DNA of 51,722 nt, the filler included, from Nitrospinota bacterium (GTDB lineage Bacteria; JADFOP01): the NCBI GenBank assembly GCA_022562795.1. It is 3 parts of 3 records of this genome, joined end to end, with 100 filler letters (N's around TTAATTAATTAA, not from the genome) between each part and the next. Parts side by side here need not be neighbours in the genome. Positions count along the whole stretch, not along the records: positions 17,524 to 34,581 come from JADFOP010000044.1; 2 more parts are not named here. One strand, written 5' to 3'. The position numbers were made by a program, and so were the translations under genes. The notes under the pieces are model-generated. The model was not told the DNA's origin, made no database searches, and saw only the letters and a program-made list of their open reading frames with translations. Within the stretch, counting starts at the first letter, position 1, and every line of letters begins with the position of its first letter. This document shows positions 1 to 51,722 of this stretch, one piece after another.

Positions 1-375
1 GAGAAGCTCCTGGAGAAGTTGGTGGCCGAGGAGGTCCAGATCACCGACGCCACCCAGATGGTGGCCTACATTGCTATTGTCAACACCTTGGCGTGCTCTG
101 GAAGGCGAACCGCTCGTTGTTGATAAGCCTCAAGTCCCGAGATTGGGAGGTGCAGGTCGAGGCCGGCGCGTACCGCTCTGAGGGGCGCTACGAGAGGGTG
201 AGCGAAGACGAGCGGCGGGCCAAGCTGCTGGAGCTTGTGGACGATGCCCGCCGTCTGGTGGCCTTCGTGGAACCAAGAGGCAAGAAGATGGAGGTGCTAA
301 GGCGCATCCTCCAGGAGCGGGTGGAGGAAGACGCTACCGGTGAGGTGACCGTGCGCAAGGCCATTGGGTGCACCA
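1..375 (+). mobile_element. Degraded transposase fragment, probably IS1182/IS5-like DDE family; 5' end outside the window
   Basis: Frame 1 reads EKLLEKLVAEEVQITDATQMVAYIAIVNTL, a DAT-type first catalytic Asp context. It frameshifts near 92 into LWKANRSLL...MEVLRRILQERVEEDATGEV and breaks off with no downstream catalytic domain. The right boundary is approximate. Confidence 0.5.
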
Positions 376-517
376 CGGCCAATGTGGCTGCCCATTTTAT
401 GATATTGATGAGAAGCTCTGGTGGGGAACCTGAGCGGCCAGCTTACTTCTACTGGACCAAGTGTCCGGGAAGCTGGCAACCAGAACATATAAAGCCCAGG
501 ACCTTCCCGGTTCTTAA

Positions 518-982
518 TCAATGTGACTCCTGTGGCTGATCGGCTTGCTTCTTGCGCCTCTCAATGGCATAGCTTATTGAACGCTTCAGTTTCTTCTTGT
601 GCCTCTCAATGGCATAGCGAATTGAACGCTCCAGTGAGGTGGAGTTCATGTTATTCTTATTCAAGTAGTCTTGCGCGCCTGCCTTCATCGCCTCCATGTC
701 CACTTCCCGGTCTCCTTGTCCGGTCAACAAAATCATCGGTGCCTTGCATCCCAGCTCAAGGGACTCGCGCAAGAGGTCAAGCCCAGTTCGCGCACCAAGG
801 CGGTAGTCGAGAAGATAGACGTCGTGCTCTTGCTGCCGAATCTTCTCCAGGGCGACATCATACGTGTCCACCCATTCCAGATCGAAGTGCCACCCCTCAA
901 TTTCTGAGAGCAAATTACGGGTTATCACATGGTCGTCATCGTCATCATCGACGAGCAATATTTTGATGCGGTCGTTGTCCAT
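518..982 (-). CDS. Response regulator (receiver domain with short duplicated C-terminal helix)
   Basis: ILLVDDDDDD...YLLDYRL...ILLTG...AQDYLNK. The ATG at 982 lies 1 nt after the stop of the upstream regulator. Confidence 0.85.
   Translation of the reverse strand: MDNDRIKILLVDDDDDDHVITRNLLSEIEGWHFDLEWVDTYDVALEKIRQQEHDVYLLDYRLGARTGLDLLRESLELGCKAPMILLTGQGDREVDMEAMKAGAQDYLNKNNMNSTSLERSIRYAIERHKKKLKRSISYAIERRKKQADQPQESH
548..637. repeat. Imperfect 45-nt tandem duplication, in frame within the response regulator
   Basis: cttcttgcgcctctcaatggcatagcttattgaacgcttcagttt (548-592) versus cttcttgtgcctctcaatggcatagcgaattgaacgctccagtga (593-637). Confidence 0.9.
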
Positions 983-983
983 C

Positions 984-1445
984 TCAGCCTCCTTCCCGAG
1001 CAATAGGAAGCTCGACAATTTCGAACCAATAGTTTCTCAGGGACTTCAAAACCTCCGACAGGCCCTCCAACGAGACCGGCTTGGTAATGAATCCGCTGAC
1101 ACCCAAATTGTAGCTGTGAAAGATGTCTTCCTCCTCCTTCGATGTCGTAAACACGATGATAGGGATTTTCCGCAGATCAGGGTCGGCCTTGATCTCCTGC
1201 AGCGCCTCAAACCCATTTTTTTTCGGCATGTTCAGATCGAGCAGGATTAGACCGGGGCGAGGCGCGCTGCCTTCATTTGCATATTTGCCGCGACTGTAGA
1301 GATAGTCCATCAGTTCTATGCCATCCTCGACGAATCGTAGCCCGTTAGCTAACCGACTATCTTCCCACGCTTCCTTCACCAACAAGCGGTCATCGTCGTC
1401 GTCATCGGCAATCAGGATCGTGATTGGTTTTAGGCGTTTGCTCAT
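984..1445 (-). CDS. Single-domain response regulator (Rcp1-like)
   Basis: ILIADDDDDD...PGLILLDLNMP...IIVFTTS...FITKP...YWFEIVELP, typical of receivers paired with Cph1-type kinases. The start overlaps the kinase stop. Confidence 0.9.
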   Translation of the reverse strand: MSKRLKPITILIADDDDDDRLLVKEAWEDSRLANGLRFVEDGIELMDYLYSRGKYANEGSAPRPGLILLDLNMPKKNGFEALQEIKADPDLRKIPIIVFTTSKEEEDIFHSYNLGVSGFITKPVSLEGLSEVLKSLRNYWFEIVELPIAREGG

Positions 1446-3427
1446 TGTCCGTTTTCTCCTTGTTTTTGTTTGACGGGCAGCGTAACGATAAATGTCGCTC
1501 CCTCTCCGGGGGCGCTCTTTGCTGTAATACTTCCACCATGGCGCTCGGCAATCTTACGGCAAACCGACAGGCCGATTCCTGAACCCTCGTACTCTTTGCG
1601 ACCGTGAAGGCGCTGAAAAACGCCGAAGATGCGGTCTGCATATCCCTCGTCGAACCCGATGCCGTTGTCTTCCACAATGATTTGACAACGCTCAACGGCT
1701 TGAGAACCCCCGCCCCCATGCCCGTCTTGATCGTTACAAAGTGTGCCATGGACCTTCACGACTGGAGCCTCATTCTCCCGATGGAACTTTAGCCCATTGC
1801 CGATAAGATTCAGAAATAGTTGGCGCATTTGTGTAGGGTCGGCGTCAATGGTCGGCAGATCGCCCACTTCCACATTTCCTCCTATCTGCCCAATGCGCAC
1901 TTCCAAATCGGACACCACCTCTCGTGCCGCCTTGGCGAGGTCGACTGGAACGTAAGGCTCGGCCGTGGTCGTCACCCGCGAGAAGGCTAGCAGAGAGTTG
2001 ATCAAGCCCTGCATTCGTTCCGTTGCATTCAGCATTCGCGCCAGGTAGTCTCTGCCCTCGTCGCTTAGGTCCTCGCCACATTTCGCCTCCAGCCTGCTGG
2101 AGAATGCCTGAACCTTACGTAGGGGCTCCTGAAGGTCGTGGGAGGCGACCCTAGAGAATTCTTCCAGCTCGGCATTGGAGCGCGCCAACTCGGCGCTGAG
2201 CTTTTCCAGGTGATCGCGCTGTTTACTCAATTTCTCCTCGGCCCCCTTGCGCTCGGCGATTTCGGTTCCAAGTGCTTTAACGGTCTTCCCCAACTCGGCG
2301 GTGCGCCCTGCCACGAGTTCTTCCAGATGGTCCCGGTGCTTTCTTAATTCCTCCTCCACCTGCTTGCGCTCGCGCAAGTCCTTGTTGAACCCCACGGTGC
2401 CGGCCTTTTGACCATCCTCGTCATAGAGCAAGGAGGCAGAGATCAAAACGGGGATGAGGCTGCCGTCCTTCGCCTGCAAGGTGGTCTCGAAGGCCGAGAC
2501 CGTCCCGCCGCCTTCACGCATCCGGTGCATTACCTCTTTTGCCCGTTCCTCGCTCTCGTAGAGCTTTACGACGTATCGGCCTATGACCTCTTCGCGCCGG
2601 TAGCCCAATAGGGCCTCGGCGCCTGAGTTGAAGAAGACCACATTCCCATCCCTGTCAGTTGCGATGATTGCGTCCGTGGAACTCTCGATGAGGCTTTCAA
2701 GATGCTGCTTAGCCTGGTGAATCTCCTTTTTGGATTCACTAATGACCTCCTCGGTCTCGGCCATTTTAAATGCCATTAAAATAATGGTGCCCATAAGGCC
2801 AAACCCTACCACGAACAGGAAGGTAGAAAAGCGCGCCGCCAGCCTATTAACAATTCGCATTTTGTTTGTGATGTTGTAAGAAATCTCAAGTGCGCCAACA
2901 AGACTATTATCTCTCATTATTGGAACGATCGTTTCCACTATATAAACGGTCCTTGTCTGACCGTCAGAAAGTCTCACGTCTTTTCGCAATAAATTTGTTT
3001 GAGCAATCCCTTTGCCTATAATTTCGTCGAAGTATTTTTCTCGATCAGGTTCTCCTATTTCTATGGTCCTATAAGAATATATAGTCTCTCCTGACTTTGT
3101 GTAAATTTTCACATTCATCAGGGTAAGTCTTTGTTCTATAAGTTTTTTTTCTAAACGTTTAACTTGGCTTTGAAGATCACGTTGCATGTCGTCACTTTCC
3201 AATTCTCCCTTGCTTAAACCCAGTGTCAACGCCATGTCAAATGCTAACCGTTGCGCTTCATTTTTAATGCCATCAACTATAGACCTAGTCATTACAGGAT
3301 AGATGACATTAATAGCGATTACTGGATATATTATTATTGCCAGTATAGATAAGATGAGAATGTTTCTTAAGAGTTTATTCTTAACAAAGATATCCAGGTT
3401 TGCTATTATTTTGCGTAATTTTTGCAT
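1442..3427 (-). CDS. Membrane sensor histidine kinase (2 TM, periplasmic domain, PAS, HisKA, HATPase)
   Basis: H-box ASHDLQEPLRK, N-box NLIGNGLKF, G-boxes DNGIGF and GSGIGL, PAS segment LIESSTDAIIATD...FNSGAEALLGY. Confidence 0.92.
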   Translation of the reverse strand: MQKLRKIIANLDIFVKNKLLRNILILSILAIIIYPVIAINVIYPVMTRSIVDGIKNEAQRLAFDMALTLGLSKGELESDDMQRDLQSQVKRLEKKLIEQRLTLMNVKIYTKSGETIYSYRTIEIGEPDREKYFDEIIGKGIAQTNLLRKDVRLSDGQTRTVYIVETIVPIMRDNSLVGALEISYNITNKMRIVNRLAARFSTFLFVVGFGLMGTIILMAFKMAETEEVISESKKEIHQAKQHLESLIESSTDAIIATDRDGNVVFFNSGAEALLGYRREEVIGRYVVKLYESEERAKEVMHRMREGGGTVSAFETTLQAKDGSLIPVLISASLLYDEDGQKAGTVGFNKDLRERKQVEEELRKHRDHLEELVAGRTAELGKTVKALGTEIAERKGAEEKLSKQRDHLEKLSAELARSNAELEEFSRVASHDLQEPLRKVQAFSSRLEAKCGEDLSDEGRDYLARMLNATERMQGLINSLLAFSRVTTTAEPYVPVDLAKAAREVVSDLEVRIGQIGGNVEVGDLPTIDADPTQMRQLFLNLIGNGLKFHRENEAPVVKVHGTLCNDQDGHGGGGSQAVERCQIIVEDNGIGFDEGYADRIFGVFQRLHGRKEYEGSGIGLSVCRKIAERHGGSITAKSAPGEGATFIVTLPVKQKQGENGQ

Positions 3428-3448
3428 CGCACACTTCTTCCTAAGACC

Positions 3449-3850
3449 TCAGCCAAATGATCCAGTGGTGTTGAGCGAAGGCTTGCCTGGACGGTAGGAG
3501 GTGAGGCTGACGGAGAAGGCGGTCCCTGCGAGGCAGACCACCGCCATGCCTACTTGTCGTGCTGTTTCAATCAGTTCGTGGTGGGTCGATACCAGCTCCG
3601 CCGTCCGTTCCTCAACCCGGCGCTCCAAGTCTCGATCTCGAAGGTAGCCCAAGACCACTCTGGCCGTCTCGCCCACGTTGATCTCCACCTTCAGGAGGGC
3701 CTCTTCAAGGGGCTCCTCAACGTTGGCCAACTGCAGCACATCTCGGTTGATGCGTTTGACCGCCCAGTAGGAGACAAAACCGGTAAGGACCAGAATAAAG
3801 ATCAGGGCCCCAAAGATTAAGGCTAGCTTCCGTCCAATGGTTAATTTCAT
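3449..3850 (-). pseudogene. Internally deleted sensor kinase remnant
   Basis: MKLTIGRKLALIFG-TM and the start of a four-helix sensor run directly into LERRVEERTAEL...TARQVGMA (pre-HisKA helix), then into unrelated sequence. No second TM and no H-box. Confidence 0.6.
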
Positions 3851-3995
3851 CAGCTCTCTCTGCCAACCAAGGGCTTCAAAACCGCCCCCCTGGCCCCTAT
3901 TCGTACTTCTTGAGCAAACTGTTGGATATGGCCATCCAGTCCCAAGACCCTTAAACCCAATGAAAGCGGAGCAAGTCAAAGGGTTCCTTAATTAC

Positions 3996-4022
3996 TTATC
4001 GTTCGGTTGAATTACAAATTAA
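3996..4022 (-). promoter_or_regulatory. Candidate sigma-28 (FliA) promoter
   Basis: Minus strand TTAA-N15-AACGATAA versus consensus TAAA-N15-GCCGATAA, upstream of the kinase/regulator block. fliA is nearby. Confidence 0.35.
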
Positions 4023-4258
4023 GTTCCTTGGTAGCTTTTTCCCTGCCCTTTACACTGAGCAACGTGCAATAGCTCCCCCAGGGCCTCAGAGCAACCCTGG
4101 CCCGGCCCCGGCACGTCTAGCACCATCTCGAATGCCTTGTAGTCGGGGTTTGAAAAGTTGGCGATGTTGCTGACAATCTGGAGGTGCTTCTGGGCCCTCA
4201 GTTTGAGGTTCTGCTCCAATAAGTTCAGGCTCTTGAGGCCCTGCAAAATACTCTTCAC
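4019..4258 (-). pseudogene. flgB: Flagellar basal-body rod protein FlgB, N-terminal fragment
   Basis: LEQNLKLRAQKHLQIVSNIANFSNPDYKAFEM matches the FlgB signature R..VI..NIAN.DTP.YKA.D. The conserved C-terminal DGN.VD part is absent. Probable GTG start at 4258. Confidence 0.7.
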
Positions 4259-4478
4259 CGCTTTTTTGTCCCTTTTCAAGAAACGCCATAGCCGTAAGGT
4301 GCATACCACCGGATATTCCCCGGGGGCTTAACGTAGAGATCGGCGATCTCTGGAGTAAAGGCAGTAACAACAAGCGCTTACAAAGATGAGAGGTTTTTGG
4401 TGTCAAGGCTGAAATTACTCTGAAGGGGTACGAGTGGGAAGATTTTACCTACCAGGGAGAATTTTCCAGCGTCCTTAC

Positions 4479-5150
4479 CTACCCCTTGCTGGCTAGGTGG
4501 TCCTTGTCCGAGGCTTTGGTGATTGAAGGGGGGTCCACACGGTAGTCTTCGAACGTCCAAACCTCATAGGCTTCGGAGGAGGTAGCGTCAAACCGCTCAA
4601 TCCGAGTCGGAAGCCACTGACGCCGGTCCACGACTATGATGACCCGCTGGCCTAAAGAGCGGTTGACCATTGTCAGGGCCCAAACGGGCCAATCAGCTGA
4701 ATCAACCACTCTTAGACCAGTAGCCTCCCAGCCAGGACCATCAAGCTGACCAATTATGGCCTCTAAGTGGGTCTCGTAGATCCTACGGTCGCCTCTTAAC
4801 TCGTCGGCGTCGATAAAAATGGGCATAGGCAGGTGAGGGAACTTCACTTTTACCATGTGGTCTGAGGCCGTATAGAGGGCCTCAACCCCCGCCTTCTCAC
4901 CTTCCAGGAAACGGATGCGGATGTTATGCGAAGGGCCCCACAATTCATAGCGGACTAAGCTCTGCTTGAGGCTACCCCCACTCTTTTTCGTGTGTCGGAT
5001 GGTCACAGCGTATCCTGTCAAGTCCTGGATTCTCTGCCGGAGCGTCGCCAAAACCTCCCCGGTGCTCGTCTTCATTGTCCCGGCATGAAGAGGAGTCGAG
5101 AGGAAAGCGACGAGGGAAAGTGCCAGGAGAGTCCTTGCAACGGTTCTCAT
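4479..5150 (-). CDS. Secreted protein, probable LolA-like / outer-membrane lipoprotein-sorting fold
   Basis: Signal peptide (RTLLALSLVAFLSTPLHA) and C-terminal IVVDRRQWLPTRIERFD...WTFEDYRVDP, typical of LolA-like folds. Confidence 0.55.
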   Translation of the reverse strand: MRTVARTLLALSLVAFLSTPLHAGTMKTSTGEVLATLRQRIQDLTGYAVTIRHTKKSGGSLKQSLVRYELWGPSHNIRIRFLEGEKAGVEALYTASDHMVKVKFPHLPMPIFIDADELRGDRRIYETHLEAIIGQLDGPGWEATGLRVVDSADWPVWALTMVNRSLGQRVIIVVDRRQWLPTRIERFDATSSEAYEVWTFEDYRVDPPSITKASDKDHLASKG

Positions 5151-5176
5151 GCTTCGCTCCATAGCTCTACACTCAA

Positions 5177-6667
5177 TTAAGAAGAAGACTTCGGGGAACC
5201 GTTACTTTCGCGTAAGCCCTCTGGCTGAGGGGCCGTCCGTTCTAGGCCTATCTTTTTCACTTTCTCCACCAGGGTCGTCCGTTTTATGTTCAAGAGCTTG
5301 GCCGCCCGGGTTTTAACCCAGTTACACCTATCCAGGGCCTGGACGATTAAACCGCTCTCTAACTCCTCCACCATACTATTCAGGCATACACCCTGATCGG
5401 GTACGGACGGGATGGCAAAAGACTTGGTAGTTTTGCGGGCGTGGAAGCTTTCAGGAAGATCGGCCGGCATAATGATGCCAGAGCCCTTTAGCACCACCAA
5501 TCTCTCCATAAGGTTCTTCAGCTCCCTGACGTTACCCGGCCAGGGGTACTCCAGCATGAGTTGAGCGGCCGCAGGCGAAAACCCCTCTACGGAACCGAGC
5601 TTGGTCCTGTTGGCAACGTCAAGATAATACTGCGTCAGGACTTGGATGTCCTCAGGTCGCTCTCGAAGGGCCGGCAGATCAATAGGAATGACATTAAGCC
5701 GGTAGTAGAGGTCCAAACGGAATCGCCCCTCGTCCACCTCTTTCTGAAGGTCTCTGTTGGTCGCGGCCAAGATACGGAAATCGGCCGAGATGGTTTTCTC
5801 TCCTCCCACCCGCTCGAACTTCCTATCCTGCAGGACTCGGAGGAGCTTGAGCTGGAGGTGCAGCGGGATGTCTCCCACCTCATCAAGGAAGATGGTCCCG
5901 CCGTCAGCAAGCTCGAACCGGCCAACCCTGGTCCGGTGAGCCCCCGTAAAGGCGCCCTTTTCGTGACCAAAGAACTCGCTTTCGAGGAGCGTCTCCGGAA
6001 TGGCCCCACAATGGACGACCACGAAAGGCTTCGAACTCCTGTTACTGAGCCGATGAAGGGTCTTGGCCACTAGCTCCTTGCCCGTCCCGCTCTCGCCGGA
6101 GACGAGTACAGTGCTGTCGCTGGCCGCGACCTTATCGATCAGCTCCATCACCCGGACCATCTTAAGGCTGGAGCTGATGATGAGCCTATCAGATATGTCA
6201 GCCCAGTCCCGTTCGGCCTGTAAGGCCTTGGAGCGTAAGCCCTCCTCGATAACCTTAAAGACCCGTTTGGGGCTGATTGGTTTTGGCAGAAAATCGTAGG
6301 CTCCAGCTTTAATGGCCTCCACGCTCTGCTCAATTGAGATGTAACCAGTTACCACGATGCCTATACAATCGGGCTGAACCCGCTTCATGTGCTCGACCAC
6401 CTCGATCCCGCTTTTTCCCGGCATTTTCAGGTCTGTGATTAAAACCCGATACGGTTTTGTGACAAGCATTTTGCACGCCTGGGAGCCGTTCTCGGCAACC
6501 GTCGTAGGATACCCATTTTCCTCTAAAAGGTCTTGGAGCCACTTCAGGTGCTGTGGTTCGTCGTCCACAATTAAGACGCTCTTGGAGCCCGATTCGGCCT
6601 CGGACCCGCCACGTTCAGCGCCAACCAGGTTCCTCTCTCTCGCAGTCCCTACTCCAGCTCTGGTCAT
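5177..6667 (-). CDS. Sigma-54-dependent response regulator, FleQ/FlrA-like
   Basis: REC, AAA+ ([20 protein letters not shown]) and Fis HTH ending AAKLLNIKRTTLVEKVKK. The RTTLVEK tail is characteristic of FleQ/FlrA, and the context is flagellar. Confidence 0.85.
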   Translation of the reverse strand: MTRAGVGTARERNLVGAERGGSEAESGSKSVLIVDDEPQHLKWLQDLLEENGYPTTVAENGSQACKMLVTKPYRVLITDLKMPGKSGIEVVEHMKRVQPDCIGIVVTGYISIEQSVEAIKAGAYDFLPKPISPKRVFKVIEEGLRSKALQAERDWADISDRLIISSSLKMVRVMELIDKVAASDSTVLVSGESGTGKELVAKTLHRLSNRSSKPFVVVHCGAIPETLLESEFFGHEKGAFTGAHRTRVGRFELADGGTIFLDEVGDIPLHLQLKLLRVLQDRKFERVGGEKTISADFRILAATNRDLQKEVDEGRFRLDLYYRLNVIPIDLPALRERPEDIQVLTQYYLDVANRTKLGSVEGFSPAAAQLMLEYPWPGNVRELKNLMERLVVLKGSGIIMPADLPESFHARKTTKSFAIPSVPDQGVCLNSMVEELESGLIVQALDRCNWVKTRAAKLLNIKRTTLVEKVKKIGLERTAPQPEGLRESNGSPKSSS

Positions 6668-7054
6668 CAGCAATAACCCTCATCTACTAGAAAGTGAACT
6701 CCACCTGGACCCCACCGCCTGAGGCGATTCCTCAGAGACCCCATCTTCTCTAAGGCCCAAGTCCCATCCTAGGCCCGGCACAAGTAAAAGACAATCCGAC
6801 AAGCGAAGCCGTTCTCGGCCTCAAGCCTGAGCCTTAAGCTCATTAGGCCTGACTCTTGGACTCCCGGAGCTGTTTGGAAAGCTCGAACATGAAAACCCCG
6901 CTGTTGTCTTAAATTGCCCAGCCCTGAAATCCCGCTTCACAGCCTGGCCCTATCGGACAAAACCTGTATTTCTAAGCCCAAAGAGGGAATCGTAACAAAC
7001 GAGAGGGCTCCGGCTAAGAGCCCCGGTATCAATGTCTTGCTTGCGTTGGTTGAG

Positions 7055-7261
7055 CTAGTCATACACGTCAACCTTATTTCCTCCAACGCCGCCAGCGACC
7101 AAATCCTCATCTTCTGACACTTTCTCTCTCGGCTCCGAATCCTTCGACGGCGACTGGCTGATGACCACTTTTTCTTGGTCCTTTTCGAGGCTGGCCTCAG
7201 ACCCATCTGGTTTTTGGCAACTCGGCCTGGGCTGCCAACGCTTCGCCTGATCCCGCAACAT
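7055..7261 (-). CDS. Small hypothetical protein downstream of fliA
   Basis: 68-aa ORF ending GGNKVDVYD. The start is uncertain and the ORF may be frameshifted from the GTG at 7299. Confidence 0.3.
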   Translation of the reverse strand: MLRDQAKRWQPRPSCQKPDGSEASLEKDQEKVVISQSPSKDSEPREKVSEDEDLVAGGVGGNKVDVYD

Positions 7262-7299
7262 TCTGCCCCGCTCACCTGTAATGACGGGAAATGCTCCAC

Positions 7300-8016
7300 C
7301 TAGTCTCTCACCACTTTTTTCTCTTCCATGAGGACCGAGAGCCTCTGCCGGGCGGAGTGAAGGGCCTTTGAGTGAATCTGAGAGATCCGCGAGACGGTAA
7401 CCTCTAGGGCTTTGGAAATTACCTTCATGGAAAGCCCCTCGAAGTAGTAGAGGGACAGCACCAACCTCTCCCGTTGGGGCAGGTCCGCTATAGTCGTCGT
7501 AAGGTGCTTTCGCAGGTCCTCCTTTTCCAAATTATCAAACGGGTCAATGGCATGCTCATCCGCGATAGAGGCTATCCTTTCCGCTCCCTCTTCGTAGAGG
7601 CTCAGGGTGACGAGGTTATTGTTGTACCACAGGAGCTTGTCTACGTTTTCGAGCGTCTCGCCCGTAGCCTCGGCAAGCTCTTCTCGAGTTAAAGCACGGC
7701 ACTTTTGGGCCTCCAGTCGCCTCTCGACCTCCTTGAGCCTTTTGATTTTCTTCCTTTGGGAGGTAGGTACCCAATCTAACGACCTCAGGTAGTCCAGCAT
7801 CGCTCCCCAGACGCGAATTTCCGCGTAGGTCTTGAATTGAACATTGCGGCTAGGGTCATAACGCTCCAAGGCTTCCAAGAGCCCTATGACCCCGGTCTGG
7901 ACGAGGTCATCCAGCTCCACCGCTGGAGGCGTCCGCATTGCGAGTCGTCCTGCCATAAGCTTTATGATCGAGGCATATTCTGTTACCAGCTGCCTTTTCT
8001 GCTCGTCGGAAATCAT
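7300..8016 (-). CDS. fliA: RNA polymerase sigma factor FliA/WhiG (sigma-28)
   Basis: VELDDLVQTGVIGLLEALERYDPSRNVQFKTYAEIRVWGAMLDYLRSLDWVP and region 4 ERLVLSLYYFEGLSMKVI...SRISQIHSKAL. Confidence 0.93.
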   Translation of the reverse strand: MISDEQKRQLVTEYASIIKLMAGRLAMRTPPAVELDDLVQTGVIGLLEALERYDPSRNVQFKTYAEIRVWGAMLDYLRSLDWVPTSQRKKIKRLKEVERRLEAQKCRALTREELAEATGETLENVDKLLWYNNNLVTLSLYEEGAERIASIADEHAIDPFDNLEKEDLRKHLTTTIADLPQRERLVLSLYYFEGLSMKVISKALEVTVSRISQIHSKALHSARQRLSVLMEEKKVVRD

Positions 8017-8256
8017 TTATCTCATCAGCTCCCAATGTGGCGGGAGAAATGAGCGAGGCTCTTGAGGTATCCCATCGAGCAATAAACAGTCTGCCGCCAT
8101 GTGCTCCTACCTTTTGAAGCGACATTATTGCCTACCCCTGCGTCTTTTTTCCCACCTCACCCTGTCCTAGAAACACGAGGAATCCTTCACCTCCACCTTT
8201 CTCCGACAGGACGCGAGCCCAATCCCTCTGAGCCCGTCGCTAGTCCAACGCGTTTA

Positions 8257-8738
8257 TTAATAAGCATTTAGACCGCTCTCCCAATGCGCCTTTAGGATCA
8301 GGCCTGTTATCCGCTCCGGGGTCGCAACCTCCAAGTCCTCCGGAATCCGCTGGCCCGTCGAGACATACGAGATAGTACAGTTCAATTCCCATGCCAAATT
8401 CAGCATTGACCCAGGACGACTCCCTCGTCGACTTTGGTGAAAAGCACCCGATGGAAGGGGACTTCATAGAATCCCTTGGCCACGGCCTCCATTTCCTGCT
8501 CCCGGGTGGTCGCACTCAGCACCAGATGGACCTCCAAGGAGGGGATTCGGCGAAACGACCCTCGAAGGTGAGCTATGTGGTGCATGTCGCCTGGCCCCCT
8601 GCCCGGCGTATCTACGCAAATGAGGCTGGCGCGACCATATCGGTCGACGATGTCGGCTAGGTCTCGGTAATCGCGGGCCACCTCGACAGGGACGCCCAAG
8701 AGCTCCCCGTAGAGAGAAAGCTCCTCCACCGCACCCAC
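8257..8738 (-). pseudogene. flhF: FlhF SRP-type GTPase, C-terminal fragment with frameshift
   Basis: VGAVEELSLYG...CVDTPGRG...HLVLSATT...LFTKVDE. After a frameshift at the CCC run 8410-8412 it continues SMLNLAWELNCTISYVSTGQRIPEDLEVA to TAA at 8257-8259. The P-loop and N-terminus are missing. Confidence 0.85.
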
Positions 8739-9027
8739 CTGCTCCAACCGCGTGAAGTCCATATCCACCGAAACACGTACTATGGCCATGTTAGGCCCCA
8801 GGACCCGCTCTACCATCTCATGAATCCGCTGCTCCATGGGCCCCTCGTACCGACGGTGATACTGGAGCTGGGAGGTGCTCAGTAGGGCCGCATCGTCACC
8901 CTTTTCACCACCCGACAGGGCCCCCCTGATGGCCGACCACCACCAGCCCGACCAAAACCGTGAGGGCAATACGCTGGCCCCAGGATAGGCCAGCAAAGAG
9001 ACGAGCAAATGGTTCAAGAAAGCCCAT
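8739..9027 (-). pseudogene. fliF: FliF MS-ring protein remnant (N-terminal TM joined to an internal segment)
   Basis: The ATG overlaps the upstream stop (TGATG) and reads [30 protein letters not shown]. After a frameshift near 8921-8926 it reads LSTSQLQYHRRYEGPMEQRIHEMVERVLGPNMAIVRVSVDMDF, matching FliF. Confidence 0.8.
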
Positions 9028-10457
9028 CACACCCTGTCCACCTCCGTGTAGTAGGCATCACCACACGGGATTGTGATGCCCTCTTCCTCCCGATAGAGGC
9101 GAAGCTTGTTTCGAATGGTCCTTAGACTGACGTCTAGCATCTTTGCTGCCTTGGTCCGATTGCCCCTAGTCGCCTCCAAGGTCTTGAGAATCAGGCGCTT
9201 TTCCATCTCTCGGACCGAAAGACCCGCGGAAAGCTCAAGGTCCGACGGCTGCAAAGCCCAGGAGCCTTCTAGGTCCATGTCCGACGGGCCTATCTTGTCT
9301 CCGGCGCAGAAAATTACTGCCCTTATAATGGCGTTTTCCAGCTCCCGGATATTTCCGGGCCAGGGGTAGCCGAGCATCTTTTCCACACACTGAGGGGCGA
9401 AGCCCGTTATCTCCCTTCCCGCCAGCTGACTAGAGTCCTTGAGGAAGAACTCTGCAAGGAAGACGATGTCATCTTTCCGCTCCCTGAGCGGTGGAATAGT
9501 GAGGGTCACCACCTTGAGCCGGTAGTAGAGGTCCTCCCGGAAGCGGCCCTTTTCGACCTCCTTCCGGACGTCTTTGTTGGTGGTAGCGATAATCCGAACA
9601 TCGATGGAAATCGGCGACTTGCCCCCTATCCGATCTACCTCCCTTTCTTGAATAGCTCGAAGGAGCTTGGCCTGCAGGCTCGTCTGCATCTCGCTGATTT
9701 CGTCGAGCAGGAGGGTTCCTTTGTTGGCAAGCTCAAACTTCCCCTCTCTCTGAGCAACCGCGCCCGTAAAGGCCCCCTTCTCGTGTCCAAAAAGCTCGCT
9801 TTCCAGGAGGTTTTCGTTCAGGGCAGCGCAATTGACGGCCACGAAAGGCCCATTTTTTCGCCCGGAGTTGCGGTGGATTAAGCGGGCCAGGAGCTCCTTG
9901 CCAGTGCCACTCTCGCCCGTTATGAGGACCGTGGCGTCGGTTGCCGCGACTACTTGGGCCTTTTGCTCCACCTCCTTCGAGCGAGAGTCTTGGCAGAGAA
10001 ATTGAGCCCGCCTTTTGAGCTTTTTCCCGACCCCCCCAAGAGTGGTCACTGGCTGAGGGCGTCCCCGCTTCCGCCAAAAAATGCGCTTCACCACTTCTTC
10101 CAGCTTCTGGATGGGGAAGGGCTTGACGAGGAACTCATCGGCCCCTCGCTTCATAGCTTCAACGGCCTCCTCCACATCCCCGAAGGCAGTCACTACAACC
10201 ACGGCTGTATCGGGCGAGCGCTCCTTCACCTTACTCAGCACATCCATGCCTCCGGTCTTGGGCATGCGCAGGTCGGTGATCACAATCCCGAATTTTTGGC
10301 CGTCGAACTTCGCCAGGCCATCGGCTCCGTCTCGGGCCACGGTCACGTTGTAGCCCTTGTGTATCAGAGCCTGAGACAATGCGTGGCGCATCTGGTAGTC
10401 GTCGTCCACAACCAAGATGGAAGGGGGTTTCCCGTCAACGAGCGGATTTTCCGGCAT
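9027..10457 (-). CDS. Sigma-54-dependent response regulator, FleR/FlrC-like
   Basis: REC, AAA+ ([22 protein letters not shown]) and [15 protein letters not shown]. It lies between a PAS kinase and fliF, as fleR/flrC does. Confidence 0.88.
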
Positions 10458-11775
10458 AATTTGCTTCCCCTCGTTCAGATAGGTGACTCTGCAACTCCAA
10501 GACCCCCGGCAGCAGGACGGTAAATGAGGTGCCCCGGCCCGGGTCGCTCTCTACGTCTATGGAGCCCCGGTGGACTTCCACGATCTTATGGGCGATGGCG
10601 AGGCCTAATCCCGTGCCCTTCGGGCGGGTCGTGAAAAAGGGATGAAAGATACGCTCCAACAGCTTGGGGGCGATCCCGTGGCCGGTATCAGCGATCTGAA
10701 GCTCTACATCAACGGGGGAGTAAGACCCATCGGCGCCGTCGGGCTCGGCAATGCCAAGAGCCACAGGCCGCTGGCGAGCTGATACCTTGATTCGTCCTCC
10801 CTCGGGCATCGCCTGTAAGGCATTAACCAACAAGTTTAGCCAGAGCTGACTTAGAAGCTCTCTATCGCCCAAGGCGAACGGGAGCCCCTCATCGACCTCG
10901 AGCTCAGCTCCCACCGCCTGGCCCTCGAGCATTGGCCGTATGAAACCCAGGGTCTCTTCGAGGTGCTCCTTCACGTTGATGGGGACGAATTGCGAAGAAG
11001 GCTCCTGGTTGATGAGGAGCATATTGGAGACGATGAGCTTTAGGCTCCTAACACCCCTCAGAATGTGCTCCAGGTTCTCCCCCCAGGCAGGCTCATCGGG
11101 GGCCTCCTCGAGTAGCCTCTCTGTGAGGGACGCGTGAAGCTCTATGCTGCCCAGGGGATTTCTAATCTCGTGGGCCAAAGCGGCTACCATCTCGCCCATG
11201 GCCGAAAGCTGGTTGGCACGTTGTACCTGTTTCTCCAGGCGTTTCAGTCGGGTAACCTCCTCCAGGATCGCTACCGTGCCGTTGCGCCGCCGTGCCCCGT
11301 CGTACAGGGGACATAAGGAGACTAGAAGATACCGCCGGTTATGGCTCCCGGCTCGCCGGAAAGAGCACTCCGCGGGTGTGGACCAATCCCGCTCTTGCAA
11401 GTTGATGGGCCTTGGGCCCTCCCAGTTGTCCAACTTCTCGAAGACCCCGGTCAAGGGCTGGCTTAGAAGTCCCAAAGGATCGCATTCCCAAATTGCACCC
11501 ACAGCGCGGTTTACCGTGGTCACCACCCCATCCATATCGGCTACCAGGATCCCGCACGAGACGCTCTCTAGAATGTTTTTCAAGTGGTTCTTGATGCGGT
11601 CCTTCTCCTGGAGGTTGGTCTCCAGGTCAGCCGAAAGGGTGGAAATGTAGGACTTGAGGCTTCCGTAGGTGTATCGGAGCCGCTCAGTGGTGTCGTTAAA
11701 ACTAAACACGACATTGGCAGGGCGCTCCAGGTCCTCTGGAGGACCCTCCTGACCGACGCTTCGACTCTCGCTCAT
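10435..11775 (-). CDS. Cytoplasmic PAS histidine kinase, FleS/FlrB-like
   Basis: [16 protein letters not shown] coiled coil, PAS, H-box [29 protein letters not shown]. The start is uncertain (11775 preferred). Confidence 0.85.
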
Positions 11776-11885
11776 CTTGTAAGCACCGCCCCTGCCACTG
11801 TTCCTTCCTCTCGAGGGCTCCAGGGTATTCGGCAGCCACCTTGGGCTCATAGCGCCTAACGCTCCGTACTGACTCAATGGAACCG

Positions 11886-11901
11886 TGCAAGAATACTGCC
11901 A
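11886..11901 (-). promoter_or_regulatory. Sigma-54 (-24/-12) promoter upstream of the fleS-like gene
   Basis: Minus strand TGGCAG-TATTC-TTGCA versus consensus TGGCAC-N5-TTGCW, with correct spacing. Confidence 0.7.
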
Positions 11902-11942
11902 TGTTCCGGCAAATAGTTCCTGCCAATCAATAATAGGAGTGT

Positions 11943-11955
11943 TTTCAAAGAGTTG
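11943..11955. promoter_or_regulatory. Candidate IHF site
   Basis: TTTCAAAGAGTTG has one mismatch to WATCAANNNNTTR and lies about 40 bp upstream of the -24 element, where IHF sits in sigma-54 promoters. Confidence 0.45.
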
Positions 11956-12229
11956 AGAAACTACAGGAGGGGACTGGAGAGGTTAAATATGCACTTCGCC
12001 CTGATGTCGTTCGTCGAAATTCCGTCGCAGGGTCAGTGTCCTTGACACTATGACGTTCGGATCACCCAGGCATTCGGGGCGCCTTTTCCCAAAGGAGGGA
12101 ACGAATTTTCCTGATGCGCTGTTGGCCTACCGGGCGACTATCCTAGATTGTGAGAAGATAGATGGTGTTTGGGAAGTAAATATGAGCAGTGAAGTATTGC
12201 TTCAAAGGCCAGTCCAGGGCGCGGTAAGG

Positions 12230-13474
12230 TTATACGCCTTGGGCGGCCTTGGGGAGGGAGATGGTCACGGTCGTGCCCCGGCCCACAGCGCTCTCGACCT
12301 CCACATCACCCTGCTGCGATTTAATAAGATTGTGTGTCATTGCCATGCCCATACCAAACCCATCGTCTCCTTTGGTGGTGAAGAAGGGCTCAAAAATCCT
12401 GGAGCGAACTTCCTGGGACATACCAACACCGGTGTCGCTGACGGCAATGTGAACCGTTCCGCTCCCCTCCCATGTTCGAATGGTCAGCTTTCCACCTTTA
12501 GGCATTGCCTGGATGGAGTTCAAAACGACGTTGATCAGGGCCTCCCTTAGCAGGGCCGCATCGGCCAAGATCGGCCTTTCCAACTTCAAGTCCTTTTGAA
12601 TCTCGATGGATATTCCTTTCGCCAGGACCTCTTTGAATTTGACCCGGAGCATCTCAAGCACGTCCTCTGCCAACTCGTTCAGGTCCACCGGTGTGACCCG
12701 AGGACCAGCCGCCGTCCTAGAGGTAAGTTCATGTAGACGCCTTACGGTCTCGGTCGCGTCCATGACCGTCCGCTCCATGACATCGAGGATACGAAAAGCC
12801 TCCTTGTCGGATTGATCTAGGCGAGGGCTGAGCAGATAGAGGTTTCCAAGGATAAGGCCCAAGAAGTTGTTGAAGTCGTGCGTTTTTCCAATGGCCCTCT
12901 TTGCGAGCACCTCAAACGTTTCGGTCAGGAGGAGCTTCTCCCGGGCCTCGTTCAACCCCTGCCTGGTCTGGTAAAGCTCCCAGGCCGTGGCCAGATGCCG
13001 GGCGAAAATACCCAGGATGGCGTCATCCCACGAGGTGAACCTCTCGGGGCTTGGGCTTAAAAGGACAAATGCCCCCACCGACCGCCCATCCACTACCAAG
13101 GGGGCTCCAAGAAGGGCTCTATGAGCAGTGACCTCGAGGAGAGTTCGATTGCCCCAACGAGGCTCTCGAGAAAGGTCCCGAACAACAAGGGGCCTCCCGC
13201 GACGCATAAGCTCTTTTACGAAAGGCTCGTCAGCCCTGAGCACCTCCTCGACTCTATTGCGGTCCGCTCCGGAGACTCCAGCAAGCTGGAGCTGCCCTGA
13301 GACCTCATCCACGCTCCACATTAGCACGAGCGAAACGCCCCAGATACGATTAGCCACATCGGCCAGGGCCGCTGTGATTGTATCGGGCTCACCCCCTAGG
13401 TCTGACTGGCGAAGGAACGAGACCATGGAGTTCAACATCCTCGCCCTTTTCCCTCTATCGCGACGCCGCGCCAT
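12230..13474 (-). CDS. GAF-domain sensor histidine kinase (cytoplasmic)
   Basis: GAF segment (LLGAPLVVDGRSVGAFVL...FTSWDDAIL), H-box THDFNNFLG, NVVLNSIQAM, DTGVGM, FFTTK, GFGMGM. Confidence 0.88.
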   Translation of the reverse strand: MARRRDRGKRARMLNSMVSFLRQSDLGGEPDTITAALADVANRIWGVSLVLMWSVDEVSGQLQLAGVSGADRNRVEEVLRADEPFVKELMRRGRPLVVRDLSREPRWGNRTLLEVTAHRALLGAPLVVDGRSVGAFVLLSPSPERFTSWDDAILGIFARHLATAWELYQTRQGLNEAREKLLLTETFEVLAKRAIGKTHDFNNFLGLILGNLYLLSPRLDQSDKEAFRILDVMERTVMDATETVRRLHELTSRTAAGPRVTPVDLNELAEDVLEMLRVKFKEVLAKGISIEIQKDLKLERPILADAALLREALINVVLNSIQAMPKGGKLTIRTWEGSGTVHIAVSDTGVGMSQEVRSRIFEPFFTTKGDDGFGMGMAMTHNLIKSQQGDVEVESAVGRGTTVTISLPKAAQGV

Positions 13475-13578
13475 AAGGCCTCCTTGCTCTTCCCGCCGCT
13501 TCCAAAACTAACCCCCCCTCCCTGGGGGTTTTAGTTCCCTCGGCCACATCTTTGGGACCACCCCACTTCCGAAAGATA

Positions 13579-13594
13579 AGCAAAATTCGTTCCA
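13579..13594 (-). promoter_or_regulatory. Sigma-54 promoter upstream of the GAF kinase
   Basis: Minus strand TGGAAC-GAATT-TTGCT with correct GG-N10-GC spacing, about 105 nt upstream of the ATG. Confidence 0.6.
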
Positions 13595-13730
13595 GGGCGT
13601 GGCAGCAAACGTTACCCTGCTGGGGGGGCAGCCCTAAAGGTCTATTAACAAACGCGGTGCGGGATGCAGGATATTTGGCAAGACCCCGGAGCCGGGGGCA
13701 TGGAGGCAGGAGGTGCGTCTTTTAGTGGTG

Positions 13731-15248
13731 TTACTCCGACAAAGGGATAGAAGTCGAGGGGTGCTTCGAATGGCCTAACTCATTAGAACCAAGGGGCATA
13801 TCGTCACTGCGTCCGGGGGGACCCACATCGGTAAAATCCGTGCGACTTAGTGTGGCTTTCTTCATGATTCGCTGGAATGTGCGTCTTTCCATCCCTGAAG
13901 CGCTCGCCGCCTTGGAGACGTTCCCCCCGTGTTTTTCCAGCTGGGCCTTAACGTAATTATACTGGAACTTATCCAAGAAAAGCCGCTTGGCCTCCTTGTA
14001 AGTATGACCTGACGAATCCAAAGTGGAGACCAAGAGACTGGGTGAGGGTGTCGATTTAATGAACTTGGGTGAGAGGTCATCCACGGTTATCTCATCTTTC
14101 GGGCATAAGGCCACGATTCGGGCCACCTCATTCTCGAGCTCCCGGACGTTTCCTGGCCAAGGATGCTCCATCATCGCCTCGACGGCTGTCGCGGTGAAGA
14201 CCTTGGAGGGTGTGTTTAGCTCCGAAGCTGCTTTGGTCAGAAAATTTTGGATTAGCAACGGAATGTCTTCGGTCCGTTCCCTCAGCGGAGGCAAGTGAAT
14301 GGGAATGACATGGAGACGGTAGAAGAGGTCGGACCTAAACTTCCCTTCCTCGACCATTTCGGCCAAAGGCTGATTCGTTGCAGCAACAACCCTGAGGTCT
14401 ACTTTAACCGGGCGGGTGTCGCCAACCCTACGGACTTCACCTAGCTGCAAGGCCCTCAGGAGCTTGGGCTGCAAGGATATATCCATGTCGCCGATCTCGT
14501 CGAAGAAGACCGTTCCGCCATCTGCAACCTCCAGCAGACCTCTCTTGGACTGGTACGCGCCGGTAAAGGCCCCCTTGACATATCCGAAAAGCTCGCTGGT
14601 CAGGAGGGTTCCAGAAAGAGCACTACAGTCTACAACGACAAGGGGCTTGGTGTGCCTGGCGCTTAAGTCGTGGATGGCCGCAGCCACCAGCTCCTTGCCT
14701 GTCCCGGTCTCGCCTTCTATAAGCACAGTGGCGTCGGATCGCGCGGCGCGCTGGATGGTCTTAAAGACCTCCTGCATCTCGGGGCTTTTACCTATGATTT
14801 GATTGAGGGTCCAGGGCCCTTCGATCCTGCTCCACAGGTATTCGTTTTCCCTCTGGAGCTGCAAGCTCTCGGCACCCCTCCGGATTACGTGGAGAAGCTC
14901 CTCGTCGATCAATGGTTTGGTTATGTAATCATAAGCCCCAAGCTTTAGGGACCTTATGGCCGAGCTGGCGTCATTGAGAGCGGTCACCATGATGACGAGG
15001 GGTTGGCCCAGACTATCTTTAATGGTTTCCAGAAGCTTGAACCCATCGACGTCGGGCATCCTGATATCGGAGATTAAGATGTCTATCGAATTTGAATTGA
15101 GCTTCTTAAGGGCCTCCTTGCCGCCCCTGGCGGTGGTGACGTTCAGGTACGGTTCCCTCTCTACGATAGTCTTGATGAGGTCAACCATCAATGGCTCATC
15201 GTCTACGACCAAAACGTTGAACCTGTCCGAGAGGGAAACCTTTTCCAT
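13731..15248 (-). CDS. Sigma-54-dependent response regulator (NtrC/AtoC family)
   Basis: REC, GETGTGKE, GAFTGA, FFDEIG and HTH (GNVSKAASASGMERRTFQR). The start could be 15248, 15254 or 15266. Confidence 0.9.
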   Translation of the reverse strand: MEKVSLSDRFNVLVVDDEPLMVDLIKTIVEREPYLNVTTARGGKEALKKLNSNSIDILISDIRMPDVDGFKLLETIKDSLGQPLVIMVTALNDASSAIRSLKLGAYDYITKPLIDEELLHVIRRGAESLQLQRENEYLWSRIEGPWTLNQIIGKSPEMQEVFKTIQRAARSDATVLIEGETGTGKELVAAAIHDLSARHTKPLVVVDCSALSGTLLTSELFGYVKGAFTGAYQSKRGLLEVADGGTVFFDEIGDMDISLQPKLLRALQLGEVRRVGDTRPVKVDLRVVAATNQPLAEMVEEGKFRSDLFYRLHVIPIHLPPLRERTEDIPLLIQNFLTKAASELNTPSKVFTATAVEAMMEHPWPGNVRELENEVARIVALCPKDEITVDDLSPKFIKSTPSPSLLVSTLDSSGHTYKEAKRLFLDKFQYNYVKAQLEKHGGNVSKAASASGMERRTFQRIMKKATLSRTDFTDVGPPGRSDDMPLGSNELGHSKHPSTSIPLSE

Positions 15249-16045
15249 GGGCATTCCTTTCACCATTCCCTACTAGAGTCTTCGACCAAACATCCAAGCG
15301 GTCCTGGGATGTGATAAGTCTCGAGCAAGCGCCACCTTGTTTACCAAGCGTCAGCTTTTCGGGGGGGGTATTACACACTAGCCCCCGTTTTACGGTAGAC
15401 TTATAATTACCCTCGGGACGAATCACCCTGCCCACTAAAGAACCGGGTGTTTCAGGTGTAAGTCTTAAGTCCCAGTCCCACGGGACAAAGCCGTACTGAA
15501 ACCTGAGCCTTTATATTGCTGAGGAAATAGAAATCAAAGGAGTATAGTTAAAACGTCAGAATTCAACGAAGAAAATTTTACTGTATACTCCCTCCGACCA
15601 CCCTCCCATCCCACGGGTCACTAAACAATATAAACTCTTCCATGCCTCCGTGTCTAGTCCAAAAATCATTTTCCGACGCACGAGGGGGCTTTTTTTTTCA
15701 ATTACAGGGTCCATATTCCAATGATCAAGATTGGGTATGTGCAAGCCCCGACCCCCTATCTCGATAAGAGCAAGCTACCCAACAGGAAAGGGCGGAAATG
15801 CTAAGACCCCCATTCCCAATCCCTTATTGGGAGTAAGTTTTCAGAAGAACCTGAATATGGTGCTGGTTAGGATTCAGCCGTAAGGATTCCCGCCAACAGC
15901 GACAGGCCTCCTCAACCTTAAGAGATCTCTTTTATCGACAGTCTCATCGTGAAGACTGCCCATTTGAGAGGAGCTCCTGAGGCCTTCTTATTAATACTAT
16001 TTCGACCGAAAGCTTTCGAAACGCGGGCGAGAAGTTTAACTTGTA

Positions 16046-16423
16046 CTATGCGTCCGCATCTATCAGTTCCATTGTTGTGGCTATGACTGAATCTAAATAG
16101 TCAAGGTCGACAGGTTTGGTGATGTATTCTAAGGCTCCTTCGGCCCTGGCCATCCGGGCAAGCTCCTCGTCTCGGACAGCAGCGACCATAATAACACTCG
16201 CTGCCGGGTCAATGACCTTGAGCTCACGCAAGACCTGCAGGCCATCCTTGCCAGGCATCCTCACATCAAGCAGTATTACATCAGGCCTTGCTTGATCGTA
16301 GACTACCAAGGCCTGGTCACCATCGTAGGCCTCGACCACGCTGTAGCCCCTTCCCTCGAGAAACCTCCGAACCATCTCACAGAACAAAGGCTCATCATCA
16401 ACCACCAGGACCTTCTTGTCCAT
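16046..16423 (-). CDS. Single-domain response regulator
   Basis: KVLVVDDEP...ILLDVRMP...YITKP. The usual Thr/Ser switch position reads VIMVAA. Confidence 0.88.
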   Translation of the reverse strand: MDKKVLVVDDEPLFCEMVRRFLEGRGYSVVEAYDGDQALVVYDQARPDVILLDVRMPGKDGLQVLRELKVIDPAASVIMVAAVRDEELARMARAEGALEYITKPVDLDYLDSVIATTMELIDADA

Positions 16424-16431
16424 CCTTACCC

Positions 16432-17423
16432 TCAACTATACACCGCTAGTCGCACGATGAAGGCAGCACCGCCTCCAGGGACGTTCTCGGCCCGTATCGA
16501 GCCCCCATGCGAATCAACAATGCCTTGGCATATTGAAAGCCCCAGGCCCGTCCCCTCGCCTTCGCCCTTCGTGGTGAAGAAGGGGTCGAAGAGCTTGCCG
16601 AGGTGCTCAGGGGCGATGCCTTCTCCCGTATCCTCGACTCGAAGCTTCACAAACTTCTGTCCGTTTGTCTGGACCGACTTGGTGCTCAGAGAGAGTCGGC
16701 CACCTTCGGGCATGGCGTCGCGGGCGTTGGTCAGCAGGTTGAGAACTACCTGCTGGAGCTGGTGTTGGTCTGCCGAGACGGGCGGCAGCCCCTCGGCCAG
16801 TTTCAGATCCAATTCAATGTTATCCAACGTCAGTTCGCGCTCCAAAAGGCCGAGCGTCTGCGTGACAATCTCACCGAGGTCGATCCGACGACGCTCCGGC
16901 TCTCGCTGGCGGGAGAAGTAGAGGAGGTTCTGGGTGATTTTCGCTATCCGGTCGGCTTGTTCTTGGAGAATCCGGAGCTGGTCGGTGGTTGCAGGGTGGC
17001 TATCAGGGTCCTTGATCATCAACTGGAGGCTCATCATGATGATGTTGAGGGGGTTTAGAATCTCGTGGGAGACACCAGCGGTTAGTTTCCCAACAGAGGC
17101 CAGCTTCTCGGATCGGACGAGCTGCGCCTGGGTTCGCTCCATGGCCTCGTACGCCTGTTTAAGCTCTTCGTGGGCCTGCCTCCGCTCCTCCTCCGCCTGC
17201 GTGCGCTCCCGCAGGTCCTTGTTGAAACCAACGGTTCCGGCTTCCTCCCCTTCTTCATCGTAAAGTATGGATGCTGAAATCAAGACGGGGATTTGGCTGC
17301 CGTCCTTCGCCCTAAGGATCGTCTCGAAGGCCGATACCGCACCGTCCTCTTTGCGCATCTGGCGCATCACCTCTTTCGCCCGTTCCTCACTTTCGTAAAG
17401 TAACGTCACACGCTGGCCGAAAA
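16432..17423 (-). CDS. PAS histidine kinase, 5' end cut by the contig end
   Basis: PAS/PAC, SEKLASVGKLTAGVSHEILNPL, NLLTNARDAM, GTGLGL. The frame runs into the N linker. Confidence 0.88.
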
Positions 17424-17523
17424 NNNNNNNNNNNNNNNNNNNNNNNNNNNNNNNNNNNNNNNNNNNNTTAATTAATTAANNNNNNNNNNNNNNNNNNNNN
17501 NNNNNNNNNNNNNNNNNNNNNNN
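17424..17523. other. Artificial contig-joining linker
   Basis: 44 N + TTAATTAATTAA (stops in all six frames) + 44 N. Confidence 0.97.
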
Positions 17524-18161
17524 CTTCTAACAGAGCGAAAAGCTCTCGACAGAATGGCGAGCCGCAACTTTCGCTGGCATCAGCCCAATCGAAGACTGCC
17601 GCGGCGGCGGAGGCGGCTGCCGCGGGCACCACGCTCGGTCAGCTGGCCACTGCCCTCGGTTTTCACGCCTCTGGTGTCCAGATTCAGCCGCTCGAGGCGA
17701 GAAGTTTTGCGGGGCCTTTCGAAGAACTCCGTGACGCGACCGACAACTGGCAGGCGAAACATGGTCGGCGTCCGCGTGTGTTTCTGGTGAAAATGGGCCC
17801 CCTCGCGCAGCATACGGCTCGGGCTGCGTATGCGAAGAATTTCTTTGAAGTCGGCGGCTTTGAAGTGGTGACCGACGACGGATTTCAGACGGATGCCGAC
17901 GCTTCGGTCGCCTCGTTCCGCGAAAGCGGCGCCTCGATCGGTGTGATCTGTTCCTCTGACAAACTCTATCCGGAACTCGTGCCGAAGGTCGCGCGCGAGC
18001 TCCGGGCAGCCGGCGCGCGGTCGGTCGTGTTGGCAGGTAATCCGGGAGACAACGAAGCGACCTGGCGCGATGCTGGCGTTGATCGGTTTATTTTCAAGAA
18101 GTGCGATGTGCTTGCCACGCTGCGAGAAATGCTCCAAGAGGAAGGAGTGTTGACGACATGA
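17524..18161 (+). CDS. mutA: Methylmalonyl-CoA mutase small subunit, C-terminal part (5' truncated)
   Basis: Open from 17526: ...[10 protein letters not shown]...[31 protein letters not shown]...VICSSDKLY...VVLAGNP. ATGA overlap with the large subunit. Confidence 0.85.
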
Positions 18162-19429
18162 CAACCATCCCCGATTTCGCGGTTGTGCCCCTGAACTCCA
18201 CCGCCGGCCGACATGCGAGCAGGAAGGATTGGACCGACCTGGTCGGTGAGCCGCAGCAGCTGCCCGCGTGGCAGACTCCTGAGAAGATTCCCGTCCAAGC
18301 GCTCTACTCCGCGGCTGATCTGGAGGACGTCGACCATCTCGAATCGATGCCGGGCTTCCCGCCTTTTCTGCGCGGGCCGTACGCCACGATGTACGTCACG
18401 CGCCCCTGGACCGTGCGGCAGTACGCCGGCTTTTCCACTGCCAAGGACTCCAATGATTTTTACCGACGCAATTTGGCTGCCGGGCAGATGGGGTTGAGTA
18501 TTGCCTTCGACCTGGCCACGCATCGCGGTTACGACTCCGACCATCCCCGCGTTGTCGGCGACGTGGGCATGGCGGGCGTGGCGATCGACAGCATTGTGGA
18601 CATGCGCACCCTCTTTCAGGGCATTCCCTTGGATCGCATGAGCGTGTCGATGACGATGAACGGCGCCGTGCTGCCGATCATGGCGCTGTACATCGTGGCG
18701 GCCCAAGAGCAGGGCGTGTCACCCGAGCAGCTCGCCGGCACGATTCAGAACGATATTCTCAAAGAATTCATGGTCCGCAACACCTACATCTACCCTCCTG
18801 AGCCAAGCATCCGCATCATTGCGGACATCTTTGACTATACCAGCCGGCGGATGCCCAAGTTCAACAGCATCAGCATTAGCGGTTACCACATGCAAGAGGC
18901 CGGGGCCACGGCCGACCTGGAGCTCGCTTACACTCTGGCGGACGGATTGGAGTACGTGCGGACCGGCATCAAAGCGGGTTTGGAGGTCGACGCCTTCTGC
19001 CCAAGACTCTCCTTCTTCTGGGCAATCGGGATGAACTACTTCATGGAGGTGGCCAAGCTGCGGGCCGCACGCATGATCTGGGCCAAGCTCATCAAGCAGT
19101 TCGAACCCAAAAACCCCAAAAGTCTGTCGCTCAGAACCCATTGCCAAACCAGCGGTTGGAGTCTCACGGCGCAAGACGTCTATAACACCGTCGTTCGCAC
19201 CTGCCTGGAAGCGATGGCCGCTACGCACGGTCATACGCAATCGCTGCACACCAACGCGCTCGACGAGGCGGTGGCCCTGCCGACCGACTTCTCGGCACGC
19301 ATCGCACGCAACACGCAGCTGTTTCTGCAGCAGGAGACCGACACCTGCGACGTGGTCGACGCCTGGGGAGGCAGCTACTATGTAGAGAAACTCACCCACG
19401 ACCTGGCCTGCCGCGAACTCGATGCCTAA
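18158..19429 (+). pseudogene. scpA: Methylmalonyl-CoA mutase large subunit, truncated (no B12-binding domain)
   Basis: RGPYATMY...[12 protein letters not shown]...[11 protein letters not shown]...[11 protein letters not shown]...[15 protein letters not shown], then an abrupt switch at about 19408 to the antisense of a permease. The truncation may be an assembly artefact. Confidence 0.85.
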
Positions 19430-19771
19430 AAGCAGAGTGAGGAAGGCAATATAATAGATCACCATGGTGTGGGTTGAAATGACGTACGCCATGACTGTGG
19501 CCGGCGCGGCACCAGCTCTCCACAGTTCACCTGCTGTAGCCAGTGCCGTGCTTCGACGGGGCGAATGGGTGGCCCCCATGCCCAAGGCGGCCACGACTGC
19601 ACGCAAGGATCCCTGAGCCTCGAGGGTCCGTCGGCGCAGGGGATTGTGAGCCTTCAGGGCCAGCAAGCCCCATACCAGCAGGCCCGGCACCCAGACCCAG
19701 TACATCATCTGGAAGATATGCTTAGAGAGAAAATACGAATAGGTAAGGCCCTCTCGGGCAAATTCAGCCAT
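19395..19771 (-). CDS. Permease (DUF318/ArsP_1-like), N-terminal part, 3' truncated at the junction
   Basis: Multi-[17 protein letters not shown]...[11 protein letters not shown]...[26 protein letters not shown]...[14 protein letters not shown], resembling the L..KGA....MAF.IS/LLG.EF pattern of this family. Confidence 0.6.
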
Positions 19772-19824
19772 CAGAACCTCTTGGCCTCCTTCTCATTCCC
19801 TCAACGAGCCCGAAGAGTTCTCCG

Positions 19825-20334
19825 TTACTGCGCCTCGAAGGACTCCAGGCGGAGCGCTACTGGGTCGCCCTCCTCCACCGAGCCCATAACGAGAATCTCT
19901 TTCCCTTCAAGCTCTGCTCTGACCTGCAGGTTCTTAAGGACGTCGTTGTCGATGAGCGCGAAGGTCTGCGCGCTACCAGCGGCCTGGAAGACCGGGCTCC
20001 CTCCGCGGCTTGCCACCATCCCCCGCACCCTGGCCTTCATCCACGTGGGGGTAAAGCCGGTATCTTTAATGGCGCCTCGCAGGAGCTCCGGCTTCAGGGG
20101 AGCCCCCTCTTTCAGCGTAATCGTCCCCATCGCATCTTCTAAACTGACCTCAACTTTATCCACGCCTTCCAGGCGGGCGAGGGCCTTACGGGCCCCGTAA
20201 GCTCACGTGGGTCAGACCATGCCGTCGATGCCCATGGTCACCTGGACGGCCTGAGCCTGGGCCGCCGTCGGGAACACCATCCCCGCCACGAGCAGGCCTG
20301 CGAGCATAAGCCAGATGAACCGGTATTTTGCCAT
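19825..20334 (-). CDS. Exported heavy-metal-associated (HMA) protein with two in-frame TGA codons in the metal-binding motif; putative UxxU selenoprotein, 169 aa
   Basis: RBS AAGGAG, ATG at 20334, signal peptide MAKYRFIWLMLAGLLVAGMVFPTAAQA, then QAVQVTMGIDGMV*PT*AYGARKALARLEGVDKVEVSL...LRGAIKDTGFTP. The TGAs are at 20214-20212 (codon 41) and 20205-20203 (codon 44), in frame with the listed ORF 19825-20163. Confidence 0.85.
20163..20201 (-). promoter_or_regulatory. Two candidate bacterial SECIS hairpins
   Basis: mRNA CUUACGG-GGC-CCGUAAG (20201-20185) starts after a 10-nt spacer from UGA1. CGCCU-GGA-AGGCG (20175-20163) has its loop about 32 nt after UGA2. Both loops start with G. Confidence 0.55.
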
Positions 20335-20361
20335 GACCTGTTTTCTCCTTCACCAAAGTGG

Positions 20362-21258
20362 TTAAAATAAGTAGCGCAGCCCTAAGAGGACATTGTAGTC
20401 CGTCTCCGGCTGCGTTCCGTTAAGCTCTTGCACGACTGGAAGTTGGACCGAGCCCTCAACAATAACCGTGTTGATTAGGAACTGGAGTCCCGGAGCGACG
20501 AAAATGGTGTCGCCCCCCGAGTTTTCCACCTTCCGGCCGGCGAGCTCGTGTTTCTCCACGTGCTTTCCGTTGAGCTCCACGGTGAGGTTGAGCTGGGAGT
20601 TTTCAATTTGAGGCGGAAAAATCTGATACTGGTACGTGAGGTCATAGCGGACGGTATCGCCGAGCTCGAACTCCTCACCTTTGGTGTTTATCTGGTACTG
20701 CGCCCCGCCTTCGAGGCTGTGGGTGCGTCCGGTCCGCCCGAGGGCTACCCCGAAGAACGGATCGACGGAGCCAGAGCCCAGCTGAAGCGAGATGGGCAGG
20801 AGGGCCCCGAGGTTATCCCTCTCGCTATCCGAGCCCGTCGGGACCTCCAGTCCCCCAAAGACCGCCGCCTGAGTAACCCCGAACGGAACGTCCTTGTGCC
20901 AAAACCGGTATTTACCCGTCACCCGGACGTCGCCCAGCCCGTGGGTGGAGCGGACGGAGGTCGTCCCGCCGCTGGTCACCTTCAGCCGCTTCTCCACGTA
21001 GGGAACCGCCACCGCCAGCGTGGCATCGGGCATGATCTGGTACTGGGCGATAGCCGGAATCCTGTATATATCAAGCTCTTTCGAGCCGTCTTCCTTGTGG
21101 ACCAGCTCCCCGAAGGTCCTGAGAGCCGTTCCCTCCACAAAGGTCGTCCGGGGAGAAAGCCCCCGAATGGGGGCCGCCCACGACTCAATCGGGAGGAGCG
21201 ACAGTAGGAGAACCAGCAGAGTTACCAGCCTAATGGCGCCAATTCCTTTCACGACCAC
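20362..21258 (-). CDS. Outer-membrane beta-barrel transporter (Phenol_MetA_deg / SphA-like)
   Basis: Signal peptide, VPYV...GLGDVRVTGKYRF...VPTG...LQLGSGSVD, amphipathic strands and C-terminal LGLRYLF. Confidence 0.75.
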   Translation of the reverse strand: MVVKGIGAIRLVTLLVLLLSLLPIESWAAPIRGLSPRTTFVEGTALRTFGELVHKEDGSKELDIYRIPAIAQYQIMPDATLAVAVPYVEKRLKVTSGGTTSVRSTHGLGDVRVTGKYRFWHKDVPFGVTQAAVFGGLEVPTGSDSERDNLGALLPISLQLGSGSVDPFFGVALGRTGRTHSLEGGAQYQINTKGEEFELGDTVRYDLTYQYQIFPPQIENSQLNLTVELNGKHVEKHELAGRKVENSGGDTIFVAPGLQFLINTVIVEGSVQLPVVQELNGTQPETDYNVLLGLRYLF

Positions 21259-21262
21259 GTCC

Positions 21263-21532
21263 TCACTCGACTCCGACTCCCACCTCCCGCAGGACCGCCT
21301 CGCTCACGGTAGAGCGCGTGCAGCACTCCGCCAGACGGCCGTCAACCACCACAGCCGGGACGGCGTTGACGCCGTATCCCCGGGCCCGGCTTACGGCCTC
21401 GCCGTCGGCCCTGAGATCGTGGACCACAACCTCGCAGGATGGGCAGGCGAGCCCCTTAACCAGCGCGACCGCATCCTCGCACAGCGGGCATCCCGCCGTG
21501 AAGACTTCCACCTGTCGTTTCACCGATGTCAT
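21263..21532 (-). CDS. Small Cys-rich thioredoxin/glutaredoxin-like protein
   Basis: VEVFTAGCPLC...LACPSC...YGVNAVPAVVVDGRLAECC, with RBS AAAGGAGG. Confidence 0.85.
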   Translation of the reverse strand: MTSVKRQVEVFTAGCPLCEDAVALVKGLACPSCEVVVHDLRADGEAVSRARGYGVNAVPAVVVDGRLAECCTRSTVSEAVLREVGVGVE

Positions 21533-21603
21533 TAGTGTTTCCTCCTTTGCTGTTGGTATCGGCCGAGCCCTTGAAAAGAAGGGCAACGACGCTTTATATT
21601 CTG

Positions 21604-21635
21604 AATATAGAGATTCCAGCTAACTGGAAGGTCAA
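21604..21635 (-). promoter_or_regulatory. MerR-type promoter/operator
   Basis: Minus strand TTGACC-N20-TATATT with the dyad TTCCAG-TTAG-CTGGAA (21629-21614) inside the elongated spacer. A MerR-family gene is adjacent and divergent. Confidence 0.8.
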
Positions 21636-21663
21636 GAAGAAAAGGGAAAAAAGGAGAAAAAAA

Positions 21664-22071
21664 ATGGCCGATGGGCAAAAATTATTGATCGGCGAGGCGG
21701 CTAGGCGGGCGGACCTCAACCCGAAAACCATCAGGTTCTACGAGGAGATGGGCCTGATCTCACCGCTGGGGCGCACTCCCAAGGGCTATCGCCTCTTTGA
21801 CGAGGAGGCGGTATCCCGTCTAGGCTTCATAAAGAAGGCTCAGGCCCTCGGCTTCACCCTGACGGAGATCGGCGAGATTCTGGCTCTCAGGGACGGCGGG
21901 GCCATGCCGTGCGACCACGTGGAGGTCGAGGTGACCCGCAAGGTGGCGGCTATCGAGGAGCGGATCGCCGAGCTTACCCGCCTCAAGACTTCTCTGGAGA
22001 CCCTCCTTGAGAGGTGGAAGGAGGCGGAAGCCTCCGGCGCCGCCGTCTGCCCCCGCATCGAGTGGACCTAG
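21664..22071 (+). CDS. MerR-family heavy-metal-responsive regulator
   Basis: LLIGEAARRADLNPKTIRFYEEMGLI...GYRLF...FIKKAQALGFTLTEI...PCDHV...VCPRIE. Confidence 0.92.
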   Translation: MADGQKLLIGEAARRADLNPKTIRFYEEMGLISPLGRTPKGYRLFDEEAVSRLGFIKKAQALGFTLTEIGEILALRDGGAMPCDHVEVEVTRKVAAIEERIAELTRLKTSLETLLERWKEAEASGAAVCPRIEWT

Positions 22072-22793
22072 CGCAACAAAAACCGGATCGCCACAATAAG
22101 GATTGCCGCCATGACGACCCGCTGGAGAGTCGCCTCGGGGAGGCGCATGAGGCCTCTTCGGCCGATCCAGGCCCCGGCGAAGGCGCATACAACGAGCGGC
22201 GGGACCAGCCAGTAGAGCTCGGCAGGCAGCGCCCCCCATGGCAGGTAGACCGAGAGGCGGGCAGTATCGACGGCCACGGCGATGGCGGCCGAGGTCCCGA
22301 TGTAGGCCTCCTTGCTGAGCGGCGTGGCGATGAGGAAGGCCCCTCGGATGGCCCCTCCGAGGCCGATGAGCCCGCTGGTGAAGCCCGAAAGGATCCCTCC
22401 GACGACGAGGGCCTTATCGCTCGTCGGCACCCGCCAGGAGCGGCCCGCGAGCGACGAGACGGCGTAGGCCCCAAGAAAGAGGCCGAAGGCGAGCCGTAAA
22501 GGCCGAGTCCCCGAAAGCATGGTCAACAGAAACGCCCCCAATGCCGCGGCCAGCAGGCTCGGCGCGCCGTAGATAGCCGCCGTTCGCCGGTCGACATGGC
22601 TCCGCATGAACCAGAGACGGGAGGCATTGGCGAGGAAGTGGAAGATGGCCACCAGGACGATGGCTGGCTCGAGCGCGACAAACAGGGTCGTGAAGGGCAG
22701 CAGCACCGTGGCCGTGCCGAACCCTGTCACCGCCGCCATGGCCGAGGCGAAGAGAGCGACGGCGAAGAAAGCTGAAGCGGCGATAAAACCCAT
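22068..22793 (-). CDS. Sulfite exporter TauE/SafE (TSUP) family protein
   Basis: Multi-TM protein with TGFGTA and SGLIGLGGAIR glycine motifs. Convergent with the MerR gene, sharing the CTAG stop palindrome. Confidence 0.8.
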   Translation of the reverse strand: MGFIAASAFFAVALFASAMAAVTGFGTATVLLPFTTLFVALEPAIVLVAIFHFLANASRLWFMRSHVDRRTAAIYGAPSLLAAALGAFLLTMLSGTRPLRLAFGLFLGAYAVSSLAGRSWRVPTSDKALVVGGILSGFTSGLIGLGGAIRGAFLIATPLSKEAYIGTSAAIAVAVDTARLSVYLPWGALPAELYWLVPPLVVCAFAGAWIGRRGLMRLPEATLQRVVMAAILIVAIRFLLR

Positions 22794-22807
22794 GGGACAC
22801 CCCGAGG

Positions 22808-23833
22808 CTACGGTCCGTCTGATAACGCTTTGAGGATCTCATCCCGCTCGTAGCGCGGAAGGGGGCGCTCGGCCCCGTCGGCCCCGACGAGCAGGCAGCC
22901 GTCCGCCTCCTCGGTGGTCCGGCCTATGGTGGCCACCTCGACCCCGGCTCGTGCGACCGCCCGCCGGGCGGCCTCGGCGGCCTCGGGCCTGCAGGCGATG
23001 AGAAGGGCCCCCGAGGCGATAGTCCCCAGGGGATCGATGCCGAAGGCATCGCAAATCGCGCGGCCCTCGCTCACGATGGGGATGGCGGCCTCTTCGAGCC
23101 GCACGCCGACACCCGCCGCGCGGGCGAGCTCGTGGCAGGCCTGGGCGAGGCCCCCTTCGGTGGGGTCGTGCATGGCGCTCACTCCCTCGACGGCGGCGGC
23201 CGCAAGGGCCTCGTCTACCACATTGATCCCAGGCTCGACCAAGAGCGAGGCAGCCCGGGCGATGACCTCTTCTGCCACCCCTTTGGCCCTGAGCGAGGCG
23301 GCGCAGTCGGTGGCCAGGATGGCGGTCCCTTCTAGGGGGACCGCCTTGGTCAGTAGCAGCACGTCTCCGGCCTCGGCCCCAGAGGTTGTTATGAGCCGTC
23401 TTCCGTCAGTCTCGCCCAACATGGTTCCGGACAGGATGGGCCTCTCCAGGCCCCGGCTCACCTCGGTGTGGCCCCCTATGACGGCGACCCCCAAGGCCCG
23501 GCAGGCCCGGCCCACCTGATCGGCAAGGGCTGAGGCCATACTCCAGTCAGCAGAGCCCTCCGGCATACAGCAGGTCCATAGAAACCAGCGGGGCCGAGCT
23601 CCGTAGACGGCGACATCGTTGGCGTTAACCGCCACGACGTAGGCGCCCGGCTCTTTGGTGGCGAAGGTGATGGGGTCACTGGCCACTACGAGGTAGCTCT
23701 CCCCGAGGTCCAGCACAGCGGCGTCCTCGCCCGGGGCAGGGCCGACCACCAGCCGCTCGTCGGCCGTGGGGAGGCGCTCCAAGAGGCGGGCCAGCTGGTC
23801 CAGGGTGAGCTTTCCCTCGGCAAGAGGCTCCAT
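22808..23833 (-). CDS. AIR-synthase-family (HypE-like) protein
   Basis: GKL...VGPAPGEDAAV...ASDPIT...VNANDVA...GGHTEV...AMHDPTEGGL...DPLGTIASGALL. Confidence 0.85.
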   Translation of the reverse strand: MEPLAEGKLTLDQLARLLERLPTADERLVVGPAPGEDAAVLDLGESYLVVASDPITFATKEPGAYVVAVNANDVAVYGARPRWFLWTCCMPEGSADWSMASALADQVGRACRALGVAVIGGHTEVSRGLERPILSGTMLGETDGRRLITTSGAEAGDVLLLTKAVPLEGTAILATDCAASLRAKGVAEEVIARAASLLVEPGINVVDEALAAAAVEGVSAMHDPTEGGLAQACHELARAAGVGVRLEEAAIPIVSEGRAICDAFGIDPLGTIASGALLIACRPEAAEAARRAVARAGVEVATIGRTTEEADGCLLVGADGAERPLPRYERDEILKALSDGP

Positions 23834-23968
23834 GGGCTTGCCCTCAAGCGGCCATAAGGTAACAGCAGCCCCGGTGGTTTGCAAGGGCTCGGAAGGCGCT
23901 CCATCCCCTTCCACGACAAGGTGCGCGTTCCCCTAGGTAACCGTAACGGATTTACCTATAAAACGATG

Positions 23969-25192
23969 TTAATTAGAGGCCGCTACCTGGAATATTCGCT
24001 TTTTCCCGACCTTGATGAGATACGACGCGCTGGGCGGCGGAGGCAACTCGAGCTCGGAATCTGTAATGCGCTCCCCGTCGATGGAGACAGCCCCCTGGTC
24101 GATCAGACGGCGGGCCTCGCTCGAGCTGGCTGCCGCCCCGACGGCTACGAGAAGCTTCGGCAGCCACATGAGATCGTCCTCCCAAGGTACCTCCACGGCG
24201 GGGATCTCGTCGGGCAGCCCGCCTTCGCGAAAGACCAAATCGAACTCCTCGGCGGCGCGACGGGCGGCTTGCTCCGAATGGAATCTGGCGACGATCTCCT
24301 CGGCCAGCGCCACCTTCGCATCCCTGGGGTTCATCTGCCCGGCTTGACACTGCTCCTTCCACGAGAGGACCTCGCTCCGAGATCGGTCGGAGAGCAGTTC
24401 AAAGTAGCGCCACATGAGATCGTCCGAGACGCTCATGAGCTTGCCGAAGATCTCCCGTGGGGGCTCGTCAATGCCGATGTAGTTGCCGAGACTCTTGGAC
24501 ATTTTCTGGACGCCGTCGGTCCCCTCCAACAGGGGCATGGTGATGACGATCTGTGGCGGCTGGCCGTAAGACCGTTGGAGGTCGCGGCCGACAAGGAGGT
24601 TGAACTTCTGGTCCGTCCCTCCCAGCTCGACGTCGGCCTGAAGGGCCACCGAGTCGTAGCCCTGAATCAGAGGGTAGAGGAACTCGTGGATGGCTATCGG
24701 ACGATGGTCGGTGAAGCGGCGGGAGAAGTCGTCCCGCTCAATCATCCGGTGGACGGTGTATCGCATGGCGAGCTGGATGAGACCCTCGGCGTCCATGGCG
24801 CGCATCCACCGGGAGTTGAAGTCGACGACCGTCAGCTCCGGGTCGAGAATCTTGAACATCTGCTTCCGGTAGGTCTCTGCGTTAGCCTCCACCTCTTCCC
24901 GGCTTAGAGAGCTTCGAGTCTCGGACGAGCCGCTTGGGTCGCCGATCATCCCGGTGAAGTCGCCGATGAGGAAGATAACCTCGTGGCCCAATATCTGGAA
25001 GTGGCGCAGTTTCTGAATGAGGACCGTGTGGCCTATGTGGAGATCGGGCGCTGTGGGATCGAAGCCGGCCTTGACCCGAAGCGGCCGGCCGCTCTCGACG
25101 GCCTCCTTGAGGCGGTCGGCCAATTCCACCTCGGTAAGAATCTCCTCTACCCCTTGGCGGATTAGCTCAAGCTGTTCGTCAACTGGCCGCAT
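23969..25192 (-). CDS. tyrS: Tyrosine--tRNA ligase
   Basis: [27 protein letters not shown] and a C-terminal S4-like domain. Confidence 0.97.
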
Positions 25193-25271
25193 AGGGGACG
25201 GTCCTCTGCTGGAGAGACTGCTGTGGGCTTCTACCACATCGACAGAATTGAGACAAGATGACGCCCTCGCC

Positions 25272-26543
25272 TTAAGGCTCGTCAGGGTCTGGCGTGGCTG
25301 CCGGCGGCTCGATGATTTCGACCAGTACCGACTTGACACTCCTATCATCGGCCTCATTAACTTTAAGGCGAGCCCCTCGAACCTCCACGGCTTGGCCCGG
25401 ACGAGGGATGGTCTCCAGGTGGGTGAGAAGGAAGCCGCCCAAGGTCTCATAGTCACCGAGGGGCAGCGCCAGGCCAAGCTCCTCCTCAAGGTGGTCTAGC
25501 TCCATTCGGGCATCCACCATGTAGGACCCATCCGGCAACTCTTTATACCATGCCTGCGAGGCGTCGTACTCATCATGAATCTCCCCTACAATCTCCTCGA
25601 AGAGGTCCTCGATGGTCGCGATCCCGACGGCCCCACCGTACTCGTCCACGACGACGGCCACATGCATTTTCTCTTGCTGAAGCTCGCGCAGGAGGTCGTC
25701 CTTGCGCTTTGCCTCGGGCACGTAGTGGACGGGCCTTATGATGTCCTCGATTGTGCTCACATTCTCGGGCAAGATAAGGAGGTCGAAGGCGTTGACGAGC
25801 CCGATTATGTCATAAATCTCGTCCCGGTATACCGGGATGCGGGAAAACCCGCTTGTAACGACCTTGTCAATGACCCTCTCCGGGGTTGCGTCTGCGGGCA
25901 CGGCGACGAGATTCACCAGTGGGACCATCACCTCCTTGACGGGCGTGTCCCCGAACTCGAAGATGCGCCGGATCATCAGCCGCTCCCCAACCTCCAAGTC
26001 CACTCCCCTCTCGGAGCTATGGACCAAGCTCTCGATTTCTTCCTTCGTAACGAAGGGGCTGCGGGCGGGCGCCTTACGGGCCACGAGGAGCCGAGCGACC
26101 CCTCCGACAACAATGCTGATGGGTCGAAAGGCTACCATCGCCCACCGAAGCGGGCGGATGACGCGAAGAGCCAGGCGATCAGCGTTCTCCTGAAAGATCG
26201 TCTTCGGCAAAATCTCGCCGAAGACCAAGGCAAGCGGCCACATGAGGAGGAGCGCGTATAGCTCCCCGGCCCCCCCAAAGAGGCGGATAAGTGCGACCGT
26301 AGCCAAGGTCGTCGCCACCACGACGGAGATATTCGTTCCCACCAAGGTTGTCGCTAGCAGCTGGTCAGGGACCTCGAGCAAATCAAGGAGACTTTGGGCT
26401 CGCCTGTCGCCATGGTCTGCCCGGTGACGCAACCGGATTCGGTTGGCCGAGATGACGGCTATCTCCGAGCCTGAGAAAAACCCCTCTAGGCCGACGAAGA
26501 CCGCGACTAGCAGGAGGTCTATCCAGAACCAAGCGTCGATCAT
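25272..26543 (-). CDS. CNNM (DUF21)-CBS-CorC/HlyC family membrane protein
   Basis: [29 protein letters not shown]...[18 protein letters not shown]. Confidence 0.92.
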
Positions 26544-27796
26544 GGCGTCCTCTTGACCTGAACTTCCAGGATACGTAGCCCGGCGGTCTTCTCGACGGTG
26601 AATGTCAGGTTTTCATAGGAGATCGTCTCGCTAGGCTTAGGCGGGCGCCCGAAGAGATGGAACACGAACCCGCCCACGGTGTCAAATTCATCCTCGGGCA
26701 GGCTAACCTCGGTCACGGCACTCAACTCGTCTAAGGGCGCCTTGCCCGCCACCCGCCACTGCTCCCTTCCCACAAGACTGATGAGCTTGACGGCGGTGTC
26801 GAATTCGTCGGCGATCTCGCCGAAGAGCTCCTCCAGGATGTCCTCCATCGTGACGAGACCCGCCACCCCGCCGTGCTCATCGGCGACGATGGCCATATGG
26901 ACCTTCTCGGCCTGGAACTCCTGGAGCACCTCGCTGACGAGCTTCGTTTGGGGGACGAAGTAGACGGGGCTTAGGGCGTCTCGAAGGCGCCAGCTATCGC
27001 GGTCGCCCCGGCGGGTGACCTTGAGGAGGTCTTTGACGTAGAGAATCCCCACGATGTTATCCAAACGCCCTAGGTATACCGGCAATCGGGAGAAGATGGA
27101 GCGACGGACCAGGGCGAGCACGTCCTCAAAGGTCGCCTCCTCGGCGAGACAGGTCATGTCACCCCGGGGGGTCATGACTTCGCTGACTCGCGTATCGCCG
27201 AATTCGACCACCGAATGAATGAGCTCCTTTTCCTCGGCATCCAACACGCCCTCGGCATGTCCCACCTCCACGAGGGTCTTGAACTCCTCTTCGGTCAGGC
27301 GGGCCTCGCGGGCCTTTGCCTTGCTCCCCGCGAGAGGGGCAATGAGGTTGACCAGTCCGACAAAGACGACCCTCACCGGGGTGATGAGCCACCGAAAGGC
27401 CATCAATGGCCTGGCCACGAGCCTGGCGTGGGACTCTGGCCGGTGGACGGCATACGTCTTCGGGACGACCTCGCCAAACAAGAGCAGCAGGAGGATCGAA
27501 ACGGCCATCGCGTAGAACTTTCCGGCAGGCCCAAAGATACTCAACGCCACGGCGGCAACTAGGATGGAGACCGAGACGTTGACGAGTTCGTTTCCGATTA
27601 GGAGGGTCACGATGAGCTGGCGTGGCGCCTCCAGGAGCCGGGCGATTGCTCGAAGGCTTTTCACCGGCGCACTCTTATACTTTCGGACCCGAAAGGGGCT
27701 GAGGCTGAAGAGAGCAGTTTCCGATGAGGCGAAGAAGGCCGAAAGGACAAGGCAAAGGCCTATGAGCCCAAAACGCAGGAGATTTTCAGGGGCCAT
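26540..27796 (-). CDS. CNNM (DUF21)-CBS-CorC/HlyC family membrane protein (tandem paralogue)
   Basis: FFASSETALFS, FGEVVPK, FSRLPVY, DEHGG...TMEDILEELFGEIADEFD. The ATG at 27796 overlaps the upstream TGA. Confidence 0.92.
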   Translation of the reverse strand: MAPENLLRFGLIGLCLVLSAFFASSETALFSLSPFRVRKYKSAPVKSLRAIARLLEAPRQLIVTLLIGNELVNVSVSILVAAVALSIFGPAGKFYAMAVSILLLLLFGEVVPKTYAVHRPESHARLVARPLMAFRWLITPVRVVFVGLVNLIAPLAGSKAKAREARLTEEEFKTLVEVGHAEGVLDAEEKELIHSVVEFGDTRVSEVMTPRGDMTCLAEEATFEDVLALVRRSIFSRLPVYLGRLDNIVGILYVKDLLKVTRRGDRDSWRLRDALSPVYFVPQTKLVSEVLQEFQAEKVHMAIVADEHGGVAGLVTMEDILEELFGEIADEFDTAVKLISLVGREQWRVAGKAPLDELSAVTEVSLPEDEFDTVGGFVFHLFGRPPKPSETISYENLTFTVEKTAGLRILEVQVKRTP

Positions 27797-28284
27797 CACG
27801 TGACCGAAGACCCCCTCTGAGCACGCCTCGTCTGGTAGGCCTGGATTATTGGGCGGGCGATGAAGTAGGCGACGAGACCCGCTATGACACCCGACGCGAT
27901 CGCTCCAACACAAAAGGGCCAGAGCACCGGTTTTAGAGCATCCCAAATTGCTAAAATTTCCATCTCCTTCCACTCTATCCGTAAGGATGGCGGGGAGCTC
28001 CCCGTAAGGAATAGTCCAAACCAGAAAGCGCCGCCGTAGATGGGTGCGATAGTCCAGGGATTGTTCACAAAGGTGCCTGCAATAAGGACCGGGACGCTGA
28101 ACCGCCCCACCCAGGCTATGGTCAACGCCAGGATGGTGTGTACACCCATGACGGGGAAGAAGGCAAGGAAGACCCCTATGGCGAAGGCCAGGGCCACGCG
28201 ATGGGGGGAATCATCGACCCGGAAGATAGAGACGAGGCGCTCGCGGATGCTTTTGGACTGGGAGCTGGAATCTGACGAGTCCAC
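27796..28284 (-). CDS. DUF2062 family membrane protein
   Basis: DDSPHRVALAFAIGVFLAFFP...GTFVNNPWTIAPIY. Probable GTG start just after the thiL stop. Confidence 0.8.
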   Translation of the reverse strand: MDSSDSSSQSKSIRERLVSIFRVDDSPHRVALAFAIGVFLAFFPVMGVHTILALTIAWVGRFSVPVLIAGTFVNNPWTIAPIYGGAFWFGLFLTGSSPPSLRIEWKEMEILAIWDALKPVLWPFCVGAIASGVIAGLVAYFIARPIIQAYQTRRAQRGSSVT

Positions 28285-28291
28285 GGAGCTT

Positions 28292-29308
28292 TTAGTAAGT
28301 GGTCCGAAAGTGGTTGAATCCCTCTTCAGACAGGGGACGTGCCCGGCCGTCTGGCTCAACGACAAGCACTCCCTCCGTCGCTTCGGTCATTGTTCCGATC
28401 CGGGTGATTCGCGGACCCGGCCCACGGGCCTCTCGTTCGAGGGCCTCCAGCTTCTCCTCAGGAACTGTGAACAGAAGCTCGTAGTCCTCTCCGCCAGTGA
28501 GAGCCATCTTGAGCGGTTCGAGGCCTCGAGCCGGGGCGATCTCTTTAAGCGGCGAGGAGCATGGCAAGCGTGCGAGCTCGATGCGAGCTCCCAGCCCTGA
28601 AGCCCCGCAGAGGCGCTTGATGTCTGTGGCCAAGCCGTCGGAGATGTCGATCATGGAGGTGGCGAGACCCTCCTCGGCAATCCGGCGCCCGATGAGCAGG
28701 CGCGGCAGGGGGGCCACGTGGCGGTGCAGCAGCCACTGGACATCGGTCGAGGCGCCGTCGGCGCGCACCCCCTCCTCCAGCAGGGCAAGGCCTAATGCGG
28801 CATCCCCCAGGGTCCCTGTGACACAGATCGTATCGCCAGGGGAAGCTCCGCTCCGGGCCACCACCAGCTCTTCGTCTTGCTCCCCGATGAGAACCAAGGA
28901 AAGGAGCATATGAGGCGCGCAAGCCGTGTCGCCCCCGACCAGAGAGAGGGCGTAGTGCTCGCAGGAGCGCCGAATCCCCCGGTAGAGCGCCTCGACATCA
29001 GCCACAGGGGTGCTGTCCGGCAGACATATCGTCACGAGGACGAACCGGGGCGTGCCACCCATCGCGGCGATGTCGCTGACGTTGACCGCGACGGCTTTGG
29101 ACCCTAGCTCCTCCAGGGTCATAAAGGCCGGGCGAAAGTGGACGTCCTCGACGAGGCAGTCGGTAGTCAAGAGCCAGGCCTTCCCGTCGGGGCGTCGTAT
29201 CACGGCGCAATCGTCGCCAATGCCTATCTGGAGAGATTCGTCTTCCTGTCGGGACAGCGACCGGAGCCGTTCAACGAGGTTGATCTCTCCGATCTCAGCG
29301 ACCCGCAC
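28292..29308 (-). CDS. thiL: Thiamine-monophosphate kinase
   Basis: GIGDDCAV, EDVHF, VNVSDIAAMGG, GGDT, IDISDGL, GGEDYELLFT. Confidence 0.96.
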   Translation of the reverse strand: MRVAEIGEINLVERLRSLSRQEDESLQIGIGDDCAVIRRPDGKAWLLTTDCLVEDVHFRPAFMTLEELGSKAVAVNVSDIAAMGGTPRFVLVTICLPDSTPVADVEALYRGIRRSCEHYALSLVGGDTACAPHMLLSLVLIGEQDEELVVARSGASPGDTICVTGTLGDAALGLALLEEGVRADGASTDVQWLLHRHVAPLPRLLIGRRIAEEGLATSMIDISDGLATDIKRLCGASGLGARIELARLPCSSPLKEIAPARGLEPLKMALTGGEDYELLFTVPEEKLEALEREARGPGPRITRIGTMTEATEGVLVVEPDGRARPLSEEGFNHFRTTY

Positions 29309-30479
29309 GCGGCGCCTCCATCTTGCGATGCTCCCCTATCTGGTCCAAGACCCGTTTGCGGATCGCCTGGGGCGGCTCGACGGGCCCCACGGCGCGGCCG
29401 CCCTCGATGAGGTCAACGAGCAGAGGCTCGACGGGCCCACCGCAGCCGCAGCTATCCGGTATGCTGCCGGCTGGCACCACTGCCCGAGCGGCGCAGGCGG
29501 CGCACCGGATAATCTCTTTGCGGCCGGACCACTTCCCTCGCTTGGCGATCGGCTCGCCTTCGATTTCGACTATATCAAGGGAAAAATCGATAACCTTTGC
29601 GCTGGAGATCGACGTACCCACCCCGAAGCCGTCCACGATGTCCGAATATTCGGCGATGTCCTTGGCACTAATCCCTCCCGAAAGAAAGATCTTCACGTGC
29701 TCGTAGCCTCGAAGATCGAGCTCCCAGCGCACTTCCTCAATAATCTGGCGCAGGTTGCCCCGGCGGGAGCCGGGAGTGTCTAGACGTACCGCCCACAGGT
29801 CTTTACCCAAGGCCTCCGCCACCTTCAGGCTCTCAAACTTTTCGTCGTCAAAGGTGTCGACCAGGGCGACCCGGCGCACGGTTGGGTCGATGACTTCGTG
29901 GAAGGCGAGGGTGGCCTCGGCCACCCCGTCGAGCATGAGGATTAGGGCATGGGGGATGGTTCCGACGGGCTCCTCATTGATCATCTCGGCGCTGGCCACC
30001 ACTGACACCCCGTCGCAGCCGCCGATAAAGGCGTTGCGCTCGATCATCGGAGCGATCGCAGGGTGCATCCTGCGGGCCCCGAAGCTTATGACCATCTTGT
30101 CACCAGCGGCGAGCTTGCAGTGGGCCGCTTCGGTCGCGATGCCGCTTGCCTGGCAGAGCAGACCGAGCAGGGCCGTTTCGAAGACTGCGAAGTCGGTGTA
30201 GATGCCTTCTAGGACGGCAACGGGCTCGTCCGGCTTAAAGAAGCTCCCTTCGGGCAGGGCCCTCACGTCGACGGGCACGCCCGTCAAAAGCTCTGCCACC
30301 TCCTCCTGGCCAGCAATCACCCCGAAGTCCCATTCAGGCCTGCGGGTCTTTAGGGCCACCTCCGCCACACACCGTTTGCGAATCCCCTTGGCCCGGAGAA
30401 TCTCCACCGTCCTGGCGAAGTAAACATCGGTGACCTTGCCGGCTTTTATCGCCTCGCCGTCGACCGTGTGGAAAGGCAT
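29295..30479 (-). CDS. Nicotinate phosphoribosyltransferase (compact, archaeal-like type)
   Basis: TDVYF, SFGARRMHP, GTIPHAL, LVDTF, VRLDTPGSRRG, SGG, FGVGT, DFSLDIVE..G.PIAKRGK. Confidence 0.9.
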   Translation of the reverse strand: MPFHTVDGEAIKAGKVTDVYFARTVEILRAKGIRKRCVAEVALKTRRPEWDFGVIAGQEEVAELLTGVPVDVRALPEGSFFKPDEPVAVLEGIYTDFAVFETALLGLLCQASGIATEAAHCKLAAGDKMVISFGARRMHPAIAPMIERNAFIGGCDGVSVVASAEMINEEPVGTIPHALILMLDGVAEATLAFHEVIDPTVRRVALVDTFDDEKFESLKVAEALGKDLWAVRLDTPGSRRGNLRQIIEEVRWELDLRGYEHVKIFLSGGISAKDIAEYSDIVDGFGVGTSISSAKVIDFSLDIVEIEGEPIAKRGKWSGRKEIIRCAACAARAVVPAGSIPDSCGCGGPVEPLLVDLIEGGRAVGPVEPPQAIRKRVLDQIGEHRKMEAPRAGR

Positions 30480-32896
30480 CAGGCGCCTCCGTCGTCTGGC
30501 GATTCGCCTACCGCAGAGCCTTCGGCCGGGGGCCTCATGAGGGCTTGGTCGAGCACTTCGTCCATGGTCTCGCAGAAGATAAAGTCCATCTTTCGCCGAA
30601 TTGGGCGGGGGATATCCTCCAGGTCCTTCTTGTTTCGGTTGGGCAGAATGATGTGGGGAATGCCTGCCCGCTGGCTGGCGAGAGTTTTTTCCTTGATCCC
30701 ACCGATGGGGAGCACCCGGCCACGCAGCGTAATTTCGCCCGACATCGCCACATCGCTCCGTGCGGGGATGCCCGTCAGAACGCTGGTCAGTGCGACCACC
30801 ATGGCGATGCCGGCCGATGGGCCATCCTTCGGGATGGCGCCGGCGGGAATGTGGATATGGATATCGTGCTCTGAGAAGAACTTCTCGTCGATCTTGAGCC
30901 GCTCGGCACGGGCCCTCAGATATGAAAGGGCGGCCTTGGCGCTCTCTTTCATCACATCGCCCAAGTGGCCGGTGAGGGTCAGCTCCCCCTTGCCTTTCAT
31001 GGTCGTGGCCTCAATCTTAAGTATCTCACCACCCGCTTGGGTCCACGCCAACCCGTTGGCCACACCCACCTGGGGCGCTTCGACCTCGGTGTCGGGCAAG
31101 AACTTCGTCACCCCGAGGTAGGAGTGAAGGTTCGATACAGAGATCCCGAAATTCTTCTCCTCGCCCTCTGCAACCCGCCTGGCCACCTTCCGACAGATGG
31201 CCGCTACTTCCCGCTCGAGGTTGCGCAGGCCCGCCTCTCGCGTGTAGTGCGAGATGATTCGGTATAGGGCGTCACGCGATATGGTCAGCCGCTCGGGGGT
31301 CAGCCCGTGCTCCTCCAACACCTTGGGGATGATGAACTTCCGAGCGATGTGGTACTTCTCGTTCTCGGTGTAGCCGGGGATGGTGATGACCTCCATCCGG
31401 TCTTTCAGGGCGGGGAGGATGGGGTCCATGAGGTTGGCCGTCGTGATGAACATAACTTTGGATAGATCGAAAGGCACCCCTAAGTAATGGTCGGAGAAGG
31501 CGGCGTTCTGCTCGGGGTCGAGGACCTCGAGAAGCGCCGCGGTGGGATCACCTCGGAAATCGGCCCCCACCTTGTCGATCTCATCCATCATGAATACAGG
31601 GTTATTGGAGCCGGCTTGACGTATGCTCTGGAGGATGCGACCCGGCAGGGCGCCCACGTAGGTTCGGCGGTGGCCCCGTATTTCTGCCTCATCGCGGACC
31701 CCGCCAAGGCTGATGCGCACGAATTTGCGTCCAAGGGCCCGGGCGATGCTCTTGCCGAGGCTGGTCTTGCCCACCCCTGGCGGGCCAACGAAGCAGAGGA
31801 TCGGGCCTTTTGTCTGCTCTTTGAGTTTCCTCACCCCCAGGTACTCGAGAATCCGCTCTTTCACTTTTTCCAAATTGTAATGGTCCTCGTCGAGAACCTC
31901 GGCGGCCAGTTTGATGTCGAGGGAGTCCTCGGTGGAGGTGCTCCAGGGCAGCTCCACCATCCAGTCGAGGTAGGTCCTAACGATGCTCGCTTCGGCGGCG
32001 TCGGGGTGCATCCGCTCCATCCGCTTGAGCTGCTTTTCGGCCTCCTCCCGAACCTCATCGGACATCCCGGCTGCTTCGATATTCTGTCGGTACTCGGCGA
32101 TCTCCTCAGACCGTTCATCCGTCTCGCCCAACTCTTTCTGAATGGCTTTAAGCTGCTCCCGAAGGAAGTACTCCCTCTGGGTCTTGGTCATCTCTTCCTT
32201 CGCTTCGGTCTGAATTTTATGTTGAATGGTGATAAGCTCAAACTCCCGGTTGAGAAGATCGGCCACAGCTTTGAGTCGCTCCACTGGATCATCTATCTCC
32301 AGCACACGTTGACCGTCTTCGACCTTTAAGCCCAAATTGCTGGCTACGAGGTCAGCTAACCGGCCCGGCTCCTCGATACTCTCGGCTACGATGAGGACGT
32401 CCTGAGGGATGGCCTTGCCATGGGTGATTACCTGATCAAGCTGCTCCTTGACGTTCCGGATGAGGGCTTCAACCTCGACTGACACCTCCGCATCGGGCTG
32501 GTCCTCGAAGAGTTCGATCTGGACTCGGAAAAAGGGCTCTCGTTGTATGAACTCCGTCATGCGGGCTTTCGACATCCCCTGGACGAGGACCTTGACCCGC
32601 CCATCGGGCAGCTTCAACATCCGAACGATCATGCCTACTGTACCGATGGAATAGAGCTCTTCGGGGCCCGGCTCCTCCAGATCGGCATCCCGCTGGGTTG
32701 CCATCATGAGCATACGGTGGGAGGCTAAGGCGTCATCCACAGCCTGGATGGAGCCTTCCCGACCGACGAAGAGCGGCAGGACCATGTAAGGGAACACAAC
32801 GATATCCCTAACAGGCAGCAGCGGAAGGGTTGTTGGGATTTCGAACTGCTCTCCACTCTCGGGAGGAATGGCGGGCGCTTGGGACTTGGTCTTCAT
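30479..32896 (-). CDS. lon: Lon protease (endopeptidase La)
   Basis: LON N-domain, GPPGVGKTS, RRTYVGALPG, catalytic PKDGPSAG and IGGIKEK. Confidence 0.97.
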   Translation of the reverse strand: MKTKSQAPAIPPESGEQFEIPTTLPLLPVRDIVVFPYMVLPLFVGREGSIQAVDDALASHRMLMMATQRDADLEEPGPEELYSIGTVGMIVRMLKLPDGRVKVLVQGMSKARMTEFIQREPFFRVQIELFEDQPDAEVSVEVEALIRNVKEQLDQVITHGKAIPQDVLIVAESIEEPGRLADLVASNLGLKVEDGQRVLEIDDPVERLKAVADLLNREFELITIQHKIQTEAKEEMTKTQREYFLREQLKAIQKELGETDERSEEIAEYRQNIEAAGMSDEVREEAEKQLKRMERMHPDAAEASIVRTYLDWMVELPWSTSTEDSLDIKLAAEVLDEDHYNLEKVKERILEYLGVRKLKEQTKGPILCFVGPPGVGKTSLGKSIARALGRKFVRISLGGVRDEAEIRGHRRTYVGALPGRILQSIRQAGSNNPVFMMDEIDKVGADFRGDPTAALLEVLDPEQNAAFSDHYLGVPFDLSKVMFITTANLMDPILPALKDRMEVITIPGYTENEKYHIARKFIIPKVLEEHGLTPERLTISRDALYRIISHYTREAGLRNLEREVAAICRKVARRVAEGEEKNFGISVSNLHSYLGVTKFLPDTEVEAPQVGVANGLAWTQAGGEILKIEATTMKGKGELTLTGHLGDVMKESAKAALSYLRARAERLKIDEKFFSEHDIHIHIPAGAIPKDGPSAGIAMVVALTSVLTGIPARSDVAMSGEITLRGRVLPIGGIKEKTLASQRAGIPHIILPNRNKKDLEDIPRPIRRKMDFIFCETMDEVLDQALMRPPAEGSAVGESPDDGGA

Positions 32897-32925
32897 GAAC
32901 GTCTAACCTCTCTCAGGGTATGATA

Positions 32926-33788
32926 TCATATCATCAGAGAACGTAGGTAGTCTCGGAAGGCTTCTCCCAACTCTCCGTTCTTCAAAGCGTACTCCACCGT
33001 TGCCTGAAGATAGCCGAGCTTATCCCCGGCGTCGTACCGTTTGCCTTCGAAAACGACCCCGTAGACGGGCTCCTCAGCCGCCAGGGCCCTCAGAGCGTCG
33101 GTAAGCTGGATCTCCCCTCGTCGATCGGGCTTTGTCTCAGCTAGCAGAGGAAATATGGCAGGCGTCAAGATGTAACGCCCAATAATGGCCAGGTCGCTCG
33201 GAGCCTCCTCGGGAGTCGGCTTCTCCACCAGGTCCGTTATGCGCCAGAGCCTCTCGCCCATCTGGGTGCCGGCGATGACCCCATAGCGGCCGATCGCTTC
33301 ACCGGGGATCCGCTCAAGGGCGATCACCGAGGCGCGATGTTCGACTGCCACCTCTAGGAGCTGCTTGAGACACGGCACCTCGGAGTCGATGATATCGTCG
33401 CCCAGTACGACGGCGAAGGGCTCTTCTCCCACCGCCCCTGAAGCGCAGAGGATTGCATGGCCCAAGCCCAGAGCCTCCTTCTGGCGCACGTAGCAAAAGC
33501 TCGCCATATCGGCAATGGCACGGACCTCCTCGAGGAGCTCGAATTCCCCTTTCGCCTCCAAGGTGTGCTCAAGCTCAATGGAGGCGTCGAAGTGATCCTC
33601 GATGGCCCGTTTGCCCCGGCCCGTGACGATGATCGCCTGAGTAATTCCGCTGGCGACGGCCTCCTCGACCCCGTACTGAATAAGCGGTTTGTCCACTAGC
33701 GGCAACATCTCTTTGGGTGAGGCCTTAGTCGCTGGCAAGAACCGGGTCCCAGACCACCGGCAGGGAAAACGGCTTTACGAACATTCAT
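32926..33788 (-). CDS. galU: UTP--glucose-1-phosphate uridylyltransferase with a 1-nt frameshift near the 5' end
   Basis: ATG at 33788 reads MNVRKAVFPAGGLG. One G is missing at the CCC run 33748-33750; restoring it gives GLGTRFLPATKASPKEML and an 864-nt frame. Confidence 0.9.
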
Positions 33789-33918
33789 CGTGAAATGAGT
33801 CCAACTAGGTCATGCGGGGGGAACGGGAAATAAAATGTAGTTGTTAAATTCTCCGTCATCCGAAGGGATATTATAGCCAATCCCTTGAGAAGTCAAGGCA
33901 TCTTGGTCAGTCTTGCCG

Positions 33919-33948
33919 TTGACGCCTTCCATGGGGCTCTGCCATAAT
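33919..33948 (+). promoter_or_regulatory. Sigma-70-type promoter for anmK
   Basis: TTGACG-N18-CATAAT with a TG extended -10. Confidence 0.5.
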
Positions 33949-33956
33949 CTGCGGCG

Positions 33957-34581
33957 GTGCACCTCATACAGCGAGGCCGAGTCGTGCGAAAATCAGGTTC
34001 AGCCATCCGAAGGGGGAGAAAGCGCAGGGGGCCCCGCCAGTTCATCGGTCTTATGAGCGGCACCTCCGCCGACGGGGTGGACGCGGCCTTAACGACCGTC
34101 GAGCGCTACCGACGTGGCGCCGTAGGCGTGAGGCTCAAGGCCTTCGCCACGTTCCCCTACCCCCCGGACCTTCGGGCTCGAGTTCTCAAAACGGCTGGTG
34201 CGGGCCGGGTCCGCCTCGAGGAGTTGGCGAGCCTAAACGTGGAGCTGGGCGAGGTATTCGGCGAGGCGGCCCGCCGGATCGCACGCAGAGCCAAGACGCC
34301 TCTGGCCTCCGTAGCCGCAGTCGGCTCCCACGGCCAGACGGTCTTTCACGGACCTCGACCCTCTGAGGGGGAAGGGCGGCGGGCAGCCACGCTTCAGATC
34401 GCAGATCCGGCGGTGATCGCCGAGCGGACGGGGTGCACTGTGGTCGCCGACTTCAGGTCTGCTGACGTGGCCGCCGGGGGCGAGGGCGCCCCGCTTTCTC
34501 CCCACGGCCACGCCCTGCTATTCCGCCATCCCCGCCGAGGCCGCCTCATTCTCAACCTCGGCGGCATCGCCAACATCTCGG
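33957..34581 (+). CDS. anmK: Anhydro-N-acetylmuramic acid kinase, 3' truncated by the contig end
   Basis: IGLMSGTSADGVDAAL, VGSHGQTVFH, VADFRSADVAAGGEGAPL, LNLGGIANIS. The start is uncertain. Confidence 0.93.
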
Positions 34582-34681
34582 NNNNNNNNNNNNNNNNNNN
34601 NNNNNNNNNNNNNNNNNNNNNNNNNTTAATTAATTAANNNNNNNNNNNNNNNNNNNNNNNNNNNNNNNNNNNNNNNNNNNN
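34582..34681. other. Artificial contig-joining linker
   Basis: 44 N + TTAATTAATTAA + 44 N. Confidence 0.97.
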
Positions 34682-34759
34682 CGGTGGTGTTCGGGAGGAG
34701 CTGAGAGAGGAGCGGGTGGCAGTGAAGAAACGGGGGATATCGGTCTTTTATCCTGAAAA

Positions 34760-35743
34760 TCAGCGCTTGTTCTCGGGCGCCCAGGTGTTCTCGAGGCGCA
34801 GCTCCTTGGCGTTTTCCTCCCACCAGCGTTCCCACTCCATGCGGGTGAAGGCGGCTTTGCGGGGCTCGTCAGCGGAGGGCTGGGCCGTGCTGGTGCGGCC
34901 GGTAAGGGCGACGAGCTTCTTCTGCGCGGCGAGGCGCACGGGCGGGCGCGGACTGCCCAGCAGATCGATAAGCACGGGCAGGCCCTGGGGCAGGCCGAGC
35001 CACTCCCCGAAGGTGCCGAGGAGGATGAGGCTCGTCGCCACAGCGCCGAGGGCGAAGCGCCTCAAGTAGGTCGCCTCCTCGGCGGCCTGACGCCGCCGTC
35101 GGCGGTCCAGGGGATCTTCGTCCGCCTCAAGCAGCGGCGCCGCGCTGTAGCCGGCCCGCTCCACCGCTGCCACCAGGTCTGTGCGCTCCACGACCCCTGG
35201 CAGGTAGGCTACCCGGGCCTGGGCCGTGGCGAGGTTGACCTCGGCCTCGACGACGCCCGGCAGGGCCCTCATGGACCGTTCGATCTTAGAGACACACGAC
35301 GCACAGTGCATCCCTTCGATGGAGAGAACGGTCCGCTCGGCGGCCAGATCGTAGCCGATGGCCTGGATAGCCTCGCGGGCCTTGTGGGTTTCGAAGCGGG
35401 CGGGGTCGATCGTGAGATGCGCCCGGCCGACACCGAAGTTGACGCTCGCCGCGTCCACTCCGTCGAGGTTCTCGAGAGTCTCCTCGATGCGCTTGGCGCA
35501 CGAGGCGCAGTGCATCCCCTCGACGGCAACGGCCAGATGGGCAAGGCCGGGCTCGGCGGCCGGTGCGGCCTGTTGGTGTTCATCTTGCGACACATCGGTC
35601 GCTTCTGCGGTTAGGTAGGCGCCGGGGTCGGATGAGAAAGCCCCCTGGCACGAGGAGGAGCAAAAGGCATAGGTCTCACCGTCGTGCTCGACGGTGAGGA
35701 TGCTATTGGAGACCTCCATCCCGCAGACGGGGTCACGTACCAT
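34760..35743 (-). pseudogene. Cu(I) P1B-type ATPase (CopA-like) N-terminus (YHS + 2 HMA + first TM) fused to an unrelated HEAT-like C-terminus
   Basis: RDPVCGM...YAFCSSSC (YHS), two GMHCASC motifs and one TM helix. After about 34980 it reads LPVLIDLLGSPRPPVRLAAQKKLVALTG...WERWWEEN. No DKTGT or CPC motif. Confidence 0.75.
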
Positions 35744-35943
35744 GAGGTTTCTCTCTCTCGTCGGGGGCAGCACCCCTCCTGGGTGTAGTCATTCTAACAT
35801 GGGGATTTGTCGAGCCCCTGTCAAGAAAGGCCCGAGCCTCGTAGAGGCTGCCCGGCATGCTCAGACTCGACGAAGGGCGCGTAAGTTGATTGGTTGGTCC
35901 GTAAAGTAGAAAATTACCAGGTTTCATGGTACTCCCCTTAGGT

Positions 35944-36414
35944 CTATCCGAAGCGCCGGTCGATGGCCTGCTGAACCTCATCGGGACAGAGGCCATCGCC
36001 GACCATCTCTGCGGCCATCTCCGCCTCGGTGAGGCAGACGTTGCAGTTGGCCGCGTGGGTGTCGGCGTAGCATGAAAGTAGGCTCTTGTGGCCCATGTTC
36101 TCCTTGCAGCGGCAGTAACAGTAGAGCCGGTCCAAAACGGCCGGTATCGCCTTGGCCGTAGCGTAGGCCGTACGGACCCGGCCAACAAAGAAGGACGATG
36201 GCAAAACAGAACGCAGCTCGGCCAGTCCGACCTCCTCCAGCGAGCAATTGGCTGCGGCAGCTTGAAGCTCGGCCGGGCTGGGTTGTCTCGCATAGAAGTA
36301 GTAGCCGACAGCGGCGGCTAGGATGAGGAAAGCGCCGACGACCGGAGTAAACCACTTCTTTAGGCGGCGCCTGGCAACGCCTGTCCTGGCCTTGGCCTTT
36401 TTCTTCTTGCCCAT
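35944..36414 (-). CDS. PCYCGC-motif family membrane-anchored Cys/His-rich protein
   Basis: N-terminal TM followed by LYCYCRCKENMGHKSLLSCYADTHAANCNVC. Confidence 0.8.
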   Translation of the reverse strand: MGKKKKAKARTGVARRRLKKWFTPVVGAFLILAAAVGYYFYARQPSPAELQAAAANCSLEEVGLAELRSVLPSSFFVGRVRTAYATAKAIPAVLDRLYCYCRCKENMGHKSLLSCYADTHAANCNVCLTEAEMAAEMVGDGLCPDEVQQAIDRRFG

Positions 36415-36518
36415 GGGACTCGATCCTCCTGTTGGCCCTCTCTCCCGTGTCGGGGGCCCGTCGTGGCTAAAATGCAGATGGTTATTGGAAGGCGCACCGT
36501 CGCCCGACGACCGGCAGG

Positions 36519-36710
36519 CTACCGCCGCTTTGCTTTCACTCCCTCCTCAATCTCTTGGCTCTCTTCCCGACGAGGCAGCTCGTCGGCCCCGCCGTGCTCA
36601 TCAGAACTTTCACCACGGCGATGTTGATGTCCTCCGCAGCAGCCCATCCCGCTTCTGTGCATGAACCAGAAAAGACCCACGAGCAATACAATCCATATCC
36701 AGTTATCCAT
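36519..36710 (-). CDS. Small membrane protein with CCGGH tail (DUF2933-like)
   Basis: MDNWIWIVLLVGLFWFMHRSGMGCCGGHQH, with AAGGAG elements upstream. Confidence 0.7.
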   Translation of the reverse strand: MDNWIWIVLLVGLFWFMHRSGMGCCGGHQHRRGESSDEHGGADELPRREESQEIEEGVKAKRR

Positions 36711-36872
36711 CTCCTTCACCCCTCCTTGGTAATGTCCCTATATTAGGACTCATTGTTCTTCCCGTTTAATGCTACAAGCCCTCTTGTGCCGGTTGCCTGA
36801 CCCCCTTCATCGAACGCTGGTGTTCCCATCATCTGGAACAAGGGTTTGTTGGTTAAGGTGGGCAGTTTTGCG

Positions 36873-36941
36873 TCATGCCCAGGACGGGTGGTGGCAGCCG
36901 TCCTTACAGTGGGCCACCCGTGGGATCATGAATCGTCTCAT
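36873..36941 (-). CDS. Putative 22-aa His/Cys peptide
   Basis: AAGGAGG 7 nt upstream of the ATG; MRRFMIPRVAHCKDGCHHPSWA-TGA. It is below the ORF-track size cutoff. Confidence 0.35.
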   Translation of the reverse strand: MRRFMIPRVAHCKDGCHHPSWA

Positions 36942-36974
36942 CACATATCCTCCTTTCCTTTCTAAGCCCCTCGG

Positions 36975-38060
36975 CTACTCCTTTTGCCGAGGCAGCGGTC
37001 CTCCGGCTCTGAAGTCCCCTTTCCCCCCATGTCGGCCGATGGGGAGGACGACCGTGGTCTCATGGGGCTCGGGCCAAAGGGGGATGCTTGTTTGGACCGT
37101 CAAGGTCTCGGGCTCCAGCACCCAGATTTTGCCCAGCTTTTCGTCGTTCACGTAGATGCGCTTGCCGTCGGGTGTCACGGTCAGGTGGCCCGGACCCTTA
37201 CCGAGGGGTTTCATCCGCACCACTTTCCGGCTGTGAAGGTCAATAGCCGCGACCGTTTTCCCGCCGCGGCTCGCCACGTAGAGAACCTTCCCGTCGCGCG
37301 AGAGTCCCAGGCCATGGGGCCCCTGGGCCACAGGGATGCGAGCCACCTCTTTTCTCACCTCCAGGTCCACCACCGAGACGTCGTTGGAGAAGGCGTTCGA
37401 GACGTAAAGCCATCTGCCCGCCCCATCAATGGTCAAATGATCAGGTCCGGCACCAAGCGGAACCGTGGCGACGACTTCGAAGGTGTTGCCATCGATTACC
37501 GAGAGGGTGTCGACGCCCTTGTTGGTTACGTAAATGACCCCACCATTAGGGGAAGTCACGATGGAGTTGGCTCTCTTCCCCGTCGGGACGTGCTTGATGA
37601 CTCGGCGGCTCGGGATGTCGATGACGGCAATCCCTCCTCGGGCGGGCACGCTGACGTAGGCGTGATTCCCCTGGGGGTTGACGAAGGCGTGGTGGCTGTC
37701 GCCCCCTACATCGAGGCGGGCCAACGTCTGGAAGGTTTTGGTGTCGAGGATAGCCACCCGGATCGGTACAGGCGAGGAGTTAGCCTTGAGCTTCCGGCTG
37801 GTGGTGACCAGGTAACGCCCGTCAGGGGTGGCCGCCACCCCATGTGGATTCCACCCAGCCGCCAGGGTACCCATGACTTGGCCCGTGGCAATGTCGATGG
37901 CCGCAACGTTATGCGACGGCCCCATGGCCACGTAGGCTATCCCTTTGGATAGCTTTGAAGCGGGAACCTCGTTGTTGGAGTCATTGGCCTGAAGGGAACG
38001 AACCCCGACAAGGCCAAAGAGCCCTACCATCATCATCACGACATACCAGCGCACTCTCAT
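36975..38060 (-). CDS. Secreted YVTN/YncE-type beta-propeller protein, His-decorated
   Basis: Signal peptide, repeats such as IYVTNKGVDTLSVID and LYVSNAFSNDVSVVD, and recurrent NPH/SHH/PDH/GPH/PGH/EPH loops. Confidence 0.85.
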   Translation of the reverse strand: MRVRWYVVMMMVGLFGLVGVRSLQANDSNNEVPASKLSKGIAYVAMGPSHNVAAIDIATGQVMGTLAAGWNPHGVAATPDGRYLVTTSRKLKANSSPVPIRVAILDTKTFQTLARLDVGGDSHHAFVNPQGNHAYVSVPARGGIAVIDIPSRRVIKHVPTGKRANSIVTSPNGGVIYVTNKGVDTLSVIDGNTFEVVATVPLGAGPDHLTIDGAGRWLYVSNAFSNDVSVVDLEVRKEVARIPVAQGPHGLGLSRDGKVLYVASRGGKTVAAIDLHSRKVVRMKPLGKGPGHLTVTPDGKRIYVNDEKLGKIWVLEPETLTVQTSIPLWPEPHETTVVLPIGRHGGKGDFRAGGPLPRQKE

Positions 38061-38061
38061 C

Positions 38062-38667
38062 CTACTTACCTCCATACATTGCGAGCCTTGAATTTCCGTC
38101 GGGCCTTGGGCCCAAATTTTCTGTCTTGGTTAGGGTGAGGTCCCACCGGAAGCGCCTCTCGGGGACACCTCCCACCTCCTGGATCACAACCTCGATGAAG
38201 CGGGTTTCGGGGCGGGTGACAGGCGAGCCGTCCGGCCTCGTTGCTGAAAACTTCAGGACGCCGTATCGGTGGTGACCGCCACCGCCGGGGTTGAACCATC
38301 CTGAAGGCTCGATGCTTAGGCCCCCGTTGGTTTCCAGGCGGCTCAGGCGGCCCATATCGTACTGCTCAAGGTCGACCGAATGGGTGTTCATGCGCACCTC
38401 GAATTTGAGTTCCTCAGCCGCTGAGACATCCTCAGGTTTCAGCCAGCTTACATCGATGGTGATAGCCCCCCCGGAGTGGCTACGGGTTACCTTCTTAGAA
38501 GTCCCAGAGGCCTCTGCAGCCATTCTAAGTCCGGTGACCAAAGCCCTTGCTGGTACGGCTGAGACTCCCTTAGGACCATCCGCATTGGGGGCCCATGCGA
38601 AAGCCACCGAGCCCACAATCAAAACCATGCCCGCGGCCGCTACGGGTACCGCGAACCATGTTTTCAT
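38062..38667 (-). CDS. Secreted hypothetical protein with MNTHSVDL and GGGHH motifs
   Basis: RBS AGGAGG, signal peptide ending AFA, and His/Met motifs suggestive of Cu binding. Confidence 0.75.
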   Translation of the reverse strand: MKTWFAVPVAAAGMVLIVGSVAFAWAPNADGPKGVSAVPARALVTGLRMAAEASGTSKKVTRSHSGGAITIDVSWLKPEDVSAAEELKFEVRMNTHSVDLEQYDMGRLSRLETNGGLSIEPSGWFNPGGGGHHRYGVLKFSATRPDGSPVTRPETRFIEVVIQEVGGVPERRFRWDLTLTKTENLGPRPDGNSRLAMYGGK

Positions 38668-38700
38668 TGCTCTTTCCTCCTTTTTCCCTCTTCGGGCCTC

Positions 38701-38988
38701 TCATACTTTGAGAGGCGGTCGGCCGCCCGCTGGGGAAAATCGGCGGTTAAAAAAGTTGAACAGTGGGACGAAGACCACGGCCGCGTAGACGCCATAGAGA
38801 AAGGTCTCGGCTAACCCGATTAAGAACCCCTGCAACGTCAACCACCGAAAGCCAGGCAGCAGGGGGCTCCACCACTGGTACATAGCGGCACTGGGCACCA
38901 GAAGGTCCCAGAGGACGCAAATCAAATAGCTGATGGCAAGAAACGATCCAGTGGCGTATGCCACAGTGCGAATTGAGAGGGGTTTCAT
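38701..38988 (-). CDS. DUF5676-like small membrane protein
   Basis: SYLICVLW...LLPGFRWLT..GFLIGLAETFLYGVY. ATGA overlap with the upstream gene. Confidence 0.75.
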   Translation of the reverse strand: MKPLSIRTVAYATGSFLAISYLICVLWDLLVPSAAMYQWWSPLLPGFRWLTLQGFLIGLAETFLYGVYAAVVFVPLFNFFNRRFSPAGGRPPLKV

Positions 38989-39431
38989 GACTTTTCCTCC
39001 TTATGCTCTAGGCCGACCGGAACCACATGGGCCATTCTTTTTTCCTGGCAGCTGCAGGTTGTCTGGCAGCCGCAGGACTTAACCTCGGACTTGCCTGATC
39101 TCGCTCGTTGGACGAGAAGCGTCATCCCGTGCATTCCCACGATGGTGGCACGATCGCCTGAGGCGAGAGGCTCCGGGGAGCGGGCCTTCCAAAGGACGTT
39201 CTGATACCGAACACGGCCCTGGCCCTGGAAGCTCTCTGCAACCACGATTTCCCTTCCCAACATGGACTCCTTCCCGGAGGCCACCGGCTGTCGGTGGGCG
39301 CGGTAGATGAGACCGTAGAGGACGACCGAGACCACCAAGACGACTCCGTAGAGCGGAGCCGCCCAGGCCATTGGCATTACGTAGAAGAGACCGATCCCTA
39401 GCAGGGGCATCATCAAGATCAGGTGACACAC
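38985..39431 (-). CDS. NfeD-like protein (TM hairpin + C-terminal OB fold)
   Basis: CHLILMMP, two TM helices, then SGKESMLG...GRVRYQNVLWKARS..PL..GD.ATIVG..GMTLLV. Confidence 0.8.
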   Translation of the reverse strand: MCHLILMMPLLGIGLFYVMPMAWAAPLYGVVLVVSVVLYGLIYRAHRQPVASGKESMLGREIVVAESFQGQGRVRYQNVLWKARSPEPLASGDRATIVGMHGMTLLVQRARSGKSEVKSCGCQTTCSCQEKRMAHVVPVGLEHKEEKS

Positions 39432-39435
39432 GGCC

Positions 39436-40086
39436 CTACCCTCGATGTTCGGCCGCGACGGGGAGACGCCCCAGGGGCAAGAAGGCCGGTACGAGCTTCT
39501 TGTATCGCCGATATTCCTCCCCGAACGCGGCCTCCAGTTCGGCCTCCTCCCGGCGCGCGAGCCGGTAATACATCAGAAACAATCCAGGGGCCATGAGGAC
39601 CGTGGCGATGGTCGGCCACTGAATCAAGAACCCGAGCACTAAGACCAACAACCCTGCATACTGAGGGTGGCGGACCGTTCCGTAGATTCCGTCAGTGACC
39701 AATTCGCCCCTGGCCCGGTGAATTTTGCGCCAGCCGCGCCCCATCATTGTCAAGCCTACCAGGATAAGCCCATTGCTCACCACCATGACCAGGGCCCACG
39801 CAGCAACGCTCCCTCCCATCAGGACGGCCACCAAATGGCCGTTCTTGTGTGAGAAGGGGTCCAGAACAGGATAGGAACGGCCCAGGATGGAAGTGAGGAT
39901 ATAGATGGTCAAGGGGAAGCCGTACATTTCGGTGAAAAGCGCTACCAGGAATGCCGTCATCAGGCCCATGGAGCGCCACTCCCGCTTTCTCATTGGCTTC
40001 AAGAAGCCGACAACGAATAGGCCGAATAGGAGCACGTTGAAGGCAACCGCGGCCCAGAGACCGTACGTATTGGTGTTTATCTCCAT
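39436..40086 (-). CDS. Isoprenylcysteine carboxylmethyltransferase-family membrane protein
   Basis: ALFTEMYGFPLTIY, LVTDGIYGTVRHPQY, LARREE..L...FGEEY..Y...VPAF. Confidence 0.88.
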   Translation of the reverse strand: MEINTNTYGLWAAVAFNVLLFGLFVVGFLKPMRKREWRSMGLMTAFLVALFTEMYGFPLTIYILTSILGRSYPVLDPFSHKNGHLVAVLMGGSVAAWALVMVVSNGLILVGLTMMGRGWRKIHRARGELVTDGIYGTVRHPQYAGLLVLVLGFLIQWPTIATVLMAPGLFLMYYRLARREEAELEAAFGEEYRRYKKLVPAFLPLGRLPVAAEHRG

Positions 40087-40093
40087 GGCGACC

Positions 40094-40333
40094 TCACTTA
40101 CCCCCGTCCATTTCATCCCCGTGTCCGTGATGGCCCCGGCGCATCATAAAGAAGTGAATGAGGGGGCAGAGAAGGAAAACCGCCAGGATGCCGATCCCGT
40201 TAAGCGACACTCCGCTGTAGGCGATGACGCCGATTAAGACGACTGGGACGAGGCAGCATACAATCATCCAAAAGCCGTGCGAGAGGCTGGCGGCCCGTTT
40301 CGCCTCATGGGTCTCGTTGTGGGTCGCCTTCAT
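40094..40333 (-). CDS. DUF2933-like small membrane protein
   Basis: HGFWMIVCCLVP...LLCPLIHFFMMRRGHHGH, with RBS GGAGG. Confidence 0.8.
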   Translation of the reverse strand: MKATHNETHEAKRAASLSHGFWMIVCCLVPVVLIGVIAYSGVSLNGIGILAVFLLCPLIHFFMMRRGHHGHGDEMDGGK

Positions 40334-40419
40334 GGGTTCCTCCAAGGTTCGATCTTTTACTGCAACAAGGGGAAGAAAAGGTTCTCGATGGAACGCAGCC
40401 GTCGAGTTCGAGGAGGAGA

Positions 40420-40728
40420 CTACTGAGGCGGTTTAGTGATGGGGTCGATAAGGGGTGGAACAGCGAGGAGGAAGGGGGCAAGAGATAGGATGCTGGGCAG
40501 ATACACCAGGGGAATTGTAAGCGCCGCGCCGACGGCCATCGTTGTGACCGAGGCGCAAATACCGTGGGAGATGCCCATCTCATCGTGGGTGGCGTGGTGC
40601 GTGCCGCAGAGCAGAGGAGCTAGCAAGAACAGCCCTGCCAGGAGAGCCAGAACCATCATGTTGGAACGAGTCCCGCCCCTGAAGGGAAACGCTCTCCGTA
40701 TCACTGATCTTGGCCTTGAGGGCATCAT
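40420..40728 (-). CDS. Small exported His/Cys protein with Pro-rich C-terminus (DUF2946-like leader)
   Basis: ATGA-coupled to csoR; RRAF plus a hydrophobic segment, CGTHHATHDEMGISHGIC, and the end VPPLIDPITKPPQ. Confidence 0.6.
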   Translation of the reverse strand: MMPSRPRSVIRRAFPFRGGTRSNMMVLALLAGLFLLAPLLCGTHHATHDEMGISHGICASVTTMAVGAALTIPLVYLPSILSLAPFLLAVPPLIDPITKPPQ

Positions 40729-41003
40729 CGCCTCTGGGTGGAGAAATATCTCATTACTTCGTCTATCTTTCGTCGCTGGTCATCTGTGTGACCGTGCTTG
40801 ATGGCGTCGGTGACGCAGGTCTCCAGGTGCTGGCGAAGCATAAGGCGCTCGACCTGCCGAAGGGCTCCCTCCACGGAGTTGATCTGGGTGAGGATGTCAA
40901 TACAGTACCGGTGCTCCTCGACCATCCGCTGGAGGCCACGCACTTGGCCCTCGATCTTCCTGAGGCGCCTGACTAAATCTTTAGACCCTTGCTCGTCTAA
41001 CAT
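40725..41003 (-). CDS. csoR: CsoR/RcnR-family metal-sensing repressor, CsoR-type
   Basis: RRLRKIEGQVRGLQRMVEEHRYCIDILTQ...HLETCV, carrying the C-H-C ligand set. Confidence 0.9.
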   Translation of the reverse strand: MLDEQGSKDLVRRLRKIEGQVRGLQRMVEEHRYCIDILTQINSVEGALRQVERLMLRQHLETCVTDAIKHGHTDDQRRKIDEVMRYFSTQRR

Positions 41004-41032
41004 TGTTCCCCCGCTAAAATCCCTACCGAATC

Positions 41033-41055
41033 TTTATACCCCGCTAGGGTATAAA
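41033..41055. promoter_or_regulatory. CsoR operator
   Basis: Perfect 9-bp inverted repeat TTTATACCC-CGCTA-GGGTATAAA immediately downstream of the -10 box, matching the TACCC...GGGTA CsoR pattern. Confidence 0.8.
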
Positions 41056-41057
41056 TA

Positions 41058-41086
41058 AATATACGCCCTTTAGGAGAGGATGTCAA
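41058..41086 (-). promoter_or_regulatory. Sigma-70 promoter of the csoR operon
   Basis: Minus strand TTGACA-N17-TATATT. Confidence 0.75.
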
Positions 41087-41512
41087 CAGAAAAATCTAGA
41101 CCGCAACCACGCATGCAGATGCACTGGCAATCCCTTAAATTGTCTTTAAGTATCAAATAGTTAAGCAGAGCTATAGAATGTCAGCATTTGGCTGGTGTCA
41201 TTGACAAAGTCTAGCGGACCAACATTTGGATGGGAAGGCTACGAGTAAATTGTAATAGGGGTATTGGGTATTTAGTCTATTCAACCGAGCTCCTTAAAGC
41301 CCTATCCTATAGATAAGTGGTTTGGCAGTATCTCCTAGCTATGGCCGCGGCTAGGGATTTGGTCCTTTGGGGAAATTGGAGAGATGGATCACACCCAGAC
41401 CGCTATTGGGGCCATCGCCCTCCTCGCTCTTCTTCGAGTGAGCCTCGCCGCCCGCTGCAGAAGCTTTACTTCGAATCGGGGAGGGACGCCGTCCCTCCTT
41501 AGGCTTCTAGCG

Positions 41513-42265
41513 TCACGGCTCGTTTTGAAAGCAGACGGTGCATTGGGGGGTCTCGACCATGTCGGGACGCCGCGCCGCCACCTCTTCAAGCGAATCGGTG
41601 TTTAGGTTGCCGAGCTTGTGGGGGGCAATTTTTGTGAGCGGGGGACAGGTGTATATGCTCCCGTCCATCCAGAGGCTTAGGGAGTTGGAGCCGTCGCAGC
41701 CGGCAAACATCCTGCCGACCGGCGGCATCTCCTTGGTCACCTTCTTTCCCCTGAGCGTGGGAAATAGCCCCAGGTTCTTGTCGCCGCTTCCGTCCATTGC
41801 GACGAGCGACGTGGTGAATCCCCGGGCCTTGAGCTCCTTCAAGGTCGCCAAGGGGAAGAGCATCTCCGGATCCTCGGGGAGCATCTCTTTATAGGAATCG
41901 GCGTGGTAGCCGGTCCAGCTTACACGAACCTCCATCCGGTCTTTGTCCGCAATAGCCTCCAGCCGGTCCATTGCCTCCTCGTCGAAGAGCGTGCCGTTGG
42001 TGAAGAAGACCACCTCTCCCAGGCCCTGGAGGAACTCCACGATTTCGAAGAACTCGGGGTGCATGGTCGGCTCCCCGCCAGTTACGTAAAACCGCTCCAC
42101 ACCGAGCGCGAGGGCCTCCTTTGCGATGCGCTGGATGTCGGCTAGCTTGAGAATTGGGGCCTTCACCTTCGGGCCCGAGTTAGTTAAGCAGTGCGCGCAC
42201 TCGAGGTTACACTGTTGGTTAATTGTGAACCAGAAGGCTTGAAGCGGTTGTTTGACCGATCCCAT
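41513..42265 (-). CDS. Compact radical SAM protein with Cys-containing C-terminal (twitch/SPASM-like) extension
   Basis: CNLECAHC, TGGEP, FTNGT, and C...DGSIYTCP...LGN...CTVC. TGATG coupling to the upstream gene. Confidence 0.85.
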   Translation of the reverse strand: MGSVKQPLQAFWFTINQQCNLECAHCLTNSGPKVKAPILKLADIQRIAKEALALGVERFYVTGGEPTMHPEFFEIVEFLQGLGEVVFFTNGTLFDEEAMDRLEAIADKDRMEVRVSWTGYHADSYKEMLPEDPEMLFPLATLKELKARGFTTSLVAMDGSGDKNLGLFPTLRGKKVTKEMPPVGRMFAGCDGSNSLSLWMDGSIYTCPPLTKIAPHKLGNLNTDSLEEVAARRPDMVETPQCTVCFQNEP

Positions 42266-43878
42266 CAAAGAACCTCCTCTACGGGCAGGGAAGCAGAGCC
42301 GGTCGCCACGGAGGGCTCCTCCGCAGCCGCCTCCAGGCCGACCCCTGCCTGGCCGGGGCCTTGTCGGGCGGCAGCGTTCTGTTCCCTGCGCTGGTTAATT
42401 CCTAGTAGGGCTACGTAGAAAAAGCCGGATGCGTATATTACCATAAAGGGCCACACAAATAGTTTCCAATGAATGACGAAAAGCCCCAGGGCCAAGAGGC
42501 TGTAAAACCCCAGGAATAGCTCGGCGACGGCCGTCCGGTCGAAGGCGGTGGCGTACCGCTTGCCCGCCCAAGCATCCCCCCTGCGCTCGACCTTGAACTT
42601 AGGCGTACGGACGAACTCCGAAGAGTGACCAACGAGGGCTTCCAGGACGGCACGGCTGTTGCTGAGCGCGATGCCCGTCCCCAGGCAGACCAGCAGCGGG
42701 AGGTAGCGCCACCGGGCCCGGCCCTCGGGGCCGAACTGGCCCAGGGCGTAGAAGTAGAGGGAAGACGGCCCGAAGCTGGCCAGGGCGAGCAGTGTCACAG
42801 TCACCAGTAGGGGCGCCCAGGAGGAGAAGTAAAAACCTCGTGCCAGCAGGGGCACGGAGAGGATCACCACTGAGAGCATGAGGGGGTGGACCATGTAGTG
42901 GGTCAGGTGAAGGGTTGCCTGCACCTTGGTGAAAAGGGGCAAGTGGGAGCGCCAAATCTTCGGCAGTAGGAGCTTGGCCGTCTGGATGGAGCCCTTGGCC
43001 CACCGTCGCTGTTGGGTTTTGAACCCTTGAAGCTGTACGGGGAGCTCGGCGGGACAGACGACCTCCGGGAGGTAGAGCATCTTCCAACCCTTGAGCTGGG
43101 CCCGGTAGCTCAAATCGAGGTCTTCAGTCAGGGTGCGGTCCAACCAGCCCCCAGCTTCCTCGATGGCCCTCGCTCTCCAGATGCCCGCCGTTCCGTTGAA
43201 GTTCATCAGCAATCCCGACCAGGCCCGCGCCCCCTGCTCGACGCCGAAGTGGCCGTCTATGCCTATGGCCTGAGCCTGGGTCAGGAGCGAGTAGTCGCGG
43301 TTGATATGGCCCCAGCGGGTCTGAATCATGCCGACACACTCGTCTTCGAAAAAGGGAACGGTGCGGAGGAGAAAATCCTTCGGAATCGTGAAGTCGGCGT
43401 CAAAGATGGCGACAAACTCTCCCCTGGCTACCCGGAGCCCCTCTTTTAGGGCCCCCGCTTTATAGCCAACCCGGTTGGTCCGGTGGATGTGGTGGATTTC
43501 AAGGCCCTCAGAACGATAGCGGTCTACGAGGGCAGCAACGATCGGGGTGGTCTCGTCGGTCGAGTCGTCGAGCACCTGGATCTCCAGCAGGTGGCGCGGG
43601 TAATCGAGAGCGGCCACGTTCATTATGAGGCGCTCCACGACGTACTGCTCGTTGTAGATGGGAAGCTGGACCGTTACCGTCGGCAACCAGCTTTCGGCGG
43701 AGCCCCTGCTCCAGAAGGCCTCCGTGGTAGCCCTCGCTTGAGCGGTCCACGCCTCCCGGTGCCGCCTGTGTAACATCATCAGGACGTAGCAATTGACCCC
43801 GTAGCTAAAGAGCCCTACCAGGGAGGCAAGATAGACCACCATCAAAACGGTATCCCACACTGTCAACGGGGCGCTCAC
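42265..43878 (-). CDS. Membrane GT2 glycosyltransferase, cellulose-synthase-like (D,D,D,QxxRW)
   Basis: QLPIYNE, DDSTD, YKAGAL, FDADF, TEDLDLS, QQRRWAKG, FVRTPK and multiple TM helices. Confidence 0.93.
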   Translation of the reverse strand: MSAPLTVWDTVLMVVYLASLVGLFSYGVNCYVLMMLHRRHREAWTAQARATTEAFWSRGSAESWLPTVTVQLPIYNEQYVVERLIMNVAALDYPRHLLEIQVLDDSTDETTPIVAALVDRYRSEGLEIHHIHRTNRVGYKAGALKEGLRVARGEFVAIFDADFTIPKDFLLRTVPFFEDECVGMIQTRWGHINRDYSLLTQAQAIGIDGHFGVEQGARAWSGLLMNFNGTAGIWRARAIEEAGGWLDRTLTEDLDLSYRAQLKGWKMLYLPEVVCPAELPVQLQGFKTQQRRWAKGSIQTAKLLLPKIWRSHLPLFTKVQATLHLTHYMVHPLMLSVVILSVPLLARGFYFSSWAPLLVTVTLLALASFGPSSLYFYALGQFGPEGRARWRYLPLLVCLGTGIALSNSRAVLEALVGHSSEFVRTPKFKVERRGDAWAGKRYATAFDRTAVAELFLGFYSLLALGLFVIHWKLFVWPFMVIYASGFFYVALLGINQRREQNAAARQGPGQAGVGLEAAAEEPSVATGSASLPVEEVL

Positions 43879-45293
43879 GAGGGGCTCTCCCTATACACGG
43901 GGGAGCGGAACCCGGTCGGGGCCATTAGAGCCGATCGACTATGGTCCCACTGCCGCCCCAAGCTCCGGCGACGCATGAGCTCCCATGTCAAAAGGGCGAG
44001 GATGGGGAGAAATTCCACCAGACGCACGACCATGGGCAGGACCTCTGGCCTCTGGGCGTACTTCAGATACGAAAGGGTAAGTGCCCAGCTCGCTGCGAAG
44101 AGGGTAACAGACGGTGAGATAGTTCCCAGGACGAGAAGCCAGAGGAGATACCATGGGTGGAGTGCGGGCGTCACGACGAACAGGGCGAACCCTCCAAGGA
44201 GGAGCCCCCGCTTGGCGGCTTGGTCCACCGTTCCATCGTCCCGTCGGGAGATAAGCCACGCCAGCCCCGCCAAGCCGAGAGACGCCGCCGCCAGATATAT
44301 TAGGTTGAACTGCTCCCCGCCCCCTCCCGATAGAGATCGGGCGAAAAGGCGCACCCCCTGGTTGAACTCCTCATATTGATTGAAGAGGTAGGTGGGCAGG
44401 AAGCCGAGCACCGTCGAGCCGAGGCCGATGTAGGGTAGGTAGCCGAGCCCGACCACCGCCGCCCAGGTCAGGGGCATCCGGCGGTCTCCTCGCCTGTAAA
44501 AGGCCAGCACGAGGAGGGCGGGGTAGAGTTTTGTCAGGGTGGCGAGGCCAATGAGGGCTCCGACCAGAGACCGTCTTCCGGCCCGGTGGGCCAGGAAGGC
44601 TCCCACCAAGAAGGGCAGGTAGAGCGGGTCGAGGTGACCGCTGTGGGCCACCTCTACAATTACGAGGGGGTTCCACGCGTAGAGGACGACCCGATGGAGC
44701 GGGACCCCCATCTGTCCCAAGAGGACCATCAGGAGACCGATGGTCGTCAGGTCCGCCATTACCATCATCGCCTTCGTGCCGGTTACGCTATCGCCGACGA
44801 GCTTGTAGATGAGCCGAAAGCCGGCCTGAGCGCCTGGCGGGTAGATGGTCCGGGCTCCCTTGCGATTGATATGGGGGTAGATGGTCTTGTCCCGAAGCTC
44901 CGCGAGGGCCGGGTCGCCGGGGGGATGGGCCCACGGGCTCAGCCCGTGGGCCTGAACCCGGCCGTCCCAGATGTAGCGGTACATGTCACTGGAGAGGGAG
45001 GGTGGAGAAGCCACCAGGACCATCCGAAAGAGGACGGCCATGCAGAATAGAAGGACCAGGAGACCGGGGGTGTCTTCCATGCGCCAAAGCAACGCCACGG
45101 CCGCCCCGTAGAGAAGGAAGAGGATGGAAGAGACCATGACGAAGGCGCTGAAGGGCGAGGCCACGCCCAGGCTGGCCGCCACACCGGGCAAGCCCTCTCC
45201 CAGCCCAATCCAGCCGTAGAGCCCAATGCTCACGAGCCCCAGCCCAACGATGGGCAGGCCGGGTTTCAACCAGCGGGTCTCTCGAACGCTCAT
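43875..45293 (-). CDS. GT-C fold membrane glycosyltransferase (GT87/DUF2029-like)
   Basis: LSSDMYRYIWDG, TIYPP, YAWNPL...E...GHLD, LTKLYP and HPWY in a polytopic membrane protein. Confidence 0.85.
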   Translation of the reverse strand: MSVRETRWLKPGLPIVGLGLVSIGLYGWIGLGEGLPGVAASLGVASPFSAFVMVSSILFLLYGAAVALLWRMEDTPGLLVLLFCMAVLFRMVLVASPPSLSSDMYRYIWDGRVQAHGLSPWAHPPGDPALAELRDKTIYPHINRKGARTIYPPGAQAGFRLIYKLVGDSVTGTKAMMVMADLTTIGLLMVLLGQMGVPLHRVVLYAWNPLVIVEVAHSGHLDPLYLPFLVGAFLAHRAGRRSLVGALIGLATLTKLYPALLVLAFYRRGDRRMPLTWAAVVGLGYLPYIGLGSTVLGFLPTYLFNQYEEFNQGVRLFARSLSGGGGEQFNLIYLAAASLGLAGLAWLISRRDDGTVDQAAKRGLLLGGFALFVVTPALHPWYLLWLLVLGTISPSVTLFAASWALTLSYLKYAQRPEVLPMVVRLVEFLPILALLTWELMRRRSLGRQWDHSRSALMAPTGFRSPVYRESPS

Positions 45294-46006
45294 AGGGCCT
45301 CCAGCCTCCCTTCGGCGCGAAACTGCTGGAGGCAGGCCCACGTGGTGGGCGCGAGCCCGTCCGACCCCACCTCTTCGAGCTCGTTGCAGAGACGGCGCAA
45401 GTCTTCCCGGTCGTCCACGTCGTACCAGGGCTCAAGGAGCGCCGGGCGGAGGCGCGCCTCGGCGGCTCGCTTAAGCGTCGTTGGGAGTACCTCCGGCGTG
45501 CTCCACGGAATGTCGTCAAATAGGTGTTTTTGAGGCTTGGTGAGCCCGATGAGATAGTAGCCCCCATCGTCGGCTGGCCCCAACACTACGTCGACGCCGG
45601 GCTCCTCCAGCCGGGCGAAAGCGTCGGCCACCAGGCCCATAGGGAGTGTGGGGCTGTCGCTGTTGACGGCCAGCGCAAACTCAAGGCCTTCGGAGAGAAG
45701 GAGGAAGTGGAAGATGTTGTAGAGCCGCTCCCCAAGGTGGGCGCCCCGTTGCGGTATTAAGGGGCAACCTTCGGGCAGCAACCCGCGAAGCCGCTCGCCC
45801 TCGCCCGCGGGCGTGTATGCCACCCGGCAGAGGCCGGGGAAGGCGGCCTCGACGGCCTCGACCATGTCTATAAGAAAGCAGGCGTAGAGCCGGGCTGAGG
45901 ATTCCTCGTCCAAGAGCGGGAGCAGGCGGGTTTTCACCTGGCCCGGGATAGGGACCTTGGCCATGAGCACACACGCTCTACGGCTCCCCCCAAGAGGGTT
46001 ATCCAT
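45290..46006 (-). CDS. DUF2064 / TIGR04282-type nucleotide-diphospho-sugar transferase-fold protein
   Basis: MAKVPIPGQVKTRL, QRGAHLGERL, NSDSPTL, VLGPADDGGYYLIG, IPWST, WYDVDDREDL. Confidence 0.9.
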   Translation of the reverse strand: MDNPLGGSRRACVLMAKVPIPGQVKTRLLPLLDEESSARLYACFLIDMVEAVEAAFPGLCRVAYTPAGEGERLRGLLPEGCPLIPQRGAHLGERLYNIFHFLLLSEGLEFALAVNSDSPTLPMGLVADAFARLEEPGVDVVLGPADDGGYYLIGLTKPQKHLFDDIPWSTPEVLPTTLKRAAEARLRPALLEPWYDVDDREDLRRLCNELEEVGSDGLAPTTWACLQQFRAEGRLEAL

Positions 46007-46074
46007 CGGATGCTTTCCCGTAGTCGTCAAGAGGTCTCTGGCTCCCTCGTCGGCGGCGTATCAGCAGCCGATCC

Positions 46075-47100
46075 TTAAAGGCTCCACTCCACACCGCAGC
46101 CCTGGCACGGGGTGGCCGGCTCGGCGCTCATAAGCTGGCTGCGGAACGTCTGGTAGCGCTCGCCGTGCCATATCTCCTCGAGCGACTGCTCCCGTACGTT
46201 GCCCAAGATAATGCTCGGATACTCGTGGAGGGCGACGGCAAACGGGGCGATGCAGCACGGCAAAATATTTCCGTTTGCGGTCATGTACATGAGGGTGAAG
46301 GGCCGCCGGCAGGCCTGCCAGGGGTGAGAGTCATTGGCGCCCTCGATGCTATGCCGGGGGTCGGTGGCCCCGGAGGCTTGAAAGGCGATTCCGTGTTTGC
46401 GGCTAAGCTCTTCGCAGAACCTGAGCAACTCATCCACCTCTCTTTCGTCGGAGCCATGAAGCGAATTGTTCCGGCTCATGACACTTCCCTCGGGTCCGCC
46501 GTCGGCGTAGACGAGCCTTTGCAAGTAGACCTCATCGGCCCCCACCTCCTCGGCGATACTGAAAAAGGCGGGCATTTCGTGGATGTTCTCCTTGAGCCCG
46601 ACCAGCCAGAGCGAGACGCGGGGCAACGAGACCCCGAGGCGCTGCTTGAGCTGGTGGAGCTCCTTTAAGTTCGCAATCAAGTTGGGGAGCATCGGGAGGC
46701 CCCGGATCTGCTCGTACTTTTTCTCGGTCGCGGCGTCCATGGAGACCCGTAGCTCATCCAGTCCCGACTCGATGAGGCTCTTCTGCCAATCGGGAGTCAA
46801 AATGGTTGCGTTGGTGTTGAACAGGACGTAGGTGCCGCGGGCCTTGAGATAGGTGACCATGCGCGGCAGGTCCCGGTTGAGCATCGGCTCCCCAATGCCG
46901 TGGAGGACTGCCCGCTCGAGCGACGAGAGTTGGTCAACCACTTCCCGAAACTCCTCGAAAGTGAGGTCGTGGGCATCCTCCCTAGTCTCGAAGGTCCTTA
47001 TGCAGGTCACACATTTTAAATTGCACCGGTTCGTCACCTCGATGTAGAGGCAGGTCGGGGGTATAGGCAGAAGGTTCCTTCCCTGCGAGGTGGCGGTCAT
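46075..47100 (-). CDS. Radical SAM/SPASM-domain protein
   Basis: CNLKCVTC, HGIGEP, C-terminal CRRPF...NGNILPCC...LGN...EIW...PCQGC. Confidence 0.92.
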   Translation of the reverse strand: MTATSQGRNLLPIPPTCLYIEVTNRCNLKCVTCIRTFETREDAHDLTFEEFREVVDQLSSLERAVLHGIGEPMLNRDLPRMVTYLKARGTYVLFNTNATILTPDWQKSLIESGLDELRVSMDAATEKKYEQIRGLPMLPNLIANLKELHQLKQRLGVSLPRVSLWLVGLKENIHEMPAFFSIAEEVGADEVYLQRLVYADGGPEGSVMSRNNSLHGSDEREVDELLRFCEELSRKHGIAFQASGATDPRHSIEGANDSHPWQACRRPFTLMYMTANGNILPCCIAPFAVALHEYPSIILGNVREQSLEEIWHGERYQTFRSQLMSAEPATPCQGCGVEWSL

Positions 47101-47107
47101 CGCTCTC

Positions 47108-47821
47108 TCAATTCCTCCAGGCGTGCCTGAGGGTGGTCGTCAGCATGTACCAGGCCGCCAGGATGGTCCCCCTGACGGTTCCCGCCACCTTGCTCGTCCC
47201 CCCTCGGCGTCGCCGGTATCGGATGGGCACCTCGTGGATGCGGTAGCCGTGCTTGGCCGCCTTTACCACCATCTCCACCGGCCAGCCGTACGTTCGCTCG
47301 GCCATGCCCAGCCTCTCCAAGTCTTTGCGGGCGATGGCCCGCAGGGATGGGATGTCCGTGAGCTGGAGGCCGTAGAGGGCGCGGATCAGCCTGGTTACGA
47401 CCCAGTTGCCGAGCCGGGCCTGAGGCGTTAGGGCCCCGGCTTCGCTCCCATGGGCGATACGGGCCCCGAGCACGAGATCGGCCGTTCCGTTATGGAGAGG
47501 ATCGAGGATCCGGTAGGCCTCGGCGGGGTCGTCGCTCCCATCTCCGTCGAGAAAGAGCACCACATCGGCTTCCTGAGCAGCCTGGAGGCCGGCCCAGCAT
47601 GCGGCGCCGTATCCACGCCGGGGCTCGCCCACCACCCGTGCACCGGCCTGGCGGGCGCGCCCGGCGGTCTCATCGTCAGACCCGTTGTCCACCACTACGA
47701 CATCGCTCAAGCCTGCTTGCATGAGTCCCTCCACGACGGGGCCGATGGCCTCCTCCTCGTTGAGGGCGGGGATGATGGCCGTCACCCGGAGTCGGCGAGG
47801 GCCTGCCTGTGGAATGTCCAT
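47108..47821 (-). CDS. GT2 glycosyltransferase (polyprenol-phosphate glycosyltransferase-like)
   Basis: IIPALNEE, VVDNGSDD, GYGAAC, FLDGDGSDDP, YGWPVEM, EVPIRYRRR.GG.SKV. Confidence 0.9.
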   Translation of the reverse strand: MDIPQAGPRRLRVTAIIPALNEEEAIGPVVEGLMQAGLSDVVVVDNGSDDETAGRARQAGARVVGEPRRGYGAACWAGLQAAQEADVVLFLDGDGSDDPAEAYRILDPLHNGTADLVLGARIAHGSEAGALTPQARLGNWVVTRLIRALYGLQLTDIPSLRAIARKDLERLGMAERTYGWPVEMVVKAAKHGYRIHEVPIRYRRRRGGTSKVAGTVRGTILAAWYMLTTTLRHAWRN

Positions 47822-47946
47822 AGCTCAGCCGGGGGTGTCCGTCCGCTCGCTGGGTTCTATCCGGGCTCGATCGGGCTTTCCTACTAAACTTGATATTTGG
47901 TAATCATATTCCAAATTGGGCCGCGATACGAGGCCCGGCCACTATT

Positions 47947-47991
47947 TTTTCCGCGATTTTCCGCGATTTTCCGCGTAACGGTTTTTTCCGC
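47947..47991. repeat. 10-bp direct repeats TTTTCCGCG(A/T) x3 plus a fourth partial copy
   Basis: Copies at 47947, 47957 and 47967, and TTTTCCGC at 47984, in a divergent intergenic region. Confidence 0.8.
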
Positions 47992-48156
47992 TTTTTCGGA
48001 TAACATAAAGTATTATAGTAGATGGGTCTCCCCGACGTACCTTGCCGCGGCCTTCCCGTTGGAATAAATGGAGCCCTGCCGCCGTTTGGTGGGAAGAGGG
48101 CCTCACAATGAGAGCCCCGGGCGTATCGAAGTCCGCGCAACCTAAGGAGGTGCCGC

Positions 48157-48672
48157 ATGGGCTTATCCTCGCGACTTAATCCTCCCGCCTTCGGGTTGTT
48201 CGCTCTAGCCCTATTCCGCAGCGTCATCGGTCTCATGTGGATCGACATGGCCCTCCAGAAGGCGCCGTGGAAGGGCGAGGAGTTCGGCTGGCTCTACGGC
48301 TGGATTTGGAAGGAGATCAACCACCCGACCTTCGGATGGTACAAGGCGTTTCTGGAAAAGGTGGTCCTGCCGAACTTCACCTTCTTTGGCTACATGACCT
48401 TCTTTACCGAGATTTTTATCGGGCTGAGCTTGCTGACCGGAACCGTTGTGGTTCTCGGCGGCCTGGCCGGCTTCGGGATGCAGGTCAACATCGCCCTGGG
48501 GAGCTTCTCGGTCCCCGGTGAGTGGTATTGGATTTGGCCCTTGCAGATTCTTCCCCACCTGGTCTTTCTGGCGACCAGGGCCGGTCGGTACTGGGGCCTG
48601 GATGGGTGGCTGAGGCCCCGCCTGGCGGACCGTAGGGGGGCCGTCGGGTTGGCGGCCCGCTTGTTCATGTAA
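48157..48672 (+). CDS. DoxX / TQO small-subunit (DoxD-like) membrane protein
   Basis: RBS AAGGAGG; LFRSVIGLMW...QK.PW, TEIFIGLSLLTG, GEWYW, AGRYWGLDGWL. Confidence 0.8.
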   Translation: MGLSSRLNPPAFGLFALALFRSVIGLMWIDMALQKAPWKGEEFGWLYGWIWKEINHPTFGWYKAFLEKVVLPNFTFFGYMTFFTEIFIGLSLLTGTVVVLGGLAGFGMQVNIALGSFSVPGEWYWIWPLQILPHLVFLATRAGRYWGLDGWLRPRLADRRGAVGLAARLFM

Positions 48673-48685
48673 TGAGGAGCCTGGT

Positions 48686-50275
48686 TTGAACTGCCGCACC
48701 CGGAGCCTGGCTTGGGCGCCTCTGATCATATTCGCCATTGGGCTCGTCGCGTGTGGGTCGAGCCTCGCCGAGGCGGCCGGTCCGGCTCAGACCCCATGGC
48801 CCATGTACCGCCACGACCCCGGCCACACGGGCTTCAACGGCGCCAAGGGCCCCAAAACGAATCACTTGAAATGGATCTTTGACTCGGGCGAGGCCGAGAA
48901 GTTAGGCGGCTTCGAGAACGACGTCACCATAGGGCCCGATGGCACACTCTACATCGGCTCCAACAACGGGATCTTATACGGACTAGACCCCGCATCCGGA
49001 GCCATCCGGTGGGTCCATCTAAGCGCCTTCGACACCTTTGCAATCTACTCCACTGCCGCCGTAGACAGCCAGGGGCTCATCTATTACGGAGCCAAGGACG
49101 GCTACCTCTACGCGCTTCGCCCGCCTAAGAAGGGCATCGCCATGGAGGTGGCCTGGCGGTTCAAGCTCGGCACGACCATCGAGACCTCACCCGTAATCGG
49201 CCCGGACGGCACCATCTATATCGGCGCCGATGATTGGAAGCTCTACGCCATCGCTCCACCCGAGGCAGGGTCGTCTACAGGCAGGCTCAAGTGGACCTTC
49301 CAGACCGGTGGCACCTTGATTTCAAGCCCCGCCCAAGACGCCGACGGCACCGTCTACATCGGCTCAATGGACGGGAACCTATACGCGCTGGCCGACCTGG
49401 GCGTCGGCCGGACCCCGCAGATCAAGTGGACATTTTCGACTGGCAAGCGTGATGCGACGGGCGGGATCGAAACATCCCCCGTCCTCTCTGGAGATGCCGT
49501 CTTTATCGGTGGCAACGACGGCGTTCTATACGCGCTCGAGCGGGCCACGGGGAAGGTCCTATGGCGCCTAAAGACCTGGTTCGACACCTACGGTATCTTC
49601 TCCAATCCAGCCGTGGGGCCAGACCGGACGCTCTATTTCGGCCCCAAGGACGGCCGCCTCCTGGCCGTCACCCCCGCGGGCAAGATAGCCTGGGAGTACC
49701 GGATCGGCACCACGATTGAGACCTCCCCCGCCGTGGGCTCGGACGGCGTAGTCTACCTCGGAGCCGACGACGGTAAGCTCTACGCCGTGAGGCCCCCTGC
49801 CGGCTTCTTTCTAGGCAAACCCGAGCTCCTGTGGAGCTTTTCCACCAAGGGGACCCTCATCGGCTCGCCCGTCCTCGACCGGGACGGCACGCTCTATCAG
49901 CCCTCGATGGACGGCAAGCTTTACGCCTTCCACGACAGCGCCAAGGCGGCCAAGCCCCCAGGGGGCTTTACGGGCACCTGGTACGGCCGCTTCGCCGATA
50001 GCGAAAAGGGGGAGAGGCCCCTTACTGTTGTGGCGGTGGAGCGGGCCGGCGTCGTGGAGGCTGCCTGGCGCCTGGGCTCGGGGGCCACAGGGAGCGCCTC
50101 TGGGAGAGTAGAGGCCGGGCGGCTCAGCCTGAAGGGCAAGGTGGCCGGGCGGGGCTGCCCCGGGGTCGTTCGCTTTACGGGCGAGGTCGAGGGCGAGAAG
50201 GTTGTAGGAAGCTATTCTATCGAGGGCTGTATGGGAATGTCGTCCAAACAAGGGACATTCGAGCTTCGCAGGTGA
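48686..50275 (+). CDS. Secreted PQQ-like (BamB-type) beta-propeller repeat protein
   Basis: Signal peptide (possible LVAC lipobox), WPMYRHDPGHTG, and repeated SPVIGPDGTIYIG.DD.KLYA...KW.F blades. TTG start with GAGGAG. Confidence 0.85.
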   Translation: MNCRTRSLAWAPLIIFAIGLVACGSSLAEAAGPAQTPWPMYRHDPGHTGFNGAKGPKTNHLKWIFDSGEAEKLGGFENDVTIGPDGTLYIGSNNGILYGLDPASGAIRWVHLSAFDTFAIYSTAAVDSQGLIYYGAKDGYLYALRPPKKGIAMEVAWRFKLGTTIETSPVIGPDGTIYIGADDWKLYAIAPPEAGSSTGRLKWTFQTGGTLISSPAQDADGTVYIGSMDGNLYALADLGVGRTPQIKWTFSTGKRDATGGIETSPVLSGDAVFIGGNDGVLYALERATGKVLWRLKTWFDTYGIFSNPAVGPDRTLYFGPKDGRLLAVTPAGKIAWEYRIGTTIETSPAVGSDGVVYLGADDGKLYAVRPPAGFFLGKPELLWSFSTKGTLIGSPVLDRDGTLYQPSMDGKLYAFHDSAKAAKPPGGFTGTWYGRFADSEKGERPLTVVAVERAGVVEAAWRLGSGATGSASGRVEAGRLSLKGKVAGRGCPGVVRFTGEVEGEKVVGSYSIEGCMGMSSKQGTFELRR

Positions 50276-50338
50276 GCATCCGACCCAGCCGGGATTGGTC
50301 TAGTCTCCATCCTCATATGAAAGTCCTTCCGAGGCCCC

Positions 50339-50593
50339 TCACCGGCGGCGGAGCCTGGCGGCGAGGCTCTTGAGCAACATCCACTCGCCGACTTCGTTTC
50401 CCTGGGCGCGGTGGCCCATCCACTGAAGCGCGTAGCCTAAAGCCAGCCAGCCGAGCCCGCTCAAGAGCGCGCCCCCCAACAGCCGGACTAGACCGTACAG
50501 AGCGGCTGGGACGCCTACCAGGTGTAGGAGAGTGTTGACAGGGTGGGAGTGGCGTTCGATGTAGTCGCGGACGAACCAGCGGAGGCGGTCCAA
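50339..50593 (-). CDS. Small Mpo1/DUF962-like membrane protein
   Basis: YIERHSHPVNTLLHLVGVP...GYALQWMGH..QGN. Confidence 0.75.
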   Translation of the reverse strand: MDRLRWFVRDYIERHSHPVNTLLHLVGVPAALYGLVRLLGGALLSGLGWLALGYALQWMGHRAQGNEVGEWMLLKSLAARLRRR

Positions 50594-50605
50594 GGCAAGG
50601 AGCCT

Positions 50606-50933
50606 CTAATGAAGGACTGTGATGGTCCCGGCCGCCTCCTCGTGCGTCACGCGCCCTATGACCTCGGTGGAAAAAGACCCATCTGCGTCGGCAAGCCTCT
50701 TGAGCAGCCCATCGGCCCTCTCTTCGGGAACCCCGATCAGGAGACCCCCTGAGGTCTGAGCGTCGGCCAGCACGAGCTTGGCCGTCTCGTCCATCCCCTC
50801 GGGCCAGACCGTATGAGGCTCTACGTGGGAGAGGTTGCGCTCCGTCCCGCCGGGGACTATGCCTGCCTCGGCGAGCGGCCAGGTTCCCTCGATGACGGGC
50901 ACGGCTGAGGCCCTAACCTCTACGGCCACGCCG
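50606..50933 (-). pseudogene. selD: Selenophosphate synthetase, C-terminal fragment
   Basis: GVAVEVRASAVPVI...GIVPGGTERN...LADAQTSGGLLI...IGRV carries the SelD D(P/A)QTSGGLL signature. The N-terminal two-thirds is replaced by kinase sequence, possibly an assembly artefact. Confidence 0.85.
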
Positions 50934-51722
50934 CCGGCCAGGGTGCCGATAGCCTCCATTTTCTGCGCGTGATGTAATTGTACCTCCAGGTGCCTGCGCT
51001 CGGTTATGTCTTGCGTCGTGCCGGTCATTCGCAGGGGTTTCCCGGACTCGTCGCGGAAGACTTCCCCCGTTGCGAGCAACGCACGATGGGTACCGTCCGG
51101 CCTCACGATCCTGCACTCGATTTCAAACGTTCCGCCCTCTCTCACGGCGTCACTCATAGCAAGCAATACCCGCTTTCTATCTTCGGGATGCAAAATGTCC
51201 GCAAACGCTTTTTCGCTGGGCTCAAATGATTGAGGCTCCCGCCCAAGGATCCGAAAAATCTCATCGGACCAAAATTGTTTATTTTCGACAATATCCCATT
51301 CCGTGCTACCGAAATGAGCAACCTGTTCGGCGGTCTTCATGATTCGCTCACTATTTTTCAGGGCGTCCTCCATCCGCTTGCGCTCGCTGATGTCCACCCC
51401 GGTGGCCAGGATGGCCGGCTGGCCCTCCCACTCCACCACGCTGACGAGGGTTTCCAGCCAGATTTGCGAGCCGTCTTTTCGCATGGCCCGTCCCTCATAG
51501 TGAGCCGGCGCGGGGTCCCCTTTCATGCGGGCTTTGCGATACGCGGTCAGCCGCTTCCTGTCCTCGGGCGCCAAGAGAGGAGCCAAGGTCCCCAGGCGGT
51601 AAATTTCCTCCGGCGATTCGTACCCGAGCATTTCGGCAAAGGCCCGGTTGATGAACAACGGTTTTTGATCGCGCTGAATGAGAATCCCCTGGATGGAGCC
51701 TTCCGCCAGGTTGCGAAAATTG
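50924..51722 (-). CDS. Multi-PAS histidine kinase fragment (5' outside the window, cut just before the H-box)
   Basis: Two PAS/PAC domains (FINRAFAEMLGY...RKDGSQIW; WSDEIFRILG...LHPEDR...RIVRPDG), then QKMEAIGTLAGGVA with no following H-x-F-N-N. Confidence 0.8.

Follow-up and report, generated by a model that had tools for sequence, protein, structure and literature searches.

Two in-frame TGA codons interrupt a reading frame of a sediment-dwelling Nitrospinota bacterium where a protein of the HMA fold would carry its two cysteines. The question is whether these codons are read as selenocysteine (Sec, U), end translation or mark a decayed gene, and what a protein with such a UxxU pair would do. 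The explanation that we consider probable as a whole is that of a Sec-UGA gene with hairpin-guided insertion, whose product would be an exported HMA-OB metal clamp belonging to a cassette under MerR-family control. The window referred to below is the whole stretch of DNA that was analysed, 51,722 nucleotides made up of 3 contigs with N spacers at 17,424-17,523 and 34,582-34,681.

A minus-strand frame interrupted by two TGA codons

A first-pass annotation had placed the gene at 19,825-20,334; translation of both strands gave the same coordinates and assigned it to the minus strand (20,334 to 19,825). The ribosome-binding site, ATG and signal peptide, described there as leading in frame into GIDGMV-TGA-PT-TGA-AYGARKAL, were all recovered in the minus-strand translation. 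The claim of an otherwise open frame devoid of cysteine was equally accurate, as the 169 codons contain no internal stops other than the TGAs at codons 41 and 44, 9 nt apart, and 0 Cys codons. With TGA read as U, the N-terminal part is MAKYRFIWLMLAGLLVAGMVFPTAAQAQAVQVTMGIDGMVUPTUAYGARKAL. The features of the gene and of its predicted product are as follows.

19,825-20,334, minus strand: predicted UxxU HMA-OB selenoprotein gene, 169 codons plus TAA (translation with TGA = U)
20,345-20,350, minus strand: ribosome-binding site AAGGAG, 10 nt 5′ of the ATG (read from the sequence)
20,254-20,334, minus strand: predicted Sec-type signal peptide, codons 1-27, MAKYR, hydrophobic core and AQA (read from the sequence)
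20,212-20,214, minus strand: TGA-1, codon 41, predicted Sec (TGA in 8/8 loci; no variants listed in 4 runs)
20,203-20,205, minus strand: TGA-2, codon 44, predicted Sec (TGA in 8/8 loci; no variants listed in 4 runs)
20,044-20,247, minus strand: HMA domain, ferredoxin-like beta-alpha-beta-beta-alpha-beta, residues ~30-97 (Pfam PF00403; AF2 model)
19,828-20,043, minus strand: C-terminal OB-fold domain, residues ~98-169 (AF2 model, pLDDT 90.8)

The predicted product: an HMA domain joined to an OB fold

Residues 36-94 match the Pfam HMA model (PF00403) with an E value of 2.5e-9 and 37.8 bits (cut-off 24.8), and both the AF2 secondary structure and the solved HMA matches follow the beta-alpha-beta-beta-alpha-beta order. 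Among solved structures, MerP matches best (1osd_A; E 4.1e-5, TM 0.84 normalised to MerP, 31% identity). In the alignment with CxxC homologues the two U fall into the columns of the two Cys of the HMA loop, which is where the first-pass annotation had put them. An N-terminus resembling the signal peptide of the window protein occurs in all 8 loci discussed below and in the CxxC homologues; AF2 models residues 1-25 with a pLDDT <50.

The AF2 model of the C-terminal domain has the topology b1-b2-b3-a-b4-b5 (E3-15, E18-23, E29-32, H36-43, E51-59, E65-73), as in the OB fold, whose barrel of five strands has a helix inserted after strand 3. It resembles the small periplasmic OB barrels of the NlpE C-terminal domain, YgiW and CusF/SilF, a likeness at the level of the fold class only (Foldseek E >0.001, Z <8): the best Foldseek match is NlpE (E 3.2e-3, TM 0.70, VIA Z 7.3), YgiW and SilF reach VIA Z 6.5 and 6.2, and the best VIA Z of any match is 7.9, under the guide value of 8. 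The domain has no Pfam or NCBIfam match, and when searched alone against 1.84 billion proteins (representative search) it yielded 4 matches at E <=0.001, those below 1e-10 belonging to its own cluster only; judged by its sequence, it appears to be nearly an orphan. No Met, His or Trp occurs in its invariant and nearly invariant columns, unlike in the metal site of CusF. Because it lacks conserved Cys, His or Met, the OB domain is probably a docking module rather than a second metal site. A complex prediction with the outer-membrane barrel encoded next to it scored 0.00, a value that carries no weight either way.

A four-gene cassette behind a MerR-type promoter

The gene lies at the end of a cassette that the window has in common with L001, a locus encoding a full-length homologue that is 74% identical to the window protein. 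In L001 the Cys-rich thioredoxin/glutaredoxin-like gene, the promoter and the divergent regulator are conserved as well. The layout of six further loci (L029-L034) is the same, and the outer-membrane barrel gene stands directly 5′ of the UxxU gene in 8/8 loci.

19,814-22,071, both strands: cassette of four genes common to the window and L001 (blastn, 78-84% nucleotide identity)
20,362-21,258, minus strand: outer-membrane barrel gene (Pfam Phenol_MetA_deg, E 3.5e-10)
21,263-21,532, minus strand: Cys-rich thioredoxin/glutaredoxin-like gene with CPLC, CPSC and CC, first in the operon (Pfam Thioredoxin_3 and Glutaredoxin)
21,604-21,635, minus strand: MerR-type promoter with -35 TTGACC, a 20-nt spacer containing the dyad TTCCAGTTAGCTGGAA, and -10 TATATT (read from the sequence)
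21,664-22,071, plus strand: divergent MerR-family metal-sensing regulator, 135 aa (NCBIfam scores)

The accessible text on the published HmrR/CueR signal (PMC1526738) gives a spacer of 19-20 bp and a dyad like ACCTTCCAG-(3)-CTGGAAGG. The dyads of the window (ACCTTCCAG-TTAG-CTGGAA) and of L001 (ACCTTCCAG-TTTA-CTGGAAGGT) match this signal, except that their centre spans 4 nt instead of 3, and the window operator is unlike the mer operator TCCGTAC-(4)-GTACGGA, as the latter is given in the accessible source text. By its sequence the promoter is thus of the CueR/HmrR type. The regulator itself stays below the cut-offs of all models, including that of CueR (MerR 101.3 bits, cut-off 150.85; ZntR 96.9 bits; CueR 88.8 bits, cut-off 147.4). 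The cues do not agree on the metal: the operator type (HmrR/CueR) points to copper, while MerR is the best-scoring model for the regulator, MerP the closest match of the HMA domain, and the neighbours of L001 are MerT-like. Profile searches found neither merT nor merA in the window cassette, and no merA passing its cut-off in G001, a relative whose Lon and TyrRS genes are 83-84% nucleotide-identical to those on the contig of the UxxU gene.

Metal clamp or redox centre

The first-pass annotation regarded the protein as a periplasmic soft-metal binder using two selenols or a diselenide, and the fold, the signal peptide and the gene context are consistent with such a role. Alternatively, the UxxU pair could be a redox centre alternating between the diselenide and diselenol states; the exported protein might, for instance, reduce or oxidise a partner in the periplasm, or a chalcogen or metalloid substrate. 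According to the accessible text of the reviews, redox proteins make up the majority of the prokaryotic selenoproteins catalogued with CxxC-type motifs; in addition, the cassette begins with a thioredoxin/glutaredoxin-like gene, and the best-matching solved MerP is the oxidised, disulfide form. Yet the fold is that of HMA and not of thioredoxin, the loop D-G-[ML]-x-[CU]-P-x-[CU]-A-Y-G is common to proteins named mercuric-ion-binding protein or CopZ, and the operon promoter is of the metal-sensor type. We therefore consider a redox centre unlikely and continue with the metal clamp as the preferred reading. The cassette encodes no periplasmic reductant.

Both TGA codons are conserved in a family of full-length homologues

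TGA occupies both columns in 8/8 homologous DNA loci (the window, L001 and L029-L034), which have ~40-74% protein identity to the window protein and in which the residue between the TGAs varies (T, V or I). Sixteen CxxC homologues of 168-175 aa carry DGLACPFCAYG at the same columns, with Cys at both U columns (C-P-F-C) in 16/16, and the alignment extends through the C-terminal domain in 15 of them. The homologues that the first-pass annotation had predicted, with TGA or Cys at these sites, thus exist, and the conservation expected of coding sequence is seen both before and after the TGAs: between the window and L001, 60 of the 103 differences over the gene fall at third positions, as do 14 of the 21 in codons 1-40.

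It is very improbable, though not the weakest of the alternatives, that two nonsense mutations in a pseudogene, or an error of sequencing or assembly, account for the TGAs. Two in-frame stops within 12 nt might suggest as much, and the contig stems from a metagenome assembly with mosaic junctions nearby; the contigs of 3 other runs diverge from the window sequence at 19,820. However, identical TGAs recur in all 8 loci from different samples and lineages and in the contigs of other studies, and the differences between the window and L001 are dominated by third positions. The gene stretch is contained in 20 runs from 7 studies (none listed among them being an RNA run); no variants at the six TGA bases are listed in 4 runs from 4 studies, one X2 contig and one X3 contig cover these bases with 0 differences, and the assemblies of at least 2 other studies keep both TGAs. 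Both codons thus recur in independent assemblies, and the verdict of the first-pass annotation that two chance mutations are unlikely agrees with their presence throughout the loci.

Somewhat better placed, but still quite improbable, is the view that the UGAs are not Sec codons and instead act as real or leaky stops, yielding a 40-residue peptide and a separately started downstream product, or are read through as Trp or Cys. What gene callers annotate in the UxxU family is indeed only the downstream pieces of 101-130 aa. Among database relatives, 799 of the 8000 candidates scored matched at E <=1e-5, and all 120 relatives listed are 71-138 aa long and start at codon 42, 58 or 69. This is the pattern expected if gene callers stop at the TGAs, and the truncation foreseen in the first-pass annotation is found in each of these 120 entries. 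One 'CopZ' group of ~130 aa begins with M-T-C-A-F, and the codon before this start may be a TGA (UxxC). Several observations speak against genuine stops. Upstream of the TGAs, reading frame, signal peptide and HMA strand 1 are all conserved and diverge in the manner of coding sequence. A product consisting of the downstream piece alone would have neither strand 1 nor the metal loop, and it would lack a signal for export. Moreover, the CxxC homologues are single full-length proteins, and the relative has the full Sec machinery, with other Sec genes adjoining its copy of the gene.

Two broader searches added no family members: a metagenome scan with the close-family alignment gave 32 pattern matches with 0 confirmed, and tblastn against a plasmid collection returned 45 records, all of <60% identity and covering the HMA domain only (MerA N-termini and MerP), none with 80% query coverage. 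The reading as a genuine selenoprotein gene is well supported; very probably, the product is a secreted protein that binds metal and has selenocysteine in place of both metal-holding Cys.

Selenium machinery and the genetic code

The first-pass annotation had also called for a search for the Sec genes. In G001 we found selA (616.7 bits), selB (368.3 bits), selD (343.4 bits, with an in-frame TGA) and a tRNA-Sec (79.9 bits, also called tRNA-SeC by ARAGORN), while the window itself contributes one selD fragment only, so that this prediction stands for the relative. The fragment, already pointed out in the first-pass annotation, is real: window positions 50,609-51,004 on the minus strand match positions 244-341 of the 347 of the SelD profile NF002098 with 54.1 bits, and the SelD of the relative is 66% identical over 32 aa to window positions 50,977-50,882. 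It represents the C-terminal third, is fused in frame to a PAS/histidine-kinase N-terminus and lies on a different contig from the UxxU gene. An AIRS-family ORF at 22,808-23,914 was rejected as SelD, as its scores for hypE (111.4 bits), thiL (105.5) and selD (89.3) are all below cut-off; its identity to the SelD of G001 is 28%. A tRNA scan of the window found 0 genes. That the organism has reassigned TGA to sense throughout its genome, in the manner of code 4 or 25, is scarcely credible. Only the two TGAs themselves speak for it, whereas TGA ends 13 of the 24 long ORFs in the window, more than any other ordinary stop; one of these ORFs is a Lon that matches its profile end to end, and the L001 copy of the UxxU gene itself terminates in TGA.

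Constraint on the RNA downstream of the TGA codons

In codons 45-60, 7 of the 10 degenerate columns with an invariant residue use one codon in all 8 sequences, compared with 1 of 24 such columns elsewhere (Fisher p = 1.6e-4). In the 8 aligned sequences, synonymous sites just 3′ of the TGAs are thus frozen, over two conserved tandem hairpins.

20,180-20,196, minus strand: hairpin A, GGGGCC, 5-nt loop, GGCCCU (RNAalifold consensus columns 19-35)
20,160-20,177, minus strand: hairpin B, CCCGCC, UGGAN loop, GGCG-U-GG with bulged U, candidate SECIS (RNAalifold consensus columns 38-55)

Hairpin A starts 15 nt past TGA-1 and 6 nt past TGA-2; its 6 pairs are kept in 8/8 sequences, with two one-sided C>U changes that retain pairing. 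The 6 pairs of hairpin B are invariant in 8/8 sequences, its loop GG is conserved, and the loop lies ~40 nt past TGA-1. Together, 96 of 96 pair-cells are paired in the consensus fold (12 pairs in 8 sequences). Compensatory double changes occur at 0 of these 12 pairs, and it is the conservation of the structure, not covariation, that speaks for it; the nucleotide conservation could partly serve another purpose. Single-sequence folding of the 86 nt past TGA-1 was no better than that of shuffles (z = -0.27). No SECIS family was found with Rfam, at gathering thresholds over the window or at E <=10 over 20,080-20,260; the only match, a snoRNA at 8.2 bits, was dismissed as chance. A perfect 7-bp hairpin directly past TGA-2 in the window was rejected, being broken in L001.

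Relation to known selenoproteins and metal carriers

The novelty of the finding had been overstated in the first-pass annotation. UxxU HMA selenoproteins have been predicted computationally before, and nothing is overturned here: the best NCBIfam match of the window protein is the curated family NF041115 ('UxxU_metal_bind', metal-binding (seleno)protein), with the same HMA fold and both loop Cys written as TGA, and the accessible text of two reviews also lists UxxU metal-binding selenoproteins. The main text of the 2007 paper has 'mercur' once, in 'Putative mercuric transport protein', and its UxxU entry may sit in the supplements. In the literature accessible to our search, no publication joined selenoprotein, HMA domain and selenocysteine; a selenoproteome study of groundwater MAGs is cited in PMC13188914. 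The two-domain HMA-OB family nevertheless fails the NF041115 cut-off of 95 bits, the window protein reaching 46.5 bits (profile positions 1-47 of 74) and the L001 homologue 43.4 bits. The model covers a single domain of 74 positions; the window protein has, in addition, a signal peptide and an OB-fold domain of 72 residues.

Sec in an HMA loop is also curated in a second family, NF045683, a MerT/CopZ fusion-like heavy-metal transport selenoprotein; a relative of it whose gene contains three TGAs (PNU and GMV-U-GA-U) is encoded ~1.7 kb downstream of the L001 homologue. In contrast to the window protein (26.2 bits, cut-off 375), the NF045683 protein is membrane-anchored by its MerT-like domain and has no OB domain. 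With periplasmic MerP of mer operons (TIGR02052, 39.3 bits, cut-off 92.55; PDB 1osd) the window protein has a signal peptide and an HMA domain with a two-ligand loop in common; it differs in having Sec for Cys, an extra OB domain and no merT or merA in the cassette. Closest in architecture are the full-length CxxC HMA-OB proteins, annotated as 'heavy-metal-associated domain-containing protein' (for example P0198 from a Nitrospirota MAG), which have the same domain order and the loop D-G-x-x-C-P-x-C-A-Y-G (U for C in the window) at 25-35% identity, with Cys instead of Sec. A His-rich 'EGHxxHP' loop in the OB domain of 11 of the 16 CxxC homologues is absent from the Sec forms.

A proposed mechanism and its implications

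In the model that we propose, SelB and tRNA-Sec would read both UGA codons of the mRNA as selenocysteine, guided by the two tandem hairpins within the next ~45 nt of coding sequence. The product would be exported by means of its cleavable signal peptide, and the mature protein would form a rigid two-domain unit, in which the loop between strand 1 and helix 1 of the MerP-like HMA domain presents U41-P-T-U44, and the OB-fold domain, as the second part, probably serves in docking. In the periplasm, a single soft metal ion, either Cu(I)/Ag(I)/Au(I) or Hg(II), would most likely be clamped between the two selenolates. Under the oxidising conditions of this compartment, the resting state of a UxxU pair may be a very stable diselenide. 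As the last gene of the cassette, the UxxU gene would be induced by the divergent MerR-family sensor through the CueR/HmrR-type operator, together with the Cys-rich thioredoxin-like protein and the outer-membrane barrel, to which the metal might be handed over.

More tentatively, and with rather less than even confidence, we suggest that some lineages use Sec obligately in the exported HMA-OB family, as UxxU in Nitrospinae-like and NC10/Methylomirabilota-type groups and probably as UxxC in a third group; that the two UGAs are decoded by two dedicated tandem SECIS hairpins, one for each; and that the protein shuttles metal within the periplasm as part of an envelope relay not described before, in which an outer-membrane barrel, a di-selenolate carrier and a Cys-rich thioredoxin-like partner act under a copper-type MerR-family sensor. 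If this is true, one SECIS hairpin per UGA would be an arrangement so far undescribed for bacterial Sec insertion.

The family is widespread in sediment, soil and groundwater, and its public record consists of headless 101-130 aa pieces named 'hypothetical' or 'CopZ', since gene callers take the two UGAs as stops. Once the family is recognised, its signal peptide and metal site return to the annotation. The family also offers a compact system for studying how bacterial ribosomes cope with two Sec codons that are three codons apart, and the conserved four-gene cassette links an outer-membrane channel with a periplasmic metal carrier. The natural Sec/Cys series on one scaffold (UxxU, probably UxxC, and CxxC) may reveal what selenium contributes when soft metals are bound outside the cytoplasm.

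A two-TGA reading frame encoding a probable UxxU selenoprotein

The gene under study lies on the middle of the three contigs in the window.

Contig 1: 1-17423, followed by an N spacer
Contig 2 (middle): 17524-34581, carrying the UxxU gene on the minus strand
Contig 3: 34682-51722, carrying a partial selD

Translated with TGA as selenocysteine (U), the UxxU gene (20334..19825, minus strand) forms a 169-codon frame ending in TAA. Its only internal stops are the TGAs at codons 41 (TGA-1) and 44 (TGA-2), within GIDGMV-U-PT-U-AYGARKAL, and it has no Cys codon. AAGGAG is located 10 nt 5′ of the ATG, the N-terminus looks by eye like a predicted Sec-type signal peptide (MAKYR, then a hydrophobic stretch and AQA), and Pfam HMA matches residues 36-94 (E 2.5e-9). 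The frame, the two TGAs, the AAGGAG and the HMA match therefore confirm the gene layout described in the first-pass annotation.

A change of genetic code is contradicted by the window's ordinary stops, of which TGA is the most frequent, terminating 13 of its 24 long ORFs. Sequencing or assembly error was judged against public data: 20 runs spanning 7 studies of sediment metagenomes, marine or other, each contained half or more of the sampled words, and no variant was listed at the six TGA bases in contigs (assemblies, not raw reads) of four runs from four studies. Contigs of runs X2 (19860-20538) and X3 (20191-20281) span both TGAs with 0 differences; those of X4 and X5 differ from the window at 4 positions each, places not given, and one X3 contig differs at two bases, 20206 and 20207, of codon 43, which lies between TGA-1 and TGA-2. 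These contigs speak against a sequencing or assembly error.

Conservation of both TGAs and Cys-containing homologues

The first protein search with the UxxU protein yielded 24 matches, 23 of them close (64-96% identity), each 101 or 112 aa long and confined to the last 60-66% of the query. This is the remnant expected when gene callers stop at the TGAs, as had been predicted for this gene. Scanning genomes brought up a single close full-length DNA homologue, 74% identical, at locus L001 of a MAG labelled Nitrospinae bacterium (genome G001), with both TGAs in place and U-PV-U versus U-PT-U in the window. A second metagenome scan, with the ~111-aa group as query, found 6 loci, all six reading a signal peptide followed by G[IV]DGMI-U-PI-U-[AT]YG; the source names of this group's proteins are NC10/Methylomirabilota, Binatia and Tectimicrobiota MAGs. 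Both TGAs are kept in 8/8 DNA sequences, down to ~40% protein identity, so that UxxU homologues exist as anticipated.

The anticipated CxxC forms were found with a CxxC paralogue fragment from G001 (L027) as query, which retrieved proteins of 168-175 aa. These share the HMA and C-terminal domains of the UxxU protein and also have a signal peptide and VDGLACPFCAYG. Cys occupies both U columns in 16/16 aligned proteins, and the alignment reaches the C-terminal end in 15 of them. With a profile search the family grew to 799 matches (E<=1e-5) out of the 8000 candidates that were scored. The best 120 of these are at most 138 aa long and fall into three start classes, at codon 69 or 58, with nothing 5′, or at codon 42 ('M-TCAF', ~130 aa, named CopZ by the sources). 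Every aligned member of the ~130-aa group (P0025, P0093-P0127, 'copper chaperone CopZ') begins M-T-C-A-[FY], one codon past the first U column, implying a probable UxxC form of the same family (HMA domain plus C-terminal OB fold, HMA-OB), its annotation shortened by the first Sec codon.

Between the window and L001, third positions account for 60 of the 103 differences over the gene and for 14 of the 21 in codons 1-40, which bears out coding-type conservation on both sides of the TGAs.

Constraint on the RNA downstream of the TGAs

We compared alignment columns with an invariant residue and a degenerate codon across the 8 sequences. A single codon was used in 7/10 such columns within codons 45-60 and in 1/24 in the rest of the gene (Fisher p=1.6e-4), indicating that RNA-level constraint stands where a bacterial SECIS belongs. 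RNAalifold predicted two tandem hairpins within this region.

Hairpin A: 20196-20180, minus strand, GGGGCC / 5-nt loop / GGCCCU
Hairpin B: 20177-20160, minus strand, CCCGCC / UGGAN / GGCG-U-GG

All 12 pairs are kept in 8/8 sequences, two one-sided C>U changes retain G-U pairing, and compensatory double changes are absent from these pairs in the 8 sequences; the structure is thus conserved, unproven by covariation. No Rfam model matched the hairpin region. Hairpin B shares the conserved loop guanosines that a figure legend of the 2007 Olavius paper highlights for bacterial SECIS. Judged by spacing, hairpin A would suit TGA-1 and hairpin B TGA-2.

Selenocysteine machinery

Lon and TyrRS on the contig of the UxxU gene share 83-84% DNA identity with G001, in which selA (616.7 bits) adjoins selB (368.3 bits), selD (343.4 bits) has its own in-frame TGA, and tRNA-Sec scores 79.9 bits (ARAGORN anticodon tca). 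The selD fragment noted earlier at 50606-50933 is real but partial, covering SelD profile positions 244-341 of 347, and on the third contig it is joined in frame to a PAS/histidine-kinase N-terminus. In the whole open frame (50606-51721, minus strand), PAS domains and the start of a histidine-kinase core are followed by the last third of SelD, the junction lying at ~50935; this reflects either chimeric assembly or a genuine rearrangement. According to a BSepDB excerpt, the bacteria richest in selenoproteins include MAGs of phylum UBA8248 that are labelled Nitrospinae, which would fit the Sec-dense L001 locus.

Conserved TGAs, Cys homologues, coding-type evolution, RNA constraint and the machinery in the relative G001 together support the selenoprotein reading, and we consider it highly probable that this is a real UxxU selenoprotein gene.

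Protein fold

AlphaFold2 with the family alignment gave a pLDDT of 84.2 overall, and above 85 per 10-residue block from residue 31 on, for an HMA fold whose last strand runs on into a second domain. The best solved match to the HMA part is MerP (1osd_A, E 4.1e-5, TM 0.84 normalised to MerP, 31% identity). When modelled on their own, the C-terminal 74 residues reached pLDDT 90.8 with b1-b2-b3-helix-b4-b5 topology and matched OB folds (NlpE C-terminal domain, TM 0.70; Stn1, SSBs, YgiW, SilF), in no case beyond the fold class (Foldseek E>0.001; VIA Z <=7.9). By sequence this domain is nearly an orphan, with 4 matches at E<=0.001 among 1.84 billion representatives. Its conserved columns contain no Cys, His or Met, which is why we read it as a putative docking module and not a second metal site. 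In 11/16 CxxC homologues (alignment A8, e.g. P0143, P0207, P0242) it carries a His-rich EGHxxHP loop that the Sec forms lack; this insertion could represent an additional metal site that disappeared as Sec was acquired, or one that arose as Sec was given up.

A conserved four-gene cassette

By blastn, the window (22071-19814) and L001 have in common a 2.26-kb cassette, 78-84% identical, of four genes. Besides the UxxU gene, it encodes a regulator of the MerR family, a thioredoxin/glutaredoxin-like protein rich in Cys, and an outer-membrane barrel (Pfam Phenol_MetA_deg). The barrel gene is directly upstream of the UxxU gene in 8/8 loci. Homology ends just past the UxxU stop codon, and at 19820 three other runs have contigs that diverge from the window; the cassette therefore has different surroundings in different strains. 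Downstream of it the window is a mosaic: other runs' contigs diverge at 19617 and 19820, while an X3 contig of 89 nt runs through 19782-19870 with the window's arrangement. Here a putative methylmalonyl-CoA mutase-like ORF (18101-19429, plus strand; by eye) stops short, abutted by an ArsP-like permease ORF (18719-19771, minus strand; family match to residues 23-132 only). Just outside the cassette, within 22068-23914 (minus strand), an AIR-synthase-family protein adjoins a TauE/SafE-type exporter and scores below all cut-offs (hypE 111.4, thiL 105.5, selD 89.3 bits); a true thiL is at 28292-29308.

The operon has a MerR-type promoter, kept in L001, with TTGACC, a 20-nt spacer with the dyad TTCCAGTTAGCTGGAA, and TATATT. 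This dyad fits the published HmrR/CueR copper-regulator signal, ACCTTCCAG-(3)-CTGGAAGG, and is unlike that of Hg-MerR, TCCGTAC-(4)-GTACGGA (PMC1526738). The regulator scores below all NCBIfam cut-offs (MerR 101.3, ZntR 96.9, CueR 88.8 bits), MerT-like membrane proteins and thioredoxin-fold proteins, themselves with in-frame TGAs, follow the L001 homologue, and G001 has no merA above its cut-off. Judged from these cues, the bound metal would be either Hg(II) or one of Cu(I)/Ag(I)/Au(I).

The L001 surroundings contain further apparent selenoprotein genes. A small membrane protein (6542-6853, plus strand; SLLPNI-U-U-ILPLVFAAVG) has two adjacent in-frame TGAs at the position of the MerT-type Cys pair and weak NCBIfam matches (MerTP_fusion 25.9 bits, merT_RC607 21.7 bits); such a vicinal UU pair would be unusual, and a literature passage on MerT-family selenoproteins mentions only CU. 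A MerT/CopZ fusion-like frame (8169-8843, plus strand) has TGA in frame three times, once in PNU and twice in another UxxU motif, GMV-U-GA-U, and scores 86.6 bits against NF041115 and 74.9 bits against NF045683, both below cut-off. By eye, glutaredoxin-like (~7900-8161, plus strand; SSPG-U-SSC) and thioredoxin-fold (8861-9589, plus strand; SPT-U-GVC) selenoprotein genes and an ArsR-type regulator (6987-7352) are also present.

Proposed function and known relatives

We propose that SelB/tRNA-Sec would read both UGAs, aided by the downstream hairpins, and that the protein would be exported and, once in the periplasm, hold a single soft metal ion through the two selenolates of its strand-1/helix-1 loop. 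The OB domain would dock the carrier to a partner, for which the co-conserved barrel is the obvious candidate. In the periplasm, the UxxU pair may rest as a very stable diselenide; no exported reductant is among the products of the four-gene cassette.

Among known families, NF041115 ('UxxU_metal_bind', NCBIfam) comes closest; against it the UxxU protein scores 46.5 bits (cut-off 95) over positions 1-47 of 74 only and therefore falls outside the family. In the main text of the 2007 Olavius paper only a 'Putative mercuric transport protein' is found. A second curated case is the MerT/CopZ fusion selenoprotein NF045683, which has a relative beside the L001 homologue. UxxU metal-binding selenoproteins as a kind are already catalogued computationally; what appears to be new in this gene is the predicted exported HMA-OB architecture, the tandem hairpins and the conserved cassette.
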